64,000 nucleotides of DNA from Laetmonice hystrix (Eukaryota), in contig OZ249443.1 of NCBI GenBank assembly GCA_965235115.1, positions 18,910,001 through 18,974,000 of the forward strand. Reading direction: 5' to 3'. This document shows positions 1 through 64,000 of this stretch, piece after piece. How positions within the stretch are numbered: the stretch's first letter is position 1; each line of letters opens with the position of its first letter. The position numbers and the translations under genes are program-made. Below the pieces are notes generated by a model. The model saw only the letters and a list, made by a program, of their open reading frames with translations, was not told where the DNA came from and did no database searches.

Positions 1-3000
1 ACTCCAGAGGTCGTTAGGACGGTCCTCTCCTAGAAGGTCACCAGAGGTCGCGCACGGTCACAATAGGACGAACTCCATCTCTCCACAAACAGTTTCTGGC
101 AGAGGTTCACCATCAGAGGAGAGCCTGGTGGGAAGGTTATCAGGGTTAGCCTTCACAGGCTCGTCAACAGTGTCCCAACAAAGGTCACGGCTGCAACACA
201 TCACACGGAACCCATCAGAGAAATCTCGGTCTTTCACAGAGACCCATGGCAGCCCATTGAGAAACAGCCCCGCGATGGAGACCCATGGCAGCCCATTGAG
301 AAACAGCCCCGGGGTGGAGACCCATGGCAGCCCACTGAAGAACAGCCCCAGAATAGAAGCCCATGGCAGTCCGCTGAAGAACAGCCCCAGAATAGAAGCC
401 CATGGCAGTCCGCTGAAGAACAGCCCCAGAATAGAAGCCCATGGCAGTCCGCTGAAGAACAGCCCCAGAATAGAAACCCATGGCAGGAAGCAGGAAGCAG
501 GCCTGGTGGCCATCGCAGACCATGGTCCTTTCAAGGACGCTGACATAAAATCAAGAGTTGATTCAGAGGCAACACAACAGCTTCAAGTAGATGATGTGGA
601 AGATGAATCAAATGAATCTGAGGGTGGAGAAAGTACAGAGGATACAGACCTGTCTGTGTCCACAGGGACTCTCATTCTGAGTGGGCCCACCTCCTCTACT
701 ATCATCCACAACACTGTCGGAACTGGTCCCGGTCAGATCTCTGGAGCAGTCTTACCCAGTAACATTCTCAACAGCAATTTGAATGGACATGTTTTAAAAA
801 CTTCAAGTTCTAGTCGAACCCAACAGCGGAGTATTTCCACAGGATTCTGTGATGACCAAAGCACCTCTTCCAGCTCCTCCTCCAGCAGCTGTAGTGACCT
901 CCAGGCAGAACCCTCAGGTGGCTTCCGTTCAGGACCTTATGCATGTCACTCTCCAGACATGAGATCATCACCGTCTTTGACGTACAGAAACACAGTCGCC
1001 ATAACCCTAAATGATCTGTCATCAGAACGCAAAAACTTGCGTGGAACAAATGTCAAATCAGGCCACGAGGAAGACTCTATAGAAAACACTGTCAATCATT
1101 GTGAATCAAATCCCAACTCTACCAATGGATCCAAACCAGACCAGAAACAGGTCAGTCCTCCATCAATCCAAGTAAGCGGGAACTTGTGTGATGGCTTGGA
1201 GAAAGGTGTCCAGGCAATGTCGAGACCAACCGTAACACAAGGCCAAGGGTCTGACGAGGATGTCATATGGTGCTCGGCACACGTGGCACGACACTGTTTT
1301 GATGATGATCCCGAAACAGACTTCCTCTGTCAAAGCTGTGACCAGTAAGTGTTCAGGATAACAACACAAATTCACCCCCCAAAAATTAGGTTCATAACCT
1401 AAACACAAAGGGACTGTGAAGCATATAGGATTGTTCAAAAAACATTGAAAGTCCATAAGGGTAGAATGTGGAGCATCTCTCCATCCTTTAATATCGCCCT
1501 TCAAAAAGTGAGAACAGACACCTATGAATATGATCTGATGGTCATAGGTTGGAATTGGATTGTAATTCTGTATATTTCTGTAGTTCTGGTAAGGCAGGGT
1601 CAGTATTTGACATAAGGAATTTTGGATGTTTGTTGCTCACAGAATATTGTACTAAAGTAAAAGGTATTGATTGGTTGTATTGAAGGCAAAATTAACAAGA
1701 CGTCTTGAAAAGCTTTTTAAACTCCGTGAAAGAACCTGATGTGGTAGCCAGGAAAGTTTTCTTTGTGGTTACTTGTTTTGTTCTGATCCGAGAAGGAACA
1801 CGGGAAGGTACAATCTGTGGGATGATGTCAGTTTGTGTCTCGAGGGAAATTAACAAAGTACTGCTGTGCTGTAAATTATTGATCGCATCACCTTGGCAGG
1901 AGAAGGTTAGCGTGAGTGTGAGAAATGAGCAGCACAATCTGAAACCGGAAAACAACCTGATGGAATGTTGCTCCTCATGCTTCTGCGATCATCGGTTAAC
2001 AGTGGTTAACATACATTATAATGACCGTATTTATCATCAACGTTTTATATACTTGCTGAAAAGCTTTGAAGCATTGTAACAAGAACTGCCTGCCATGTTT
2101 CCTGATTCTCTATGGTCTTTGACATTATCACTGACAGAAGACCATGGCTGGAGGAGATCTGTTAGTATCATCTGGTTGGGATAGATGGAATCACCCAACA
2201 AAAAATGAACTGATAATCTTTTTTTGTCAAAACTTGACTTGATTTGGAACTCAGGGGAGATTAGGGTCCTGTACCCCCTGTTTTTTTATGTTAATGGCCT
2301 GACTTGACCGTATGAAATGCCCCTGACCAATCGCTCACTCTGGGCTGGCCTTAGGTTACAAGCAGAGCTGGAGACGGCCAAGAGGCGCCATCTGGAAGAG
2401 ATGGAAAAGAAGCTAGAAAAGGAGAGAAGTGTCGCTCAGCAACAGTTAGCACTAGAAATGGAACGGAAGAAACGTGAGGCTGACCAGGAACTGAAACGTC
2501 AACGTCATCAATACGAGGAGAGACTGGCTGAGTTAGAACGCATGCTGGTAACTAAGGCTTTCTCATTTACTGTATTACATGGAACTGAATGATTCATATA
2601 GCAACCCCTCCCTGAGTAAAATAGATTTAAGTATGAAACGTTCTATGGGAAATCAACTGCTGATATTGTTTGTGTTTGACCTTTAAACACCCTCCTCACC
2701 ATTTAGATACAAAAAGGGTATTTCCCTGAAAAATCCATATTCATAAGATAATTTTAAAATCCCATCTGAATTTGGTTTCCGCAAGTGTAGAAAAGTTTGG
2801 AATTTTAGTATATCTGTCTCATGTACAATACGTGTAGGATTAGCCTAGTTTAGTGCCTCTTCTATGACATATTTAGCCTCTGAACCTGGAACTAAGGAAT
2901 GAGCAGCTGTGGTTTGTGTTTCAGCAAGAACAGAAGCAGGAGCACCTGGAGACGGAACACGACCGGCAGGCAGCCCAGGGTCGGATCGAGAGGCTGGAAA

Positions 3001-6000
3001 AGGAGAAGCATCTCCTGGAAACGGAGGTGCGCACCAAGATGGAACGCCTGAAGGAAGAGGCCCTGAAGTCTCAGAAGGTTAGTCACTTAACACTCCCAGA
3101 TGTATACGCAGTGGTGTCACTTAGCCTGAGATCTAGGAGATACCTATCACTCAATGTCAACAATTGTTTCTTTTCTGACAGAAAACCCAGATATTCATTC
3201 CTAAATCTACCGGTAAACAAACCCAGTTTGCCTGAGATATATATGCAGGGGTGGCCGATTTTTTAAATAGATCACGTGCCACAAGAGAAGTGCCACCATA
3301 AAAATCCACTTGGCCAGCTCTGACATCCACATGCCTGCTAAACTTGTTAATAAGTCTGTGTTGGGTCAGAGCACTAGCCATTGGGCTATTGTCTTTGGTC
3401 TGTTAGACTTGCCCAACCATTTTTATGAACTTGCCCCGGGCGTCGAGCGATAGGAATCGGCCATGCTGAATATGATTAACAGTTCGGTCTGGACTTTTTG
3501 GTATAGATCATGGCTGAGTCAAGACAACAACACTCAAGGCTTGTTGTCCAGCTGGAGCAAGAACAACAGAAGATACAAAAGGATGTTGAACAGATTCGCA
3601 TGAGGAGAGGGGCAACTCCAAACACACCCAGACTGACTCCGGCGAGGACTCCTGTGACGGAGAACGCACGGACGGACCTCTACCGTCAAACCCTTCTATT
3701 GAGGGAGGCCAATAAAATTAGCCAATGTTTCAAGAAAGATGTGGTCAGTATGACAGCTTGTTTAATGTCGATTAATGCATCACATAATTATATCTAGAAA
3801 GTTAATGATAAATGAAAACTGAAATACAATATTTTATAGACTGTATCTATCAAAATTAGGAAGTAATGCTAATTTCTGACAGTGGATAGGAATGGTCTAA
3901 AAAGTACTGAAAAATCAAAATCAGAATTCAGTGGGAGCCCTGGTTAGCCATTCAAGAAGAAAAGCCAGTTAGTTACCAGGTGCCAGGACTGAGACTGATG
4001 GCTATGTTATACAGGTGTACAGTCGTGAGGAGGTCAGGCAGGGCGAGGACATGCAGACACTGATAAAAGTCACCAACACAAAGCTTGGTATCTCAACCTT
4101 CTGGCCCATGCGCAAATTTGAAGCTCGCCTGCTCCATATGAGGGAACTCTTCCAGGTCAGTTAACGATCTTGTCATGAAAAGTTTGGGTACAGAAGGGAA
4201 AAAAAATCATCAGTGCAAATCTATAAAGAAAAGTGATATAAGATTTCCTTTCTGATTTTGCATCATTAGTACCTAATGGGCGAGCTTTATGTCTAAAAGA
4301 TTGCAGTGAGTATTTTAAATAGCATGGGACTAGTGTTTAAATAGCATGGGACTAGTGTTTAAAAACCATGGGACTAGTGTTTAAATATTATATTATAGTG
4401 CTGTTAAAATATTGCATTTACAAACACAGAGTTGTGACCCCGATCTCAACTCCGGTGAAGCTGATGAGGTATTTAACGACATGAACGACACATGGGAAAG
4501 AGCAGACCGTGGGATATCACCTAAAGTGTGAGTACTTCCCGACAGCCTGACCTGGTACTTCTTTAAATGATTTACAGCAAAATCAGAAGACCTAGGCATA
4601 ATTATTTCCTCTTGGTAGGTGATGGGTTATTTATATAAAATTCGTGAAAGTCAAACTTAAAAAGTATTGTTTCGAGATTGACCTGTATTAGTGTATACTA
4701 CTGTGTGAACGACTCATGTTACTAATTGGCCATAACAAATTAACATGACTTTTCCTTTCCAGTTTACAGAGCCTTAAGAAGTCTGCAGGAAGAGGCTCAA
4801 ACTCATGCATGTCATTTAGCTCGGTCTCAAGTGTAGACAGCCTGGATTCTGACCTTAAGTTTCCGTCGCTGAACATGGAGAACCCTGACCAATCAACCAT
4901 CCAGGAGGGGCCCTCGGTAATCAGCATGTGTCGAGATTTAATTTCAACTGCACTAAATAGGTTCACAGGTGAGTGTTGTTTTGATCATACAGTAGTCAAA
5001 GTCTTAGAGTAACGGTACTCTAAGGTTTTGATCATGTTTTAAGTCTCACAACTTACAGCAGACCCTGCCAATAAACAAGAGTGATTGCTCCTGCTCCCAT
5101 AAATTTGAAAATGCGAGTACAACTGTCATGTGGATGTCTTGAAATCGACTCGTAATCCACTCAATAAAGATTCGTACATGGGTAAATAAACCATGCACTG
5201 GAGGCTTAACTTCCCAAGGTATGATTTTCCTTACACGTTTTCGAGTCGGGAACGGGAGTGGGTTCCGGTACCCCGTCAACTCCCCTAACATCACATACGG
5301 GAGCGATTGATGACTCCTGCACTCATATCGTAAAGCAGGCACTGTTACAGCATATTATTCCTGCTACTCCGTTATCTTCTAAATGCATAAGAAACCAAAC
5401 TGGATCAGGATAATTTTTTGTATTACTTTCTTCTGTAAACGGATACTTACGTTATTTCATTTTGATGGTGTCATTTGTTCTTCAGAGGTGGCGCTGCAGG
5501 AGAGTGTTGTTGACAAAATTCTGTGCCATTGTGAGGTCCTGAAACATGCCATAACATCAATGTTAGAATCCTTCAACTTGGCCTCAGAGTCTCCACTGAC
5601 CAAGGGTAAGTCCCCAGTCCTTTAACTTCCAGTCAAGAGTACATGTAATTTGAAATTACATTACATTACATTTTCTTTAAATTTAATTTTTAATATTAAA
5701 GCAGACAATGCACTAGATTCTGATTCTATACTTGAACGTTGCCTATTCTGATATTGGTTGTCCTGTTGCCAGGTGAGTTCCTGGGTTCTACAGTGATGCA
5801 GGTGAGCAGCATTCAGCTGGCATCGCACATGGAGATCGTACTGACCCAGTGCACCCTCTGGGTGGGGTCATACGAAACACTTACCTCGGGGCTCGTCCGT
5901 GACCTCTGCACCCACATCATGTCAACGGCTCGCAAGTTAGGAACGCAACTGGTGCTTTTCCTGCAGGTCAGTGTCTGGTTCCCATCAGAAAACACTTACA

Positions 6001-8068
6001 TCAGTTGATGAAGTCCATTTACTGCCCACCTTCGGATGGAATGATAAATAACATGCCGCTAGCATTGTTATATATTTAACCTTTATGTTCAGTTGAGAAT
6101 TAAGGTTTGACACCACATTTGAACATCTTTGAAACCCCCATATTTTATATTGAATTTTGATCTGTAAGCATTGAGTATTTCTACCTGATGAACAGGGTTG
6201 TGAGAACGATATCGACACACTGGTCCAGGAGTCGGCTGGCCAATCACTGAGCAGTCTCTTCACTCTAAGCAAACACTGCGGTGAACTGGCTCTTGCCACT
6301 GAGACTGCTATGGTGTGTTTGACCGACACCAGAGGGAGCATGGGAGGAGAGGAAGAGGACGAGGAGCAGACAAAGATAAAGGTAACATAAATTTTGAGGT
6401 CATTGGGTCATTGTCTGAGAGTGAATTTCAGATTTTGCATCACTTCAAATTCTAAAGAAGATCTTTTGTTTTAACTGGCATCATTTGATCATTTTTCTAA
6501 AAGAGTGAAAAGGAAATGATCCCTGCTCTTCCCCCCCCCCCCAGCGTCTGGAGAGTCCCTGAATATTTGAGAGATTCGTCTCCTTTATAGCAGAGTCTTT
6601 ATGCTAAATCTTATGCCAAACAGTGGCTAGGTTGAGAAGATGACTAGAAGAATGATGAACTATACTAGATGAACAGCAATTATTTGAATGGAATTTTTTT
6701 CTCAGGTCAGCCATGACATTCGTCAGTCGTTCCTGTCAGGTTGTGACCTGTTCATTGATAAGACGTTAGAAGGTGGACTAAGGACTGTCCAGGAACAAAT
6801 GTCATCTGTTCAGGCTCTAGCTGACGACAGTGAAAACATGACGGTTAGTACGACACTTTCAAGGCCATTTCTAATTTTTAATAACATTGAAGTTGGTTAT
6901 CGGGAATATTGGGTCTATTGGGAAATTCTCAGCATTGATTATTTTAAAAATGCTCAAGAAACATTTAGAGCTACAAACAGAATCCCAGTACATACAAATA
7001 TAAATGTCTCTGACTCCGTGACTGCAGGAAAGCATGGAGGAATTTGTCTGCCAGGCGGCAGTGGTCACGGGACATGGGAAGGACATGCTGAAGAAATGTC
7101 GCCAGATGCAGGTGAGCCTTGCAGTCTCATTATTAATCTTGTAGTATGAGACTAACTCAGATTGTGAGAGGTTTAAAAATAAAAATAAGAGATAAATCAT
7201 AACTCATGAAGAGCAGATCCATAATATGTGCATGAGACACAGTGCGCCTATTATAAAATGTGGCCGACATTTTGCATAGTGCGTTCTTCCCGACTATTAC
7301 TCACAATACTTCTTTCTACATTTGTAGAGTGATCTAGACTTAACGCTCCGTGATAGTTTGACGGAGTCCAAACCAGAGTGGTACTACAGTCGCAGCTTTA
7401 GACGATCTCAGAGTCTGGTTAGCCACATCAGTAACCTAACGGAAACAGTCACTCACCTCGTTCAAGCGACACGGTCCTACACCAAAGGTAAAAACAATCA
7501 CTACTCTGCTTATTGGTTTGTTAGTTGATATAGTGACACAGATGTCATCACTAGATAAAATATAAGTTTCCTAGGTTATTCCCTTTAACCGGTATATTAA
7601 TCAGAGAATAGTATGTGATTTAATTATGTTGCGGTACGATTACTCCCTATTATTTTTTTAGGGACCGATGCAACAGCTTTAAGAAAGGTGTGTCGCATGT
7701 GTGAACTCCTGCAGAAGTCCACCTCCAAACTTCTGTCATCATCAAATATTGATCCAGTGGCAAACAGCAGTTTCAACGAGAGTGCTTCCAATACTTCTGA
7801 CACGTCAGTGTTGTCAGAAAGTCGCAGGGAGGAATTAGAGGCTGCTGCCTGTGAAGTAAAAATGTCAGCCGACTCTCTGATTAGTCTCACTAAGAAACAT
7901 GAAGCTACAGGGTGTGTTCAAACTATGGAAGCTCCGAGCCGCAGTAAACGCCTGCTTCCGTCATCACCAGTGACAGGTAGTGGTGTGACAAGAAGGGACT
8001 CTCTCAAGGAGGCTAGCAGCCATCGGAAGGTCCAGGCACTGAAGAGAGCTTTCGAAAACACTTCATAG
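1..8068 (+). CDS. KIF14: Kinesin-3 family KIF14-like, C-terminal part (5' end outside window)
   Basis: Phase-consistent exons: 2355-2547, 2925-3077, 3507-3743, 4015-4155, 4430-4527, 4763-4968, 5486-5605, 5773-5966, 6196-6381, 6706-6843, 7028-7111, 7328-7487, 7662-8068 (TAG). Peptides LLLREANKIS and KVTNTKLGISTFWPMRKFEARLLHMRELFQ match the recalled human KIF14 IQEANAIS / VRNLKLGISTFWSLEKFESKLAAMKELY. A large open exon at <1-1344 (donor GTAAGT at 1345) is phase-compatible with 2355, but its inclusion is less certain. Confidence 0.85.
239..484 (+). repeat. Coding 39-bp tandem repeat, 6 full copies plus a partial (13-aa unit E[TA]HGSPL[RK]NSPxx)
   Basis: Units start at 239, 278, 317, 356, 395, 434 and 473 and lie in frame in ORF 128-1348. 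Confidence 0.95.
3246..3468. mobile_element. Possible hAT-like MITE in a KIF14 intron
   Basis: Imperfect TIR CAGGGGTGGCCGATT vs reverse complement CAGCATGGCCGATT; internal ACTTGCCC repeats; flanks tatatg/aatatg (imperfect 6-bp TSD). Confidence 0.45.
4314..4386. repeat. 22-bp tandem repeat x3 (tttaaatagcatgggactagtg)
   Basis: Three direct copies plus a partial, visible in an intron. Confidence 0.9.
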
Positions 8069-9951
8069 CACTAAACACAAAATATCTCAGTATCCTGTAT
8101 CCTACAATATTTGGATGAAACGGTGGCTATACAAAATGGGAGAACATGAAAGTGTGAGCCGTTTCAAACATTGATACAAGAGTTGAGAAGGGTGCAACTG
8201 CCAGCTGAATGCAAACGACCTTTAACTGCTTTTGTCTCATCAGGAAAAATAAAACCAGCAACCTTGGAAAATATGTACATGTACTTCAAAAACTTCCCCA
8301 GAAAGATGTTCAGTGAACCTCCTACACCTTTGGTATTTTTGATAAGACGATATGTAAGCAGTTTATAATCATTCCTATTAGTATTTAATATTACAGTAAC
8401 TTTCATATAACTCTTCCTACCACTATGTGGATAAGGTTTGGGAATTTGTCCTAATGATGGCAATTACCGGGTTGTTCTGATATGCATGGCATGAACACCG
8501 CGGTGCTCCCCAGAAAGTAACCTTTGCATGTGAGTATAGTGTTAAGTATTCATGTTATTGTATATAATGCTAATGCTACCTGGTGAGTAGATCTCGGAAT
8601 CAAGGGTCAGGAGAGCAAGCCATATTCTGTATAGGTTACCTGACAATGTAAATAACTGGAGGATTGTAGGAATGAATGACAAGATGCTAGTTTATATGTA
8701 AGGGGCTTGCTGCAAATACCACAGGTCAACAACTGTAAGATATGACTGTGATAATATGCTACCATGTAGATAACCCACTGTTGTACAGAAGTGTAGATTT
8801 AGAAGTTCTTGTATTTCTATGGTATCAAATTTAACGTCAGGTTTAGAGTCAATCAGATGCCTGTGTAAGTGTGTAGGACTGAGTGTATGCTAAATGAAAT
8901 ACGTTTAATAATTAACATGGTTGAAAGGATAATTTGCACACATTTTGTTCCATGGGCCACTGACATTTAAATGTCGGCAGGGAAGAGTTCAAAGGAAAAT
9001 ATAATGGCTTGGCAGTTTTTGAGTAAGCCACCTTGAAATGTTTCTGATTATGTACAGAGAAAAGTTCCTATTAGGTCATAAAGTGGAATTTGTAATTTGT
9101 TATCAACCATGCATTATAAGCAGGTCAGCAGTGTATCGACATGACCTTGTTGTTTTTCAGTGCCCTATATAATTTATATAATTAATTGCTATTAGCAGTC
9201 ATATACAGAACCTTGCTATTTGGTACTGACCTGCACAACTGAAATCTACAGATATGTGCTATTTGGTGACCTGCACAACTCTACAGATGTGTGCTATTTA
9301 ATTCTGATGTGTATATTCTCTAGTCTTGCTTCAAGCAGTATATTATATTCATGTACTGGTACTTCAAATTCTTATAAAAGAATTTACTAATGCATGAATA
9401 GTAATCAACTTACTTTCGTCATATTTATTATAGTAGTTTATTTAGGAAATTATTTAAGGTAGACGGGCGGATTAGACTGAAAATAATATTAAGTAATTTA
9501 AAGCCCGAGTCCACTTAAAAAGAAAGGGTGGTTCAACCTGTGTCAAGTACAAAAAAATATATATAAAAAACGAAAAATACCACAAAAAGGGGTGGGAGTC
9601 GACCCCCTCCCTCCAAATCCGCATATGCATGATTATGCCGACACTTTTTGGCTTAGAAACTGGCTTTGCAGACGTTCTCTCCAACGGCAATGGGCAACAT
9701 GGGCGAAATGCGGCAGCGCCGGCTGGTGGGAATTTTGAGAAACCTGAAGCAGATATCACCTCGTTAGTCGACTACAGTACATGACAACACAGGTCCACTA
9801 TGAAGGATCAGTTCGGCTTTTGAGGTGATATCTTTTTTAGACATGCAATTATCCTTACCCTTTGTTTTAGTGAAGTGAGTTAGTTTGAAACTCACGCCGG
9901 TTACGCCGCTGCTCAGGCTTTGGCCTCCGACAGACGCGCATTTGTTGGCCT

Positions 9952-10033
9952 GGTTCCCCTGCCCACCGCTAGGCTTCTTGGCGCTGATGGTCGCTCATCA
10001 GCGCCAAGGAGCGTAGCGGCGGGCAGGGGAACC
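9952..10033. repeat. GC-rich inverted repeat, 38-bp arms with 3 mismatches and a 6-nt loop
   Basis: Arm 1 ggttcccctgcccaccgctaggcttcttggcgctgatg pairs with arm 2 catcagcgccaaggagcgtagcggcgggcaggggaacc. Confidence 0.9.
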
Positions 10034-11265
10034 TGCGCATTTGGCAAAAACTGCTGCCGTCTGGCTTTAAGCTGACTAGTACGTTTCCAAGAATTCCCGC
10101 CAGTAGGCGCTACGACACGAGTACTGTGTTAGCCCAGGTGGTGCTGGGTTGGGTAAATCTCCTGAGAGAGCAGTCCTTACGATAACGGGGGGCAACAGGA
10201 TGGTCAAGGGGGGGGGGGGGGTATTAGAAAAAGCGGGGTCCTACACCGATCCTATAATGGCAATAGTCTGCCTAATGTTCTATTCCTGTTGCCAAATATT
10301 TACAGGAGAGAAGCGCGACGGTAGGCCTGTGCTCCAAATTCTCAGGACATGAATCAATGGACCTTGAATTCTGTCAAATTCACAATAATGATTTGGGTTA
10401 CTTTAAATTTGGCATCTTATTGTTCTATGCAATGTCTCCTGTATTTACACTCGCCAAGCAGCAGATTCTGAAAAATCAAATTTACCCCCTCACAAGCAAA
10501 AATTATTTGGTCCAAACATTGTTATATTTGCATGCAAGACACGAGCCGTGTGGAAGGAACCTGTCTAATGTCTGTCATGGTGCAGATCCTATGGATATTG
10601 CTGTACATGTATTAAGCGACTGCATTTACTGTCATGAAAAAATAAAAATCTAGCACTTTGCAAATTTCTTCTTCACTTATTTATCTCAGCGACATGTTTT
10701 GTCAGCTACCTTCACAATACCTTTTATCTTGAATTCTAATATATATACGGTAGATAAAAAATTGACAAATGTAATCAAGCTTAGTAAAATGTAATAGAAA
10801 GAATACATATCCAAATTTAAGGGCAAGAGCATAAGGCATATGCATCTAAGAATTTCGCAAGCATTTTTTTACCTTTAACCGACTGCTATTCACTCAATCA
10901 AGCACTTTTGAATTTTCAAGTCCAAAAGTGCATCTGGTAAAACAGAAATCGCCTAAATCGGTACAGGAGATATGGCAATCTTCATACCAACTATCAATGC
11001 TTCTGCATAGAGTGCGTCAACTTAGCAATCCCAAGCTTCCAACATTCCTCATACCATGCGAATCAACTCCTTTCAGTAGGTAAATATTCCTTGCTTTGAT
11101 CATATTTCTTCAAGGGTTATTGGGCAGGAAATGGGACCCCCCCCCCAATAAAAACAACTCTGGCTTTGTGTTTGACTGTTTCTTTATTACAGTCTTTCCC
11201 TGATGTCAATCAGGTTCACGTCATTTACAGCACATCTTTGTACAAGTCTATGTGTTGGTTCACGA

Positions 11266-14200
11266 TTACGCCTTTACTGCAAACTTCCTTTGAGGGTACA
11301 AGCGTTCTTTGCGTTGCTGCTTGGCTGTCTTGATAGACCTCTCGTGCTTGGTGAGAGCCCTTCGAATGGCACGGGTTTTCTTTGGTCGCAGATCCTTGGG
11401 CCTGTACTTTTTGTTCTTGTAGAACTTACGGAGGTTCTCCTTCTGTGTCTGGTGAATGACGGTGTACACACGGGCGATCGACTTGCGCACGATGTGACTG
11501 AAAACATTAATCAGTCAGTTCAGTTTTAGAGTTAGCCAACCTGTTTTGCTTTATAAATTACTTGGCTATTCCTACAAAGACAAATGACAAGAAAAAGAAA
11601 CCTTGGGATTTGGTATATACAAATTATACTTACATTTTGCTCAGTTTCGAGGCAGCACCACCGGTAACTTTGGAAACTCTTAGAGTGGAGAGCTCCTACA
11701 AAGATACAAAACGTTCGAATAAATTACAATTTCTAAGGTGCTTTTTTTCTTAAATGGACTGATATGAAATCACGGTCTGTATATAAGGCTTTTTAATTCA
11801 AAATAAAAAAATATGTCCATTGGCATTTGCTCAGCTCGTTTCTTAATAATCACAAACTTTTTCATGGGATTGACAGATTATATAGATTTACATCATTGCA
11901 AACCACCATGTAATAGACACTTTGGTAATCATATCTATCTATATTAATGTATTAATATATTTGTACCGTGTATGACCATAAATAATAAATCCTACATCTT
12001 TCATTATAAATTACACAGTTTGTGTAATACGAGGGCTATCCCAGGTTTTGATTTCTCAGAGTAGATCGATGACCTTCCAGATTCCAAAGAGCTATAATTC
12101 TACACCATATGATCATATGTAAAAGGATTAGCATGATTTCTCTGTCTCAAATAGTACAAGATTATCTTTCTGTCTGTTGCTGTTTGCTCAGGTCGTTTCT
12201 TCATAATCACAAACTTTTTCATGGGATTGACAGATTATATAGATTTACATCATTGCAAACAACCATGCAATAGACACTTTGGTAATCATATCTATCTATA
12301 TTAATGTATTTGTACAGTGTATGACCATAAATCTGAATATATTCTACACCTATCATTATAAATTACACAGTTCGTGTAATAAGATGGCTATCCCAGGTTT
12401 TTATTTCTCAAAGAGTAGATTGATGACCTTCCAGATTCCAAAGAGCTATAATTCTACATCATGTGGTATTGATGTAAAAAGGATTAGCATTTCTCTGTCT
12501 CAAATAGTACCAGGTTATCTTTCTGTCTCTTGCTGTTTGCTCAGGTCGTTTCTTTAAATGAACAATCACAAACTTTTTTCATTATATAGATTTACATCAT
12601 TGCAAAACACCAAGCAGTAGACATTTTGGTACCACATCAAATTTATATGCATGAACGTCAATAGTGTATGACTAGAAATATTCTAAATAAATTCTGCCCC
12701 TTCTTAATTACAGTTTATTTGGGCTCAAGAGGGCTCGCAAAGGTTTTGATTTCTCAGAGCAGATGACTTTCCAGAATAAATAAAGCTCCTTCTACACTAT
12801 GTGGCATGGATCATATGTACGACAACTATAAGACAATGACAGGACAAAGTTAAAATGTCTTGCTGGTGTTGGACCATAATTTGCTGTTGAAGCACCATAA
12901 CTCTCCATTAAGAACACTTAAAACAATTTTTACATCTAATCTGATTCTCAGGTTTGCTCAGGTCTTGATAGTTTTAATCACAGATGGTCATGGGATTGAC
13001 AGATTATAGACTTGACATCATTGCTTATCCTGAGAAATTTTAATGACTGATCCACTAAGAATTATTTAAATCAACCACTCTGTTCACAAACTGTTTTTCA
13101 TTATATAGATTTACATTGATCATTGCAAACAACCAAGCAATAGACATTTTGGTACATCAAATGTATATGCATGAACGTCAATAGTCTAAATAAATTCTGC
13201 CCCTTCTTAATTACAGTTTATCTTGGGCTTAAGAGGGCTCTCAAAGGTTTTAAGGTATTGATTTCTCAGAGCAGATGTATGACTTTCCAGATTAAATAAA
13301 GCTCCTTCTACACTATGTGGCATGGATCATATGTAAAAGCGCATGCTAATATTTAGGTTTCTCCTGTCTCAAATACATAGTACTATGGTTGTCTTATGTC
13401 TTGACATTTGCTCAGCTTGTTTTCAATTAATCACATTTTTCATGGGATTGACAGATTATATACATTATTACATCACAGCAAATATAGAAATGTCATGTTA
13501 ATAATCCTGTCTAGACTAATCCTATCTATACTTGCTTACACTGCAATTTGACTGATGGTGCTTTCACCCTAGAGTACGACAACTATAAGACAATGACAGT
13601 ACAAAGTCAAAATGTCTTGCTGGTGTTGGACCATAATTTGCTGTCAAAGCACCATAACTCTCCATTAAGAACACTAAAAGAATTTTTACATCTAATCTGA
13701 TTCTCAGGTTTGCTCAGGTCTTTATAATTTTAATCACAGGTGGTCATGGGATTGACAGATTATAGACTTGACATCATTGCTTATCCTGAGAAATTTTAAT
13801 AACTGATCCACTAAGAATGATTTAAATCAACCGTTCTAAATGGTTTGATGCTATATCTGGATGTCTAAAACAAATTTAACTAAGCAGTTGCAATAGGTTT
13901 GTTAGCAGTTTGCAGTTAGCAACCTCTTAAGTCAAAAAGTCTGCTACTGACTTTTTACATCTAATCTGATTCTCAGGTTTGCTCAGGTCTTGATAGTTTT
14001 AATCACAGATGGTCATGGGATTGACAGATTATAGACTTGACATCATTGCTTATCCTGAGAAATTTTAATGACTGATCCACTAAGAATTATTTAAATCAAC
14101 CACTCTGTTCACAAACTGTTTTTCATTATATAGATTTACATTGATCATTGCAAACAACCAAGCAATAGACATTTTGGTACATCAAATGTATATGCATGAA

Positions 14201-17200
14201 CGTCAATAGTCTAAATAAATTCTGCCCCTTCTTAATTACAGTTTATCTTGGGCTTAAGAGGGCTCTCAAAGGTTTTAAGGTTTTGATTTCTCAGAGCAGA
14301 TGTATGACTTTCCAGATTAAATAAAGCTCCTTCTACACTATGTGGCATGGATCATATGTAAAAGCGCATGCTAATATTTAGGTTTCTCCTGTCTCAAATA
14401 CATAGTACTATGGTTGTCTTATGTCTTGACATTTGCTCAGCTTGTTTTCAATTAATCACATTTTTCATAGGATGGAAAGATTTATTACATCACAGCAAAT
14501 ATAGAAATGTCATGTTAATAATCCTGTCTAGACTAATCCTATCTATACTTGCTTACACTGTAATTTGACTGATGGTGCTTTCACCCTAGAGTACGACAAC
14601 TATAAGACAATGACAGTACAAAGTCAAAATGTCTTGCTGGTGTTGGACCATAATTTGCTGTCAAAGCACCATAACTCTCCATTAAGAACACTAAAAGAAT
14701 TTTTACATCTAATCTGATTCTCAGGTTTGCTCAGGTCTTTATAGTTTTAATCACAGATGGTCATGGGATTGACAGATTATAGACTTGACATCATTGCTTA
14801 TCCTGAGAAATTTTAATAACTGATCCACTAAGAATTATTTAAATCAACCACTTTGTTCTAAATGGTTTGGTGCTATATCCGGATGTCTAAAACAAATTTA
14901 ACTAAAAAGTTGCAATAAGTTTGTTAGCAGTTTGCAGTTAGGTCAAAAAGTCTGCTACTGACTAACTCTGAGATCCACATTCTGAATACTATTTTTTTCA
15001 AGTTCAAACTACATAGAAGACCCCCTAGCCCTTTACAAACCAATCCACGAGTCGTAGCTAGTGATCCTCTGAACATTAGCAATTCTGCAACAATTGAAAT
15101 GCTAGTTTAAAATACCATTCAGGTGCTTGCATCAGTCCTATCGATCCATTGGTTATATTTCAGGAATCAAGACCAGTTAGGTTCATCCTCTGCATACACC
15201 TTCTGATTGATTTATAACTTATCCCCTCCCCCACAAAAAAAACAAATTTTCTCTGGAGAAAATTCTTGCAGATAATGCTCTCTCCAAGTCTGGCACTGTA
15301 TGGGATAAGTTGGGCTAAGGGTTACTCAAAATAGGCCCTCTGTCACTGCTTTAGCTTTTAATTAAAGGAATCTTAAATACACTAAAACTTACCACTGAAA
15401 AGGGATTCTCACCTGTACAAGGGCTATAATGGTTTCTAGCCATGGCACGACACACACGACATGGTCAACCACCGTTTCTTCATAAAAATCATTTTCATAA
15501 AATTGCAGATTAATAATTCGAGCTTCTCCAGACTAACATTACAATGCAAGACCCAAATATTTACCTCTTCTGCACTTTCAAGACAAACTACAATAGCTTG
15601 CCCTTATTCAAATTCACATAAATTTTCTTCATTAGCTTTCCTGGTTTTCAACACCCTTGGGTGACTGCATCAGTCCTATCGATCCATTGGTTCTAGTTCA
15701 GGAATCAAGACCATTACAAGTCATCCTCTACAGTCACCCATATGGCATTTATCTGTTACTTCACGTCACAGCTTACTTTCTACTTGAGCACTGTTTATGG
15801 TGGAGATGACTGCCCTTCAGTTCTAGGTAGGTAATCGTGAAGCTAGCAAAAAAAATTTTTTAAGGGTGTAATTTGGTGCAACCTGGTGCCTCTATCGCTT
15901 CCCAACAACTGATTTTCATCATACCTATCACAAGCCGTCTCAGTTTTATAGCACGTGGGTAATTTTCGTTGTATATTGGGCCAACATACAACGAAAATCA
16001 CCCAATCAATATCGATATTATTGGCCCTAAACTATTAACGAAGAGCAGCATCTCAACCCCCTTTGGTCAAGCATCGGGCCTGATACACTTCTACTCCAAC
16101 AAGTCGGAGTCCTTGTCCTTACGGACTCTGACCGTCGAGTACAAATACACCAGCGACTGTTATCCTGCTGGGATCTATCTCGGTCCTTTTGGCGCTGAAA
16201 CTTGCTGAGTACACTAAAGATGTTACTTAACAGATACGTCAATGTATTTTGTTGAATGTTAATTTAATAGGTAAAATTCTCAGTTTGTCACACGGCGCGC
16301 CGCAGATGGCTGACGGAGAGCTCTACGGACCCGACTTGCTCATAAACAACCAGACTGTGTGGACGTTATATTTGCATACCTGCCAACATTTGGTCGACGG
16401 AATCCGGGATCATCCCAAATTGACTTTTGATACTCTCTCTATGGGCCCCTTTCTTTTATCCATCTCTCTCTCTCTCTTCCTCTCTATTACTGACAGAAAG
16501 CACAACTCTGATTTACTAAACTTAGTCTAGAGATCTAGTTATATGGCAGGAACCATAAACGATCTTTTTGCCAGTGAAACTCTGCCATGAGCGAGGTGGC
16601 TCTCATTTGTTGGGCACTTAGCGATTACAATAGTTGATCTAGAGTTGTTGATACACTCCTCTAACTCAGTAGACCGTCCTAGTCAAGTTGACGGCTTTTC
16701 CCGGGACCGCGGCAGGGTGGGCAGAGTCGAGTGTCTATCAGAGGCACGGCGGGCGGGCGGGCGGGCGGGCATAGTACCGAGGGGCGGACATGACCGGGCG
16801 GACATGGAGACGGGCGGACACGTCGTGTATTCTTAGAGAGTAATCCGGAATGCGGAATACCACATTCAAATGCGGAAAGATTCCGCAGAATGCGGAAGGA
16901 TTGGCAGGTATGTATTTGTCCAATAATCATAATCACAATAGAAATTTCATTACCGTTGCTCTCTGAAAATATCGATTTCATGCTCAGTGGAAGAAGTTTA
17001 ATACCAAAACAAAGGCCGCAAAGTTGCGATAACGGACCTCCTGGCAGAGCATCTAAGAATCGCTGGGCTAGGGTCACTCGATAACGCAACACTTCCAAAT
17101 ATTTGTAGTAGATCATAAGGTAGATCACCTTTCTGGTCTGGCACAACCAGTTTCATAAAACTTCCTGTCAATTTACTGACATGGAAAACTTACAGTTTTG

Positions 17201-17772
17201 AGGTCATCCAGCTGCTTCATAAGCTCCTCCTTCTTCTTGCCCCGGAGATCTCTAGCCTTTACCTTCACCTAAAAGGGAAACAAAACTCGACTGCAAACGA
17301 CTGCCAGCTCTGCCTTGTGTCAATCTGTGTTAGGCTTCATTGCCATTTTATACGAGAGCCATGTGCAACAACAAATTAAATGTAGACCGAATACGAGACC
17401 GTCGACTACTACTCGACTTGATTTGAAATTCCCGCTATAAATGTGACTTCATATTCTGCATACTTAGGGCCCTTCAAATACTTTCTAAATACTGGAAACA
17501 ACCGAAATCCTCTGTTATTCGAGGACTCTCCTCTGGGCGATATTTGGTGAAATAATGGCTGACACACACGCACCGAATACCATCAACAAGGACACTAGAG
17601 TATCATCGACAGTAAATATCCCCACAAATACTTAACTAGCGACAACAATATATATTGAAAGCATATATATAAACAATCAGCTGCAAAACTTATAGTCTAA
17701 AATCTTTGAAATCCGCAGGATCTCGAAGATGTAACTCGATTTTTAAAACGTGCTGTACATCATACCAACCAT
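11266..17772 (-). CDS. RPL35: 60S ribosomal protein L35 (uL29), 123 aa
   Basis: Exons: ATG only 17770-17772 (CAAAATG|GTTGGT), 17194-17268 ([25 protein letters not shown]), 11634-11695 ([21 protein letters not shown]), 11266-11497 ([10 protein letters not shown]...RKFAVKA*). AATAAA on - strand at 11183-11188. Confidence 0.98.
11827..11901 (-). ncRNA. SNORD110: Box C/D snoRNA, SNORD110-like (18S Um1288-equivalent guide), copy 1
   Basis: Terminal stem TTGC/GCAA; box C ATGATGT; guide AATCTGTCAATCC (11867-11879) complementary to 18S GGAUUGACAGAUU; D' ATGA; C' GTGATTA; D CTGA. The D'+5 rule points to the first U of GGAUU. Confidence 0.9.
12184..12258 (-). ncRNA. SNORD110: SNORD110-like box C/D snoRNA, copy 2
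   Basis: Same boxes, stem and intact 13-nt guide as copy 1. Confidence 0.88.
12537..12605 (-). pseudogene. SNORD110-like copy with the guide deleted
   Basis: Boxes C and D and stem retained; gggattgacagat removed (ttttcat|tatatag). Remnants with the same deletion at ~13085-13128 and ~14110-14153. Confidence 0.8.
12954..13024 (-). ncRNA. SNORD110: SNORD110-like box C/D snoRNA, variant with external stem (copy 4)
   Basis: C ATGATGT, intact guide, D' ATGA, C' GTGATTA, D CTGA; flanking 8-bp stem TTCTCAGG/CCTGAGAA (12945-12952 and 13029-13036). Confidence 0.85.
13408..13482 (-). ncRNA. SNORD110: SNORD110-like box C/D snoRNA (copy 5)
   Basis: TTTGC/GCAAA stem, box C GTGATGT, intact guide, D' ATGA, D CTGA. 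Confidence 0.85.
13710..13780 (-). ncRNA. SNORD110: SNORD110-like box C/D snoRNA with external stem (copy 6)
   Basis: As copy 4; intact guide. Confidence 0.85.
13979..14049 (-). ncRNA. SNORD110: SNORD110-like box C/D snoRNA with external stem (copy 7)
   Basis: As copy 4; intact guide. Confidence 0.85.
14433..14499 (-). pseudogene. SNORD110-like copy with altered guide (AATCTTTCCATCC)
   Basis: Duplicate of copy 5 with boxes retained, but the guide reads ggatggaaagatt on + instead of ggattgacagatt. Confidence 0.7.
14727..14797 (-). ncRNA. SNORD110: SNORD110-like box C/D snoRNA with external stem (copy 9)
   Basis: As copy 4; intact guide. Confidence 0.85.
15128..15194 (-). ncRNA. Second box C/D snoRNA family, double guide, copy 1
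   Basis: TGCA/TGCA stem; C-like GGATGA; D' guide TGGTCTTGATTC-CTGA; D guide ATGGATCGATAGGA-CTGA, complementary to the conserved 28S segment CCUAUCGAUCC. Confidence 0.8.
15661..15737 (-). ncRNA. Second box C/D snoRNA family, double guide, copy 2
   Basis: 9-bp terminal stem GTGACTGTA/TGCAGTCAC; both guides and all boxes identical to 15128-15194 while spacers and flanks differ. Confidence 0.82.
16690..16832. mobile_element. Solo end of a MULE-like foldback element (GGGCGGACA arms, ...GTATTC terminus)
   Basis: Three GGGCGGACA motifs ending in GTATTC, the same terminus as elements at 39006, 39843 and 47811. No partner end or TSD found. Confidence 0.5.
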
Positions 17773-18117
17773 TTTGGATATCGTATGGCTGCCAAAAGAC
17801 CGAACCCGAGGCTGGCCGAAATTACCAGAGTTCCTGCAGTACGAAAGGAAAGTTCAATCTCGAACGCTTAAATGTTTCATTTAATTGTTTAAGTAATCTG
17901 TTAACCGAAAGTAATATAGTTAATGTAATAGAATCATAACTAGAGTTCTCCCATCTCTGGGTAATAAATATTTATAAAAACTGCAGTATTCTATAGACGG
18001 GATATCAGGGTTTGAGGTAAATATCCAGTTGACTTCCGGGTGGGTGTTGTGTCAGGTCGCCGGTTGTAGTGTACAGCTGGTCAAGTACTCATAATTCGCT
18101 CTCTCAACTCGTAAAGA
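17773..18117. promoter_or_regulatory. Bidirectional promoter RPL35/ARPC5 with TCT/TOP-like start for RPL35
   Basis: Minus-strand TCTTTT at 17794-17799, 26 nt before the RPL35 ATG; ETS-like ACTTCCGG at ~18032-18039; start codons 345 bp apart, head to head. Confidence 0.7.
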
Positions 18118-20232
18118 ATGGCGAAAAATACTGGAAATGCTCAATTCCGTAAACTAAATGTTAATGTATACAGTGATGACGAGGAGGAAGAGGAACCACA
18201 GGTAGATGGAGATACACAAGGACCAAATGAAGGAGAGGTGCAAAGTCTGCTCTCATCGTATCCTTCCGGTTTCCGGGGGGGGGGGGGGGGGGGGGGCTTT
18301 AATTATTTTTGTAAACTCTGTTTGATGTGACTGTTGATTGTTGTGCATGAAGTAGTTGAATTCACAGGCAGTGAGTCACTCCCGTATTTTGGTCCTTTCC
18401 ATGGTCCAAACTTTACTAGTACTGCCGGCTGGTCTTTTAAAAGGTGTGATAGGTAAAATCTTTTTTTTTTTTTGTGGTGGTGGTGGGGGGAGGGGGCAAC
18501 CTGAGTCTTATGGCGATTTCCATGAGATGTGAGCAAGCGATTTGTTTTGGTCAGGTGTGCGTCAAAGGTAGAAATAGTTGATTGCAGTAATTTGCACCAG
18601 ACGCACCCACACATCATGACTTCACGCGCACTTTTGTTAAGGTGGTCATCTTTCGACGTAACAAACTAGGTCTAGGAAATCTTCAGACTCGACGCTGCCA
18701 TGTTGGGTTTTGCGCTCGCACCAGGTGGCAAGATAAAGATATTCTATGTACATTTTTTATTCTTTTATTTAATTTTTTACAGAAATCCAGAAGGTGTGGC
18801 ATGTAGGAAATTTCTGCTAACCGAGGGATGTAAGTGGTCATCTGGGGACTGTGGTATTTCTGGGGGGGGGGGGGGGGGATTTTTCTTGGACAGCCCAAAG
18901 CTGGCTTTTGGCAGGGTTATGTGACTATTAAGCTTCAATCATATTAGATAAGGCCACTTAAAATTAATAAATTGTTTTACATGGCCGGCCGCCTCAGTTT
19001 TTTTGGCGCCGCCTCGATTTTTTTTATATTTTATATTTTTCAAAAAGTCTGTTTTTTTCATCCCCAAAACCGTCTCCCACAGTTCTGTCAGGGTGTTACA
19101 GTTAAAGTGACCCTCAAGGTATAGAAGGGCTGTACAAAATGTTGAGATATTGAGAAATTGAAAGTATTTTTCCAGTATTGGTGATCTCTGTTGTCCTTCT
19201 TCTTGTCGAGGAAAAATATAAAATATAAAATGCACTACTCACCAACATTTCAGAAGTTGGAGTCATGTAAAACAATTTATTAATTTTAAGTGGCCTAATG
19301 CTCTACAGGGGATTTAGGTGACTATCCAATTAACACCCAATTTGCAACAGAAATTAAAATAATTCTCACTCTAGTGCAAAAAGCTGGATATGCCCCTGTG
19401 GGTAATTCAAATACTAGTCCCAGTCTAGGCTCATCCTTAACCATTCCACAGCAACCGAAATCTTGATGCCTTGAAGTTGGCGTTGAATAATTCTCCACTC
19501 AACACCAAAAACCAAGCAGTAAAGGTAAGCAACGTACCAAACACTACAATGCAGTGATCCCTTGTGCAGGCCCATTTTATTGAGAACATCATGTTTGCAA
19601 ATATGTCTCTCATCTTATTGTACTAATCTCCTGTGTATAGTTAGCAGTGCAACAGAAATTCCAGGAATATATTGTAATTTGTACATAAAAATGTTGATTA
19701 ATAAAATATTCCTTTTTAGGACCGTGCGATGCAGTTGGTAGTAAGGGTTCTTCTCTCTTTCAAAACAAGTGAAATTGATAATGCTGTGAAATCACTGGAC
19801 AACACTTCCCTGGACATCTTGATGAAGTACATCTATCGTGGCTTTGAATTCCCAACAGAGGGCAGCAGTGCACAGTTATTAACCTGGCATGAAAAGGTAA
19901 ACAATCAGAATAACTAAGGACTGCCAAAGCAAGTCACAGATATTGTGAATGATAGGCATTTCCTTGGATCAGATGGCTATTTTAAATAATTATGACAATT
20001 GGCCTCAATAGTGAAACTTAAATCTTGTGAGCATTGAATCAGTGATTCCTAATTATATTATGGTCTTTGTACGAAATTATCTTGCATTATAATAATTAAT
20101 GATTTTATTACTTCAAACCTACACAAGACAAGCTATTTAGTCATTTCTTTTATTTCTTCCATTGTCCAGGCATTTGCTGTAGGTGGTCTGGGGAGTATAG
20201 TGCGCGTACTGACTGACAGGAAGAGGGTGTGA
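18118..20232 (+). CDS. ARPC5: Arp2/3 complex subunit 5 (p16-Arc; pro-ortholog of ARPC5/ARPC5L), 150 aa
   Basis: Exons 18118-18257, 19452-19524, 19720-19896, 20170-20232. Peptides [65 protein letters not shown]. Confidence 0.97.
18258..19451 (+). other. U12-type (minor spliceosome) GT-AG intron
   Basis: 5' splice site GTATCCTT at 18258; branch site TCCTTAAC at 19434-19441, 10 nt before the terminal CAG; joining restores the ARPC5 frame. Confidence 0.93.
18952..19295. mobile_element. PIF/Harbinger-like (Tourist-type) MITE, 344 bp
   Basis: Perfect 32-bp TIR GGCCACTTAAAATTAATAAATTGTTTTACATG; TAA TSD on both sides. Confidence 0.85.
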
Positions 20233-22419
20233 GGCCACTGGTTCAACTGAAGCAGGATTTGGACCTGCCGTCACATTACACAATAAGGATTCTGTGTGAA
20301 TCAGGCCCTTTATTACCAAAACCCTGGGAACTACCGGTATCATCAGTTAGGACCGTATAGACAATAAAGGGATTTTATGAGTGATTTCAGAACTTTTTCA
20401 CAAGTTGAAAATAGATATTTCAAACTTTTAGAGAGGCATTAATTTTAATTGTTTTTTTTCGTGACTGGTGTATATTCCTGTACACATTGCATCCATAAAG
20501 TTCAAAAATGGTGATTGAGAACACCATAATTTACATAAACTGATTGTGAACCAAGAATGGTCACAAGCTCCGAAAACAGGAAATGATGGAAAACTTGTGT
20601 ATATAAATGTAGCTCTGATAGGTTTTATTCCAAGCATGGGGCCATATACAATATGTACTGTAGTGTAAGTCAAATCTTCAGCTTTGAATGCCAGTCTAAC
20701 AATGATGTGTTCTCCATAATAAAATTATACCTGTGTCTACATGGTATGCCTCCTAGTTATGGTAGCTCCACAAAGTAAATAGCAATGGTACTAGTACTGT
20801 GTTGGAGGTGCTTAAAACCACAGTCTTGTGGTTAACAATAATATAAGCAAAGGATTTACTGTAAGATCTTCTGTCTTACTGAAAAGGACTTTAGGTGAAG
20901 TTTAGAGTAAGATTATGTAATGTACGTTGCAGTAAATTACACTCCTTAATTATAATCACCCCACAGGCCTCGTAACAGTATGTCGGATCTGATAAACTGG
21001 AGTACGGTATTTTGTGGGACAGAACATTCTTGAATGAGAATTCCAAAGGGTAATCATGTATACAAAACATAATTTCCATAGGAAATAAGAGTGTTAATTC
21101 TGATGACGTCACAATATATTCAGATTGTAGCAAACATTTTTTGGGCAATTTTTGATAGTGATCATTAGCCCTCCCCCCAATAATATTGTGCCATCTTGTG
21201 ACTGTAAGTATCTCATTTTGCAAGAGTATAAGATTAAGAGGTACAAAAGTGTATATATGAAAAGAAGTCACTTTTCTAGGAATACGTGATGTAAATGTAA
21301 GTTTGCTAAATAAATATACATTTCTTATAAAACCTGTTTTGTTGGAAGTTTTTTAATAAGAAGCCACAGTTCCCTTCTGTTATCAGGCACATTTTTTTTT
21401 TAAATCTCGATTTATCTCCGAGATTTAAGACATACCTGACCAGCCAAATGTGATTTACATATACATGTATGTTTATTCTGGCATAAGCAATTTTAATGTG
21501 TTCACTCATGTCCTTGATCCTATCTTTGCTTGTCTAAAGCAATTTTTATTTTTATTACCTAGTTGAAAGGTTGGCACCAACGTATAGACCACCTCGCTTT
21601 ATCAAACCAGCATGCAAATTTCTACCAATTTTGACATAAATATTTTTATTAAATTATGCAGTAATCACCTTTTAATAAATAAACAAGACTTGTTTTACCG
21701 TAGAATGTTTACATATCCATAAAATTTATTATACATTATTAACCTTTTCCTTGCAGTGATGAGAACCGTTGCTTCAAACCAGTAAGCACATTCGTTGTAC
21801 TGCAATATACAATAACATCAATTAATGTTACATAACAATTTCCAGATATTAATACACAGAATCACAGAGTCCAAGTTAAACTAGAAAATGTACTTGAAAT
21901 CAAGCCTCCCCTCCACGTCAGGTTGTTTTTAACAGCCTGGCAGGACTCTGACTGCCGAGTTATCTGTGTTTCTCTGGGTGGTAGGTTGTAGTACACCCCC
22001 AAGGTTGCAGATTTAGCTCGAGCACTTGTCCGTCTCATACTGGGACGACAGTATGCAGTTTGGTCTGCACCCTTTGAAGGCACTGAGTCGTGGACAAAGG
22101 TGAGGCCTCCAGTATAAAATATTTGAAATATTCGTATAAAGATGTGTATGAATAAGCAAAACGTTTCAGTCTATGTCGGCAGCTCAAAATAATCCTGTGA
22201 TTTACTCATGATGCTGTTTTATGGTTTGTATATCTGCTGCCTTTCGACACTGTTTTATTACTATTTTAGACGAAAAGTAAGAAAAAATATCCATCAGAAA
22301 TATAGGAAACACTGAATTTCTAATGTAGATTAAATGCAGAGTTGATCAAACATGTTTAACAATATTTATTTCTATATACACATGTAATTTAGAATCCCTT
22401 TTTCAATTGTTGCCCTTAA

Positions 22420-24683
22420 GGTTACACATGGGTGAAAAAAGTGACTTTTTTAATAATGAAGCTAGACCTTTGATATTATGTCCAAAACATCGACTTGTAA
22501 CAGGAACGAGAAAAAAGGGTGAAATTTTTCGCCATGGCAACAGTTGCCATGGTAATGGCGGCCATCTTGCTTTTTTCTGGACATTCTGACAGGCCTCCTT
22601 AGTCATCCATTAATTTTGCAACTATAATGAATTTTGATGTTATCCCTTTTTACATGGGTTTATAAGAGTCTACTGCACACAATAAGGTGTTTTTGATTTA
22701 TACATTTAAAAGAAAAAATATTCTTTTAACAGCTTTTTCATCAAATTTCAGTTTTTTCAATTTTTTTTCACATTTTAATGGGTTCCTCCTCTGAAATTAT
22801 TGGACTTATCAAAAAGCTAACCCCCTTATTGTGTAGAGCAGGTTTTTATTTATATGTCTGCCAAATTTCATGTCTTTAGGATGATTATTAAAAAAATTAA
22901 TGGATGACTAAGAAGAGCAGATACACCGAAAAGTGGTTTTGAGAAAAACAGCTTTAAAGTTAGGGCTTTGGTATGGTACATAATATCCCCACTTCCAATA
23001 GATCCAATAGTATTTTTTGGATATTTCATGGATAAAACTATATATTTAATTAATGTAAGTTATTTTCCTACTCATATATATATAGTACTTATTCTCGGGC
23101 GGGGCCTCGGAAAATTACTAACCCCAATTTGACCTAATTACAGTCAACTTAAAATAGGTCAACCAATGGTTTGCTAAAATGGATTTGTTAAAAAGGGGTC
23201 TTTTGACCTGCAGCAAATTTCACATTACCAAACAATGTAAATAATATTCAGAACAGTCACCTCTGTATGATTTATGAGTTTTAAATACGCTGCACTCAAT
23301 GACCCCAAGAAATTACTGTACTTTGAAAAGATTTCACACCAATGAACACCAGACAAATTATCCAACCAGGCAACCTATAGTAGCCTACAGAGGGGTAAGG
23401 TCTTGGTGGGTTCAATTTGCTTAGAGTTACTTAGAGAAAAAGTGTCTAGAACAAGTCTAGTGTGATGCTGAACCATCACGCCAACACAGTAATGGCTTAC
23501 CATAGGCATAGGTGTCGGAAGATAAATTTCCCCCGGGCGGGTAGGGGGTGGTTGTTAGCCAACTTTAGGGGAAGAATTTGCTACGGGATGGTTGAACAAC
23601 GTCAGTTCAGAAAATTCTATGGAGAAAAAAGGAAATTGGTTGCCAAAAGGGGTTTAGACCCCCGAACGGCCCCACCCCCCACCCCCCGGATCCGCCACAG
23701 CCTGGCCGGGGGCAAGGGGGGGGGGGGGGCCGGGGCTACCACTGCCTGGTTACTGGTAGGCTACCCGCCTTGGCTCTGGCCCACACAATGTCAAAATAGG
23801 CTGCCAGGCATGGCATAGTGCATTTCAGAGGAGGGGGGCTTCAGCCCCCCCCCCCTGCTTGGATGACAAGGGGGGCAGCCCCCCCCCCCCCTCGCCGGCG
23901 GGTCCAACGCCTCTGTTTTCGTTTGTGCCAGGTGCCACCGTATGTTACCATGGTGATGGTACCATCGACTGGTCGGATCTAGCTCCCTGTACATTCGACT
24001 AACCGTTGCAGCTGCAGCATTTGAAACCATGCTTGGTCCCGTGCTTGGTAGCAACCATTTTGACAGCTATACAGGTGTCTGCTTCCCCCTGTGAACAAGT
24101 TTTAGACCTAACCGGAGTCGTAAACAGACCGGTGACAGAAACAAGGCCGGAAGTTCACCCGAGTGGCCTGTGATCCATTCGGGCCCACTCGGCACCGGCT
24201 GAAGCCCATTGTGACGCTACTGCGCATGCTCATCCTTATGCAAATAAGGTCCATGACCTAGTTCTGTCACGTGATACCCTTATTTGGGAGTTCTCGGGAT
24301 TTCCAGTCATCAGACTCCATCAGAAAAAAGCGGGAATGGAAAGTGGGTGGAGCTAGTATTCCATATATGGTTATGCTTGTAAAGAAGCCATCAAGATTCC
24401 GATTCCAACGGTATACAACACACGTCGGTCGGGCGTGTGCAGTACTGTCTAGCAGTTGACCAAATAGGCCTAATTTGTAGCAATAAATCGTTGGAATTTT
24501 CATTTTAGAACAAAAGCTGGGGTGGTTGTGTTTACTAAGTACTCTTTTTCTATATTTTAAAACCAACTTTGAGGAAAACGGCTTTGGGAAGTGATTGACA
24601 ACATGTGTGGCTATGAGAATATGTCACTCGAAAAAAATCGATGTTTTGACCATATTTTGACATTTCTACACCCGTGTGTAACC
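22420..24683. mobile_element. Non-autonomous Kolobok-like DNA transposon (~2.26 kb) with GC-rich internal insertions
   Basis: TTAA at 22416-22419 and 24684-24687; 15-bp TIR GGTTACACAYGGGTG. TTAA TSD with RR termini fits Kolobok rather than piggyBac (YY). No transposase ORF. Confidence 0.78.
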
Positions 24684-27260
24684 TTAAACACTGTAAAGTC
24701 CTGTTGGTGTGTGTGTATGCATGTTAATTTTTTGCGCCGATACTCCAGCAGTCATGGCAAATAATATAGATATGGAACTCTTGAAGTATCTAAGTTGATA
24801 GCATCTCCAGTAGTTTTAAATTAGTCTGTTATATACATGCATCTAGATTCTAGAACCAGTGTATAAACCATATGCATGCATGCCAACATTGGAAAACCAC
24901 AAATCTGAACTCGGGGTCCAGGGGGCCACGTAGGCCCCTGGCGGAGGCCAGAGGCAGCGTTTCCAGCAGGGGGTAGAGGGGTCAGAGCCCCCATAAGCTC
25001 CTGGGGTTGGGCATTTTTAAAGCTAAGGAAAGGCTTTTTTGAACCTTAAAAGTTGACATTATTTGATGTTATATATTACAATCTGAAAATTCGAAAATTG
25101 GAACGTTCCGATTAAATCGGAATGGTTGGCAGGTATTCATATGTTACTGTTAAGACTACGCTAAATTCATAAACTCATAAACAAACATGATGGTGAATAA
25201 ATAAGTTAGGTGTTATATAAAATAGAACCCACGTATTTGATTGAAAGCCTACATGTCAACAGAACCAGTCTGCGTACACGCAAATGATAAATTAATATAA
25301 TAACTACTAGTACACAACTGACACAGCAGCAACCTGTAGTTTGTGAAGTCCATCACGTTCACATCTCAAAAGAATTCCCTACGCAGGAATGATTTATAGA
25401 CTAGCACTCCAACCCAGCCATTGCAATGCACACACACATAAGTACTCCACATATATACATTAAGACTTTATATTGTACACAAGCTCGTGTTAGCCTTTCT
25501 ATAACTTTTAACTCTTCATCATGGTTGGATAAGTCTGACGTCTTGGGAAAGTTCTAAGAAAAAAAACACACATGTTGGAGGGTCAGGGTTGTAGCTGAGA
25601 ATAAAATTGCACTATCTGACAATATTCTTTCCCGTGACAATCCAATACAACACCATGGAGTCTGATTTTTGTTCTTAAATAATACGCAGTACCACTTTGA
25701 AGGTACAAGGAAAGCAAAGACCCACAACTATGGCAACTCTACCGAGGATTACACAGTACCTCTACCAAATTACGATTCTTATGTTACAAATATAAGTTAT
25801 TCCAAATGAATACGGTACTTGACAAGAGGCACCAAAAACCATGAGAGTAAATCATGTAAATAACTGGATATATTATAGGCACTACCTTACCTGAACTGCT
25901 GTACCTGGACAAGATATCTACCGTAATTAGATACACAAAATGTACTGAACAATCGTAGCCTTTCCAAGTCTCACATAATAATATCTTAACTGATATTAAC
26001 AACCCCTTTTAAACGTTTAATGTGCTTTTCTATATTTCAAGTTAAAAACACAAGTTAAAAATCGGAGATTAGAGCTAGCAAAGTTCAGCGAAAGTCTTCT
26101 GTTAGTTACGTATTACAGTCAACACCAAAACGTTGGAGGATGAAGACATACAAGACATACTTCCTCTATCATGTTTGGAGGGAGGTAACACATAGCAATA
26201 ACTGACCATTTACGCACTGGCACAACGTTTTACACGATTATACATTGAATGATTCATTGGTTATTTTCATATTAATGTTCGAAACTAAGCTTCCAGGATC
26301 AATATCAGATATAAGACGTTTCAATGAATATTTTATTTCCGATTTCAGCTCGGTAAAACCTTGTCTTCCTACATATATTTTAAAAGGGAAAGTGCCTCAC
26401 CATTTGTGAGCATGGTGCTAGTTGGGACGCACTGTAGAATTGATTGTAGCTCCCCCGGGAATAGTCTCTGGAATGACGTGAGGATGGTCTACTGTTTGCC
26501 GGTTTTACTCTTGATATGAAAGTGACTGGACCAAAAATAACATTGGAAAATCTCTGGGAGAACATTGGTAAGTAATCCAAACCGGTAAAGCTGGTATGTT
26601 GTCATAAGTTACAGGAACAAAGTATAACATTTTTTCTTTATCCTTTTCGGATTGATGCATTCTGCCTCCATATTGTTATTCCAAGCACACAATGTTACAG
26701 ACTTGGTCTACAAACCAAGACGTATGGCACAAAATAAATTTACGCTGGAGTTGTCTCGGTCTTCATATAAATTTTTTTTTACAATTATCATTTACAATAG
26801 ATCCTAATATATTGAATATACACAGGGTGCCACACATATGATACACAAACTAAAACTGACTTTACATATGTATGTACACCATCCCATTTGTAGATTATCG
26901 ATTGAACCTAAGACTTCATGATTGAAACTGAGCACACACAGTTAACACCACTTTGAAGTCAACAGCAATAACAGACTTGTTCAAATTCCAGGAGCTCTGA
27001 TACCTTGATCACGAAAAGTTTTTGACACCTTAGTGGTCTGTACATTAACTTTGGCATTGGCACCAGTATTAGTATGGAATTGCTGCTAGATACAGAATTG
27101 ATCTATTGAACCTGTAAGTTCAAAAAGTACAAATACATCTCTTTTTGCTTTAATCTAATATTCAGACACATGTTGGCAAAACCTTTTGTACTGCTACTGT
27201 CATGAACCTTGCAACATTAAAAAAACTCCTTCAAGCATACAGTATCCCTTTCCATGAAGG

Positions 27261-30200
27261 TCACCAAGATGGTGGAATGACCTTTGCCATTTGACCTTGG
27301 CCAAGTTTTGGTCGTGATGCAAACCCCCAGGACCTCTTCCATTCCAAGGTGTCGCGGATGACGGCCTGTTCCTCCTGGCTGAGGTGAAGTAGCACCGCAA
27401 CCGCCCGGATCAGATGCATGGCCTGTAATAAACACAGGAGTAAACTCTGACTGGTGATAATTGGGAGTTGAATTAAAATATACTGTTATCAATCAAGAGG
27501 CGAGTAATATTGGATGGCGGAAAGTTCACTATACAGTTTACGGGACGAAGAAAAGCGATAATGGACAAGGCAAACTTTCCGGAATCCTGTAAACTGTGCT
27601 AGTGGATGAGCTGCCATCCAACATTTTCTATATTATACACCTGTATATAAGTAAAATGTTGATAATCCATCTTCCTGCCATTCTCTGTACGATGTTGCTT
27701 CTACTTTGACGTCATTTCTATGGTTTCCAGAGCGAACTGTCCCATATTTTATTTTCGGGAAGGTCACGTGGTACAAATGGACCGACCAGATTGTTTAGCT
27801 ATGCCAGGTGTATAATATAGCCCTTTTGAGGACAGTAATGGATCTTATGATTTTGAAACAAACTGTATTTTTTTTATCAAGCTCTTTTTTTCCCCTACCA
27901 GAATTCCCCTACCAAAAAAAACCTCCTAAGGGCATTACCTACCTCTGTTTCCCTGCTTGTCATAAACTTGATAACCACATGTTTGAGGTACTCAAAGTTG
28001 ACGTGTTCACACAGACAGTCATTACCCACACTACACCGGGTCATCATGTTGACTGTCCTCGCCCCCAAGGGGGCTAACTGTATACCCCTTGTCATTGTGT
28101 TTCCATTGCCACTCCCACCATGTGACAGAGTGTTAGAACTGAACGTCCGAGACTCGGCCCGGAGTTGGGCTCGGTTTAAGTGAGACACGCTCTGGCTTCC
28201 ACTGATCTCTAGCTGTGGAGCATCATGGTTGTTGGTCTCTGTCGGTTCGTCGTTTGGCAGAGCTTGCACCTTCAGTTCCCGTTGTAAAGTCTTCTTGAGG
28301 TCTGTTAACCGCTGCTGCTGGACCTTGATGGTCTGCAACGTAAACCAGACAAAACCTGGGTTACATACTGTTAGTGTACTAAATGGGAGTTCCTTATTGT
28401 ACTGAATTTTTGGTATATCTTCTTTACTAAACCATGTATCTGCCACTGAAAACCAACTCAAAGACATACTAATGTTTTACTGAGATGCTGCAAAATTACA
28501 ATCACCTTGTTTCTGTCTGCAAGCTGATCTTCCAAACCAGACATATCCTTTTTCATTCGGTTGATTTCTGCCGACTCCATCTCCGTCTTTGCCGTTTCTG
28601 CTGCCAACTCAAATTGTTTGAACTGTAAAGAATACAACAACCTCAGGACTCATGTATCTGATCTTCTGCCAGTGTGAAAAAAAATGTGAAAAGGGATTAT
28701 CAAACCATGCTTCTGTTACTTTTCAAAGTTCTCACCTCAAAGAACTAGGTTTACTGGCAATGACATTTCCCATTATTTTTCAAATAAATAATAATGCCTT
28801 TACACAAATATAACGAAGAATGTTTAATGTTCAAAAGAAGAACAATTTTAACGTGTGACCTTTTCTTGTGTGGTAGACAACTCGGCAGAGAGGTCTTGTA
28901 GTGACTGCTCCAGTCCAGCAATGGCGTTGTCTTTGTCCTTGACTTGCTGTACTAGGTCACTCTGGGCATCAGACGTATTGCGCTTGTATGCTTCAAAAGT
29001 CTGTGACAGCTCAGCATTTCGTAACAAAAGGTTGTTTTTTTCTGGAATAAAAAGTTTTTGTGAACTTTACGGTAAGCCCTGACTTTTCTTTCCCTGGAAT
29101 CTAAAAAATTAAATGTGAGAATAAAATGGATCTCATTTGACTGATAGTGATATCGGTGTTCTGAATTGCAGTTTCAGGGCCCCCCGTTTCTTCATCACCA
29201 ATTGACCACCGGCAATTAGTTTCTTAAAGTGGCAAAGAAACTTTCAGAATGGTGATAGTTTTAGCAAACTGTACATCAAGATCTCAATTTCCTGGGACTG
29301 TTGGTGTTACCATAAAGTAATAACCGGTGAGTTACCCTTTGTACAGGCCTGGAAATCCACTCCGATATTCTGTAGATCTTTTTTCAGCTGCTCTATCGTA
29401 CCCTGTGAAACATCAATGCTGATCTCCTTCTTCTCCATCTGACAGCAAGAAACATAATCCCCCAAGTAAAGTTTCCGATAACAAAGACATCTAAGGCTCT
29501 GACCAATACAGAACCTTTTACTTTGCTTCCTATCTTCACTAATACTAAAAGGCTTTCAAAGAAAACCAGCATCATTAATGAAAGCCAAAATACTGCACAT
29601 GCCTTTTCTTTAATTTCTTTAATTTCCTTGGACCTGTCATCCAGTTGTTGCTGGAGCCTAGCATTGTCTCGCTCACGGTGTAGACTCTCCGACTTGTATT
29701 TCTGAAGTTGGTTCTCCATTTCAGTGATCTGTTTCTCATTGTCAATCTCTTTCTCCAGCCACTCATCATGGGTGCTCTCCAGCAATGTCTACAAGGTTAA
29801 CAAAATGGTTGATATTTCTATAATTGTGTGTCATAAAGTCAACATTCATCAATCCTGAGTCAGATGGTGGTTTGGTGCCATATAAAATGTATTCTATCCA
29901 CATTAATTCTCACTCCTTAACGCTGGCTCCTACAGTTAGTAAATTCTTAAAGTGTACTTACAGCTTCACTTCTAAACTTTTGTTTCACTGTCTAAATTCA
30001 AAATATTGTTGTATTTTGGCTTTACTTACAATTTTCTGCAGGGCTGATGTTCGCTCCTTCTCCCTAGCTCTGTCTAGAGACTCTATCTCATTTTGTAGCT
30101 TCTGAACTTTCTCCCGCATTTTAACTTCCACGACTGAAGAGTTCTCTTTGCACTTCAGGACTTCTGCCTCCATTTCTTGTTTCTGGTTAAAGTAGACATT

Positions 30201-33200
30201 ACGATGCTTGTGTCATAAAAATCATGAGCATCCTTTATAAATCATAAGATGCAAATGAAAAAAATTCCTTTTGGAACCTCTTTTTCGTAGTTTTGTCAAT
30301 TTATTTCCATTTTGGTAAGATTGACTAATTTAGATACTGAAAATAAATCTAACCTGCCTATCCAATTGTTTATTTCTCTCAGCAATTTCCTCCAAATGCT
30401 TTTTTATCTGCTTTTCAGCATCATCGAGTCTGCTCTGCAAGTCTTCCATCTGAAATATCATTAATCATAATGTGCAACATATACAAAACCCATAAAACCC
30501 AGTTGCTGTATTTGAGACCATGTCCCAATTATACAAATACAATATTTAAGACCATTCTTAAGAAATCCTTTACATACCCAATACTAACCAAACTGACTAC
30601 TGCCTGACACCAAGCTCTCTACAAAACCTGAGCTACCTTATATCTAAGGCTTGAAGATTAATGGTATAAAAACCAGGCGAAGTTTCTCAAAGAAAACACA
30701 CCTTGAACACTACAAAAGTATCCTCAACAGTCATATAAACATGAGTTTTTTTTGTGTTTTTTTTTTGTTTAAGAAAAAAAATACTCACCTGTCTTTGACA
30801 GTGTTGACGAGCTTCTACCACCTGGCGGCGACTGTTAGCAACCTCTTCAGCATCCTCGGCCATCTTTCCATTCAGGTGTGAGATCTGCATTGATCAGGCC
30901 ATACAAATATCACTACCAATTATGTAACATGTTACAAAATAATATCCCTTTGTTAAGGATGTGACCTAATTACTGTCCCGTCGAGTACTCATTGAACCCT
31001 TTACCTGTTCCTCCAGGTGCGTGATCTTGTCGCTCCAGGTGGACTTCACCTCAGTCAGCTGTTGTCGTGCTTCCTGCAGCTTTTTCTCCAGGGTATCACG
31101 CTGTAAACGTTTGTCAGATAATCTCATTAGTCCTCATTTAAAAAACGAATTCCACACTTCTGTTTGGATTATTTCCAGTCAGTTTTTCAAAGTAAAGTGG
31201 CACTAATGAAAAGCTCCACTGTAAAAGTGTTGTCTAAAGAAATAAGTAAAGGGTAGAAAAACATTAAATGTGCAAATTAATAAGCAATGAATACCTTGCA
31301 AAAATTAACCAAACTCCTGCACCCTGGCAATTCATATAAACTGCATAAATTTACATAATGACAATTGCTGCCTACTTACAGAATAAGATAAGGATACACA
31401 GCGTTTGTACCAGGTCACTCAAAAGGAAAATCCTACTCCTAGGCTAGGGTTTGGCAGCCCCCAATGGTATCCTGGGGCAGTGCAGGGCCCAGGAGACAAA
31501 GCCCCCTTAAAAGCTGAATTTCAAGAACCCTTACAATGGCATTTCTCTGGGTTTTTGTAATGATTTAAACAGGAAACTTTTCAGTGAGCAAGTAATTACA
31601 TGTACATGTACCTCAAAATCAGACAAAATAATACAAAATCAATGCAATACTACGGGATATCTGACTTTTTCCCACATCTTTTTGCAAAATTCCGACCCGG
31701 TACAAACACTGGAAACAGCTATTCTCTGAGGACTATCCCACACAAACTATACCTCAGTCTCAAGGGCCCGGAGCTGGTCATCCCCACTAAGTGACGAGTC
31801 CTGGATACGTTGTTCCAGGGTGACGACCCTCTCCTCCAGCTGGCTGATCCTCTCATCCTTTTCCTCCAATAGGTTGTTCATCTGTCCAATCAAACACAAT
31901 AGTGACCACCAATGTCATTTTGCAACCAGTTCTAAGCACTTTATCTTCGATACTCTTGTGTTCCATGTTTGCTGGATTCCTAATTCCCAAACTACATTGT
32001 ATTTATCAATCCCCTCTGGTATCCAAGATTTACCTCCTTATCACCAAGCACTTCCATTTAGTGCAACAGCCACAAATGCCAATTTTACATTCTGAGGAAC
32101 CAAGCTATACTAAATGGGGGAAAGGACCATTTTAGCGTGCATGTGCTCTATGCTAAGTGCCAGCTTTTTTAACTGTTCATGCAACGTTAACTGTCTATTC
32201 TGAGTGCGTTTACAGTTAAAGCATAAAAATAAACCATCTCCCCAAAAGACGTTTTCTGAAGTATGAGAACAATTTTTTATGTTTTGGCCAATTTATGACA
32301 CTACAAAATTTCATTTTGCATCGTTTTTCCATCAAGGATATTATTATCCTCAAGGCAGTTTTGATTTTGCAATGGCAATTTCTTTTAACCAGTGTTGATA
32401 TTGGCTTCTCCATTTTAGCATTGAAGCTGCGAAGGGCAGTGATGAATTCCCTTTCTTCCCCCCACCGAGTCACGTTGCTATTTTAACCACCATTATAACG
32501 GGAGTTAGAAATGTCTATGGTTGAAGCATCCAAACATTTGCTGAAAAGCATTATATCACGTTTCCTTGATACAAACTGATACCACCAACTTATTGAAACC
32601 AACCAAAGTAATCCTAGTCAAAGCCTGTACCATTTCCTCACATTGTTTATACAATCCATTTCTACTTCTGCATTGCCACCAAATATAACCCAACAAGCAT
32701 GCATGAAAATATGAGCTTGGCCTAATTATATTTGGTAAACATGGGGTAGTCTCAATTTAATGCAGGTGGAAACTAAATTTCAGCCACTGACAAAACAGAC
32801 CAGGTTAGTATTATGCAGTAGGCTAGAGACAGCAGTTAACTCTCGTAGTCTTACAGTAGGTTTTTTTTTCTTATTTTTTCTTCATCATTTTCATCATTCT
32901 CCAACTACATGTATACTAAAAATTGGCTTGTACCGAATGGGTCACAATGGTGATGCAGTGATGGCCTTTTTTACCTATAATATTCTCAAGACTCAAGGGT
33001 CACCTACAGTTACTTGTGCTGCCTCCTGTCTCTAACCTGGGGTACCAAACACCATTAGTAAAACAGAAGCCCTTATATAGCTCATGAAATAGACAAGACA
33101 GGGCAACCTTCTGTCTATGCAGGTCACTGTGTCGTTGTAGAGCCATGTGTTCATCCTGCAAGTCTTGGTGAGTGGACTGTAGTAAGCTCAACTGGCTTGT

Positions 33201-36200
33201 TTTCTGAATGTCCAATATTTTAGGATACAAAAGAGACCATTTATTCAGCCATTCACTCATAGTTCTCTGAGTAAGTTCTTCGAAAACCACTGATACCAAG
33301 TTAGTTGAGGGATACTGATGGGAACAACTTAGTAATACATGTATGTCCCCAGCAATAATCATACTGTTGGGCCTTTAACCAGTTATGACAAGCTCCATAA
33401 ATATTTAAATATTTACAATAAGCCATGTTTATTAGCTTTTAAATGCTTCCTGATGAGCCTAATTATTGCTAGTTTGTTATTAAACCTTTCTTCATTTAAT
33501 GTAATAGATATTTTCAATGGTTGGATGGATTGGTGGGGGGCTAAATAAATGTTCTGAGAAATGTACGCAGCTATGAGTATGATTGAGACCAATTCAAACA
33601 TACAACCTCAAAACCACTCTGATTCAAGTAACGCTAGAAACACAGCAGGAAAAGCCAAAATAAAACAAAATATTGTAAATATACGGTGACTGACCTGGTT
33701 GAGCTGGTGTGAGAGATTGTCTGACTTGGCTGTCAGAGAGGATTTCTCTGTCTTAAGTTGTTCTAGTATACTTCTATTGGATGTAAAGTCACCATGAATT
33801 TTCTCTCTGAAAAACAATTATTTGCATGATACAGTTATTGTGGCACTATACAAAATCTGAAAATGATCAGACAGAAGGCAGATAAAGATGTTCATTATGT
33901 TTCCACATGTTCAGGCTAAGCAAAACTTTCACCTCCAAACCCTATTTAGGACCAAAAAAGATTTTCATTTTAATATTAAGTCGATCATAAACAGTAGCCT
34001 CTAGAGGGGCTCTTCCCTGAACAAAATACACACCTGTCATTTGTAAGGTGTCTCAGACGGTCAGTCAGATTTCCGACCTCAGTCTCAAGGTCCTTCACTC
34101 GCTTTTCTGATCTTTCCAGGCAGGATTTCTTTTCCTCTAGTTCTTTTGACGTTTTCCCTAGATCCTCCTGAGTATTTAACAACTGAAAGAAACATTCAGG
34201 ATATGCAAAAATAGATGGAAGCTGTTGTTGCTTACACAGTAACCTTTTGAGATTTTCAAAAAATTTATTTCCTGCCTTGTGTATTGGATCTTACCATGTG
34301 TTTGACTTTCGCCAACTCTTGTGTTGAGAAACCCTGGAGTTCGTCATCCTCCTCAGCAAGTTTGAAATACTTATTTTTGTACTGCTCTGCCTCCTGCAGC
34401 CGCTTCTCCACCTCAATCTTATTCTGAATCAGCACCGAACAAACGAATCAGCAAATTATCAAGTCAGGCTGAAGATTACAAAAAGTAAATGTTCTAATTC
34501 ATTCTCACTGTAAAAGTGTGCTAATCTGAACATTTCTCACCTTCTCCAGAAGTTCCATCTGTACTTTCATATCCTAAAATAAACAATTAATAACATTTCA
34601 TGTAGAAAAACAATGGAGTTTTTCTTTATTCAAATGGAGAAACCTATATACCCACTTTCTTCTATTCAAATGGGTTCTGTATCACATGTACAATACGAGC
34701 CACTACCTCTGCCACACTGCAATGCTTATTTGCTCAATTCCGAGTGAAATGCCTTGAATTGTTTCATTGCTTGCTCAGTTGCTGAGTTTGATTACAATGT
34801 TTGTGGAAGCATAGCCTGGTTTTACCTGCTCTCTTTGCTTGAGTGCTTGAGCTGTGTTTGCCTCACACTGATCTTGCAGCTCCTTCAACTTTTGGGCAGA
34901 AGCTGCAAAAATAAAGTCAGTATCTGGCAGCGGTACCTTTTGTAAAATTACAGTTATCAAATTCAAAACTTGATTTAAACTTTTTTCTTACAGTAAATGG
35001 TTTTTATATAGTGGTCAAATCATCACAATGCTCAAAAAAGCTACTCATTAAAAGATTTTACATAATTTGAAATTGTTTTTTAAATATCCTCCACTCATAA
35101 CAAAATGTGACTTACATTCTTCAACTTTTGATAATGCATTTTCCAACTGTTCAACGTTTCTATTTTTCTCCTTAATTTTAGCTGCTAATTCTGAAACCAC
35201 ATAACAGCAAATAGGAAATATAAAATATAATGTAATGCTGTGACACACCAGCCATGGTTAATTAACACAATCATAGATTTCAAAAGATTATCTCGAATAG
35301 GAACATTCAAGGGCTTTCAATTAGTATACGTAATCTTGAACTATCAGTTCAGACAGGATAACTGTTAGCAGAGCTAAGCTGACACTATTGAAGAGGAAAA
35401 GCATTGCACTGAAAGTCAATGTTCACATTATACAATTACAAACCTGAGACCTTGGCCTCTAGCCGTTTCACTTGGTCAGTACGCTTCATAAGAAGTGCTA
35501 GGACCTCCTCTTTGGTAGACTCCCTTGTGCGTACCTGTAGAATGGGTCAGTGGCAATAAAATAATGGAACTTTGTGCATGTTTACCGGTAAATACAGGTA
35601 ACTTTTAATCTTTATATCTTCACAATTCAACATTTCCTGCCAGTAAAAGCTACAGTAGTCAGTCAGTCACTTACCATGTCATCTGTAGAAATGACAGAAT
35701 CCAAACTATCTCGGCGGGATGATTCTGACGTGGATGATTCCCTCTTTGTCCCCGGAATACCCCCTCCTAGAACACACAACATACTAACGGCTGATTTTAT
35801 CTGCAGGGCCGATTTTAAAATAAATTTATTTAATGTATTTAATGCTTATAAATACAATTATTTTGTCCCTTCAAGAACTCCTGAGCCTAAATCAAATTAA
35901 AGGGCCAGCATTGAAACTTTTCTGGGTTACCTCAAGCTGTTCACCACATTCACAACAAAATTGATGAAATACAAAAGAAAAGAGGCACAGGAAATGGTAC
36001 CAAAATATGCCTTTGTTTTCAGTTTTGCCAAACTGGCTCCCTCCCTCACAAAACAAATACCTTGAAAAGCAAGCCTGGGTCATTACAACATCAACAGTGT
36101 GGTGGGAAGAGCATGTATGTGTCTCCAGTAATTCTGGTGCGGCTAAAGGATTTTGGATTCCTGTTAAGCCAGAGTGAGAAAAGAAAGATTTTTGCAAGAG

Positions 36201-36367
36201 GAAACCAACCTTTGTATAAATTTGTTTTGTCAAGTACTTTGGTAACTGAACTTACCTGGGGAATCCTTTAGTTTGGGGCTTGCCAGTCCTGGTCCATGAG
36301 AGAAGGTGGGCTCTCGGTCAGGGCTAGCCCCCTCTTCTTGAATCTTCTTAATTAAAGACTTAAACAT
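27261..36367 (-). CDS. GOLGA1: Golgin subfamily A member 1 (golgin-97), coiled coil plus C-terminal GRIP domain, 21 coding exons
   Basis: Exons 36256-36367, 35675-35766, 35444-35534, 35116-35190, 34826-34902, 34541-34573, 34295-34423, 34034-34182, 33695-33806 (or -33773), 33108-33203 (or -33191), 31753-31881, 31005-31100, 30789-30884, 30354-30449, 30030-30182, 29603-29788, 29336-29438, 28860-29041, 28506-28622, 27943-28332, 27261-27422. Peptides MFKSLIKKIQEE, LQGFSTQELAKVKHM, DLKKTLQRELK and GRIP [38 protein letters not shown] match recalled GOLGA1. Confidence 0.93.
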
Positions 36368-36887
36368 TGTGGCTCTCCGCTACGCCAACAATGACTCAGT
36401 ACCTCCCACCTGTTGAACAGCAAAATAGAATCATTTTCAAAAAATTGTTTGGGTTTTAAAATATGACGTTCAATCCATTTCTATTGGGTTGGAGAACAGT
36501 GAACTTCATGCAGAATTAGACCTATATGACTATGTCCCTATACACGCAATATGCTGAACATTGTATGCCACAGTTGGCTTTCCGTACCACCAACTGCTTC
36601 TGTTTCTATAGACAATCTAAAGATATCCATAGTGTTTATCTAAACAGATAATCACTGACAAGTATTTCACTACATTCATGAATGAAGCTGGTGCCCTTAT
36701 AATCAATCAATATAAAGTTATATGAATAGGGCAGCTTTTCCCCACTGCAAACCTTTACCTCAATGATCAAAGCGATAGAGGGGGTGGCACTACCAGCATG
36801 TACACGACCATCTGTCACCTTATATTATAAAAGTGGACCATTGTATATTTTGGACTGTTCGGTTCCACAATCTGATAATCGAGTTAA

Positions 36888-37128
36888 AGGTACACTCTAT
36901 TAAATTCGGTTTCCGCATGGGACTGCAGCGATGGCCCAGTGTCGCGTGCCCGTTCTGGGAATTGAACGCCCCGTTCCCACGACCTGTCGCAGCCCATGGT
37001 ACAGCGGTGAGCCCCCCAGTCGCTGTGTGCTTGCTTGGGGAACGGAGCGTTTAATTTTTAGAACGGGTACGTGACGCTGGGCCATCGCTGCAGTCCAACG
37101 CGGAAACCGAATTCAATAGAGCGTACCT
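36888..37128. mobile_element. Kolobok-like MITE, 241 bp
   Basis: TTAA at 36884-36887 and 37129-37132; ~70-bp imperfect TIRs starting AGGTAC. Confidence 0.85.
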
Positions 37129-38394
37129 TTAAGACCAACTTGATTCACAAGTAGCCTACTCAGTTTAGTAATATTTTTAGGATTTTTCTTCAGCTGTCCA
37201 TAAGGAAGTACATGCGTAAGCAGCACTCTTTTCAGGAACAAAGTTATAATGCCAGTTTTTACTCATCCTCTTAGTGTCAAGTAAACCCTTGAGTGGGCTT
37301 CACAATCACTGACTCAGTTGCTTGATTGCCAAAGGTAAAGGCTATTAATTAGCATACTGCACTTTAACGAAAAGCAATTTAAACAACATTTTTGGGGGTC
37401 ATTTTGGGCATTAGCATTTGTTATAATTTCCTGAATCCATAGACTGCATATAGACAACCCTGCACTGCTCAGCACGGATCGAAATTAACGAAAGCAATAG
37501 AGCAATTTTCCAGTTTCCTAGATCATGAATTCGTGAATTTTTTTTACGGAAGCAATTATTTGTATTATTTCTGTGGGAAAATCCTTAATTCCGATCCCTG
37601 CTCAGTACCATACTGACAATGACTGTCACAGACACAAGACAGTCTGAGTTGACTGACAGTTAGGGGAATGGAAAAAAAAGGAATTTTTAAAATTCAAGCG
37701 AAAAAAAAGGAATTTCCTGACAAGGATCACGGAATTTGACTGGGTCTACTAGAGCCAGTCGATTTCCGCGATCACGGAATCGCAGAATTTAGCAACATGC
37801 AGGTATGGAGCTGTCAAATTGGCATTGTTTACATTCTCGAAACGCTCGCGTCTTCAAAAACCACATGTGACATGACCGACAAAAGCAGGAGAACGACGAA
37901 AACAGGTGACGGTGGGATAGTAGTAGACTGACTGTACAGTGTACTACTAGTCTCCAGTCTGTAGACAGTGTAGTAGATGAACTAGACTTTTAGTTTTACT
38001 AGCACTTACTAGTTGTCTAGTAGTAGGACTAGGACTCAGGAGTAAAAAATGGTGGGAGTGTCCAGATTGCTGACTGTAGACTGTGTTATACAGTGGACCA
38101 ACTGACTGTGACTGTGAGTGGTGTAGCGCTTAGCCCGGCGCGGGCTGAGCGTGAGCCTTACGCCGTAGGCTGGTAGGGCCTAGGCTACCCCCTTACTGCC
38201 TTGGCTTAGCCTAGGCTTAGGCTTTAGCCTTAGTCTTAGACTTGTCATGTGTAACGTTAGGCCTAACTTCGCCAAGCTGACTGTAAGTGTAGCTGTAATC
38301 AACTGACCATGGATATTCTGAATAATAGAAAACTACAAAATTAGTTAATGAAAGGTCACAACAATGAGACTGGTGATAATAGTAAGTGACTTAC

Positions 38395-38562
38395 TCAACA
38401 ATCCTGCTGTTTTTGAGCGATCATGAATGCCAACACGGCACCCTTTCATTACACTCTGTCATGCGCATGTGGTTCGCGCATCAAAAAGGATACAACTTCC
38501 GGTATTCCGTGTGAAAGCAACTGTTTGCAGATTACAACTCTAATGCCCTCTCATTTGGAATG
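38395..38562. promoter_or_regulatory. Probable bidirectional promoter and non-coding first exons of GOLGA1 (-) and FKBPL-like (+)
   Basis: Minus donor GTAAGT after 38395; plus donor GTGAGT at 38563; NRF1-like CATGCGCATG 38460-38469; ETS ACTTCCGGT 38495-38503. Confidence 0.6.
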
Positions 38563-38733
38563 GTGAGTAAAACAGAGGATATATTTGGATCTGCCTAGTC
38601 TAGCAATGCATCTGAGCATCTTGCAATGATATTATGTATGCGTTTGTAAGAAACAAAGTCAGCTTTTATGCAGAATTTGCCTATTATCGTCCATGAATGT
38701 CCCCACCGTGCCACTGCCACTGCCCTCGCCTGG

Positions 38734-39843
38734 GTGTCAGGTGAAAACGTCCCTAAGTGAAAACGTCCCCAAGGTGAAACGTCCCCATTGGCATGATTAG
38801 GCCTATGTATTGTTCCTATATATCATAGACGTTATAATTTGTGAATTGTTTGTTACATGCTAGTGTGATACCTTGTTACAGGCCTTATAAAGTTATATTA
38901 GATTGAGAGAATGCTCAACATCATGTCCACCCCTCGCAAAATCCGCCCGGTCGTGTCCGCCCCACCCTGCCGCCCGTGTTCCCGGCATATCTAAGCCCTC
39001 CTCTCGAATACCAGTCAAATCGTCACACGGCCGAACCGTCACACGGTGAAAGTCAAACCGTCACAGTCAGATCGTCACAGGCGGGCGAGTCCCCGGTGGT
39101 CAGACCGTCACATCATCACTGCCATCCTGTGGCTATAGCGCTAGTTATCCTGGCTACATTGGCCGTTTTAGCCGCGAATATTATGAACTGTCTACCATCG
39201 CCCCCCGGTATCATGTCACTTGAGCCCGCCGCGAAATGAGCCCGTCATTTAACTTCTAAGCCCCTTGGAGGGCCGCCGAGCCTGCCCGGGGTGAGGGAGG
39301 GAGCGGTGGCCGGTCACTCGCCCGCTCGCTAACTCGCTCAAGCTGCCGCGGGACCGCCGGCCGCTCGCTAGCTGCCGCCCCCCGGCCCCGCCTCAGCCGA
39401 CGCAGCAGCCCGGCCGGGTAGGGGGTAGGCCTATGTCAGCCCTCGGCCTCGGTTGCTGCCCTGCCTGTGTGACGGTTTGACTGGCGTACGCGGCAGCGAC
39501 CACACGGCCGGCCCCGGGGGCCGGGTCTTGTCCGGGCTCTGGACCCAGGAAGCAAAGTCAAACCGTCACATCTGCTCAAAACGAAACGGTCAAACCGTCA
39601 CAGGTGACGGTTTGGCCGTGTGACGGTTTGACTGGTTCCCCTCCTCTCCCTTCCCTACCTCCTCGCGGAACACATTTCATGACAACGGCCTTTGAAAGTA
39701 CAAAGTACGGCCCAAAGTAAAATCATTCTTTTCCAACCAGTGGATCAGCGGGAGCATGCCGAGGGGCAGACATATGACCGGTGGTGGTTGGGGACGTTTT
39801 CACTTAGGGACGTCCTTGCATGGGGACGTTTTCACTGGCATTC
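38734..39843. mobile_element. MULE/Rehavkus-like foldback element, outer layer of a nest
   Basis: Three GTGAAAACGTCCC-type motifs at each end in inverted orientation; right terminus reverse complement GAATGCCAGTG; 9-bp TSD ctcgcctgg/ctagcctgg (1 mismatch). Confidence 0.72.
39006..39638. mobile_element. MULE-like element nested in 38734-39843
   Basis: TIR GAATACCAGTCAAATCGTCACACGGCCGAACCGTCAC vs GAACCAGTCAAACCGTCACACGGCCAAACCGTCAC; perfect 10-bp TSD ccctcctctc (38996-39005, 39639-39648). Confidence 0.85.
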
Positions 39844-40011
39844 CTAGCCTGGCACTGAGCCTGGCCGCGATTTTTCCCCCCAAACGACATAGCATTCTGA
39901 TTGACTCAAGGCTTCTGATTGGCTCGACCCCTGTTTGACCAAATTTACCAATACCAACTCAGACAGACAAAAACGAGAATAAGTAATAGATTTATTTAAC
40001 CTTACCCTAAC

Positions 40012-41313
40012 CATAGATGTGTAGGAGATGGATCGCCGACTGTGACGTCATCCCTACTGTTCCAAGGCTGAGAGGTCGGGTATGCCGCAGCGCCACCACC
40101 GGTTGGCATAGAAAAATACCCAGACAGTGTAAAAAGCTTAGGTTTTTGTACCTCAGTTGGTTCAAAATACGCTAGCGGTGTTAATAATGGAGCAATCTTG
40201 ATAGAATTTATTGCAAATGAAACAAGAAATATATAGGGTTTGGACAGTATAGAATATATTTAATATTATCCAGAAATTTTTTTTGTACTACTGTTTGAAT
40301 ATTGTCAAAAAAGCAACAAAAGTCTTAAAACTTGTGCCCTTTCCACCTACAAGTGCTTGTCACGCAAAATTTGTCGCAACGACCCATGCAAATAAGTACA
40401 CAGAGTTATTCCATAGATCATAACGTTTCCAAAGGTGCATTCCTTTTAACGATATTCCTCAGAGTTATACTTGTAGCGAGCGTTGTTTGTACAATGATCT
40501 CAACCAAAGAACCTGTGTTCAGTGTGTCAACATAGGCTACGCCGGCGGTAGGACTGTTCAGATCCTCCAACTTCTAAGCTCCGTTAGATTAGACCTCTAC
40601 CGACCCCAGACAGTTTTTCGAAATAATCCCATACTATAATAACCACCCTTTCTAGTTTCTAAACATGCAGTTTTGAAAGCATCTTTCAATAAAACGAGAT
40701 AGATCTAGGCGGCAAAAGTGTATAGGATCTAGACCGTACCATCTAGCGTGCCATACTGTCAATCTGCCGACCTCGACGACGACAGTGCTTGAAATGTCAG
40801 TGATTAAGAAAAGAAGGGCCTTGCTAAACAATTCTAAGTCTGTGATATTGTTTGGTTCAATATTGTATCCCCCTATATCACGTTTAGACGTCCTTCCTGG
40901 TGTATTTTAGCAGTTAGAGGTGTTTGAACCGCCGAAACGAAGCACCATCCGCCATTATTTTTAGCCCCACTATGATTGTAACCCATTGTGATGTAGCGCT
41001 ATTGTGCATCGTTCCTGACGTCGCTGATTGGGTCTCTCGATTTTAATTCTAATTAATGGATTTTTAAAATATCTAAGAGTTTGCTAGGGCACCTAAATTT
41101 TTTCCAAGCCTTTGCTACATTCTGCTTCACAGCTTACGCTTTATTCAGAATCAAAATACTTAATTTAGCAACCATAGTCATGGGTTGAATACAGACACCC
41201 TATCTGCAGCAATGTTAATGTCTGTGTTCTATGCCAACCGGTGGGGGCGCTGCGAAAATGGGAGTTCTAGCATGTGACGTCAGAGTCGGCGATCCATCTC
41301 CTACACATCTATG
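40012..41313. mobile_element. Non-autonomous P-superfamily-like element, 1302 bp
   Basis: Perfect 30-bp TIR CATAGATGTGTAGGAGATGGATCGCCGACT plus subterminal similarity; 7-bp TSD ccctaac (40005-40011, 41314-41320). CANRG termini with 7-8 bp TSD are typical of P elements. Confidence 0.75.
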
Positions 41314-41517
41314 CCCTAACCTAACCTAGCCCTAATTCCAGACAGTTTTAAATTTGATCCCTTTCTCATTCTTATATAGGCTAATGTTGTAATATTGCTT
41401 AAACCGTACTTAGTAATTGTTTGAAATGTGTACTGTAGCTTGCAATTTATGCACAATGAAGGTGTCATAAATCAATCATCTCTTATTTTCAGATCAGCGG
41501 ATAGATACAAATGTACG

Positions 41518-42387
41518 ATGGCAGTTTCTTCAGTATGGCATCCTCCAGATGGCTCATTTGTCAAAGCTGTACGGAAGCTAGGAGAAGGCCTCTACACGCC
41601 GACAGAGGGATCCACATGTACTGTGACCATAGCGTGTACCAAGGAGTCACTCTGGAACATGAATTCAGGCTACCCGATTGGAGAAGAGACATCAATAGTG
41701 ATTGGTGAAGGTGACACTGAGGTTAGCGAGATCATCGACAAGTGTCTGATGAGTATGAGAGAAGGGGAATCATGTGGAGTCATGTTTGCAGTGTCAGAAG
41801 GTCATGTTGTCAAGGGCAAGGATGCAGAAAGTGCAGTGTATGTTACATTAGAGATCTACCTGAAGGACTTCACCAGAGAGCCTACATGGGATGCTGATGT
41901 GGAGGAAAGACTAAAAAAAGCTGGCCACCACAAGGACAAGGGTACAGAACTATTCAGAGCAAATCGAAAAGAGGCTGCATTTCAGCGATACAGTCGTGCA
42001 GCCAAGTACCTTATCAGTGCAGGTCCACAAAAGGGCATGCCAGACAATCTTGTGGACACTTACAGGAATCTCACAATTCAAGTATGCCTTAATCTGGCGG
42101 CCTGTCAAATGCAGTGTGAGAATTACAGTAGTGTCATAACCAACTGCTCCCGAGCATTAGAGATGGACAAAGGGAATATCAAAGGGTTGTACAGGAGAGG
42201 AGTAGCCTATTCACGTCTGAAGGAGTGGGAACAAGCACAGGCAGACCTGAACGAGGTGCTGTCAAGAGAGCCTGGAAATCGGGCTGCTATCAGGGAAATG
42301 GTGACAGTTGAGGAGAAATTGAGGGAAGAGAGAGAAAAGGAGAAAGTTGGCCAGTTAGCCATGGGCATGCAGCAAATGTTTAGATAA
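41518..42387 (+). CDS. FKBPL: FKBP-like TPR co-chaperone (degenerate FKBP domain + 3 TPRs), single coding exon, 289 aa
   Basis: Acceptor TTTTCAG at 41492, then Kozak-context ATG at 41518. Peptides IIDKCLMSMREGE, GTELFRA, LNLAACQ, KGLYRRGVA, PGNRAA and C-terminal QLAMGMQQMFR resemble recalled human FKBPL (IEKCLESMCQGE, GTELFRAG, ANLAACQ, KALYRRGVA, PKNRAA, GLAQGLRKMFG) more than FKBP4/5. Confidence 0.8.
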   Translation: MAVSSVWHPPDGSFVKAVRKLGEGLYTPTEGSTCTVTIACTKESLWNMNSGYPIGEETSIVIGEGDTEVSEIIDKCLMSMREGESCGVMFAVSEGHVVKGKDAESAVYVTLEIYLKDFTREPTWDADVEERLKKAGHHKDKGTELFRANRKEAAFQRYSRAAKYLISAGPQKGMPDNLVDTYRNLTIQVCLNLAACQMQCENYSSVITNCSRALEMDKGNIKGLYRRGVAYSRLKEWEQAQADLNEVLSREPGNRAAIREMVTVEEKLREEREKEKVGQLAMGMQQMFR

Positions 42388-43710
42388 CCATTAATATGTC
42401 AGGTTTTTAAACAGTAAGCTTTTTCCACTTGATATGAGATTACTTTGAGTGAGCAGTATTATTTATAAATGTGAGAGAGAGATGATTTGGATTACAGGGC
42501 AGCTGTAATCGTGTAATCGCTGATCATCATGATTTTTCTATAGTGGAAGGCAGTTCCTTTGCAATGATCTGGATCACTTTTTTAAGAGTCTGACTCAGTG
42601 GCAGTGGCCTTTTTTTTTAAAAAAAGATAAATTGCATTTTTCCTATTTGGCATACCAAATAACACATAAACCTAAGCATCATGTATTGTATAGTAGGAAG
42701 TCTTCCTTTATGCAACCAACACTAGCTCCCAATGATAGGTCAATGCAAGAGCAATGGGCTGGCTGCATGCCAGGTCTGTGGGTGGAGTTTTATGTTGCCA
42801 TAGGGCTACATGTGTACAGTTACTGTTATCTGATGGGCATTTCTGACATGTAACCTTTCTCATCACTGAAACTAAGATGACCTATGGACGTATCCAGATG
42901 TAGTGAATGCCAATCACAGTTTTCATGAAATTTGCAATGCAAAAGGCATTACTTAGCCCAAAAAGTAGGTTAAATTTTCTGTTGTGGTATGTAGTTCAGG
43001 TACAAGAATAGATCTATGCAAATAATCGTAATATTTATGTGGTCTATCTAAAAACCAGCTTATTTCTCTTAGACTTGTATATATATGTTATATAGGCACG
43101 TATATACGCAAAACAAGTGAAGTAGGAAGGCGGTAGTGCATTGATCATCAGGGGGGCATTTCACAACCATCGTTATCCTGTCATGCATTAAAATCCCCAT
43201 TAAAAATACATTGGTGTTAACGATACGACAAGCTAATGACAGGTTGTGAAACGCACCCCAGAGTGGCAGTTTATACCAGTAATCGTCAACCATCGCAGAG
43301 GCTAATTGTAAAATAAAAAACTAGTATAAGGCAATGATGTGTTGTTTCTAATATTGTTTTCTCCCGTTGTAAGTACCATACATAACAGGTCACTGAGTTC
43401 CTTTTTGATTTCCCTAACTTAGCAAGAATAATAGACAACTCAAAACTACAAAGAATCCGTTAACTTAGCTTTATTAAAGAAAAGCAGAAAATTCACTGCT
43501 ACCTGTATAAGAGGTAAAGTGGGTATTTCAATGCTTGTCAAACAAGGTCTAGAATAATTTTTCACTTTTGTTTAAATCCACACTGCAGTCCTGCACTTTC
43601 ATTCCTTGTTATGCAAGCTCAGTTCCCCCGAAGGCAGCAACACAGTTGCCACTGGTTACAGGCACTCTGCGTTGCTATACCATTACCAAAATGAAATTGT
43701 AAAGGTGCCA

Positions 43711-46315
43711 TCATTTGTGTGAGGATGAATAATATTCCTCCTCCAGTTCATAAAGGTCAGCAGCCATTTCGTCCCTGAGAGCATGCAGCTTGGTATCACA
43801 GTCACTTTGTATCTGATGGAATGCTTGTCTGTTCTGGGTGATGGCCTCATTTACTGAGGTAAAGTCATTCAAGATAAGAAACTGCTTTATCTCAGACACA
43901 AGCTTCATGAGAGATTCTCCTGCACGTACCTGCAGAATAAGAAAAATAGTGACATAAAGTACAGTAAGCCTCATCAAGGTGCTCGTATATAATCACAGTG
44001 GACTGGGTTACGCTTTAAGAGTTATTTGTGAATGGTTTCCTAAGATGGGCCCCAAAACAGGGGTTGAACCTTGTACCACCTTACCATATATAACGTACAA
44101 AAAAAAAACTACATTTTTGTAAAGACTAGCTGATCGTCATACTTACTATATTAGCTGAGCGGACCTGCATTTCATAATGATCCTGTTCTGCTTGTGCTGT
44201 CCGTGCCACTTGAGACTCTTCTTCAACCTGTAAACAATGTTAATTATAATCAAGGTAATACAGGATATTAGAGGAACTGACAGGTGTGCACATGTAACAG
44301 TGGCAGATTCTGACGGACAGGTTTGGGGGAGATGCAACCCCCTGGTTGACAACAAATTCTTCTTTTTTTTTGTTATACCTCTCCCTGAGTTGACCCTGCT
44401 CACCTCCCCAGGGATGAAAGTGGCCAGCTGTAAAATTTCCTGAAATTCTGACTGGGGGGGAGCGGCGGGGGCCAATGTCCATAATTAATATTTGTTCATG
44501 CGCACATCCAAGGCTTAACCCCCCCCCCCCCCCTTAAAAAAAAGTCAGGCTAGGAACAGCAGACAATCATGATCCGATAAGGCCTCCTAGCTATTATATA
44601 TTATAGGGCCTAGCCCTCAGTATTTAGTCGCCACCCCCCCCCCCAACCCCCCCCCCAACCCCCCACCCCTGCAAATTTGCCGGATAGACTCCATCACTTA
44701 TCAGTCCATGCCCCTGTTCAAGGCTTGCCTGTCACTCACTGTCAACCTCTGCCTGGCTCTGCCGTCTCTCTCCAACATTGGAATCCAGTCGGCTTTTAGC
44801 GTCCAAAATGCACCCGATTACGTTGTCAAACAGCTTCCATGTGTTAGACTGACCACACAGGCTGTCCATCAGTCTTGACCCTCACCAGTCACGACCCTCA
44901 GCGGCTCTCAGCCAAGCAACACAGTCGCTGAGTCGAGTGGTTCAGCCCGTGTGTCCATGTGCCACTCATGTTGACAATATTGTCACTTCCGGTCTTATCA
45001 GGACACCTGCACTGATCGACAAATGTAATGAAAAGTCCTGACAACCCCAAAACTTCAGTGAAAACCACTTACGTAATGCCATTATCCTCAAATTTATATG
45101 CAAGAAAACATTATGAGAACTTACTGACATATATACTAGGCAGATTCATAGAACTAAATTGACCCAGTTTCCTGTGAGGAGTGACATTGTGATGGTGCGT
45201 AGTTCGTCAGCCTAATCACTATCACCGGGACTAGACAGACCGGTCTGTCTATAGTCTCGTTGCTATCACTAAGTGAGCGCTCAGGCAAAACTCGCGCATG
45301 GATATGGCATAATGGCAAGCCTGAATCAACGGGCTTCGCAGCTGCCTGACCATCAGTTTTGCCTGAAGTCATTACCTGAGGTGAGTCGCTCTCACCACAG
45401 CGACACGGGGCCGTGCCTGCCAGACGGGACAGACGCCACCGCGTGCCGGTAGAAGTCAGCCCACGCGGGCCGGTCTCTGTGAGCGATGTGACCACAGCTA
45501 CAGGGACCACGGGCGGTACACCAGCTGAGCACCCCCGGCAGACCGGCCTATGCGCGGTGGCACCCGTGACACTGGACGGGTTTGAGACACTCTAATATCC
45601 CCATCTATAAAAGAACTTTGACAGGTAAAGATATATTGAGCTGCATGGTGTTAAAAAACGTCCTGGAAGGGGATATTGTTTCATTTGATATTAACAAATA
45701 AAATTGCCCACCACACAGTCCAGGGCAATACTTAGCCTTGGCCTATAGATCTAGGCCTATTTTCTTTTTTGGGTGTTATTTCTTGGGGGGGGGGGGATTT
45801 TTTCAAATTTCCTGATTTCAGGAAATTTCCTGAAAACTTTCATCCCTGCCTCCCCCTGTAAGTAAGATTGCCCTCATTTAACCCCCTGCCTAAATGATAA
45901 CCTCAAAGGCAGGCCTCAGAGCTGGAACCATCCATGGTTCACAAACCCATCACTGCTTCATTTAAACTTTATTCCTGAATGAAAAGAGGTAATCTACTTA
46001 AGTGTTAAATTGCCAAAATGTCCATTGCCATTAGATGAAAATAAATTAATATTACATAATAGGTTTCTATCTGATTCTCGATACCTCCCCTCATTTTAAT
46101 AACTAACAGTAAACTTAGTATTTTTTATTTGGCTCCAATACTGCATTCATTGTTTGCATTTTTTGATATTTTTAATATTCAAAATTACTTACCCTGGCTG
46201 ACTTTATAATCTCCATGTAGTTGTCAACCATGGCCCTGATATCATCCTTTAGTCGTTTTTGGTAAGACTTGAGCAGAGCATCTTTACTCTGTGGCAGTGT
46301 GCGACTTTGAGACAT
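43711..46315 (-). CDS. MED22: Mediator subunit 22 (SURF5), 140 aa
   Basis: Exons 46193-46315 ([26 protein letters not shown]...), 44147-44227 (...[14 protein letters not shown]), 43711-43929 ([23 protein letters not shown]...[15 protein letters not shown]); all phase 0. Confidence 0.97.
44409..45848. mobile_element. hAT-like non-autonomous element with 6-bp TSD, 1440 bp
   Basis: TIR CAGGGATGAAAG at both ends; flanks cctccc on both sides. Confidence 0.75.
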
Positions 46316-46650
46316 ATCTTCTGTGGACTGCACTAAAGAAGAAAGGGAGAATTACCTGAATTTTAATTATCATCTTTGATACTGAAAGTTAGGTTTGTTA
46401 TCACTATAACTTTATAAATATCACTATAAAATACCATATATACAATACAATTATTCCAGCATTTGATTTTAAATTGTTCATTCCATTCTGCAACTTAGCA
46501 TTAGCTCGGGCTTTGAAAAGGTTCACGGCTAATACCAACAATAATGGGATAATACCAACAATATTATTATTTACTATTGGACATACATGTATTATACGTT
46601 TATAGATCAGTAGATTGTACCGGTACTGACAGCTCTCTTACTGCCTGGTG

Positions 46651-47825
46651 CAGGGTGACCACAAAAATTTCAATTTCAAATGTGTTTTTCCTGGCACGCG
46701 ATGAATTTTCCCTGTGATCCGATGTGGCTGCCATTCAGTGTTTTTATCAAATGGCAGCCGTTTTGACTAAGATTGCCCTCATCAGCAGCAATTTGCAGGT
46801 GGGATTTTTCCTCCGAAGGCATTAAAAGTATTCTGACTCAGGAGCTCTTCAAATAAACCTCAATATTCAACAAATTGCAATGCTGCCTTCTCACTGACTT
46901 TTTTCTTTTGCCTAATTTTTACCCTTGGCTGTCAAAAAATGTTCCCTGTGTTTTAAGGATTTTTCCAAATTCCCTGTGTTATCCCTGCAGGGAATTTTTT
47001 TTTTATCATTTTCCCTGTTTTCCCTGTGCTGTGGTCAGGTTGACGGTCGATGTGTACCGCTGCCTCTGTGCACCGTAGTCGATGTGTACCCCTCCGCAGT
47101 CGTTGTGTACCACTTCCCTGGTCGTTGTGTACCGCTTCCCTGGTCAATGTGTACCCTTCCCTGGTCGATGTGTACCAGTAGACCAATACAATAATATCTA
47201 ATGATCAGCTCTAATATTGTGTGGCATCTCTCAGCAGGGGGTGGGGTAAGGCCTGCATGGCTAATATACATGTATAGAACGCGCAATTTTTAGACTTGTA
47301 AGGTCGGATACCGACTAGATGTATGAGCTTGTATGACAGCTCGCTAGCTCCGCCTGGCCCGGCCCGCTCACCTGCTCGCCTGCCCGGCCGCTCACTCACC
47401 CGGCCGCTCGCCCGCCCGGCCTCTCACTCACCCGGCCTCTCGCCCGCGCCCGCCCGCCCGGCCTCCCACTCACGCGGTCGCACGCCCGCGCAACAACTCT
47501 AGGTCAGCGGAGGGAGCAGAGAAGCGCGCTAATCATTGACCAGATTATGATAGCCTGCTTTATGATTTTCATTTTAACATAATATTAGGCTAAATCTTTC
47601 TGGGGACCATGTTATGTACGGTAATGATGTCTATGCATTTTGACCAGTACACTCCGACCAGGGGAGGGGAGGGGTACACATCGACCGGGGAGGGGTACAC
47701 ATCAACCAGGGAAGTGGTACACAACGACCAGGAAAAGGGGTACACATCGACCGGTGAAGCGGTACACATCGACCGGTACACAGTGACAGTGGTACACATC
47801 GACTAGTATTCCTGTGGTCACCCTG
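46651..47825. mobile_element. hAT-like MITE with 6-bp TSD, interrupted by a MULE-like element
   Basis: 13-bp TIR CAGGGTGACCACA; flanks ctggtg on both sides; ~390 bp once the nested insert is removed. Confidence 0.8.
47038..47811. mobile_element. MULE/Rehavkus-like foldback element, 774 bp
   Basis: About 7 GTCGATGTGTACC-type motifs at each end in inverted orientation; right terminus reverse complement GAATACTAGTCG; perfect 9-bp TSD ctgtggtca (47029-47037, 47812-47820). Confidence 0.88.
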
Positions 47826-48239
47826 CTGGTGCCTGCCGAGTCTGGCCCTGCCCCCGGGGCCGGGGAGGTCCGAGGCGGCGAGGGGTAACAAGTCAGTGGA
47901 ACAGGCGATAATAGAGGAAAACACAGTTTATGATGACCCAAATAGCCTTTCTTGAAACGAACATCTCTTTCCTACGAGATATCCATGATGTACATTTGTT
48001 GAAGTATGTGAAAAATGTAATTTTTCGATAATTTCTACCTGATTTCCTCGTCGGTGATTCGTTTCCCACGACTTTTAGTACGTTACTTGTTCCTTCGTCC
48101 CATCATCGTCGGGGTACACATGTTCATGACGTCATCAAAATTTGCGTTGACGTTTTAGCGGACGACTTGCCTAAACAAAACCGTTGCCCCACGCTAAAAT
48201 ACTTGCAGTCTCACCTAAATCGGCGCGAGTACTTCAAAG

Positions 48240-49179
48240 ATGTCTCAACAAGGTGCTGCATTACAAAACTACAACAACGAACTCGTCAAGTGTAAGTATA
48301 ACAATCACAGAATAACGTCAGTATACCTGATCCAAAGTTAATAGAGGTCTACAGACGAAGTTGTTGAAGTGGTTCATGTGACGTGTTGTTCAATCAATCA
48401 ATGAATGTAGATGTTGTTGGCAATCATGTCGTCAATGATTATAGTTCAATTTCTGCCGTCTTTACTGAATCCTTTCCTCATCATGCTTATTCAGTCATTG
48501 ACTGAGTGGACTGCAGTTGAGCCATGGATCCTTGCTTTACTTTGGTTGAATGTTGGGTAGCCTGCACAGGCAAAGTTCATTGATTATAATTAAATTAATA
48601 TATTATTTGGTGTTCCAGGTATTGAGGATCTGTGCTCTAAACGAGATGATCTTCATAAATCAATTTTGGAGGAGGAAGAAGAGAAACACAAGATTCAGAG
48701 TGACATCAGAATCCTGACGGAGCGCCTCGCCAAAATTAACGAGAGTCTGAGCAGAAAGATGGCATCTCGAAATGAGTTTGATCGCACAATAGCAGAAACA
48801 GAGGCGGCCTATATGAAGGTAAATTTATGTAATAATTACTAGACTAATAGGAACCGGTTTGTACAGTGATCATCACCACGTTTTTTTGTTTTTTTTTAAA
48901 CATGATTTTGGTCACAGAGAGCATTTAACTGATAAATAAAGATTGTACGTAGTTCTTGTGTACAAGTAATTTTGTTACTTGGGGTAACACATAAATTACA
49001 TGCATATTTCTTCTCATTTTTTTCATCTCATGAAATTATTGTTTTCTTTTCCCCAGATCCTAGCCAGTTCACAAGCACTGCTGACAGTTTTAAAGAAAGA
49101 AACACAGCCTGCAGGACCGAAGTCTTCACCACAGTCCTCAATGTCCAACATGCCACGCACACAGCAGATGTCACAGTAA
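48240..49179 (+). CDS. SSNA1: SSNA1 / NA14 / DIP13 microtubule-binding coiled-coil protein, 124 aa
   Basis: Exons 48240-48291, 48619-48818, 49057-49179. Peptides [43 protein letters not shown]. Confidence 0.98.
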
Positions 49180-51627
49180 CCAGAATCTAGGAAACAAATC
49201 TCAGTCCCAAAGACTAGTTGAGATATATTCCAACATTTCATCGTCACGGTCATGTCACAAGTCGCCACACACAGGAAGAGCTGGTGAAGCTCGCGACACC
49301 TCCCATAAAATGTCATGAATCGTTGAAACGTCGTGGTGGATTCATGCCTGGCTGTGCCATGCTCAGGAGTGGTGTGCGAAAAATATTGAAACCATTTAAA
49401 CGTTCTTCCTACAATCCGAGGAGAATAGGCCTACAAGAAATAATTATAGAAAGTGCATGAGCGGTCATCCAGCATCGTGCCTGGCCATTCCATGCTGTGG
49501 AACTGTGTGGTAAAAGATTGAACCCACATAGATGTTTTTTTTTTATTCGTACAATCCCAGGAGATGGCATGATGTCTACCAGAAATAATTACAGAATTGA
49601 AAAAGTGAATTAGCAGTCATCCAGTGTCTCAACTAGCTGTACCTTCAACGAGTTATTGGATTTAATTTCATATCGTACAACACATCTGCTAATGTCTGTC
49701 CCTGTTGTTTTGCAAGTTCAGGGATGTATTTCCTACTATCAGATATAGCCACAAACCAAACACCTTCATTTGTACTAAATTGTGGCACTGTAAATGGTTG
49801 TAGCACTGTAAATGATTGCGACAAAAAACCCGGCACCTTTCATGATTCATACACTCTTGGTAGCTGTACACCGTTAATCCTGGGCTTGGATTGGCATGTC
49901 TTTCAAATCAATGCCATTTTGAAATAAAGGGAAAAGTTTACAGATTTCCCAGTTTCCATGAAAATATATTCCATGAAAAAACATTGAAAAAAAAATCTGG
50001 AAAGAATATTCCTGATCAAAGGAAATTATATGATTTTGTATGTAAAGTGTAAATATGTATATTTTAAAATAAAAAATGTTGTCAGAAGATTCAAAACCTG
50101 GTGTTTTTAATATTCTTTAGTTTATGAAATTGGGGCTAATAAAGTTAGGACCGAAATAAAGCTGTACGGGTACATGTGAACCCTTCGGCATTCTGTGGAA
50201 TCTTTCCCTATTTGAATGATGTATTCCTCTCAAAATATTACAGAATCACATAAGTTAAACGCAACACAGTCAGGGCTTACCACCAAATGGATGTAAAATT
50301 TCCTATTCCCATAAATTTTCCGAAGGACATTTTCACCAGCAAAAAGATCGTTTGGGGCGCTGCCGTGTTCGTTTGGAGGCATGTCGGGTTGATAAGTCAA
50401 GGAGAGAGAAAAAGGGTGCAAAAAGGATTGACAGATACCGTAAATAAGAAGGGAATAATTTATTAAAAGGAATAATGTTTTTCATGCTACAAGGTTTGCA
50501 TGTTCAGTTGACCAAATGTTGGCCAGTATGTCTGAGGAACACCCTCAAAGGTCCACTATAGTTTACACTTGTAGACCTGTTATAGTCTCTGTTACACTTC
50601 ATGGTTGGAGACAGTTGTGAAGACGTTTATACAATATAAAAAGTTATTACGTTTATTTACAACACATACCATGGACTAGACTAAGTCACTCTTGTGTTCC
50701 GGTTTACCATTTGCACAATTCCCTAGACAGTTTAAAGATGATCACTCACACACGACAGCAATAAAAGTATATTCCTTCCCAGCAGTGTAAATATTCCTGA
50801 AGTGCTGGCACATAATTCACACAATACATGGCAAGTAACTATAGGACTAAAATTTACATTATTGGTGAGACTTAGAGGAAACCAATTACATCAACTCTTC
50901 CAGATATAACCTGTCCTGTCTGCACAGGGATATATCATATTACAACGATCTTCCCCATTATGTGTCTATTTATTTCTTGCAATAGCAAAACTGGACGAGC
51001 AAATATGCCATTCTTGATGGGACGGTGAAAACTGTGATTGTGTTTTGCTCTTCCTTATTGACATTCCTGCCCGCGAGCATCAGTCCAACTAAACACTGAA
51101 ACTGACCAAAATCAACCGAAACTGACGGACTTCATTGCCATCTAGAGGTCGGTGTCTGTATATATCCCAAGACCAGTAAGTTCGCTCAGTTTCTGTGTTT
51201 ATAGTCGCACCTGCGAGCACCACTGCCAAAACAATAACCATGCATGGCCCCGATGTACAGTAACTGGTTTTCATGTATACATCAGGCTAAAAGGCGATAT
51301 TCTACCAAACACGATTGGCATCTGGTCTGAGATGAATTTGCAAACATATAGGTAGGTATATTGGAAATAGTTTGATTTTTCTAGCATAAGATGCAATTGG
51401 GCCCCTTTAAATATGGCTGGTGACAATGTAAATGTTACTTAACTAGCACTCGTTGATTTTAGAATTGGAGAAACTGAACCAGGCAAACATACTTGGAGGA
51501 TATTAAGAGGCCTTAATCCTAACTTAAAATAGACAAAACTTGTGGAACCAGTTTAAACAGAGCAGCTGTAATGATAATGATGATCAAATGGTGACAAACA
51601 TTTAATAGCTGATAAAAACGGCTGCCG

Positions 51628-53278
51628 TCATCTTGAGTTGGAGTGTCTTTCGTATGGTTTTGTGTGACGTTGACGAAGGTTGGAGGTTGAAGGTCGCGAA
51701 CTGGAACTTGTTTCTGGCTGCCATGTCCTTGCTGTGGGGGATGGTGGAACAAAACTGGAGACATCATCTCCCGACTTCTCCATCATCTTCAGTTTGGCCT
51801 CAATTGCACGGATTTGCGACTCTTTGCTGAAAAATTTTTTTTTTTTAAAATAAACTATCCCGAACTATGCAATCGACACAACCTGTGGTAACTTTAAGTG
51901 CAGATTTTAGCACTTTAAGAACAAGCAGAAACATCTTTACTTCTATAATCTGCAACTTTACAAATGTACTCACGTTAGAGGTGGCGGTGCTTTTTTCGTT
52001 ATTTCTACTTTTTGCTCAGGTCGTGGTCGTTTCCTCACCATTACTTCTTCCTGAAAGTTGCAAGTCCACCCAGTCAGTTTTACCCAAATGTTGACACGTT
52101 TGTTTTAACAGTCACCAGTGAAAGTTCTTGACACATACCAAAATCATTTCTAAACATGAGTCAAGAAGCCTCTAAGCCTTAGGCCCCCTAAAAAAAGTTC
52201 TCAGTTTCTGGTATGAAGAACATTTCAAAAGTGGTGGTGACGTCTGGAATTAGTTGGTAAATATATAAGGTGGCATTCCTCACTTCCAATATTTCTTTAT
52301 CATAAATGTACCAGGCACAAATGTAATTATAATTGTATCCAAATTTCTTCCTTTTATTTTGTTCTATTTTTATGCATCTAAGGAAATGTGCAAATTTATG
52401 TGTGATAAATGTGCAAATATCTCCGAGTACAACAAAACTTACTCTCTGATCAACGTGTGCATATTTCACAACCAGTCGACGGTCCGAGGCCAGTACTCCA
52501 TTTAATTGTTTACTGGCTCTTTCTGCTTCCTGAAAAATCGTTACATTGTCATTAACCATAAAAATTACTTTATGCATTGTATTACAAATAATTCATCAAG
52601 ATTGAGAACCAAGAATTTCTCATGGTAAACAGTAAATTAAAGAACATATTATTGCAACACCACATAATATATAGTAGCACACCTCTTTGTTTGAGAAGGT
52701 TACAAAGCAGTAACCTCTTGGCTTTCCTTGATCAGGTCCAGATCGGTGATAGAGGTAGTCAAACTTCTTGAGACCACCAAACCTTTGTAACAACTTCAGC
52801 ATACTAAATCTAGAGGACAAACCAAAAACACAAGATGCTAATAACTTAACGATATTTGTAATCTGTTAAAATCACAGCAGGGCATATCTATAAAGTGTGC
52901 ATGTTACAGGTAGTGTAGATTTTTACCAATGCTCGAGCCACTTTTCTATGATATTTCCTGTACAAACCTGAAGGAGAAAATCGCTCAAAGCAATGTGGAT
53001 AAAATTGAAATGGGGAGTACCGGTATCTGTAATGTTGTGTCAAAATCAATGCATATTTTTATTTCAGCTGAAGTATGAGGGCTCATGTCTTTAAATTATG
53101 GCAGATGAACCATTAATTAATAGATAACTCAGATTGTAGATATCTGTGAAGGGAGGTCATGTAATCCCGCACATAAAACTTACTCTGTCATTTTTGTTGA
53201 TATATTTCCGATCCATAACCGACATTCGTCTATACCTTCTGACAGATCCTCTGGTGGAGGAGGAGGGGGATTCTCCAT
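51628..53278 (-). CDS. RBM18: RNA-binding motif protein 18, 194 aa
   Basis: Exons 53184-53278, 52683-52809, 52443-52529, 51974-52050, 51628-51826. RRM peptides RLWIGNIS and GKPRGYCFVTF; C-terminal QIRAIEAKLKMME. Probable non-coding first exon ends at 54298. Confidence 0.95.
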
Positions 53279-53453
53279 TTTAGAATTCTGAAAAAGAAGA
53301 CTGAGATGTACTTTGATCTTACACATGTCTCATCCCTACTAATATATATATATAAAACATCTGTACCCCTTTTTTTATCAGAGAGATCAAAATCAAACAT
53401 ATGTTACTAGGTCTCTAAAATTATAATAATTAATATGAAGACAGCATTAGTAA

Positions 53454-53800
53454 GGTATCACGTCACTTGAGCCCGCTGCAAAATGAGCCTATCATATGAG
53501 CCCCTTGGGGGGCTGCCAAGCCTGCCCGGGGCGAGGAAGGGAGCAGTGGCCGCTCACTCGCCCGCTCGCTTACTCAAACTGCCGCGGACCGCCGGGGCTT
53601 GTAGGGGCCCTCGGCCGGTCAGTTCGGCCGGGGCTTGTTGTAGCAGGGGCCTCAGCCGGTAGAGAGCAGGATTGGGCTAGGCAGATCTAGGATCTTTGAA
53701 ATTGGCTGATATACACCAACCGGCGCCACTACCATCTGCTTTGATGGGACCCTCGCTGGGTTTAACCCGGCGGGCTCAAGTGACGGGCTCACATCACGTC
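53454..53800. mobile_element. MULE-like element (GTCACTTGAGCCCG arms), related to 39207-39360
   Basis: Inverted CGTCACTTGAGCCCG / CGGGCTCAAGTGACG; first ~150 bp closely match 39207-39360. TSD not resolved and right end approximate. Confidence 0.6.
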
Positions 53801-55835
53801 GGGCTAATACGCTGCATAATTCATTCATACCGTATTTTGTCTATTGACCATCTAAAGTAACACCCAATCAATGCCTGTACCGGGTCAGATTTTCCAGAAA
53901 AAGTCGCGTGAAAATGTCGTAAAAAGTCAGATATATATCTGATAGTTTTGCATTGATCGTCATGACTCCGTCATGACTTGAAAAAAGGATATACAAGTAA
54001 AAATTGAAATATTGTGGGGGGGGGATCTGAATTTTCTGGAAAAACCTGAAAATGTGCCTTGAAAAAAAAAAACGGAAAACAGATGGGCCTAACGTTACGC
54101 TACCCCTGTCGTGAATGAATAGGCCTAGCGTATGTCTAATGGCAATGCATGACTGACCTTTTATTTCATTTGTGGACCTAAAAGATTGTAAAGCTGGTTC
54201 TAGTAACCTAGAAAATACCTGCTACTGCTATCAGTATCCTGCTAGCTAGCCAACTATGAGAACTCACACCGACAACAAAACGGATTACAAAACTCACCTG
54301 GCAGTCCAAGGCGGAAGTAGTAGGTAGTCAGAAAACATCTTCCATAAAGCGGCTGAAATTATCAGGTGTTATAACGGTATTTTGACGGCAGCGACACCAA
54401 CCAGCAACCGACTTGTGCATGCGACCTCTGCCGGCAGTAGGCTGAACACTGTACGATTTGGATAGCAAGTTATCCGGCCTAAACATGTATAAATGTATTC
54501 TGAATGGGAACTTTAAAAAAATGCAAACTGCAGCTCGCATTCGACTCCTTTTGCATGATTTCCACCTCTCACCACAGCAGAGAGTGGCGCCCCATGCGAG
54601 CAGGTTGAAAATTATGTTCCTCATCATGTAAGGCGCATGCTTTGATTACCGGTATTGCAAGACTAACTGTAAATGCAAAAAACATAAATTACTTGATTTA
54701 TCAGAGGTGGCCCTGGTTGAGTACGTAATGGTAAAGCACTACAAGCAACTCTGTCTAATCTAATAGTAATAATCTAATAATTGCATTAAACACTCATTAT
54801 CACAACTGCAAGCAACCCCCCACAATATTGTAAATAAAGTAAGAAAATCAGTTCACTATCGATTTATGTTATTGTACATTTATTGACAACAGGGCACTGA
54901 GTTTGTACAGTCTATAACCACTAACTACAATAAACATGTATACATACGTACATATAGAGTCAAAGAACTTTTCTTTTATCCGCGCCTTGCTGACTTCATT
55001 ACAATACTGCTCCTGGCCTTGAGGCCCACCCACTGCGACAATCTCATGCCAACTGTAATTATTCGACACACCTCTGTGAGTCTGTTTTAACCAAACAAGT
55101 CGTAGGACAGATATAATCTTAATGGAGCATGGGAGGGGTAACTTTTTAGTTCAGAGTATAGTCAGCAACGTATAACTAAGATTTATTCAAAATAACTTGG
55201 GGGGGGGGGGGGGGCTGAACTATTGAGATGTTACAGTATTCAAGACTCTTCAATTGTCTTCAGTCTATTTCTATACATTTGACTGGCGATCGGGTTATGT
55301 TGTTATCTGGACCAGAGTGGTTATCTTATCTTGGCTACACCTAAAGATAAATACACACATATATATGTCTGTGAATGAGGTTATCTTCTGGCGGATTTTA
55401 CACACATAATAATTTTGTCGTCAACATAATGACTGGGAATGAATTTCAACTGTAATGATTGGAACAGCTTGTACCTTGTCCTCCGACTCTGTGGCCAGGC
55501 ACGGCAATCATTTCGGTACACGTTACTGATAACTTACAGGTTTCTATGGAGGAATGACGTGTTCAAAATGGAGGGGTCAAGATCCCCCCTCAACAAAAAA
55601 ATCTTCTCTTATGGCATGACAATGGTCCATCCTAGAGTCCAAATAAATAATGTACACAGTTTCTGACAGACGGGCCTATTCATTTCACATTATAGGTATG
55701 TACAGATATAGGCAAGCTTTGACGATGACACAGACAGCAATGGTACTGGCTACATAAAGTGTAGTTTAATAATAAATACAGGCCTAAGAGTGCTCTGCAT
55801 GATCCAATCAATGCCTCTGTAAGATCAGCGACTAG

Positions 55836-55859
55836 AGGTCAAAAGGTCAATCCGGGTCA
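55836..55859 (+). promoter_or_regulatory. Candidate composite nuclear-receptor element DR2+DR4
   Basis: AGGTCA-aa-AGGTCA-atcc-GGGTCA; motif match only. Confidence 0.35.
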
Positions 55860-56659
55860 TAATAAGAAATGGTCAAGGAATGTAACAAAGACTACGATTA
55901 CTGGAATCGCCTCCTCCCACTCAACCTCCCTCATAAACATTGGCTGGCCCTTTCCCCGAGGGGAAAGGGTCAACCTTGAATATATCAAAGTAACTTTTTG
56001 AAATGGTGGAAGCGTTACCCTGCACTTTTTCAGATCTTTGCACATGTGCTTGAACCCCTCGAAGCTGACAGATGGAAACTTTACTCTCCTCCGTTTGGGA
56101 AATATTCGACCGTCCAACACTAACACTTTTTAATTTAGGGGTCCGATTCTTTAGCAGTGTTGAATTATTCCTTCGAAAGTTTTGCACATGTATCTTTACA
56201 AGAAACAGAAAATGGGGGAGGACCGAGTTTAAAACGGACCTTTATTATTTTATGGGTTATGCATGCTCTTTTTTCATCTATTTTACAATAAGCGGTGCTT
56301 TTTGTACTAGAGTTTTCAAGTCACAACAACTTGTAGAACAATATGTGGAATGATCAATATAACGTCATGAACAGAAAATCCACTAAAAGGAAAGACACTA
56401 TTTACAAAGACATAACATCAAGTTGTATTGCAGTGAAATGACTAGACAGACACTAGAAAAGTCCAGCATATGGTTCAGTGTGCCAAACTGCGCCTTTCAT
56501 TTCTTAAATCATCTCGGAGATGAGAACTGTATCGAGAAGAACCTTGCCAGCACATATACAATACTACAGTTCTAATTAATATACATTCTGCGATCAGACG
56601 AGAAAAAGACGGAGAAGGTGACGTTTAACGGTTATGGAAGAACTACTGGCATAGTCCGT

Positions 56660-56673
56660 CTACTAGGTGGCGC
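56660..56673 (+). promoter_or_regulatory. Candidate CTCF site
   Basis: CTACTAGGTGGCGC differs at one position from consensus CCASYAGRKGGCRS; lies in a small GC-rich island with CCAAT-like ATTGG nearby. Confidence 0.4.
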
Positions 56674-58951
56674 TTCGGTCGGGGCCAAAAGGGGGCAGCA
56701 CAGTCGCGCGCTACCTCACTCGGAACACCGACGCTGCTTCTGATTGGCTGTTTCGACGGTAAGCCGCGTGGCGCTACCTGTGACTCGATCCCAACTACGT
56801 GTACTGGCAAAGTACAGTACATTTATGTAATACGAAATGCTGTGAAGCACTGGATGCTTTTCACACATCTTCTGCCAGTACTGTGACTACAACCACCTCT
56901 TTCAAAGCCTGTAATCTAAGGCCTTCAATCTAACATATACGTATTCTTTCAAATATCAAGTTTAAATTCAAAGCTCAGATGCGCAAGGTTCTACTTAAAC
57001 TGCAAGTTGAAGAATAAAATGGCAAAACTTGGATCCTATAGTTTAAATGCCAACAGGCTACTCCAGCAAACACACTATAAGCATAAGGAATTCACATCGG
57101 GAATGTAAGTTTCATTTCAGACGATTCTGTTAAAAGAAATACACACACACAGCAAAAGTGTCAAAAAAGCACATATTTTCAGCGTCCCTGTCTATTGACT
57201 TCAACAACTGCAGGGTAACTATGCTGATACACAACCAGTATAAAGTGCACTTATACAACGTGCTGGTACCCGGGAAGAAAACACAAGCTGTACTCTCAAT
57301 CCATGAACCCTAGGAGATTCACGTGTCGGGTTCTCTCTGGATGGTAGCGCACGGGAACATAAAATAACAATGTACTGATGAGATATAGTATACATGGTAT
57401 TAACTTAAGTCATTGCTTGAACTCATCATCTTCCCCACACGTCGATATTATTGAACAAGTAGCCACTTCATTAAATAAGTTGTGAAAACATACTTATCAA
57501 ACTGCGAGTTCTCTCTCAAACATAAACCATCACCATATAGCCGGGTACCGGTACTTTTCCTTTTGTGAATTTGGGGTGTATTTCTTAAATTTCAGAATTT
57601 TTTTTCAAAACAGAATTTGGTACACAATGGCTTATGTTTCAGGTCGAATTAGCTGGAAGAAATCAGTAGATCATAGACTTTACCACATGTAATATGACTG
57701 TGAAATTATTATTCTGTTTTCTCCACCCCCTCCCCCCTTAAAAAGGGGGGAGGGCTGTTATTTATCAAATTCTTTTTTTATTTTATAAAAAGATCAGAAC
57801 ATGTGGTACATATTCTATGAAACACCTGGATGCAAACTTAAAAACAAATCTTGCTCCGATTTTGTTGTAAGGTATTAACTACTAATACAAGGTCATCATG
57901 CAAATACATTAGACTAAGGACACAGCCTAGATTTGTGAAATACAAATAATTATCTCACATTCTCAACTTAAAAATAAACAGTTAACCAATCACTGGAACT
58001 CATATATAGCCTTTAAGTAAAGCACAGTGTCTTTCACTTCTATATATATATAGAGTTCATTGCTCAATTTCCCCCTTCCCTTTACATACAATTAGTCTAG
58101 GGTAATGTGTACAATCAACATTCCAAGGGTACTTGATTCTTTAATTCAAAGCTTTCACTCACTGGCTGTAACGTTTGCTTACATATACACAATTATAGAT
58201 TATGTGAAAGTGACCGTTAAACTCAGCAAATCTATTTAGACTAACGATGAAAATATTCCTTAAATCGACCTCTCAGTTGCTTTTTTTTCTTCTTCCTCTT
58301 TTCAAGAATATGAATTATATTAATCTCATAACATCTGCAAAAATGCATCCTCTTGCATATGGTTTAAGAGCAACCCTGGCTTGTGTTTTCATCAGCCAGA
58401 ATTTGCAGACACTACAACTATACGAGGTTGAATATATATTGCTTAAACTCATATCTGCAGAAAGTGTCTACTGAATAACAGTTATGATCCATATCATCAT
58501 CATGCCTACATGCATTTCGCCGATAGCTATAATATTTGACCTACAAAGTAACTTTTTTAAATATACAATGAATAATGTGGTTGACAATCAATGAAAGCTA
58601 AATGTAACTTCCATTCAGTGAAGCTACAAGATGAAAATGTGCTTTATGCATATACAGTAATACACAATAGATCTTTGGAATACATACACATCTAAAATAC
58701 AATTATTTTATTTTGTATTTTTTAAGGACTTCACTAATACAGCATCGTTTGTTAATGAAAAGATAGATGTATTATCTACTGGATAAAACTGTAGCAATGT
58801 TGTCATGTCTACTGCACCAGGTGCACGAAGTGCTGGTTTCTCTCGAAGCTTGCGCGGTCAGATCCAAAGATCTTGGGATGAGATTTGACGGCGTGAAACA
58901 CCGAGACGAAGCCAACATGACAACACGCTTCACATGGGAAGAGGAAGCCAT

Positions 58952-61900
58952 TCAGTTGCTGAGTTCACGGAGGTCGCTCAGCAGACCTTCAGGCGTCAAT
59001 AAATGAGTTGCACCTGTTGAATCAAATCAAACAAATTGGATTAATTTCAAACAAAGTCTGCATTAGGACCCGGTTAAGTAAGGTTATCTGTTAAAAGTGG
59101 TTTTACAATCCTGGACCTGTTTTTTTCAAAAATTAAGTTCTTGCTTCTTATGCAAGAGCTTAAGTTTTTAAAAGATTGGCCCTTTAGAAGCGCTTTAACT
59201 TACCAATAAGAACCTCCCAGTTTTTGGCAGCCTGTGTCACCTCATAAGCACATCTCATTTCGCAGTACGACAGGCCTCCGACGACAAACATGATGAGACG
59301 AGGGCCGCTCTTGTAGCTGGGCTGCCCGCGGTCTTTGTGCCACTGTCCATACCTGGCACTACACAACAAAACACAACACCCACCTCATCATACGTTGGCA
59401 CCAAATATTGCTGCCACCACATGGCAGAACTCCCGGGACATGTATTTCAATGTGTTGTTACCCACAACATGGTAGTAATTTACTTATTGGGCATGGTTTT
59501 TCAAAAACTTAACTAAGCTCAATGCTTCTGATTTGCTGGCCCAAGAAGACCAGCCAATCAAATGTGCTTAATTTAAGCTTACGCAAGAACTTAATGTAAA
59601 ACCGAGCCCAGAACATTTGAGTGGTCATACACAACTTGACAAGTGAGTCTGGCTTAAACTATTTCAACGTGATGTCACATTCAGCAAAGCCATGATGACC
59701 AGACTTAGTGGAATGTGGCATATTTCACTTATCCTTACAAAGTCAGAACTACGTTACAGCAGCCTTCGCCAGGCTGTGGCACCATACAAGACGATTGATT
59801 CTGGGTGGATTGTTACCTGACAGGAGGCGCTCCGATTCCGGAGGAGGCACGGCCCGACAGGAACGGGAACCTCTTAGTGTCCAGTTTGTCCTCAATTGCA
59901 TCCTGTAACAATTTTCTATCTCACTCAGTCGTTCTTTCACATATCCTTACAAAGTCAATCCAATCAATCGTGTCAATCTCATTTCATGACTTTAATTTTA
60001 TAGACTTGACTGACCAACTGAAACCATCATTTCTTGATTATTGGATTTACTAGTTTTAAATTTATAAATTTAAGCAAACAAGAGTAAGGAGTTCACGACT
60101 TCCGCCTCTCCAAGATCATTTTTCAGGTCAAACATTTAAAATGTCTACCACATTTTTTTGTGGGGGTGGGAAATAAAAACGAAAGCCAGGATTTTCAGAC
60201 TGTACCTCCATGATGTCCTTCAGATAGGGTGTCCACCGCGACATCTGGTAGGTCTGCTCTGAGATACGTTCCCGTCGGTTGGCTGGGATGTACGGCTGGT
60301 GTGGCTTACGTCTCCCACCCTGACCAACAGATACACACCACACTGAGATACATGGACTTGGACAAAACTGTTAGATTCAGATGAACATTAGACCAAACAA
60401 AAAAACAATATTACCAGGAAAACATAGTAAATTGTGTTTGGTCAAGCAAAAATTTCAAGGGACCAGTGCAACTTGAATGGTCACTAGTCCTGTTGGCACA
60501 AAATAAATGTCTTTGATGGAAAAGGACTTACATCTTGTATGATGGGCACGCCAAGGTTCTGCATGTTTGGAATGATGCACTTCTCCTCTGGTGGTATCTG
60601 GGCATGTTGTACTAGCTTGGCCAGATTCTCCTCAGTAATGCCTGCACAACACAATATACTGAACCCTCTCAACGCTAGCTCAACACCTCAGTCTCCCGAC
60701 ACAACACAATATACTGGACCCTCTCAACTCTAGCTCAACACCTCAGTCTCCCGACACAATATACTGCTAGCTCAACACCTCAGTCTCTCAACACAACACA
60801 ATATACTGGACCCTCTCAACGCTAGCTCAACACCTCAGCTCCCGACACAACACAATATACTGGATCCTCTCAACTCTAGCTCAACACCTCAATCTCCCAA
60901 CATAACACAATATACTGGACCCTCTCAACGCTAGCTCAACACCTCAGTCTCCCGACACAACACAATATACTGGACCCTCTCAACTCTAGCTCAACACCTC
61001 AATCTCCCAACATAACACAATATACTGGACCCTCTCAACGCTAGCTCAACACCTCAGTCTCCCGACACAACACAATATACTGGACCCTCTCAACTCTAGC
61101 TCAACACCTTAGTCTCCCGACACAACACAATATACTGCTAGCTCAACACCTCAGTCTCCCGACACAACACAATATACTGGATCCTCTCAACTCTAGCTCA
61201 ACACCTCAGTATCCCGACACAACACAATATACTGGACCCTCTCAACACTAGCTCAACACCTCAGTCTCCCGACACAACACAATATACTGCTAGTTCAACA
61301 CCTCAGTCTCCCGACACAACACAATATACTGAACCCTCTCAACTCTAGCTCAACACCTCAGTCTCCCGACACAACACAATATACTGCTAGCTCAACACCT
61401 CAGTATCCAGAAACAACACAATATACTGGACCCTCTCAGTGCTAGCGCAACACCTCAGTATCCCGATACAATACAATATATTGGCCCCTTTCAACGCTTG
61501 CTCAATGTATCCCCAACACAACACAATACACTGGGCCCTCTCAACGCTAGCTCAACGTATTCCCAACACAATACAATATACTGGACCCTCTCAACGCTAG
61601 CTGAACACCTCAGTCTCCTGACACATCACAATATACTGAACCCTCTCAACGCTAGCTCAACACCTCAGTCTCCCGACACAACACAATATACTGGACCCTC
61701 TCAACACTAGCTCAACACCTCAGTCTCCCGACACAACACAATATACTGGACCCTCTCAAAAGCTAGCTCAACACCTGTCTCCCGACACACCACAATATAC
61801 TGGACCCTCTCAACGCTAGCTCAACACCTCAGTCTCCCGACACAACACAATATACTGGACCCTCTCAACGCTAGCTCAACACCTCAGTCTCCCGACACAA

Positions 61901-64000
61901 CACAATATACTGGACCCTCTCAACGCTAGCTCAACACCTCAGTCTCCCGACACAACACAATATACTGGACCCTCTCAATGCTAGCTCAACACCTCAGTCT
62001 CTCGACACAACACAATATACTGGACCCTCTCAAAGCTAGCTCAACCCATCCGTATCCCAACACAACATGCTAGACCGTTCCACGGCTAGCTCAACACCTC
62101 CATATTCCAACACAACATACTGGACCCTAAAAAGGCTAGCTCAAGACCTCAGTATCACACCACAACACAGGTCAGGTTTTTATTCAACACCAAATGCTTG
62201 CATATGTAAAGGCTCCTTTATTAATGCAATAAGCAACAAAACGAATGCATTTACCACATTAAACCCTTGTGGCATTTAAAGGTGTACTTTAAGCCTGTAA
62301 TAATGACCACCTGGGGAGTGACACAGTATCTATGAGCAGTGCCCAGGTATAACACAAGTACAACTTATGATAGCACACCAGTGAACCCAATTGAAAATCA
62401 GCAACCTCTTTACTCATACACTAATTGATTGAACTAAGCAGCAACTGTAGTCAAGGACAGAGAATACGCTCCTTACCCCGGAGGTAGATTTAACTAATAA
62501 TCAGAGCCACAGCCACAAAAACACAATTTACAGATTGTCCAAGTCTGCAAACACCGAAAAAGATAGTGCAATACGGCACAACATATGATCTAAACAGTAA
62601 TTTTGTTTTCCTGTTTGAAACTTTGAAGCGACATATTTACAACATTTCACTCGACAAGACAATATATAGACATGCGCCACTGGAAGTTGTCAACTGCTAA
62701 TCCCCAACAACATGAACAACAACAACACATCCAGCTCACAAAATTTTCATTCCAGCTCGACTTATTCAACAAAATCTGAAGCTGCTTCAATTCTTTTTAT
62801 AGCACACACTGGGGATTCTGGAGCAGCAGTGCAGAGGGGGTCACTGAGGATGTTGCTATGGTAACAAGTACATTGTGAAGCAAAGGCGTTCATGGAGAGA
62901 AACAGGCCAAGAGGATTGAAGGTAGAGGAAAGGTCAAAGGTCATTTGTGAAACCTGCTGGGAAAAAACTTGGGGTTTTATACATATATACAACAACACCG
63001 ACTTAGGAGCATTGGGATATGCTCAGCCAAAGGTAGGGGTTACGGCAGGGTTTTTACACACATTGCTGGCAGTAATCATGCACACGCGCTTAGACTCGCT
63101 GCATAGACACCCCAAGGTCACTGTAACCTTGATCATTGAAATGAGCTGTGATACATCTGTCATGTTTATTTATTACTTGAACACTAATATTTTCATTTCA
63201 TTACACAGAAATACTTTGTATTCAAATGTTTTGAAAAAGTAGAATAGTATGGAGATAGCTAAGAGAAAATAAACTCTAACTGGGGCAAAACCAGTTTCCT
63301 ACCTCCTTTGTGAATGATGTAGAGAAGGATAATTCGGATCTTGTCGTAGGCAGACACGTTCTGGTCCAACAGGATGGGCACGATGTTGCGCATGTGATCT
63401 TTTATTTTCTCTCCATCAGCGTCAGTTCCCATTGCGAGATCCTGATAAAAGTTTTAGTGAAAGATTTTTTAACAATGTATAGTGAGTACCGGTAGTTCCA
63501 TTTATAATACATGTTGAGTGGAGTAAAAAGGTAAATACGATTTATAGCTATTGCAAAGACTATGCTTGAATTATACACGTCGTGAAAAATAGGAGTCTCT
63601 ATAGGTTTTAGTACTTCTTCATGGTAATAAACGTCACATAAAGAGCAATTATAGCACAATTCTTCGTGGAAAGTAGCCTCAATGAGCAGCTTGGTGCTCC
63701 TATGCTTTACAAAACCTCAGTAAATTAGTGGATAATCCAAATATTATAGCCAATATAATCCCCGTAGAAATAATACTCTTGCCATACCTGTTCTACACGA
63801 CAGAGTTTATCAACATTTCCTTGGTATCTCTTCATACAGTCCTCGGCCAGGTGGAGATGTGTGGAATACTTGCTCAGTTCCTTTTGATACTGTGGCATTT
63901 TCTTAATCATTTGTGAGAGGTCACGCATAGTTCCGCCTTGCTTATCTGTTGCTTTCAGCACCCTTTTGGCATCCACAAATTCCTTCAGCTTCTTTGTCAC
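58952..64000 (-). CDS. STXBP1: Sec1/Munc18 protein Munc18-1/unc-18/Rop, C-terminal part (5' end outside window)
   Basis: Exons 63788->64000, 63303-63441, 60532-60641, 60206-60319, 59817-59902, 59204-59358, 58952-59013. Peptides [80 protein letters not shown]. Confidence 0.97.
60644..62170. repeat. 55-bp minisatellite (~28 units, some 42-bp deletion variants) in a STXBP1 intron
   Basis: Unit acacaacacaatatactggaccctctcaacgctagctcaacacctcagtctcccg; directly adjacent copies with no unique spacers. Confidence 0.97.
62852..62943. promoter_or_regulatory. Candidate intronic enhancer: RFX X-box plus DR1
   Basis: GTTGCTATGGTAAC at 62852-62865; AGGTCA-A-AGGTCA at 62931-62943; motif match only. Confidence 0.35.

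What the first reader, a model, noticed from the sequence alone, without database searches (positions are those of the whole stretch)
11827..14797. Tandemly amplified SNORD110-like snoRNA cluster inside a single RPL35 intron
Seen: seven copies with intact C, D', C' and D boxes, a terminal stem and the 13-nt guide AATCTGTCAATCC, plus decayed copies. All are on the host strand in intron 11696-17193, and I found no internal exons between them. Established: the guide pairs with 18S GGAUUGACAGAUU, and the D'+5 rule gives the U equivalent to human U1288, the SNORD110/HBII-55 target. Human SNORD110 is a single gene in NOP56, and vertebrate intronic snoRNAs follow one per intron because release is by debranching and exonucleolytic trimming. 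As I recall human RPL35, it has no intron at this position (after codon 26). Inference: a polycistronic intronic snoRNA cassette that needs endonucleolytic separation or hidden non-coding exons, coupling one rRNA methylation to RPL35 transcription at amplified dosage.
Basis: partly seen in the sequence, partly recalled or inferred. Interest (0 to 1): 0.8.

Follow-up and report, generated by a model that had tools for sequence, protein, structure and literature searches.

The report
Tandem snoRNA gene array in RPL35 intron
One 5.5-kb intron of this invertebrate's ribosomal protein L35 gene carries seven intact and four decayed copies of a small guide RNA gene for a universally conserved 18S rRNA methylation; the array is real and under selection, but multi-copy intronic snoRNA arrays are already known from flies and rice and recur elsewhere in this genome.

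Summary
Seven box C/D snoRNA genes lie on the minus strand at 11827-14799, plus four decayed copies. All sit inside RPL35 intron 2 (11696-17193). Each intact copy has the 13-nt guide, C, D' (AUGA), C' and D boxes, and a terminal or external stem.

- **Splicing:** contigs from an RNA-like run join the flanking exons directly, so the intron leaves in one piece.
- **Target:** the guide pairs 14 bp with this genome's own 18S. The D'+5 rule points to U1259, in the same register as the Rfam SNORD110 consensus (human target U1288).
- **Only source:** no other copy of the guide exists in the 627-Mb genome.
- **Selection:** three old copy lineages have spacers only 64-69% identical, yet show 0-1 change in the 36 box and guide positions. 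At least three copies have therefore been kept by selection.
- **Duplication:** the 1-kb duplication has about double k-mer depth in DNA contigs, which argues against misassembly.

The animal is an invertebrate, so the vertebrate one-per-intron rule is the wrong yardstick. Intronic snoRNA clusters are known in Drosophila and rice. The same genome carries five U14 copies in one RPL30 intron. Mature snoRNAs, endonucleolytic processing and raised dosage remain untested. I rate it a new member of a known kind, of moderate interest.

The parts
17770..17799 (-). RPL35 exon 1, with a pyrimidine-rich start and ATG at 17772-17770. The 5' end is approximate.
   Evidence: Sequence read: the exon ends in ATG, followed by a GTTGGT donor.
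17194..17268 (-). RPL35 exon 2 ([25 protein letters not shown]).
   Evidence: Translation of the sequence. A spliced contig from run X4 covers 17193-17269.
11696..17193 (-). RPL35 intron 2: 5498 nt, phase 0, GTAAGT...TTGTAG. It hosts the array.
   Evidence: Junction 11694>17193 (cut +1) at contig depth 24571 in X4, also seen in X5.
11634..11695 (-). RPL35 exon 3 ([21 protein letters not shown]).
   Evidence: Junctions 11497>11634 and 11694>17193; translation.
11266..11497 (-). Coding part of RPL35 exon 4.
   Evidence: ORF 11266-11490; RNA contig depth about 80000.
14727..14799 (-). snoRNA copy B1 (type B, intact). It is the 5'-most copy in the transcript.
   Evidence: (98.4 bits with model R1).
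13979..14051 (-). snoRNA copy B2 (type B, intact).
13710..13782 (-). snoRNA copy B3 (type B, intact).
13408..13481 (-). snoRNA copy A3 (divergent type A, intact, C box GUGAUGU).
   Evidence: (SNORD110, 27.7 bits).
12954..13026 (-). snoRNA copy B4 (type B, intact).
12184..12258 (-). snoRNA copy A2 (type A, intact, terminal stem of about 9 bp).
   Evidence: (SNORD110, 30.5 bits).
11827..11901 (-). snoRNA copy A1 (type A, intact). It is the 3'-most copy, 131 nt upstream of the 3' splice site.
   Evidence: (30.1 bits).
14433..14498 (-). Decayed twin of A3. It carries three substitutions and an 8-nt deletion clustered in and next to the guide.
12537..12605 (-). Type-A copy with the 13-nt guide cleanly deleted. 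All four boxes and the terminal stem are kept.
14090..14153 (-). Truncated type-A relic with a disrupted C box, no guide and no D box. The lower end is approximate.
13065..13128 (-). Twin of the truncated relic. The lower end is approximate.
12927..14968 (.). Very recent direct duplication of about 1 kb (12927-13951 against 13952-14968). Each unit carries two type-B copies, one type-A copy and one truncated relic.
   Evidence: 99.8% identity in the first 517 nt. A DNA contig over 13352-13712 has depth 40.7, against 20-28 for unique flanks.
14632..15069 (.). The only RNA-run contig inside the array. It spans B1 and 270 nt upstream; depth 8.8; strand unknown.
   Evidence: table 8, record 9.

Best explanation
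This is an intronic gene cluster of one box C/D snoRNA, built by repeated local duplication inside intron 2 of the very highly expressed RPL35 gene. The snoRNA is the functional counterpart of human SNORD110. Its D' guide directs fibrillarin to 2'-O-methylate 18S U1259, the U in the conserved GGAUUGACAG element.

The array is this genome's only source of that guide. At least three copy lineages (A1/A2, A3 and B1-B4) have been kept intact by purifying selection.

Proposed working (inferred):
1. The copies are transcribed as part of the RPL35 pre-mRNA.
2. The intron is excised in one piece.
3. C/D core proteins assemble on each K-turn, helped by the terminal or external stems.
4. Individual 73-75-nt snoRNAs are freed by cuts in the 230-700-nt spacers followed by exonucleolytic trimming. 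This is how polycistronic plant and yeast clusters are processed, and it is assumed for fly intronic clusters.

Shown: sequence anatomy, target complementarity, one-piece splicing, uniqueness in the genome, and the selection signature. Inferred: expression of each copy, the endonuclease step, and any dosage effect.
For: - Seven exact guide copies, with 0 of 100 shuffles reaching the count.
- All boxes are intact.
- The best Rfam family is SNORD110, with the guide aligned in the same register. Type-B copies hit snoR14 of the same clan.
- The guide pairs 14 bp with the genome's own 18S at 1256-1269, with U1259 at position 5 from D'. The target is present in 17 rDNA copies.
- Whole-genome searches with an 18-mer pattern and with a covariance model find no other copy.
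- Box, guide and stem columns are variable in 3 of 44 cases, against 24 of 34 for the other columns (Fisher 3.7e-9).
- Spacers of the old lineages are 64-69% identical, while the 36 box and guide positions differ at 0-1 sites. The probability of at most 1 change in 36 at 30% divergence is 4e-5.
- Terminal or external stems range from -8.8 to -14.6 kcal/mol.
- A spliced junction crosses the whole intron at depth about 24600, with no other junction in the array.
- A second case exists in the same genome: five U14 copies in RPL30 intron 1. Across that locus's six copies (one lies in intron 2), four score above the Rfam cut-off.
Against: - No mature snoRNA was seen. The one RNA-like run has zero contig depth over 11870-14469. 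Its single contig in the array (14632-15069, depth 8.8) is a long RNA, not a 73-nt species.
- No copy reaches the Rfam SNORD110 gathering score.
- D' is AUGA rather than CUGA in every copy.
- Only copy A1 lies near the 3' splice site (131 nt). The others are 488-3031 nt away, far outside the distance that favours splicing-coupled assembly in mammals.
- Choosing copies by their intact guide biases part of the selection test. Without the 13 guide columns, the boxes (23 positions) still show 0-1 change.
- No relatives' genomes were available to test conservation of the array.
Confidence: 0.72

Rival explanations
1. Only one copy is productive, most likely A1, which is nearest the 3' splice site. 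The remaining copies are by-products of unequal crossing-over that assemble poorly and are degraded with the intron.
For: A1 ends 131 nt from the 3' splice site, while all other copies are 488-3031 nt away. Part of the array is extremely young, with the 1-kb duplicate 99.8% identical. Four copies have already decayed.
Against: Three lineages whose spacers have diverged by 31-36% still keep 35-36 of 36 box and guide positions. That is not expected for unexpressed DNA. Type-B copies carry their own conserved 8-bp external stem. Five intact U14 copies share one RPL30 intron in the same genome.
Confidence: 0.13
2. The excised intron is trimmed only from its two ends, so the snoRNPs protect the DNA between them. 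The main stable products would then be long snoRNA-ended RNAs (sno-lncRNAs), up to about 3 kb from B1 to A1, rather than, or in addition to, seven free snoRNAs.
For: In mammals, two snoRNAs in one intron give sno-lncRNAs by exactly this route (PMC11028025). No recursive AG|GT splice sites lie between the copies that could subdivide the intron.
Against: The RNA-like run shows no contig over 11870-14469. Its one contig extends 270 nt upstream of B1, so it is not snoRNA-ended. The library type is unknown, though, and a poly(A) selection would lose such RNAs. Fly and plant clusters yield individual snoRNAs.
Confidence: 0.12
3. The array is an independently transcribed polycistronic snoRNA unit with its own promoter inside the intron, as in plant and yeast clusters. 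It would not depend on RPL35 transcription.
For: The single RNA contig stops at 15069. The unique intron sequence just upstream (15070-16069) has zero RNA depth although DNA contigs assemble there. A TATA-like TATTTTAAA lies on the minus strand at 15114-15106 (sequence).
Against: The evidence is one low-depth contig of unknown strand. The region is AT-rich, so TATA-like words are common. All copies are in the sense orientation of a very highly expressed host, the usual animal arrangement.
Confidence: 0.07
4. Assembly artefact: the array, or its 1-kb duplication, is over-expanded by misassembly of a shorter locus.
For: The two 1-kb units are nearly identical. Short-word contigs of the DNA runs are fragmented across the array.
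Against: The DNA contig over the duplicated segment has depth 40.7, against 20-28 for unique neighbours, and mixes variants of both units. The units differ by diagnostic changes. The older copies are far too diverged to be collapsed alleles. The DNA runs may be the assembly's own data, so this check is not independent.
Confidence: 0.03

Closest known systems
Human SNORD110 (HBII-55; Rfam RF00610, clan CL00076, which also holds plant snoR14)
   Same: It is a box C/D snoRNA of about 72-75 nt. The D' antisense element AAUCUGUCAAUCC is identical and sits in the same register. It therefore points to the same conserved U of the 18S GGAUUGACAG element (human U1288).
   Different: The human gene is a single copy in an intron of NOP56. 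Here there are seven intact copies in one RPL35 intron and none elsewhere. D' is AUGA rather than CUGA. The rest of the sequence is so diverged that the best Rfam score is 30.5 bits against a cut-off of 64.
Intronic snoRNA gene clusters of Drosophila melanogaster (Huang et al. 2004, 2005) and rice (Liang et al. 2002), as cited in PMC2780460 and PMC2246290
   Same: Several snoRNA genes lie in a single intron on the host strand, often in ribosomal protein or other translation-related genes. The clusters arise by local duplication.
   Different: This case is in a different animal group (reported as an annelid, unchecked). The array is homogeneous, with seven intact copies of one guide. I could not read the primary papers, so copy numbers there were not compared.
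U14 (SNORD14) array in RPL30 of this same genome (L033)
   Same: Five tandem copies of one C/D snoRNA lie on the host strand inside a single intron of a ribosomal protein gene, spaced 300-430 nt apart.
   Different: It is a different snoRNA family and host. A sixth copy occupies the next intron. Four of the six copies pass the Rfam cut-off, so family membership there is not in doubt.
Mammalian sno-lncRNA loci and SNORD115/SNORD116 tandem arrays
   Same: They combine tandem amplification of a C/D snoRNA with cases of two snoRNAs in one intron, whose intervening RNA is protected.
   Different: In SNORD115/116 each copy normally has its own intron in a non-coding, imprinted host, and the guides are orphans. 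Here the guide has a canonical rRNA target and the host is a protein-coding housekeeping gene.

Membership tests
Box C/D snoRNA (2'-O-methylation guide) | C box (RUGAUGA) near the 5' end and D box (CUGA) near the 3' end, brought together by a terminal stem | tested here: met
   AUGAUGU or GUGAUGU with CUGA in all seven copies. Stems range from -8.8 to -14.6 kcal/mol. In type B the stem is mostly external.
Box C/D snoRNA (2'-O-methylation guide) | Antisense element of at least 10 nt ending next to D or D', with the target nucleotide at position 5 | tested here: met
   The guide pairs 14 bp (13 Watson-Crick plus 1 G-U) with the genome's own 18S, with U1259 at position 5. Only 1 of 300 guide shuffles matched it.
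Box C/D snoRNA (2'-O-methylation guide) | Accumulation as a stable RNA of about 70-100 nt bound by fibrillarin, Nop56, Nop58 and Snu13 | not testable with these tools
   No small-RNA run was available. The one RNA-like run gives only long contigs.
SNORD110 (Rfam RF00610) | Score at or above the curated gathering threshold (64 bits) | tested here: not met
   The best score is 30.5 bits, with E 0.004 in 7 kb and 0.08 genome-wide. Nothing passed at gathering.
SNORD110 (Rfam RF00610) | D' guide to the 18S GGAUUGACAGAUU element, selecting the U equivalent to human U1288 | tested here: met
   The guide aligns column for column with the family consensus. The target is in the genome's own 18S.
Intronic snoRNA gene cluster | Two or more snoRNA genes in one intron, on the host strand, with no exon between them | tested here: met
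   All copies lie on the minus strand within 11696-17193. A single 5498-nt junction is seen, with no other junction in the array, in RNA contigs of two runs. Contigs can miss rare isoforms.
Intronic snoRNA gene cluster | Individual members are released from the common intron | not testable with these tools
   No data. The selection signature on three lineages is indirect support only.
sno-lncRNA locus | A stable long RNA whose two ends are snoRNAs from one intron | tested here: inconclusive
   The prerequisite of at least two snoRNAs per intron is met. No such RNA appears in run X4, but its library type is unknown.

The most novel reading that the evidence does not exclude
This animal lineage (reported as an annelid) may routinely express essential rRNA-modification guides from homogeneous multi-copy arrays inside single introns of ribosomal protein genes. 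Examples are SNORD110-type x7 in RPL35 and U14 x5 in RPL30. That would require a splicing-independent, endonuclease-based release pathway, or would produce abundant snoRNA-ended long RNAs. Neither has been described in lophotrochozoans. Copy number could also vary between haplotypes, tuning guide dosage.
Probability: 0.3. Interest if true: 0.55.

Novelty: new member of a known kind. Interest (0 to 1): 0.4.

Why it matters
The array gives a clean natural test of how animals release several snoRNAs from one intron. The sole genomic source of a universally conserved 18S methylation guide is a seven-copy array in one of the most highly transcribed genes. The copies carry diagnostic differences that small-RNA reads could separate.

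Together with the U14 array in RPL30, it suggests that the one-snoRNA-per-intron habit of vertebrates does not hold in this invertebrate lineage. My literature searches found no description of snoRNA gene organisation for that group. It does not reveal a new kind of element or mechanism.

Tried and rejected
- **Rfam at gathering thresholds:** no hit on the whole window.
- **Genome-wide guide hits outside the array:** C5:17215000 has no C box, and C7:638705 is a microsatellite. Neither is a snoRNA.
- **Recursive splicing as a way to split the intron:** no AG|GT[AG]AG site lies between copies. The only one is at 15414, upstream of the array, and about 0.7 are expected by chance in 5.5 kb.
- **A second snoRNA in the spacers:** the spacers hold a better-conserved block of about 75 nt with a D-box-like CUGA. 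A good C box occurs in only one copy, where the D box is broken, and the putative guide differs between lineages. I read it as a relic.
- **A second target for the D guide:** A1, A2 and the guide-deleted copy pair 9-11 bp with 28S U3096 (own numbering). Shuffles reach this in 2-3% of trials (28% for A1), and several guides were tested, so this is only a weak lead.
- **Mature snoRNA or sno-lncRNA evidence from public runs:** no run is on record as RNA. The one RNA-like run is kept as contigs and is silent on small RNAs.
- **Relatives:** none are available. A metagenome scan found nine contigs from two unrelated environmental eukaryote groups, each with a single SNORD110-type copy with D' CUGA. 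These say nothing about this lineage.
- **Other snoRNA families genome-wide:** SNORD18 and SNORD36 searches found nothing anywhere, including controls, so they are uninformative.
- **SSU family search on the own genome:** it failed twice. A pattern search replaced it.
- **Primary papers:** Huang 2005 and Liang 2002 are not held.
- **Not tested:** the intron positions of human RPL35.
Full report
**Observation**

The 13-mer AATCTGTCAATCC occurs exactly seven times in the window, all on the minus strand between 11867 and 14778. An eighth site at 14470-14482 has two mismatches. None of 100 dinucleotide-preserving shuffles reached the observed count.

Anchoring on the C box and on CUGAGCAA delimits eleven related units. 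The seven intact copies are:
- B1 14727-14799
- B2 13979-14051
- B3 13710-13782
- A3 13408-13481
- B4 12954-13026
- A2 12184-12258
- A1 11827-11901

The four decayed units are:
- 14433-14498, with a mutated guide and an 8-nt deletion
- 12537-12605, with the guide cleanly deleted and the boxes kept
- twin truncated relics starting at 14153 and 13128

An alignment of the seven intact copies shows several invariant features: UGAUGU of the C box, a 21-nt block holding the guide, one spacer C and D' AUGA, C' UGUGAUUA, and CUGAGCAA.

Type-A copies have canonical 5-9 bp terminal stems. Type-B copies have only two pairs next to the boxes plus an 8-bp external stem. Stem energies run from -8.8 to -14.6 kcal/mol.

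**Host gene and splicing**

The flanking sequences translate as RPL35. The gene structure on the minus strand is:

| Part | Coordinates |
|---|---|
| Exon 1 | ends with ATG at 17770 |
| Exon 2 | 17194-17268 |
| Intron 2 | 11696-17193 (GTAAGT...TTGTAG, phase 0) |
| Exon 3 | 11634-11695 |
| Exon 4 | 11266-11497 |

The exon lengths sum to 372 nt, a complete 123-codon reading frame plus stop.

Run X4 comes from the same sample as the DNA runs. It behaves as RNA, with contig depth 24,000-80,000 on exons and none on most of the intron. It contains a contig joining 11694 to 17193, and run X5 from another labelled organism has the same junction. No other junction falls in the array.

The intron therefore leaves in one piece and there is no sign of internal exons. 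Contigs can still miss rare isoforms.

The 5' third of the intron (16070-17069) is a very high-copy repeat, with DNA depth above 10,000. The intron has therefore been inflated by mobile DNA.

**Identity and target**

At Rfam gathering thresholds nothing matches. With E-value reporting, the best family for the type-A copies is SNORD110, at 30.5, 30.1 and 27.7 bits against a cut-off of 64. The guide and D' align column for column with the family consensus. Type-B copies match snoR14 of the same clan weakly.

The genome's own 18S was identified by Rfam in loci L009 and L023. It contains GGATTGACAGATT once, at 1256-1268. All seven guides pair with it over 14 bp, placing U1259 at the fifth position from D'. 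The target element is present in 17 rDNA copies.

Human SNORD110 directs methylation of 18S U1288 and is hosted in NOP56. The array therefore encodes the functional counterpart of SNORD110. It cannot be filed in the Rfam family by score.

**Uniqueness**

An 18-mer pattern (guide plus D', one mismatch allowed, which would also catch a CUGA D') was run over the whole 627-Mb genome. It finds only these seven sites plus one site without a C box.

A covariance model built from the seven copies finds only the array's own copies. The seven it was built from match by construction, and it also recovers two decayed copies. Its one outside hit is a microsatellite. The array is therefore the only detectable source of this guide.

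**Duplication history and selection**

The spacers of type-A units are homologous. Pairwise identities are 88.6% for A1/A2, 84% within the A3 group, and only 63-69% between these groups. Type-B flanks do not align with type-A flanks.

Against this background, the 36 box and guide positions differ at 0-1 sites between lineages, while the 34 other internal columns differ at 14-19 sites. The probability of at most one change in 36 positions at 30% divergence is about 4e-5.

Over all seven copies, 3 of 44 box, guide and stem columns vary, against 24 of 34 others (Fisher 3.7e-9). Selecting copies by their guide inflates this figure. However, D' and C' were not used for selection and are also invariant.

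I conclude that at least three lineages have been under purifying selection, which implies that they are expressed.

On top of this old structure lies a very young duplication of about 1 kb (12927-13951 against 13952-14968). It is 99.8% identical in its first 517 nt. The DNA contig covering part of it has depth 40.7, against 20-28 for unique neighbours, as expected for two real copies.

Three substitutions and an 8-nt deletion are packed into 21 nt of the guide region of copy 14433-14498. The surrounding ~870 nt of this young duplicate carry only four substitutions. I cannot explain this clustering. A single complex mutation or a conversion tract are the simple options.

**A second case in the same genome**

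The Rfam U14 model finds six copies within 2.9 kb on contig C20, four of them above the gathering score. Reading the locus shows they lie in RPL30:
- Exon 1 (MVAQKKS) and exon 2 (KKAIESINSRL...) are collinear with the known protein.
- These two exons are separated by an intron of about 2.2 kb that holds five U14 copies.
- The sixth copy sits in the next intron.

Homogeneous multi-copy snoRNA arrays within single introns of ribosomal protein genes are therefore a habit of this genome, not a peculiarity of RPL35.

**Mechanism**

Shown: the array lies in a very highly expressed host, the intron is removed in one piece, and every copy has what a C/D snoRNP needs.

Inferred: snoRNPs assemble on each copy, and free snoRNAs are produced. 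Exonucleases entering from the intron ends would stop at B1 and A1, so releasing internal copies needs cuts in the spacers. Without such cuts, snoRNA-ended long RNAs should form, as in mammals (PMC11028025).

Recursive splicing cannot do the job, because no AG|GT[AG]AG site lies between copies.

Only A1 is near the 3' splice site (131 nt). The others are 488-3031 nt away. Splicing-coupled assembly as described for mammals could therefore serve at most A1. This conclusion rests on established knowledge and was not tested here.

The one RNA contig in the array (14632-15069, depth 8.8) extends 270 nt upstream of B1 and stops where unique intron sequence continues without RNA cover. That is compatible with a processing intermediate or an internal start site, but a single contig of unknown strand proves neither. 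The contig also combines variants that no assembled B copy combines (14740 G with 14757 G, 17 nt apart). It therefore comes from an allele absent from the assembly.

**Comparison with what is known**

[quoted passage not shown] A recent review lists them as a standard category, while noting that animals predominantly follow one snoRNA per intron (PMC11028025). In flies, the introns of 27 cytoplasmic ribosomal protein genes host snoRNAs.

The present array is a further member of this kind in another animal group. Other agents' notes call the animal an invertebrate, and one says polychaete; I did not check this. A search for snoRNA, intronic and annelid returned nothing relevant.

**Verdict**

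The reading as an amplified SNORD110-type intronic cluster is right in substance. Its claimed exceptionality rests on a vertebrate rule that does not apply here. Processing and dosage remain untested.

Noticed in passing
L033 (G000:C20:4431000-4440999) 4656-7536, minus strand: There are six U14 (SNORD14) copies here, four above the Rfam cut-off. Five lie in RPL30 intron 1 (about 2.2 kb, between the MVAQKKS exon and the KKAIES exon) and one in intron 2.
   Followed up: yes
window 14433-14498 compared with 13408-13481: Within a duplicate that is otherwise about 99.5% identical, three substitutions and an 8-nt deletion cluster in 21 nt of the snoRNA guide region. This is far more than the local rate predicts, and the cause is unknown.
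   Followed up: partly
window 14632-15069: This is the only RNA-run contig inside the array. It ends at 15069 although unique sequence continues. It carries a variant combination that no assembled copy has, so it comes from another allele. A TATA-like word lies at 15114-15106 on the minus strand.
   Followed up: partly
window 12537-12605, 12184-12258, 11827-11901 (D-guide segments): The sequence upstream of the D box pairs 9-11 bp with the genome's own 28S around U3096, just after the conserved GAAAUACCACUAC element. Shuffles reach this in 2-3% of trials (28% for A1). The guide-deleted copy has the best match.
   Followed up: partly
window spacers, e.g. 12040-12125, 12395-12480, 13250-13345 (minus strand): A block of about 75 nt is better conserved than the rest of the spacer. 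It has a D-box-like CUGA, and a proper C box in only one copy. It is probably the relic of another C/D snoRNA or of an older half-unit.
   Followed up: partly
window 15392-15414, minus strand: A single recursive-splice-like site (..cttgtacAG|GTGAGA) is followed 22 nt later by a strong GTAAGT donor, upstream of the array. About 0.7 such sites are expected by chance in this intron.
   Followed up: no
window 16070-17069: A very high-copy repeat occupies the 5' part of the intron, with DNA contig depth of 10,000-38,000 against about 24 for unique sequence. It is presumably a transposable element.
   Followed up: no
window 15122-15200 and 15660-15738: Two copies of a 79-nt element, 84% identical, lie 538 nt apart in the intron upstream of the array.
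   Followed up: no
window 53037-53207, plus strand: A sub-threshold match to the H/ACA snoRNA family snR31 (35 bits against a cut-off of 45, E 0.004).
   Followed up: no
window 9951-10034: A GC-rich palindrome matches the mir-3173 model on both strands (43 and 42 bits against a cut-off of 84). It is probably just an inverted repeat.
   Followed up: no
window 18118-19917, plus strand: An ARPC5-like gene ([15 protein letters not shown]..., ...[10 protein letters not shown]...) lies head to head with RPL35. Its start is about 350 bp from RPL35 exon 1, which suggests a shared bidirectional promoter region.
   Followed up: no
L022 (G000:C1:4000-12000) 2855-5756: In the rDNA unit at the start of contig C1, the 28S match stops at model position 2355 of 3401. 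This copy is truncated or interrupted, whereas the unit in L023 is complete.
   Followed up: no
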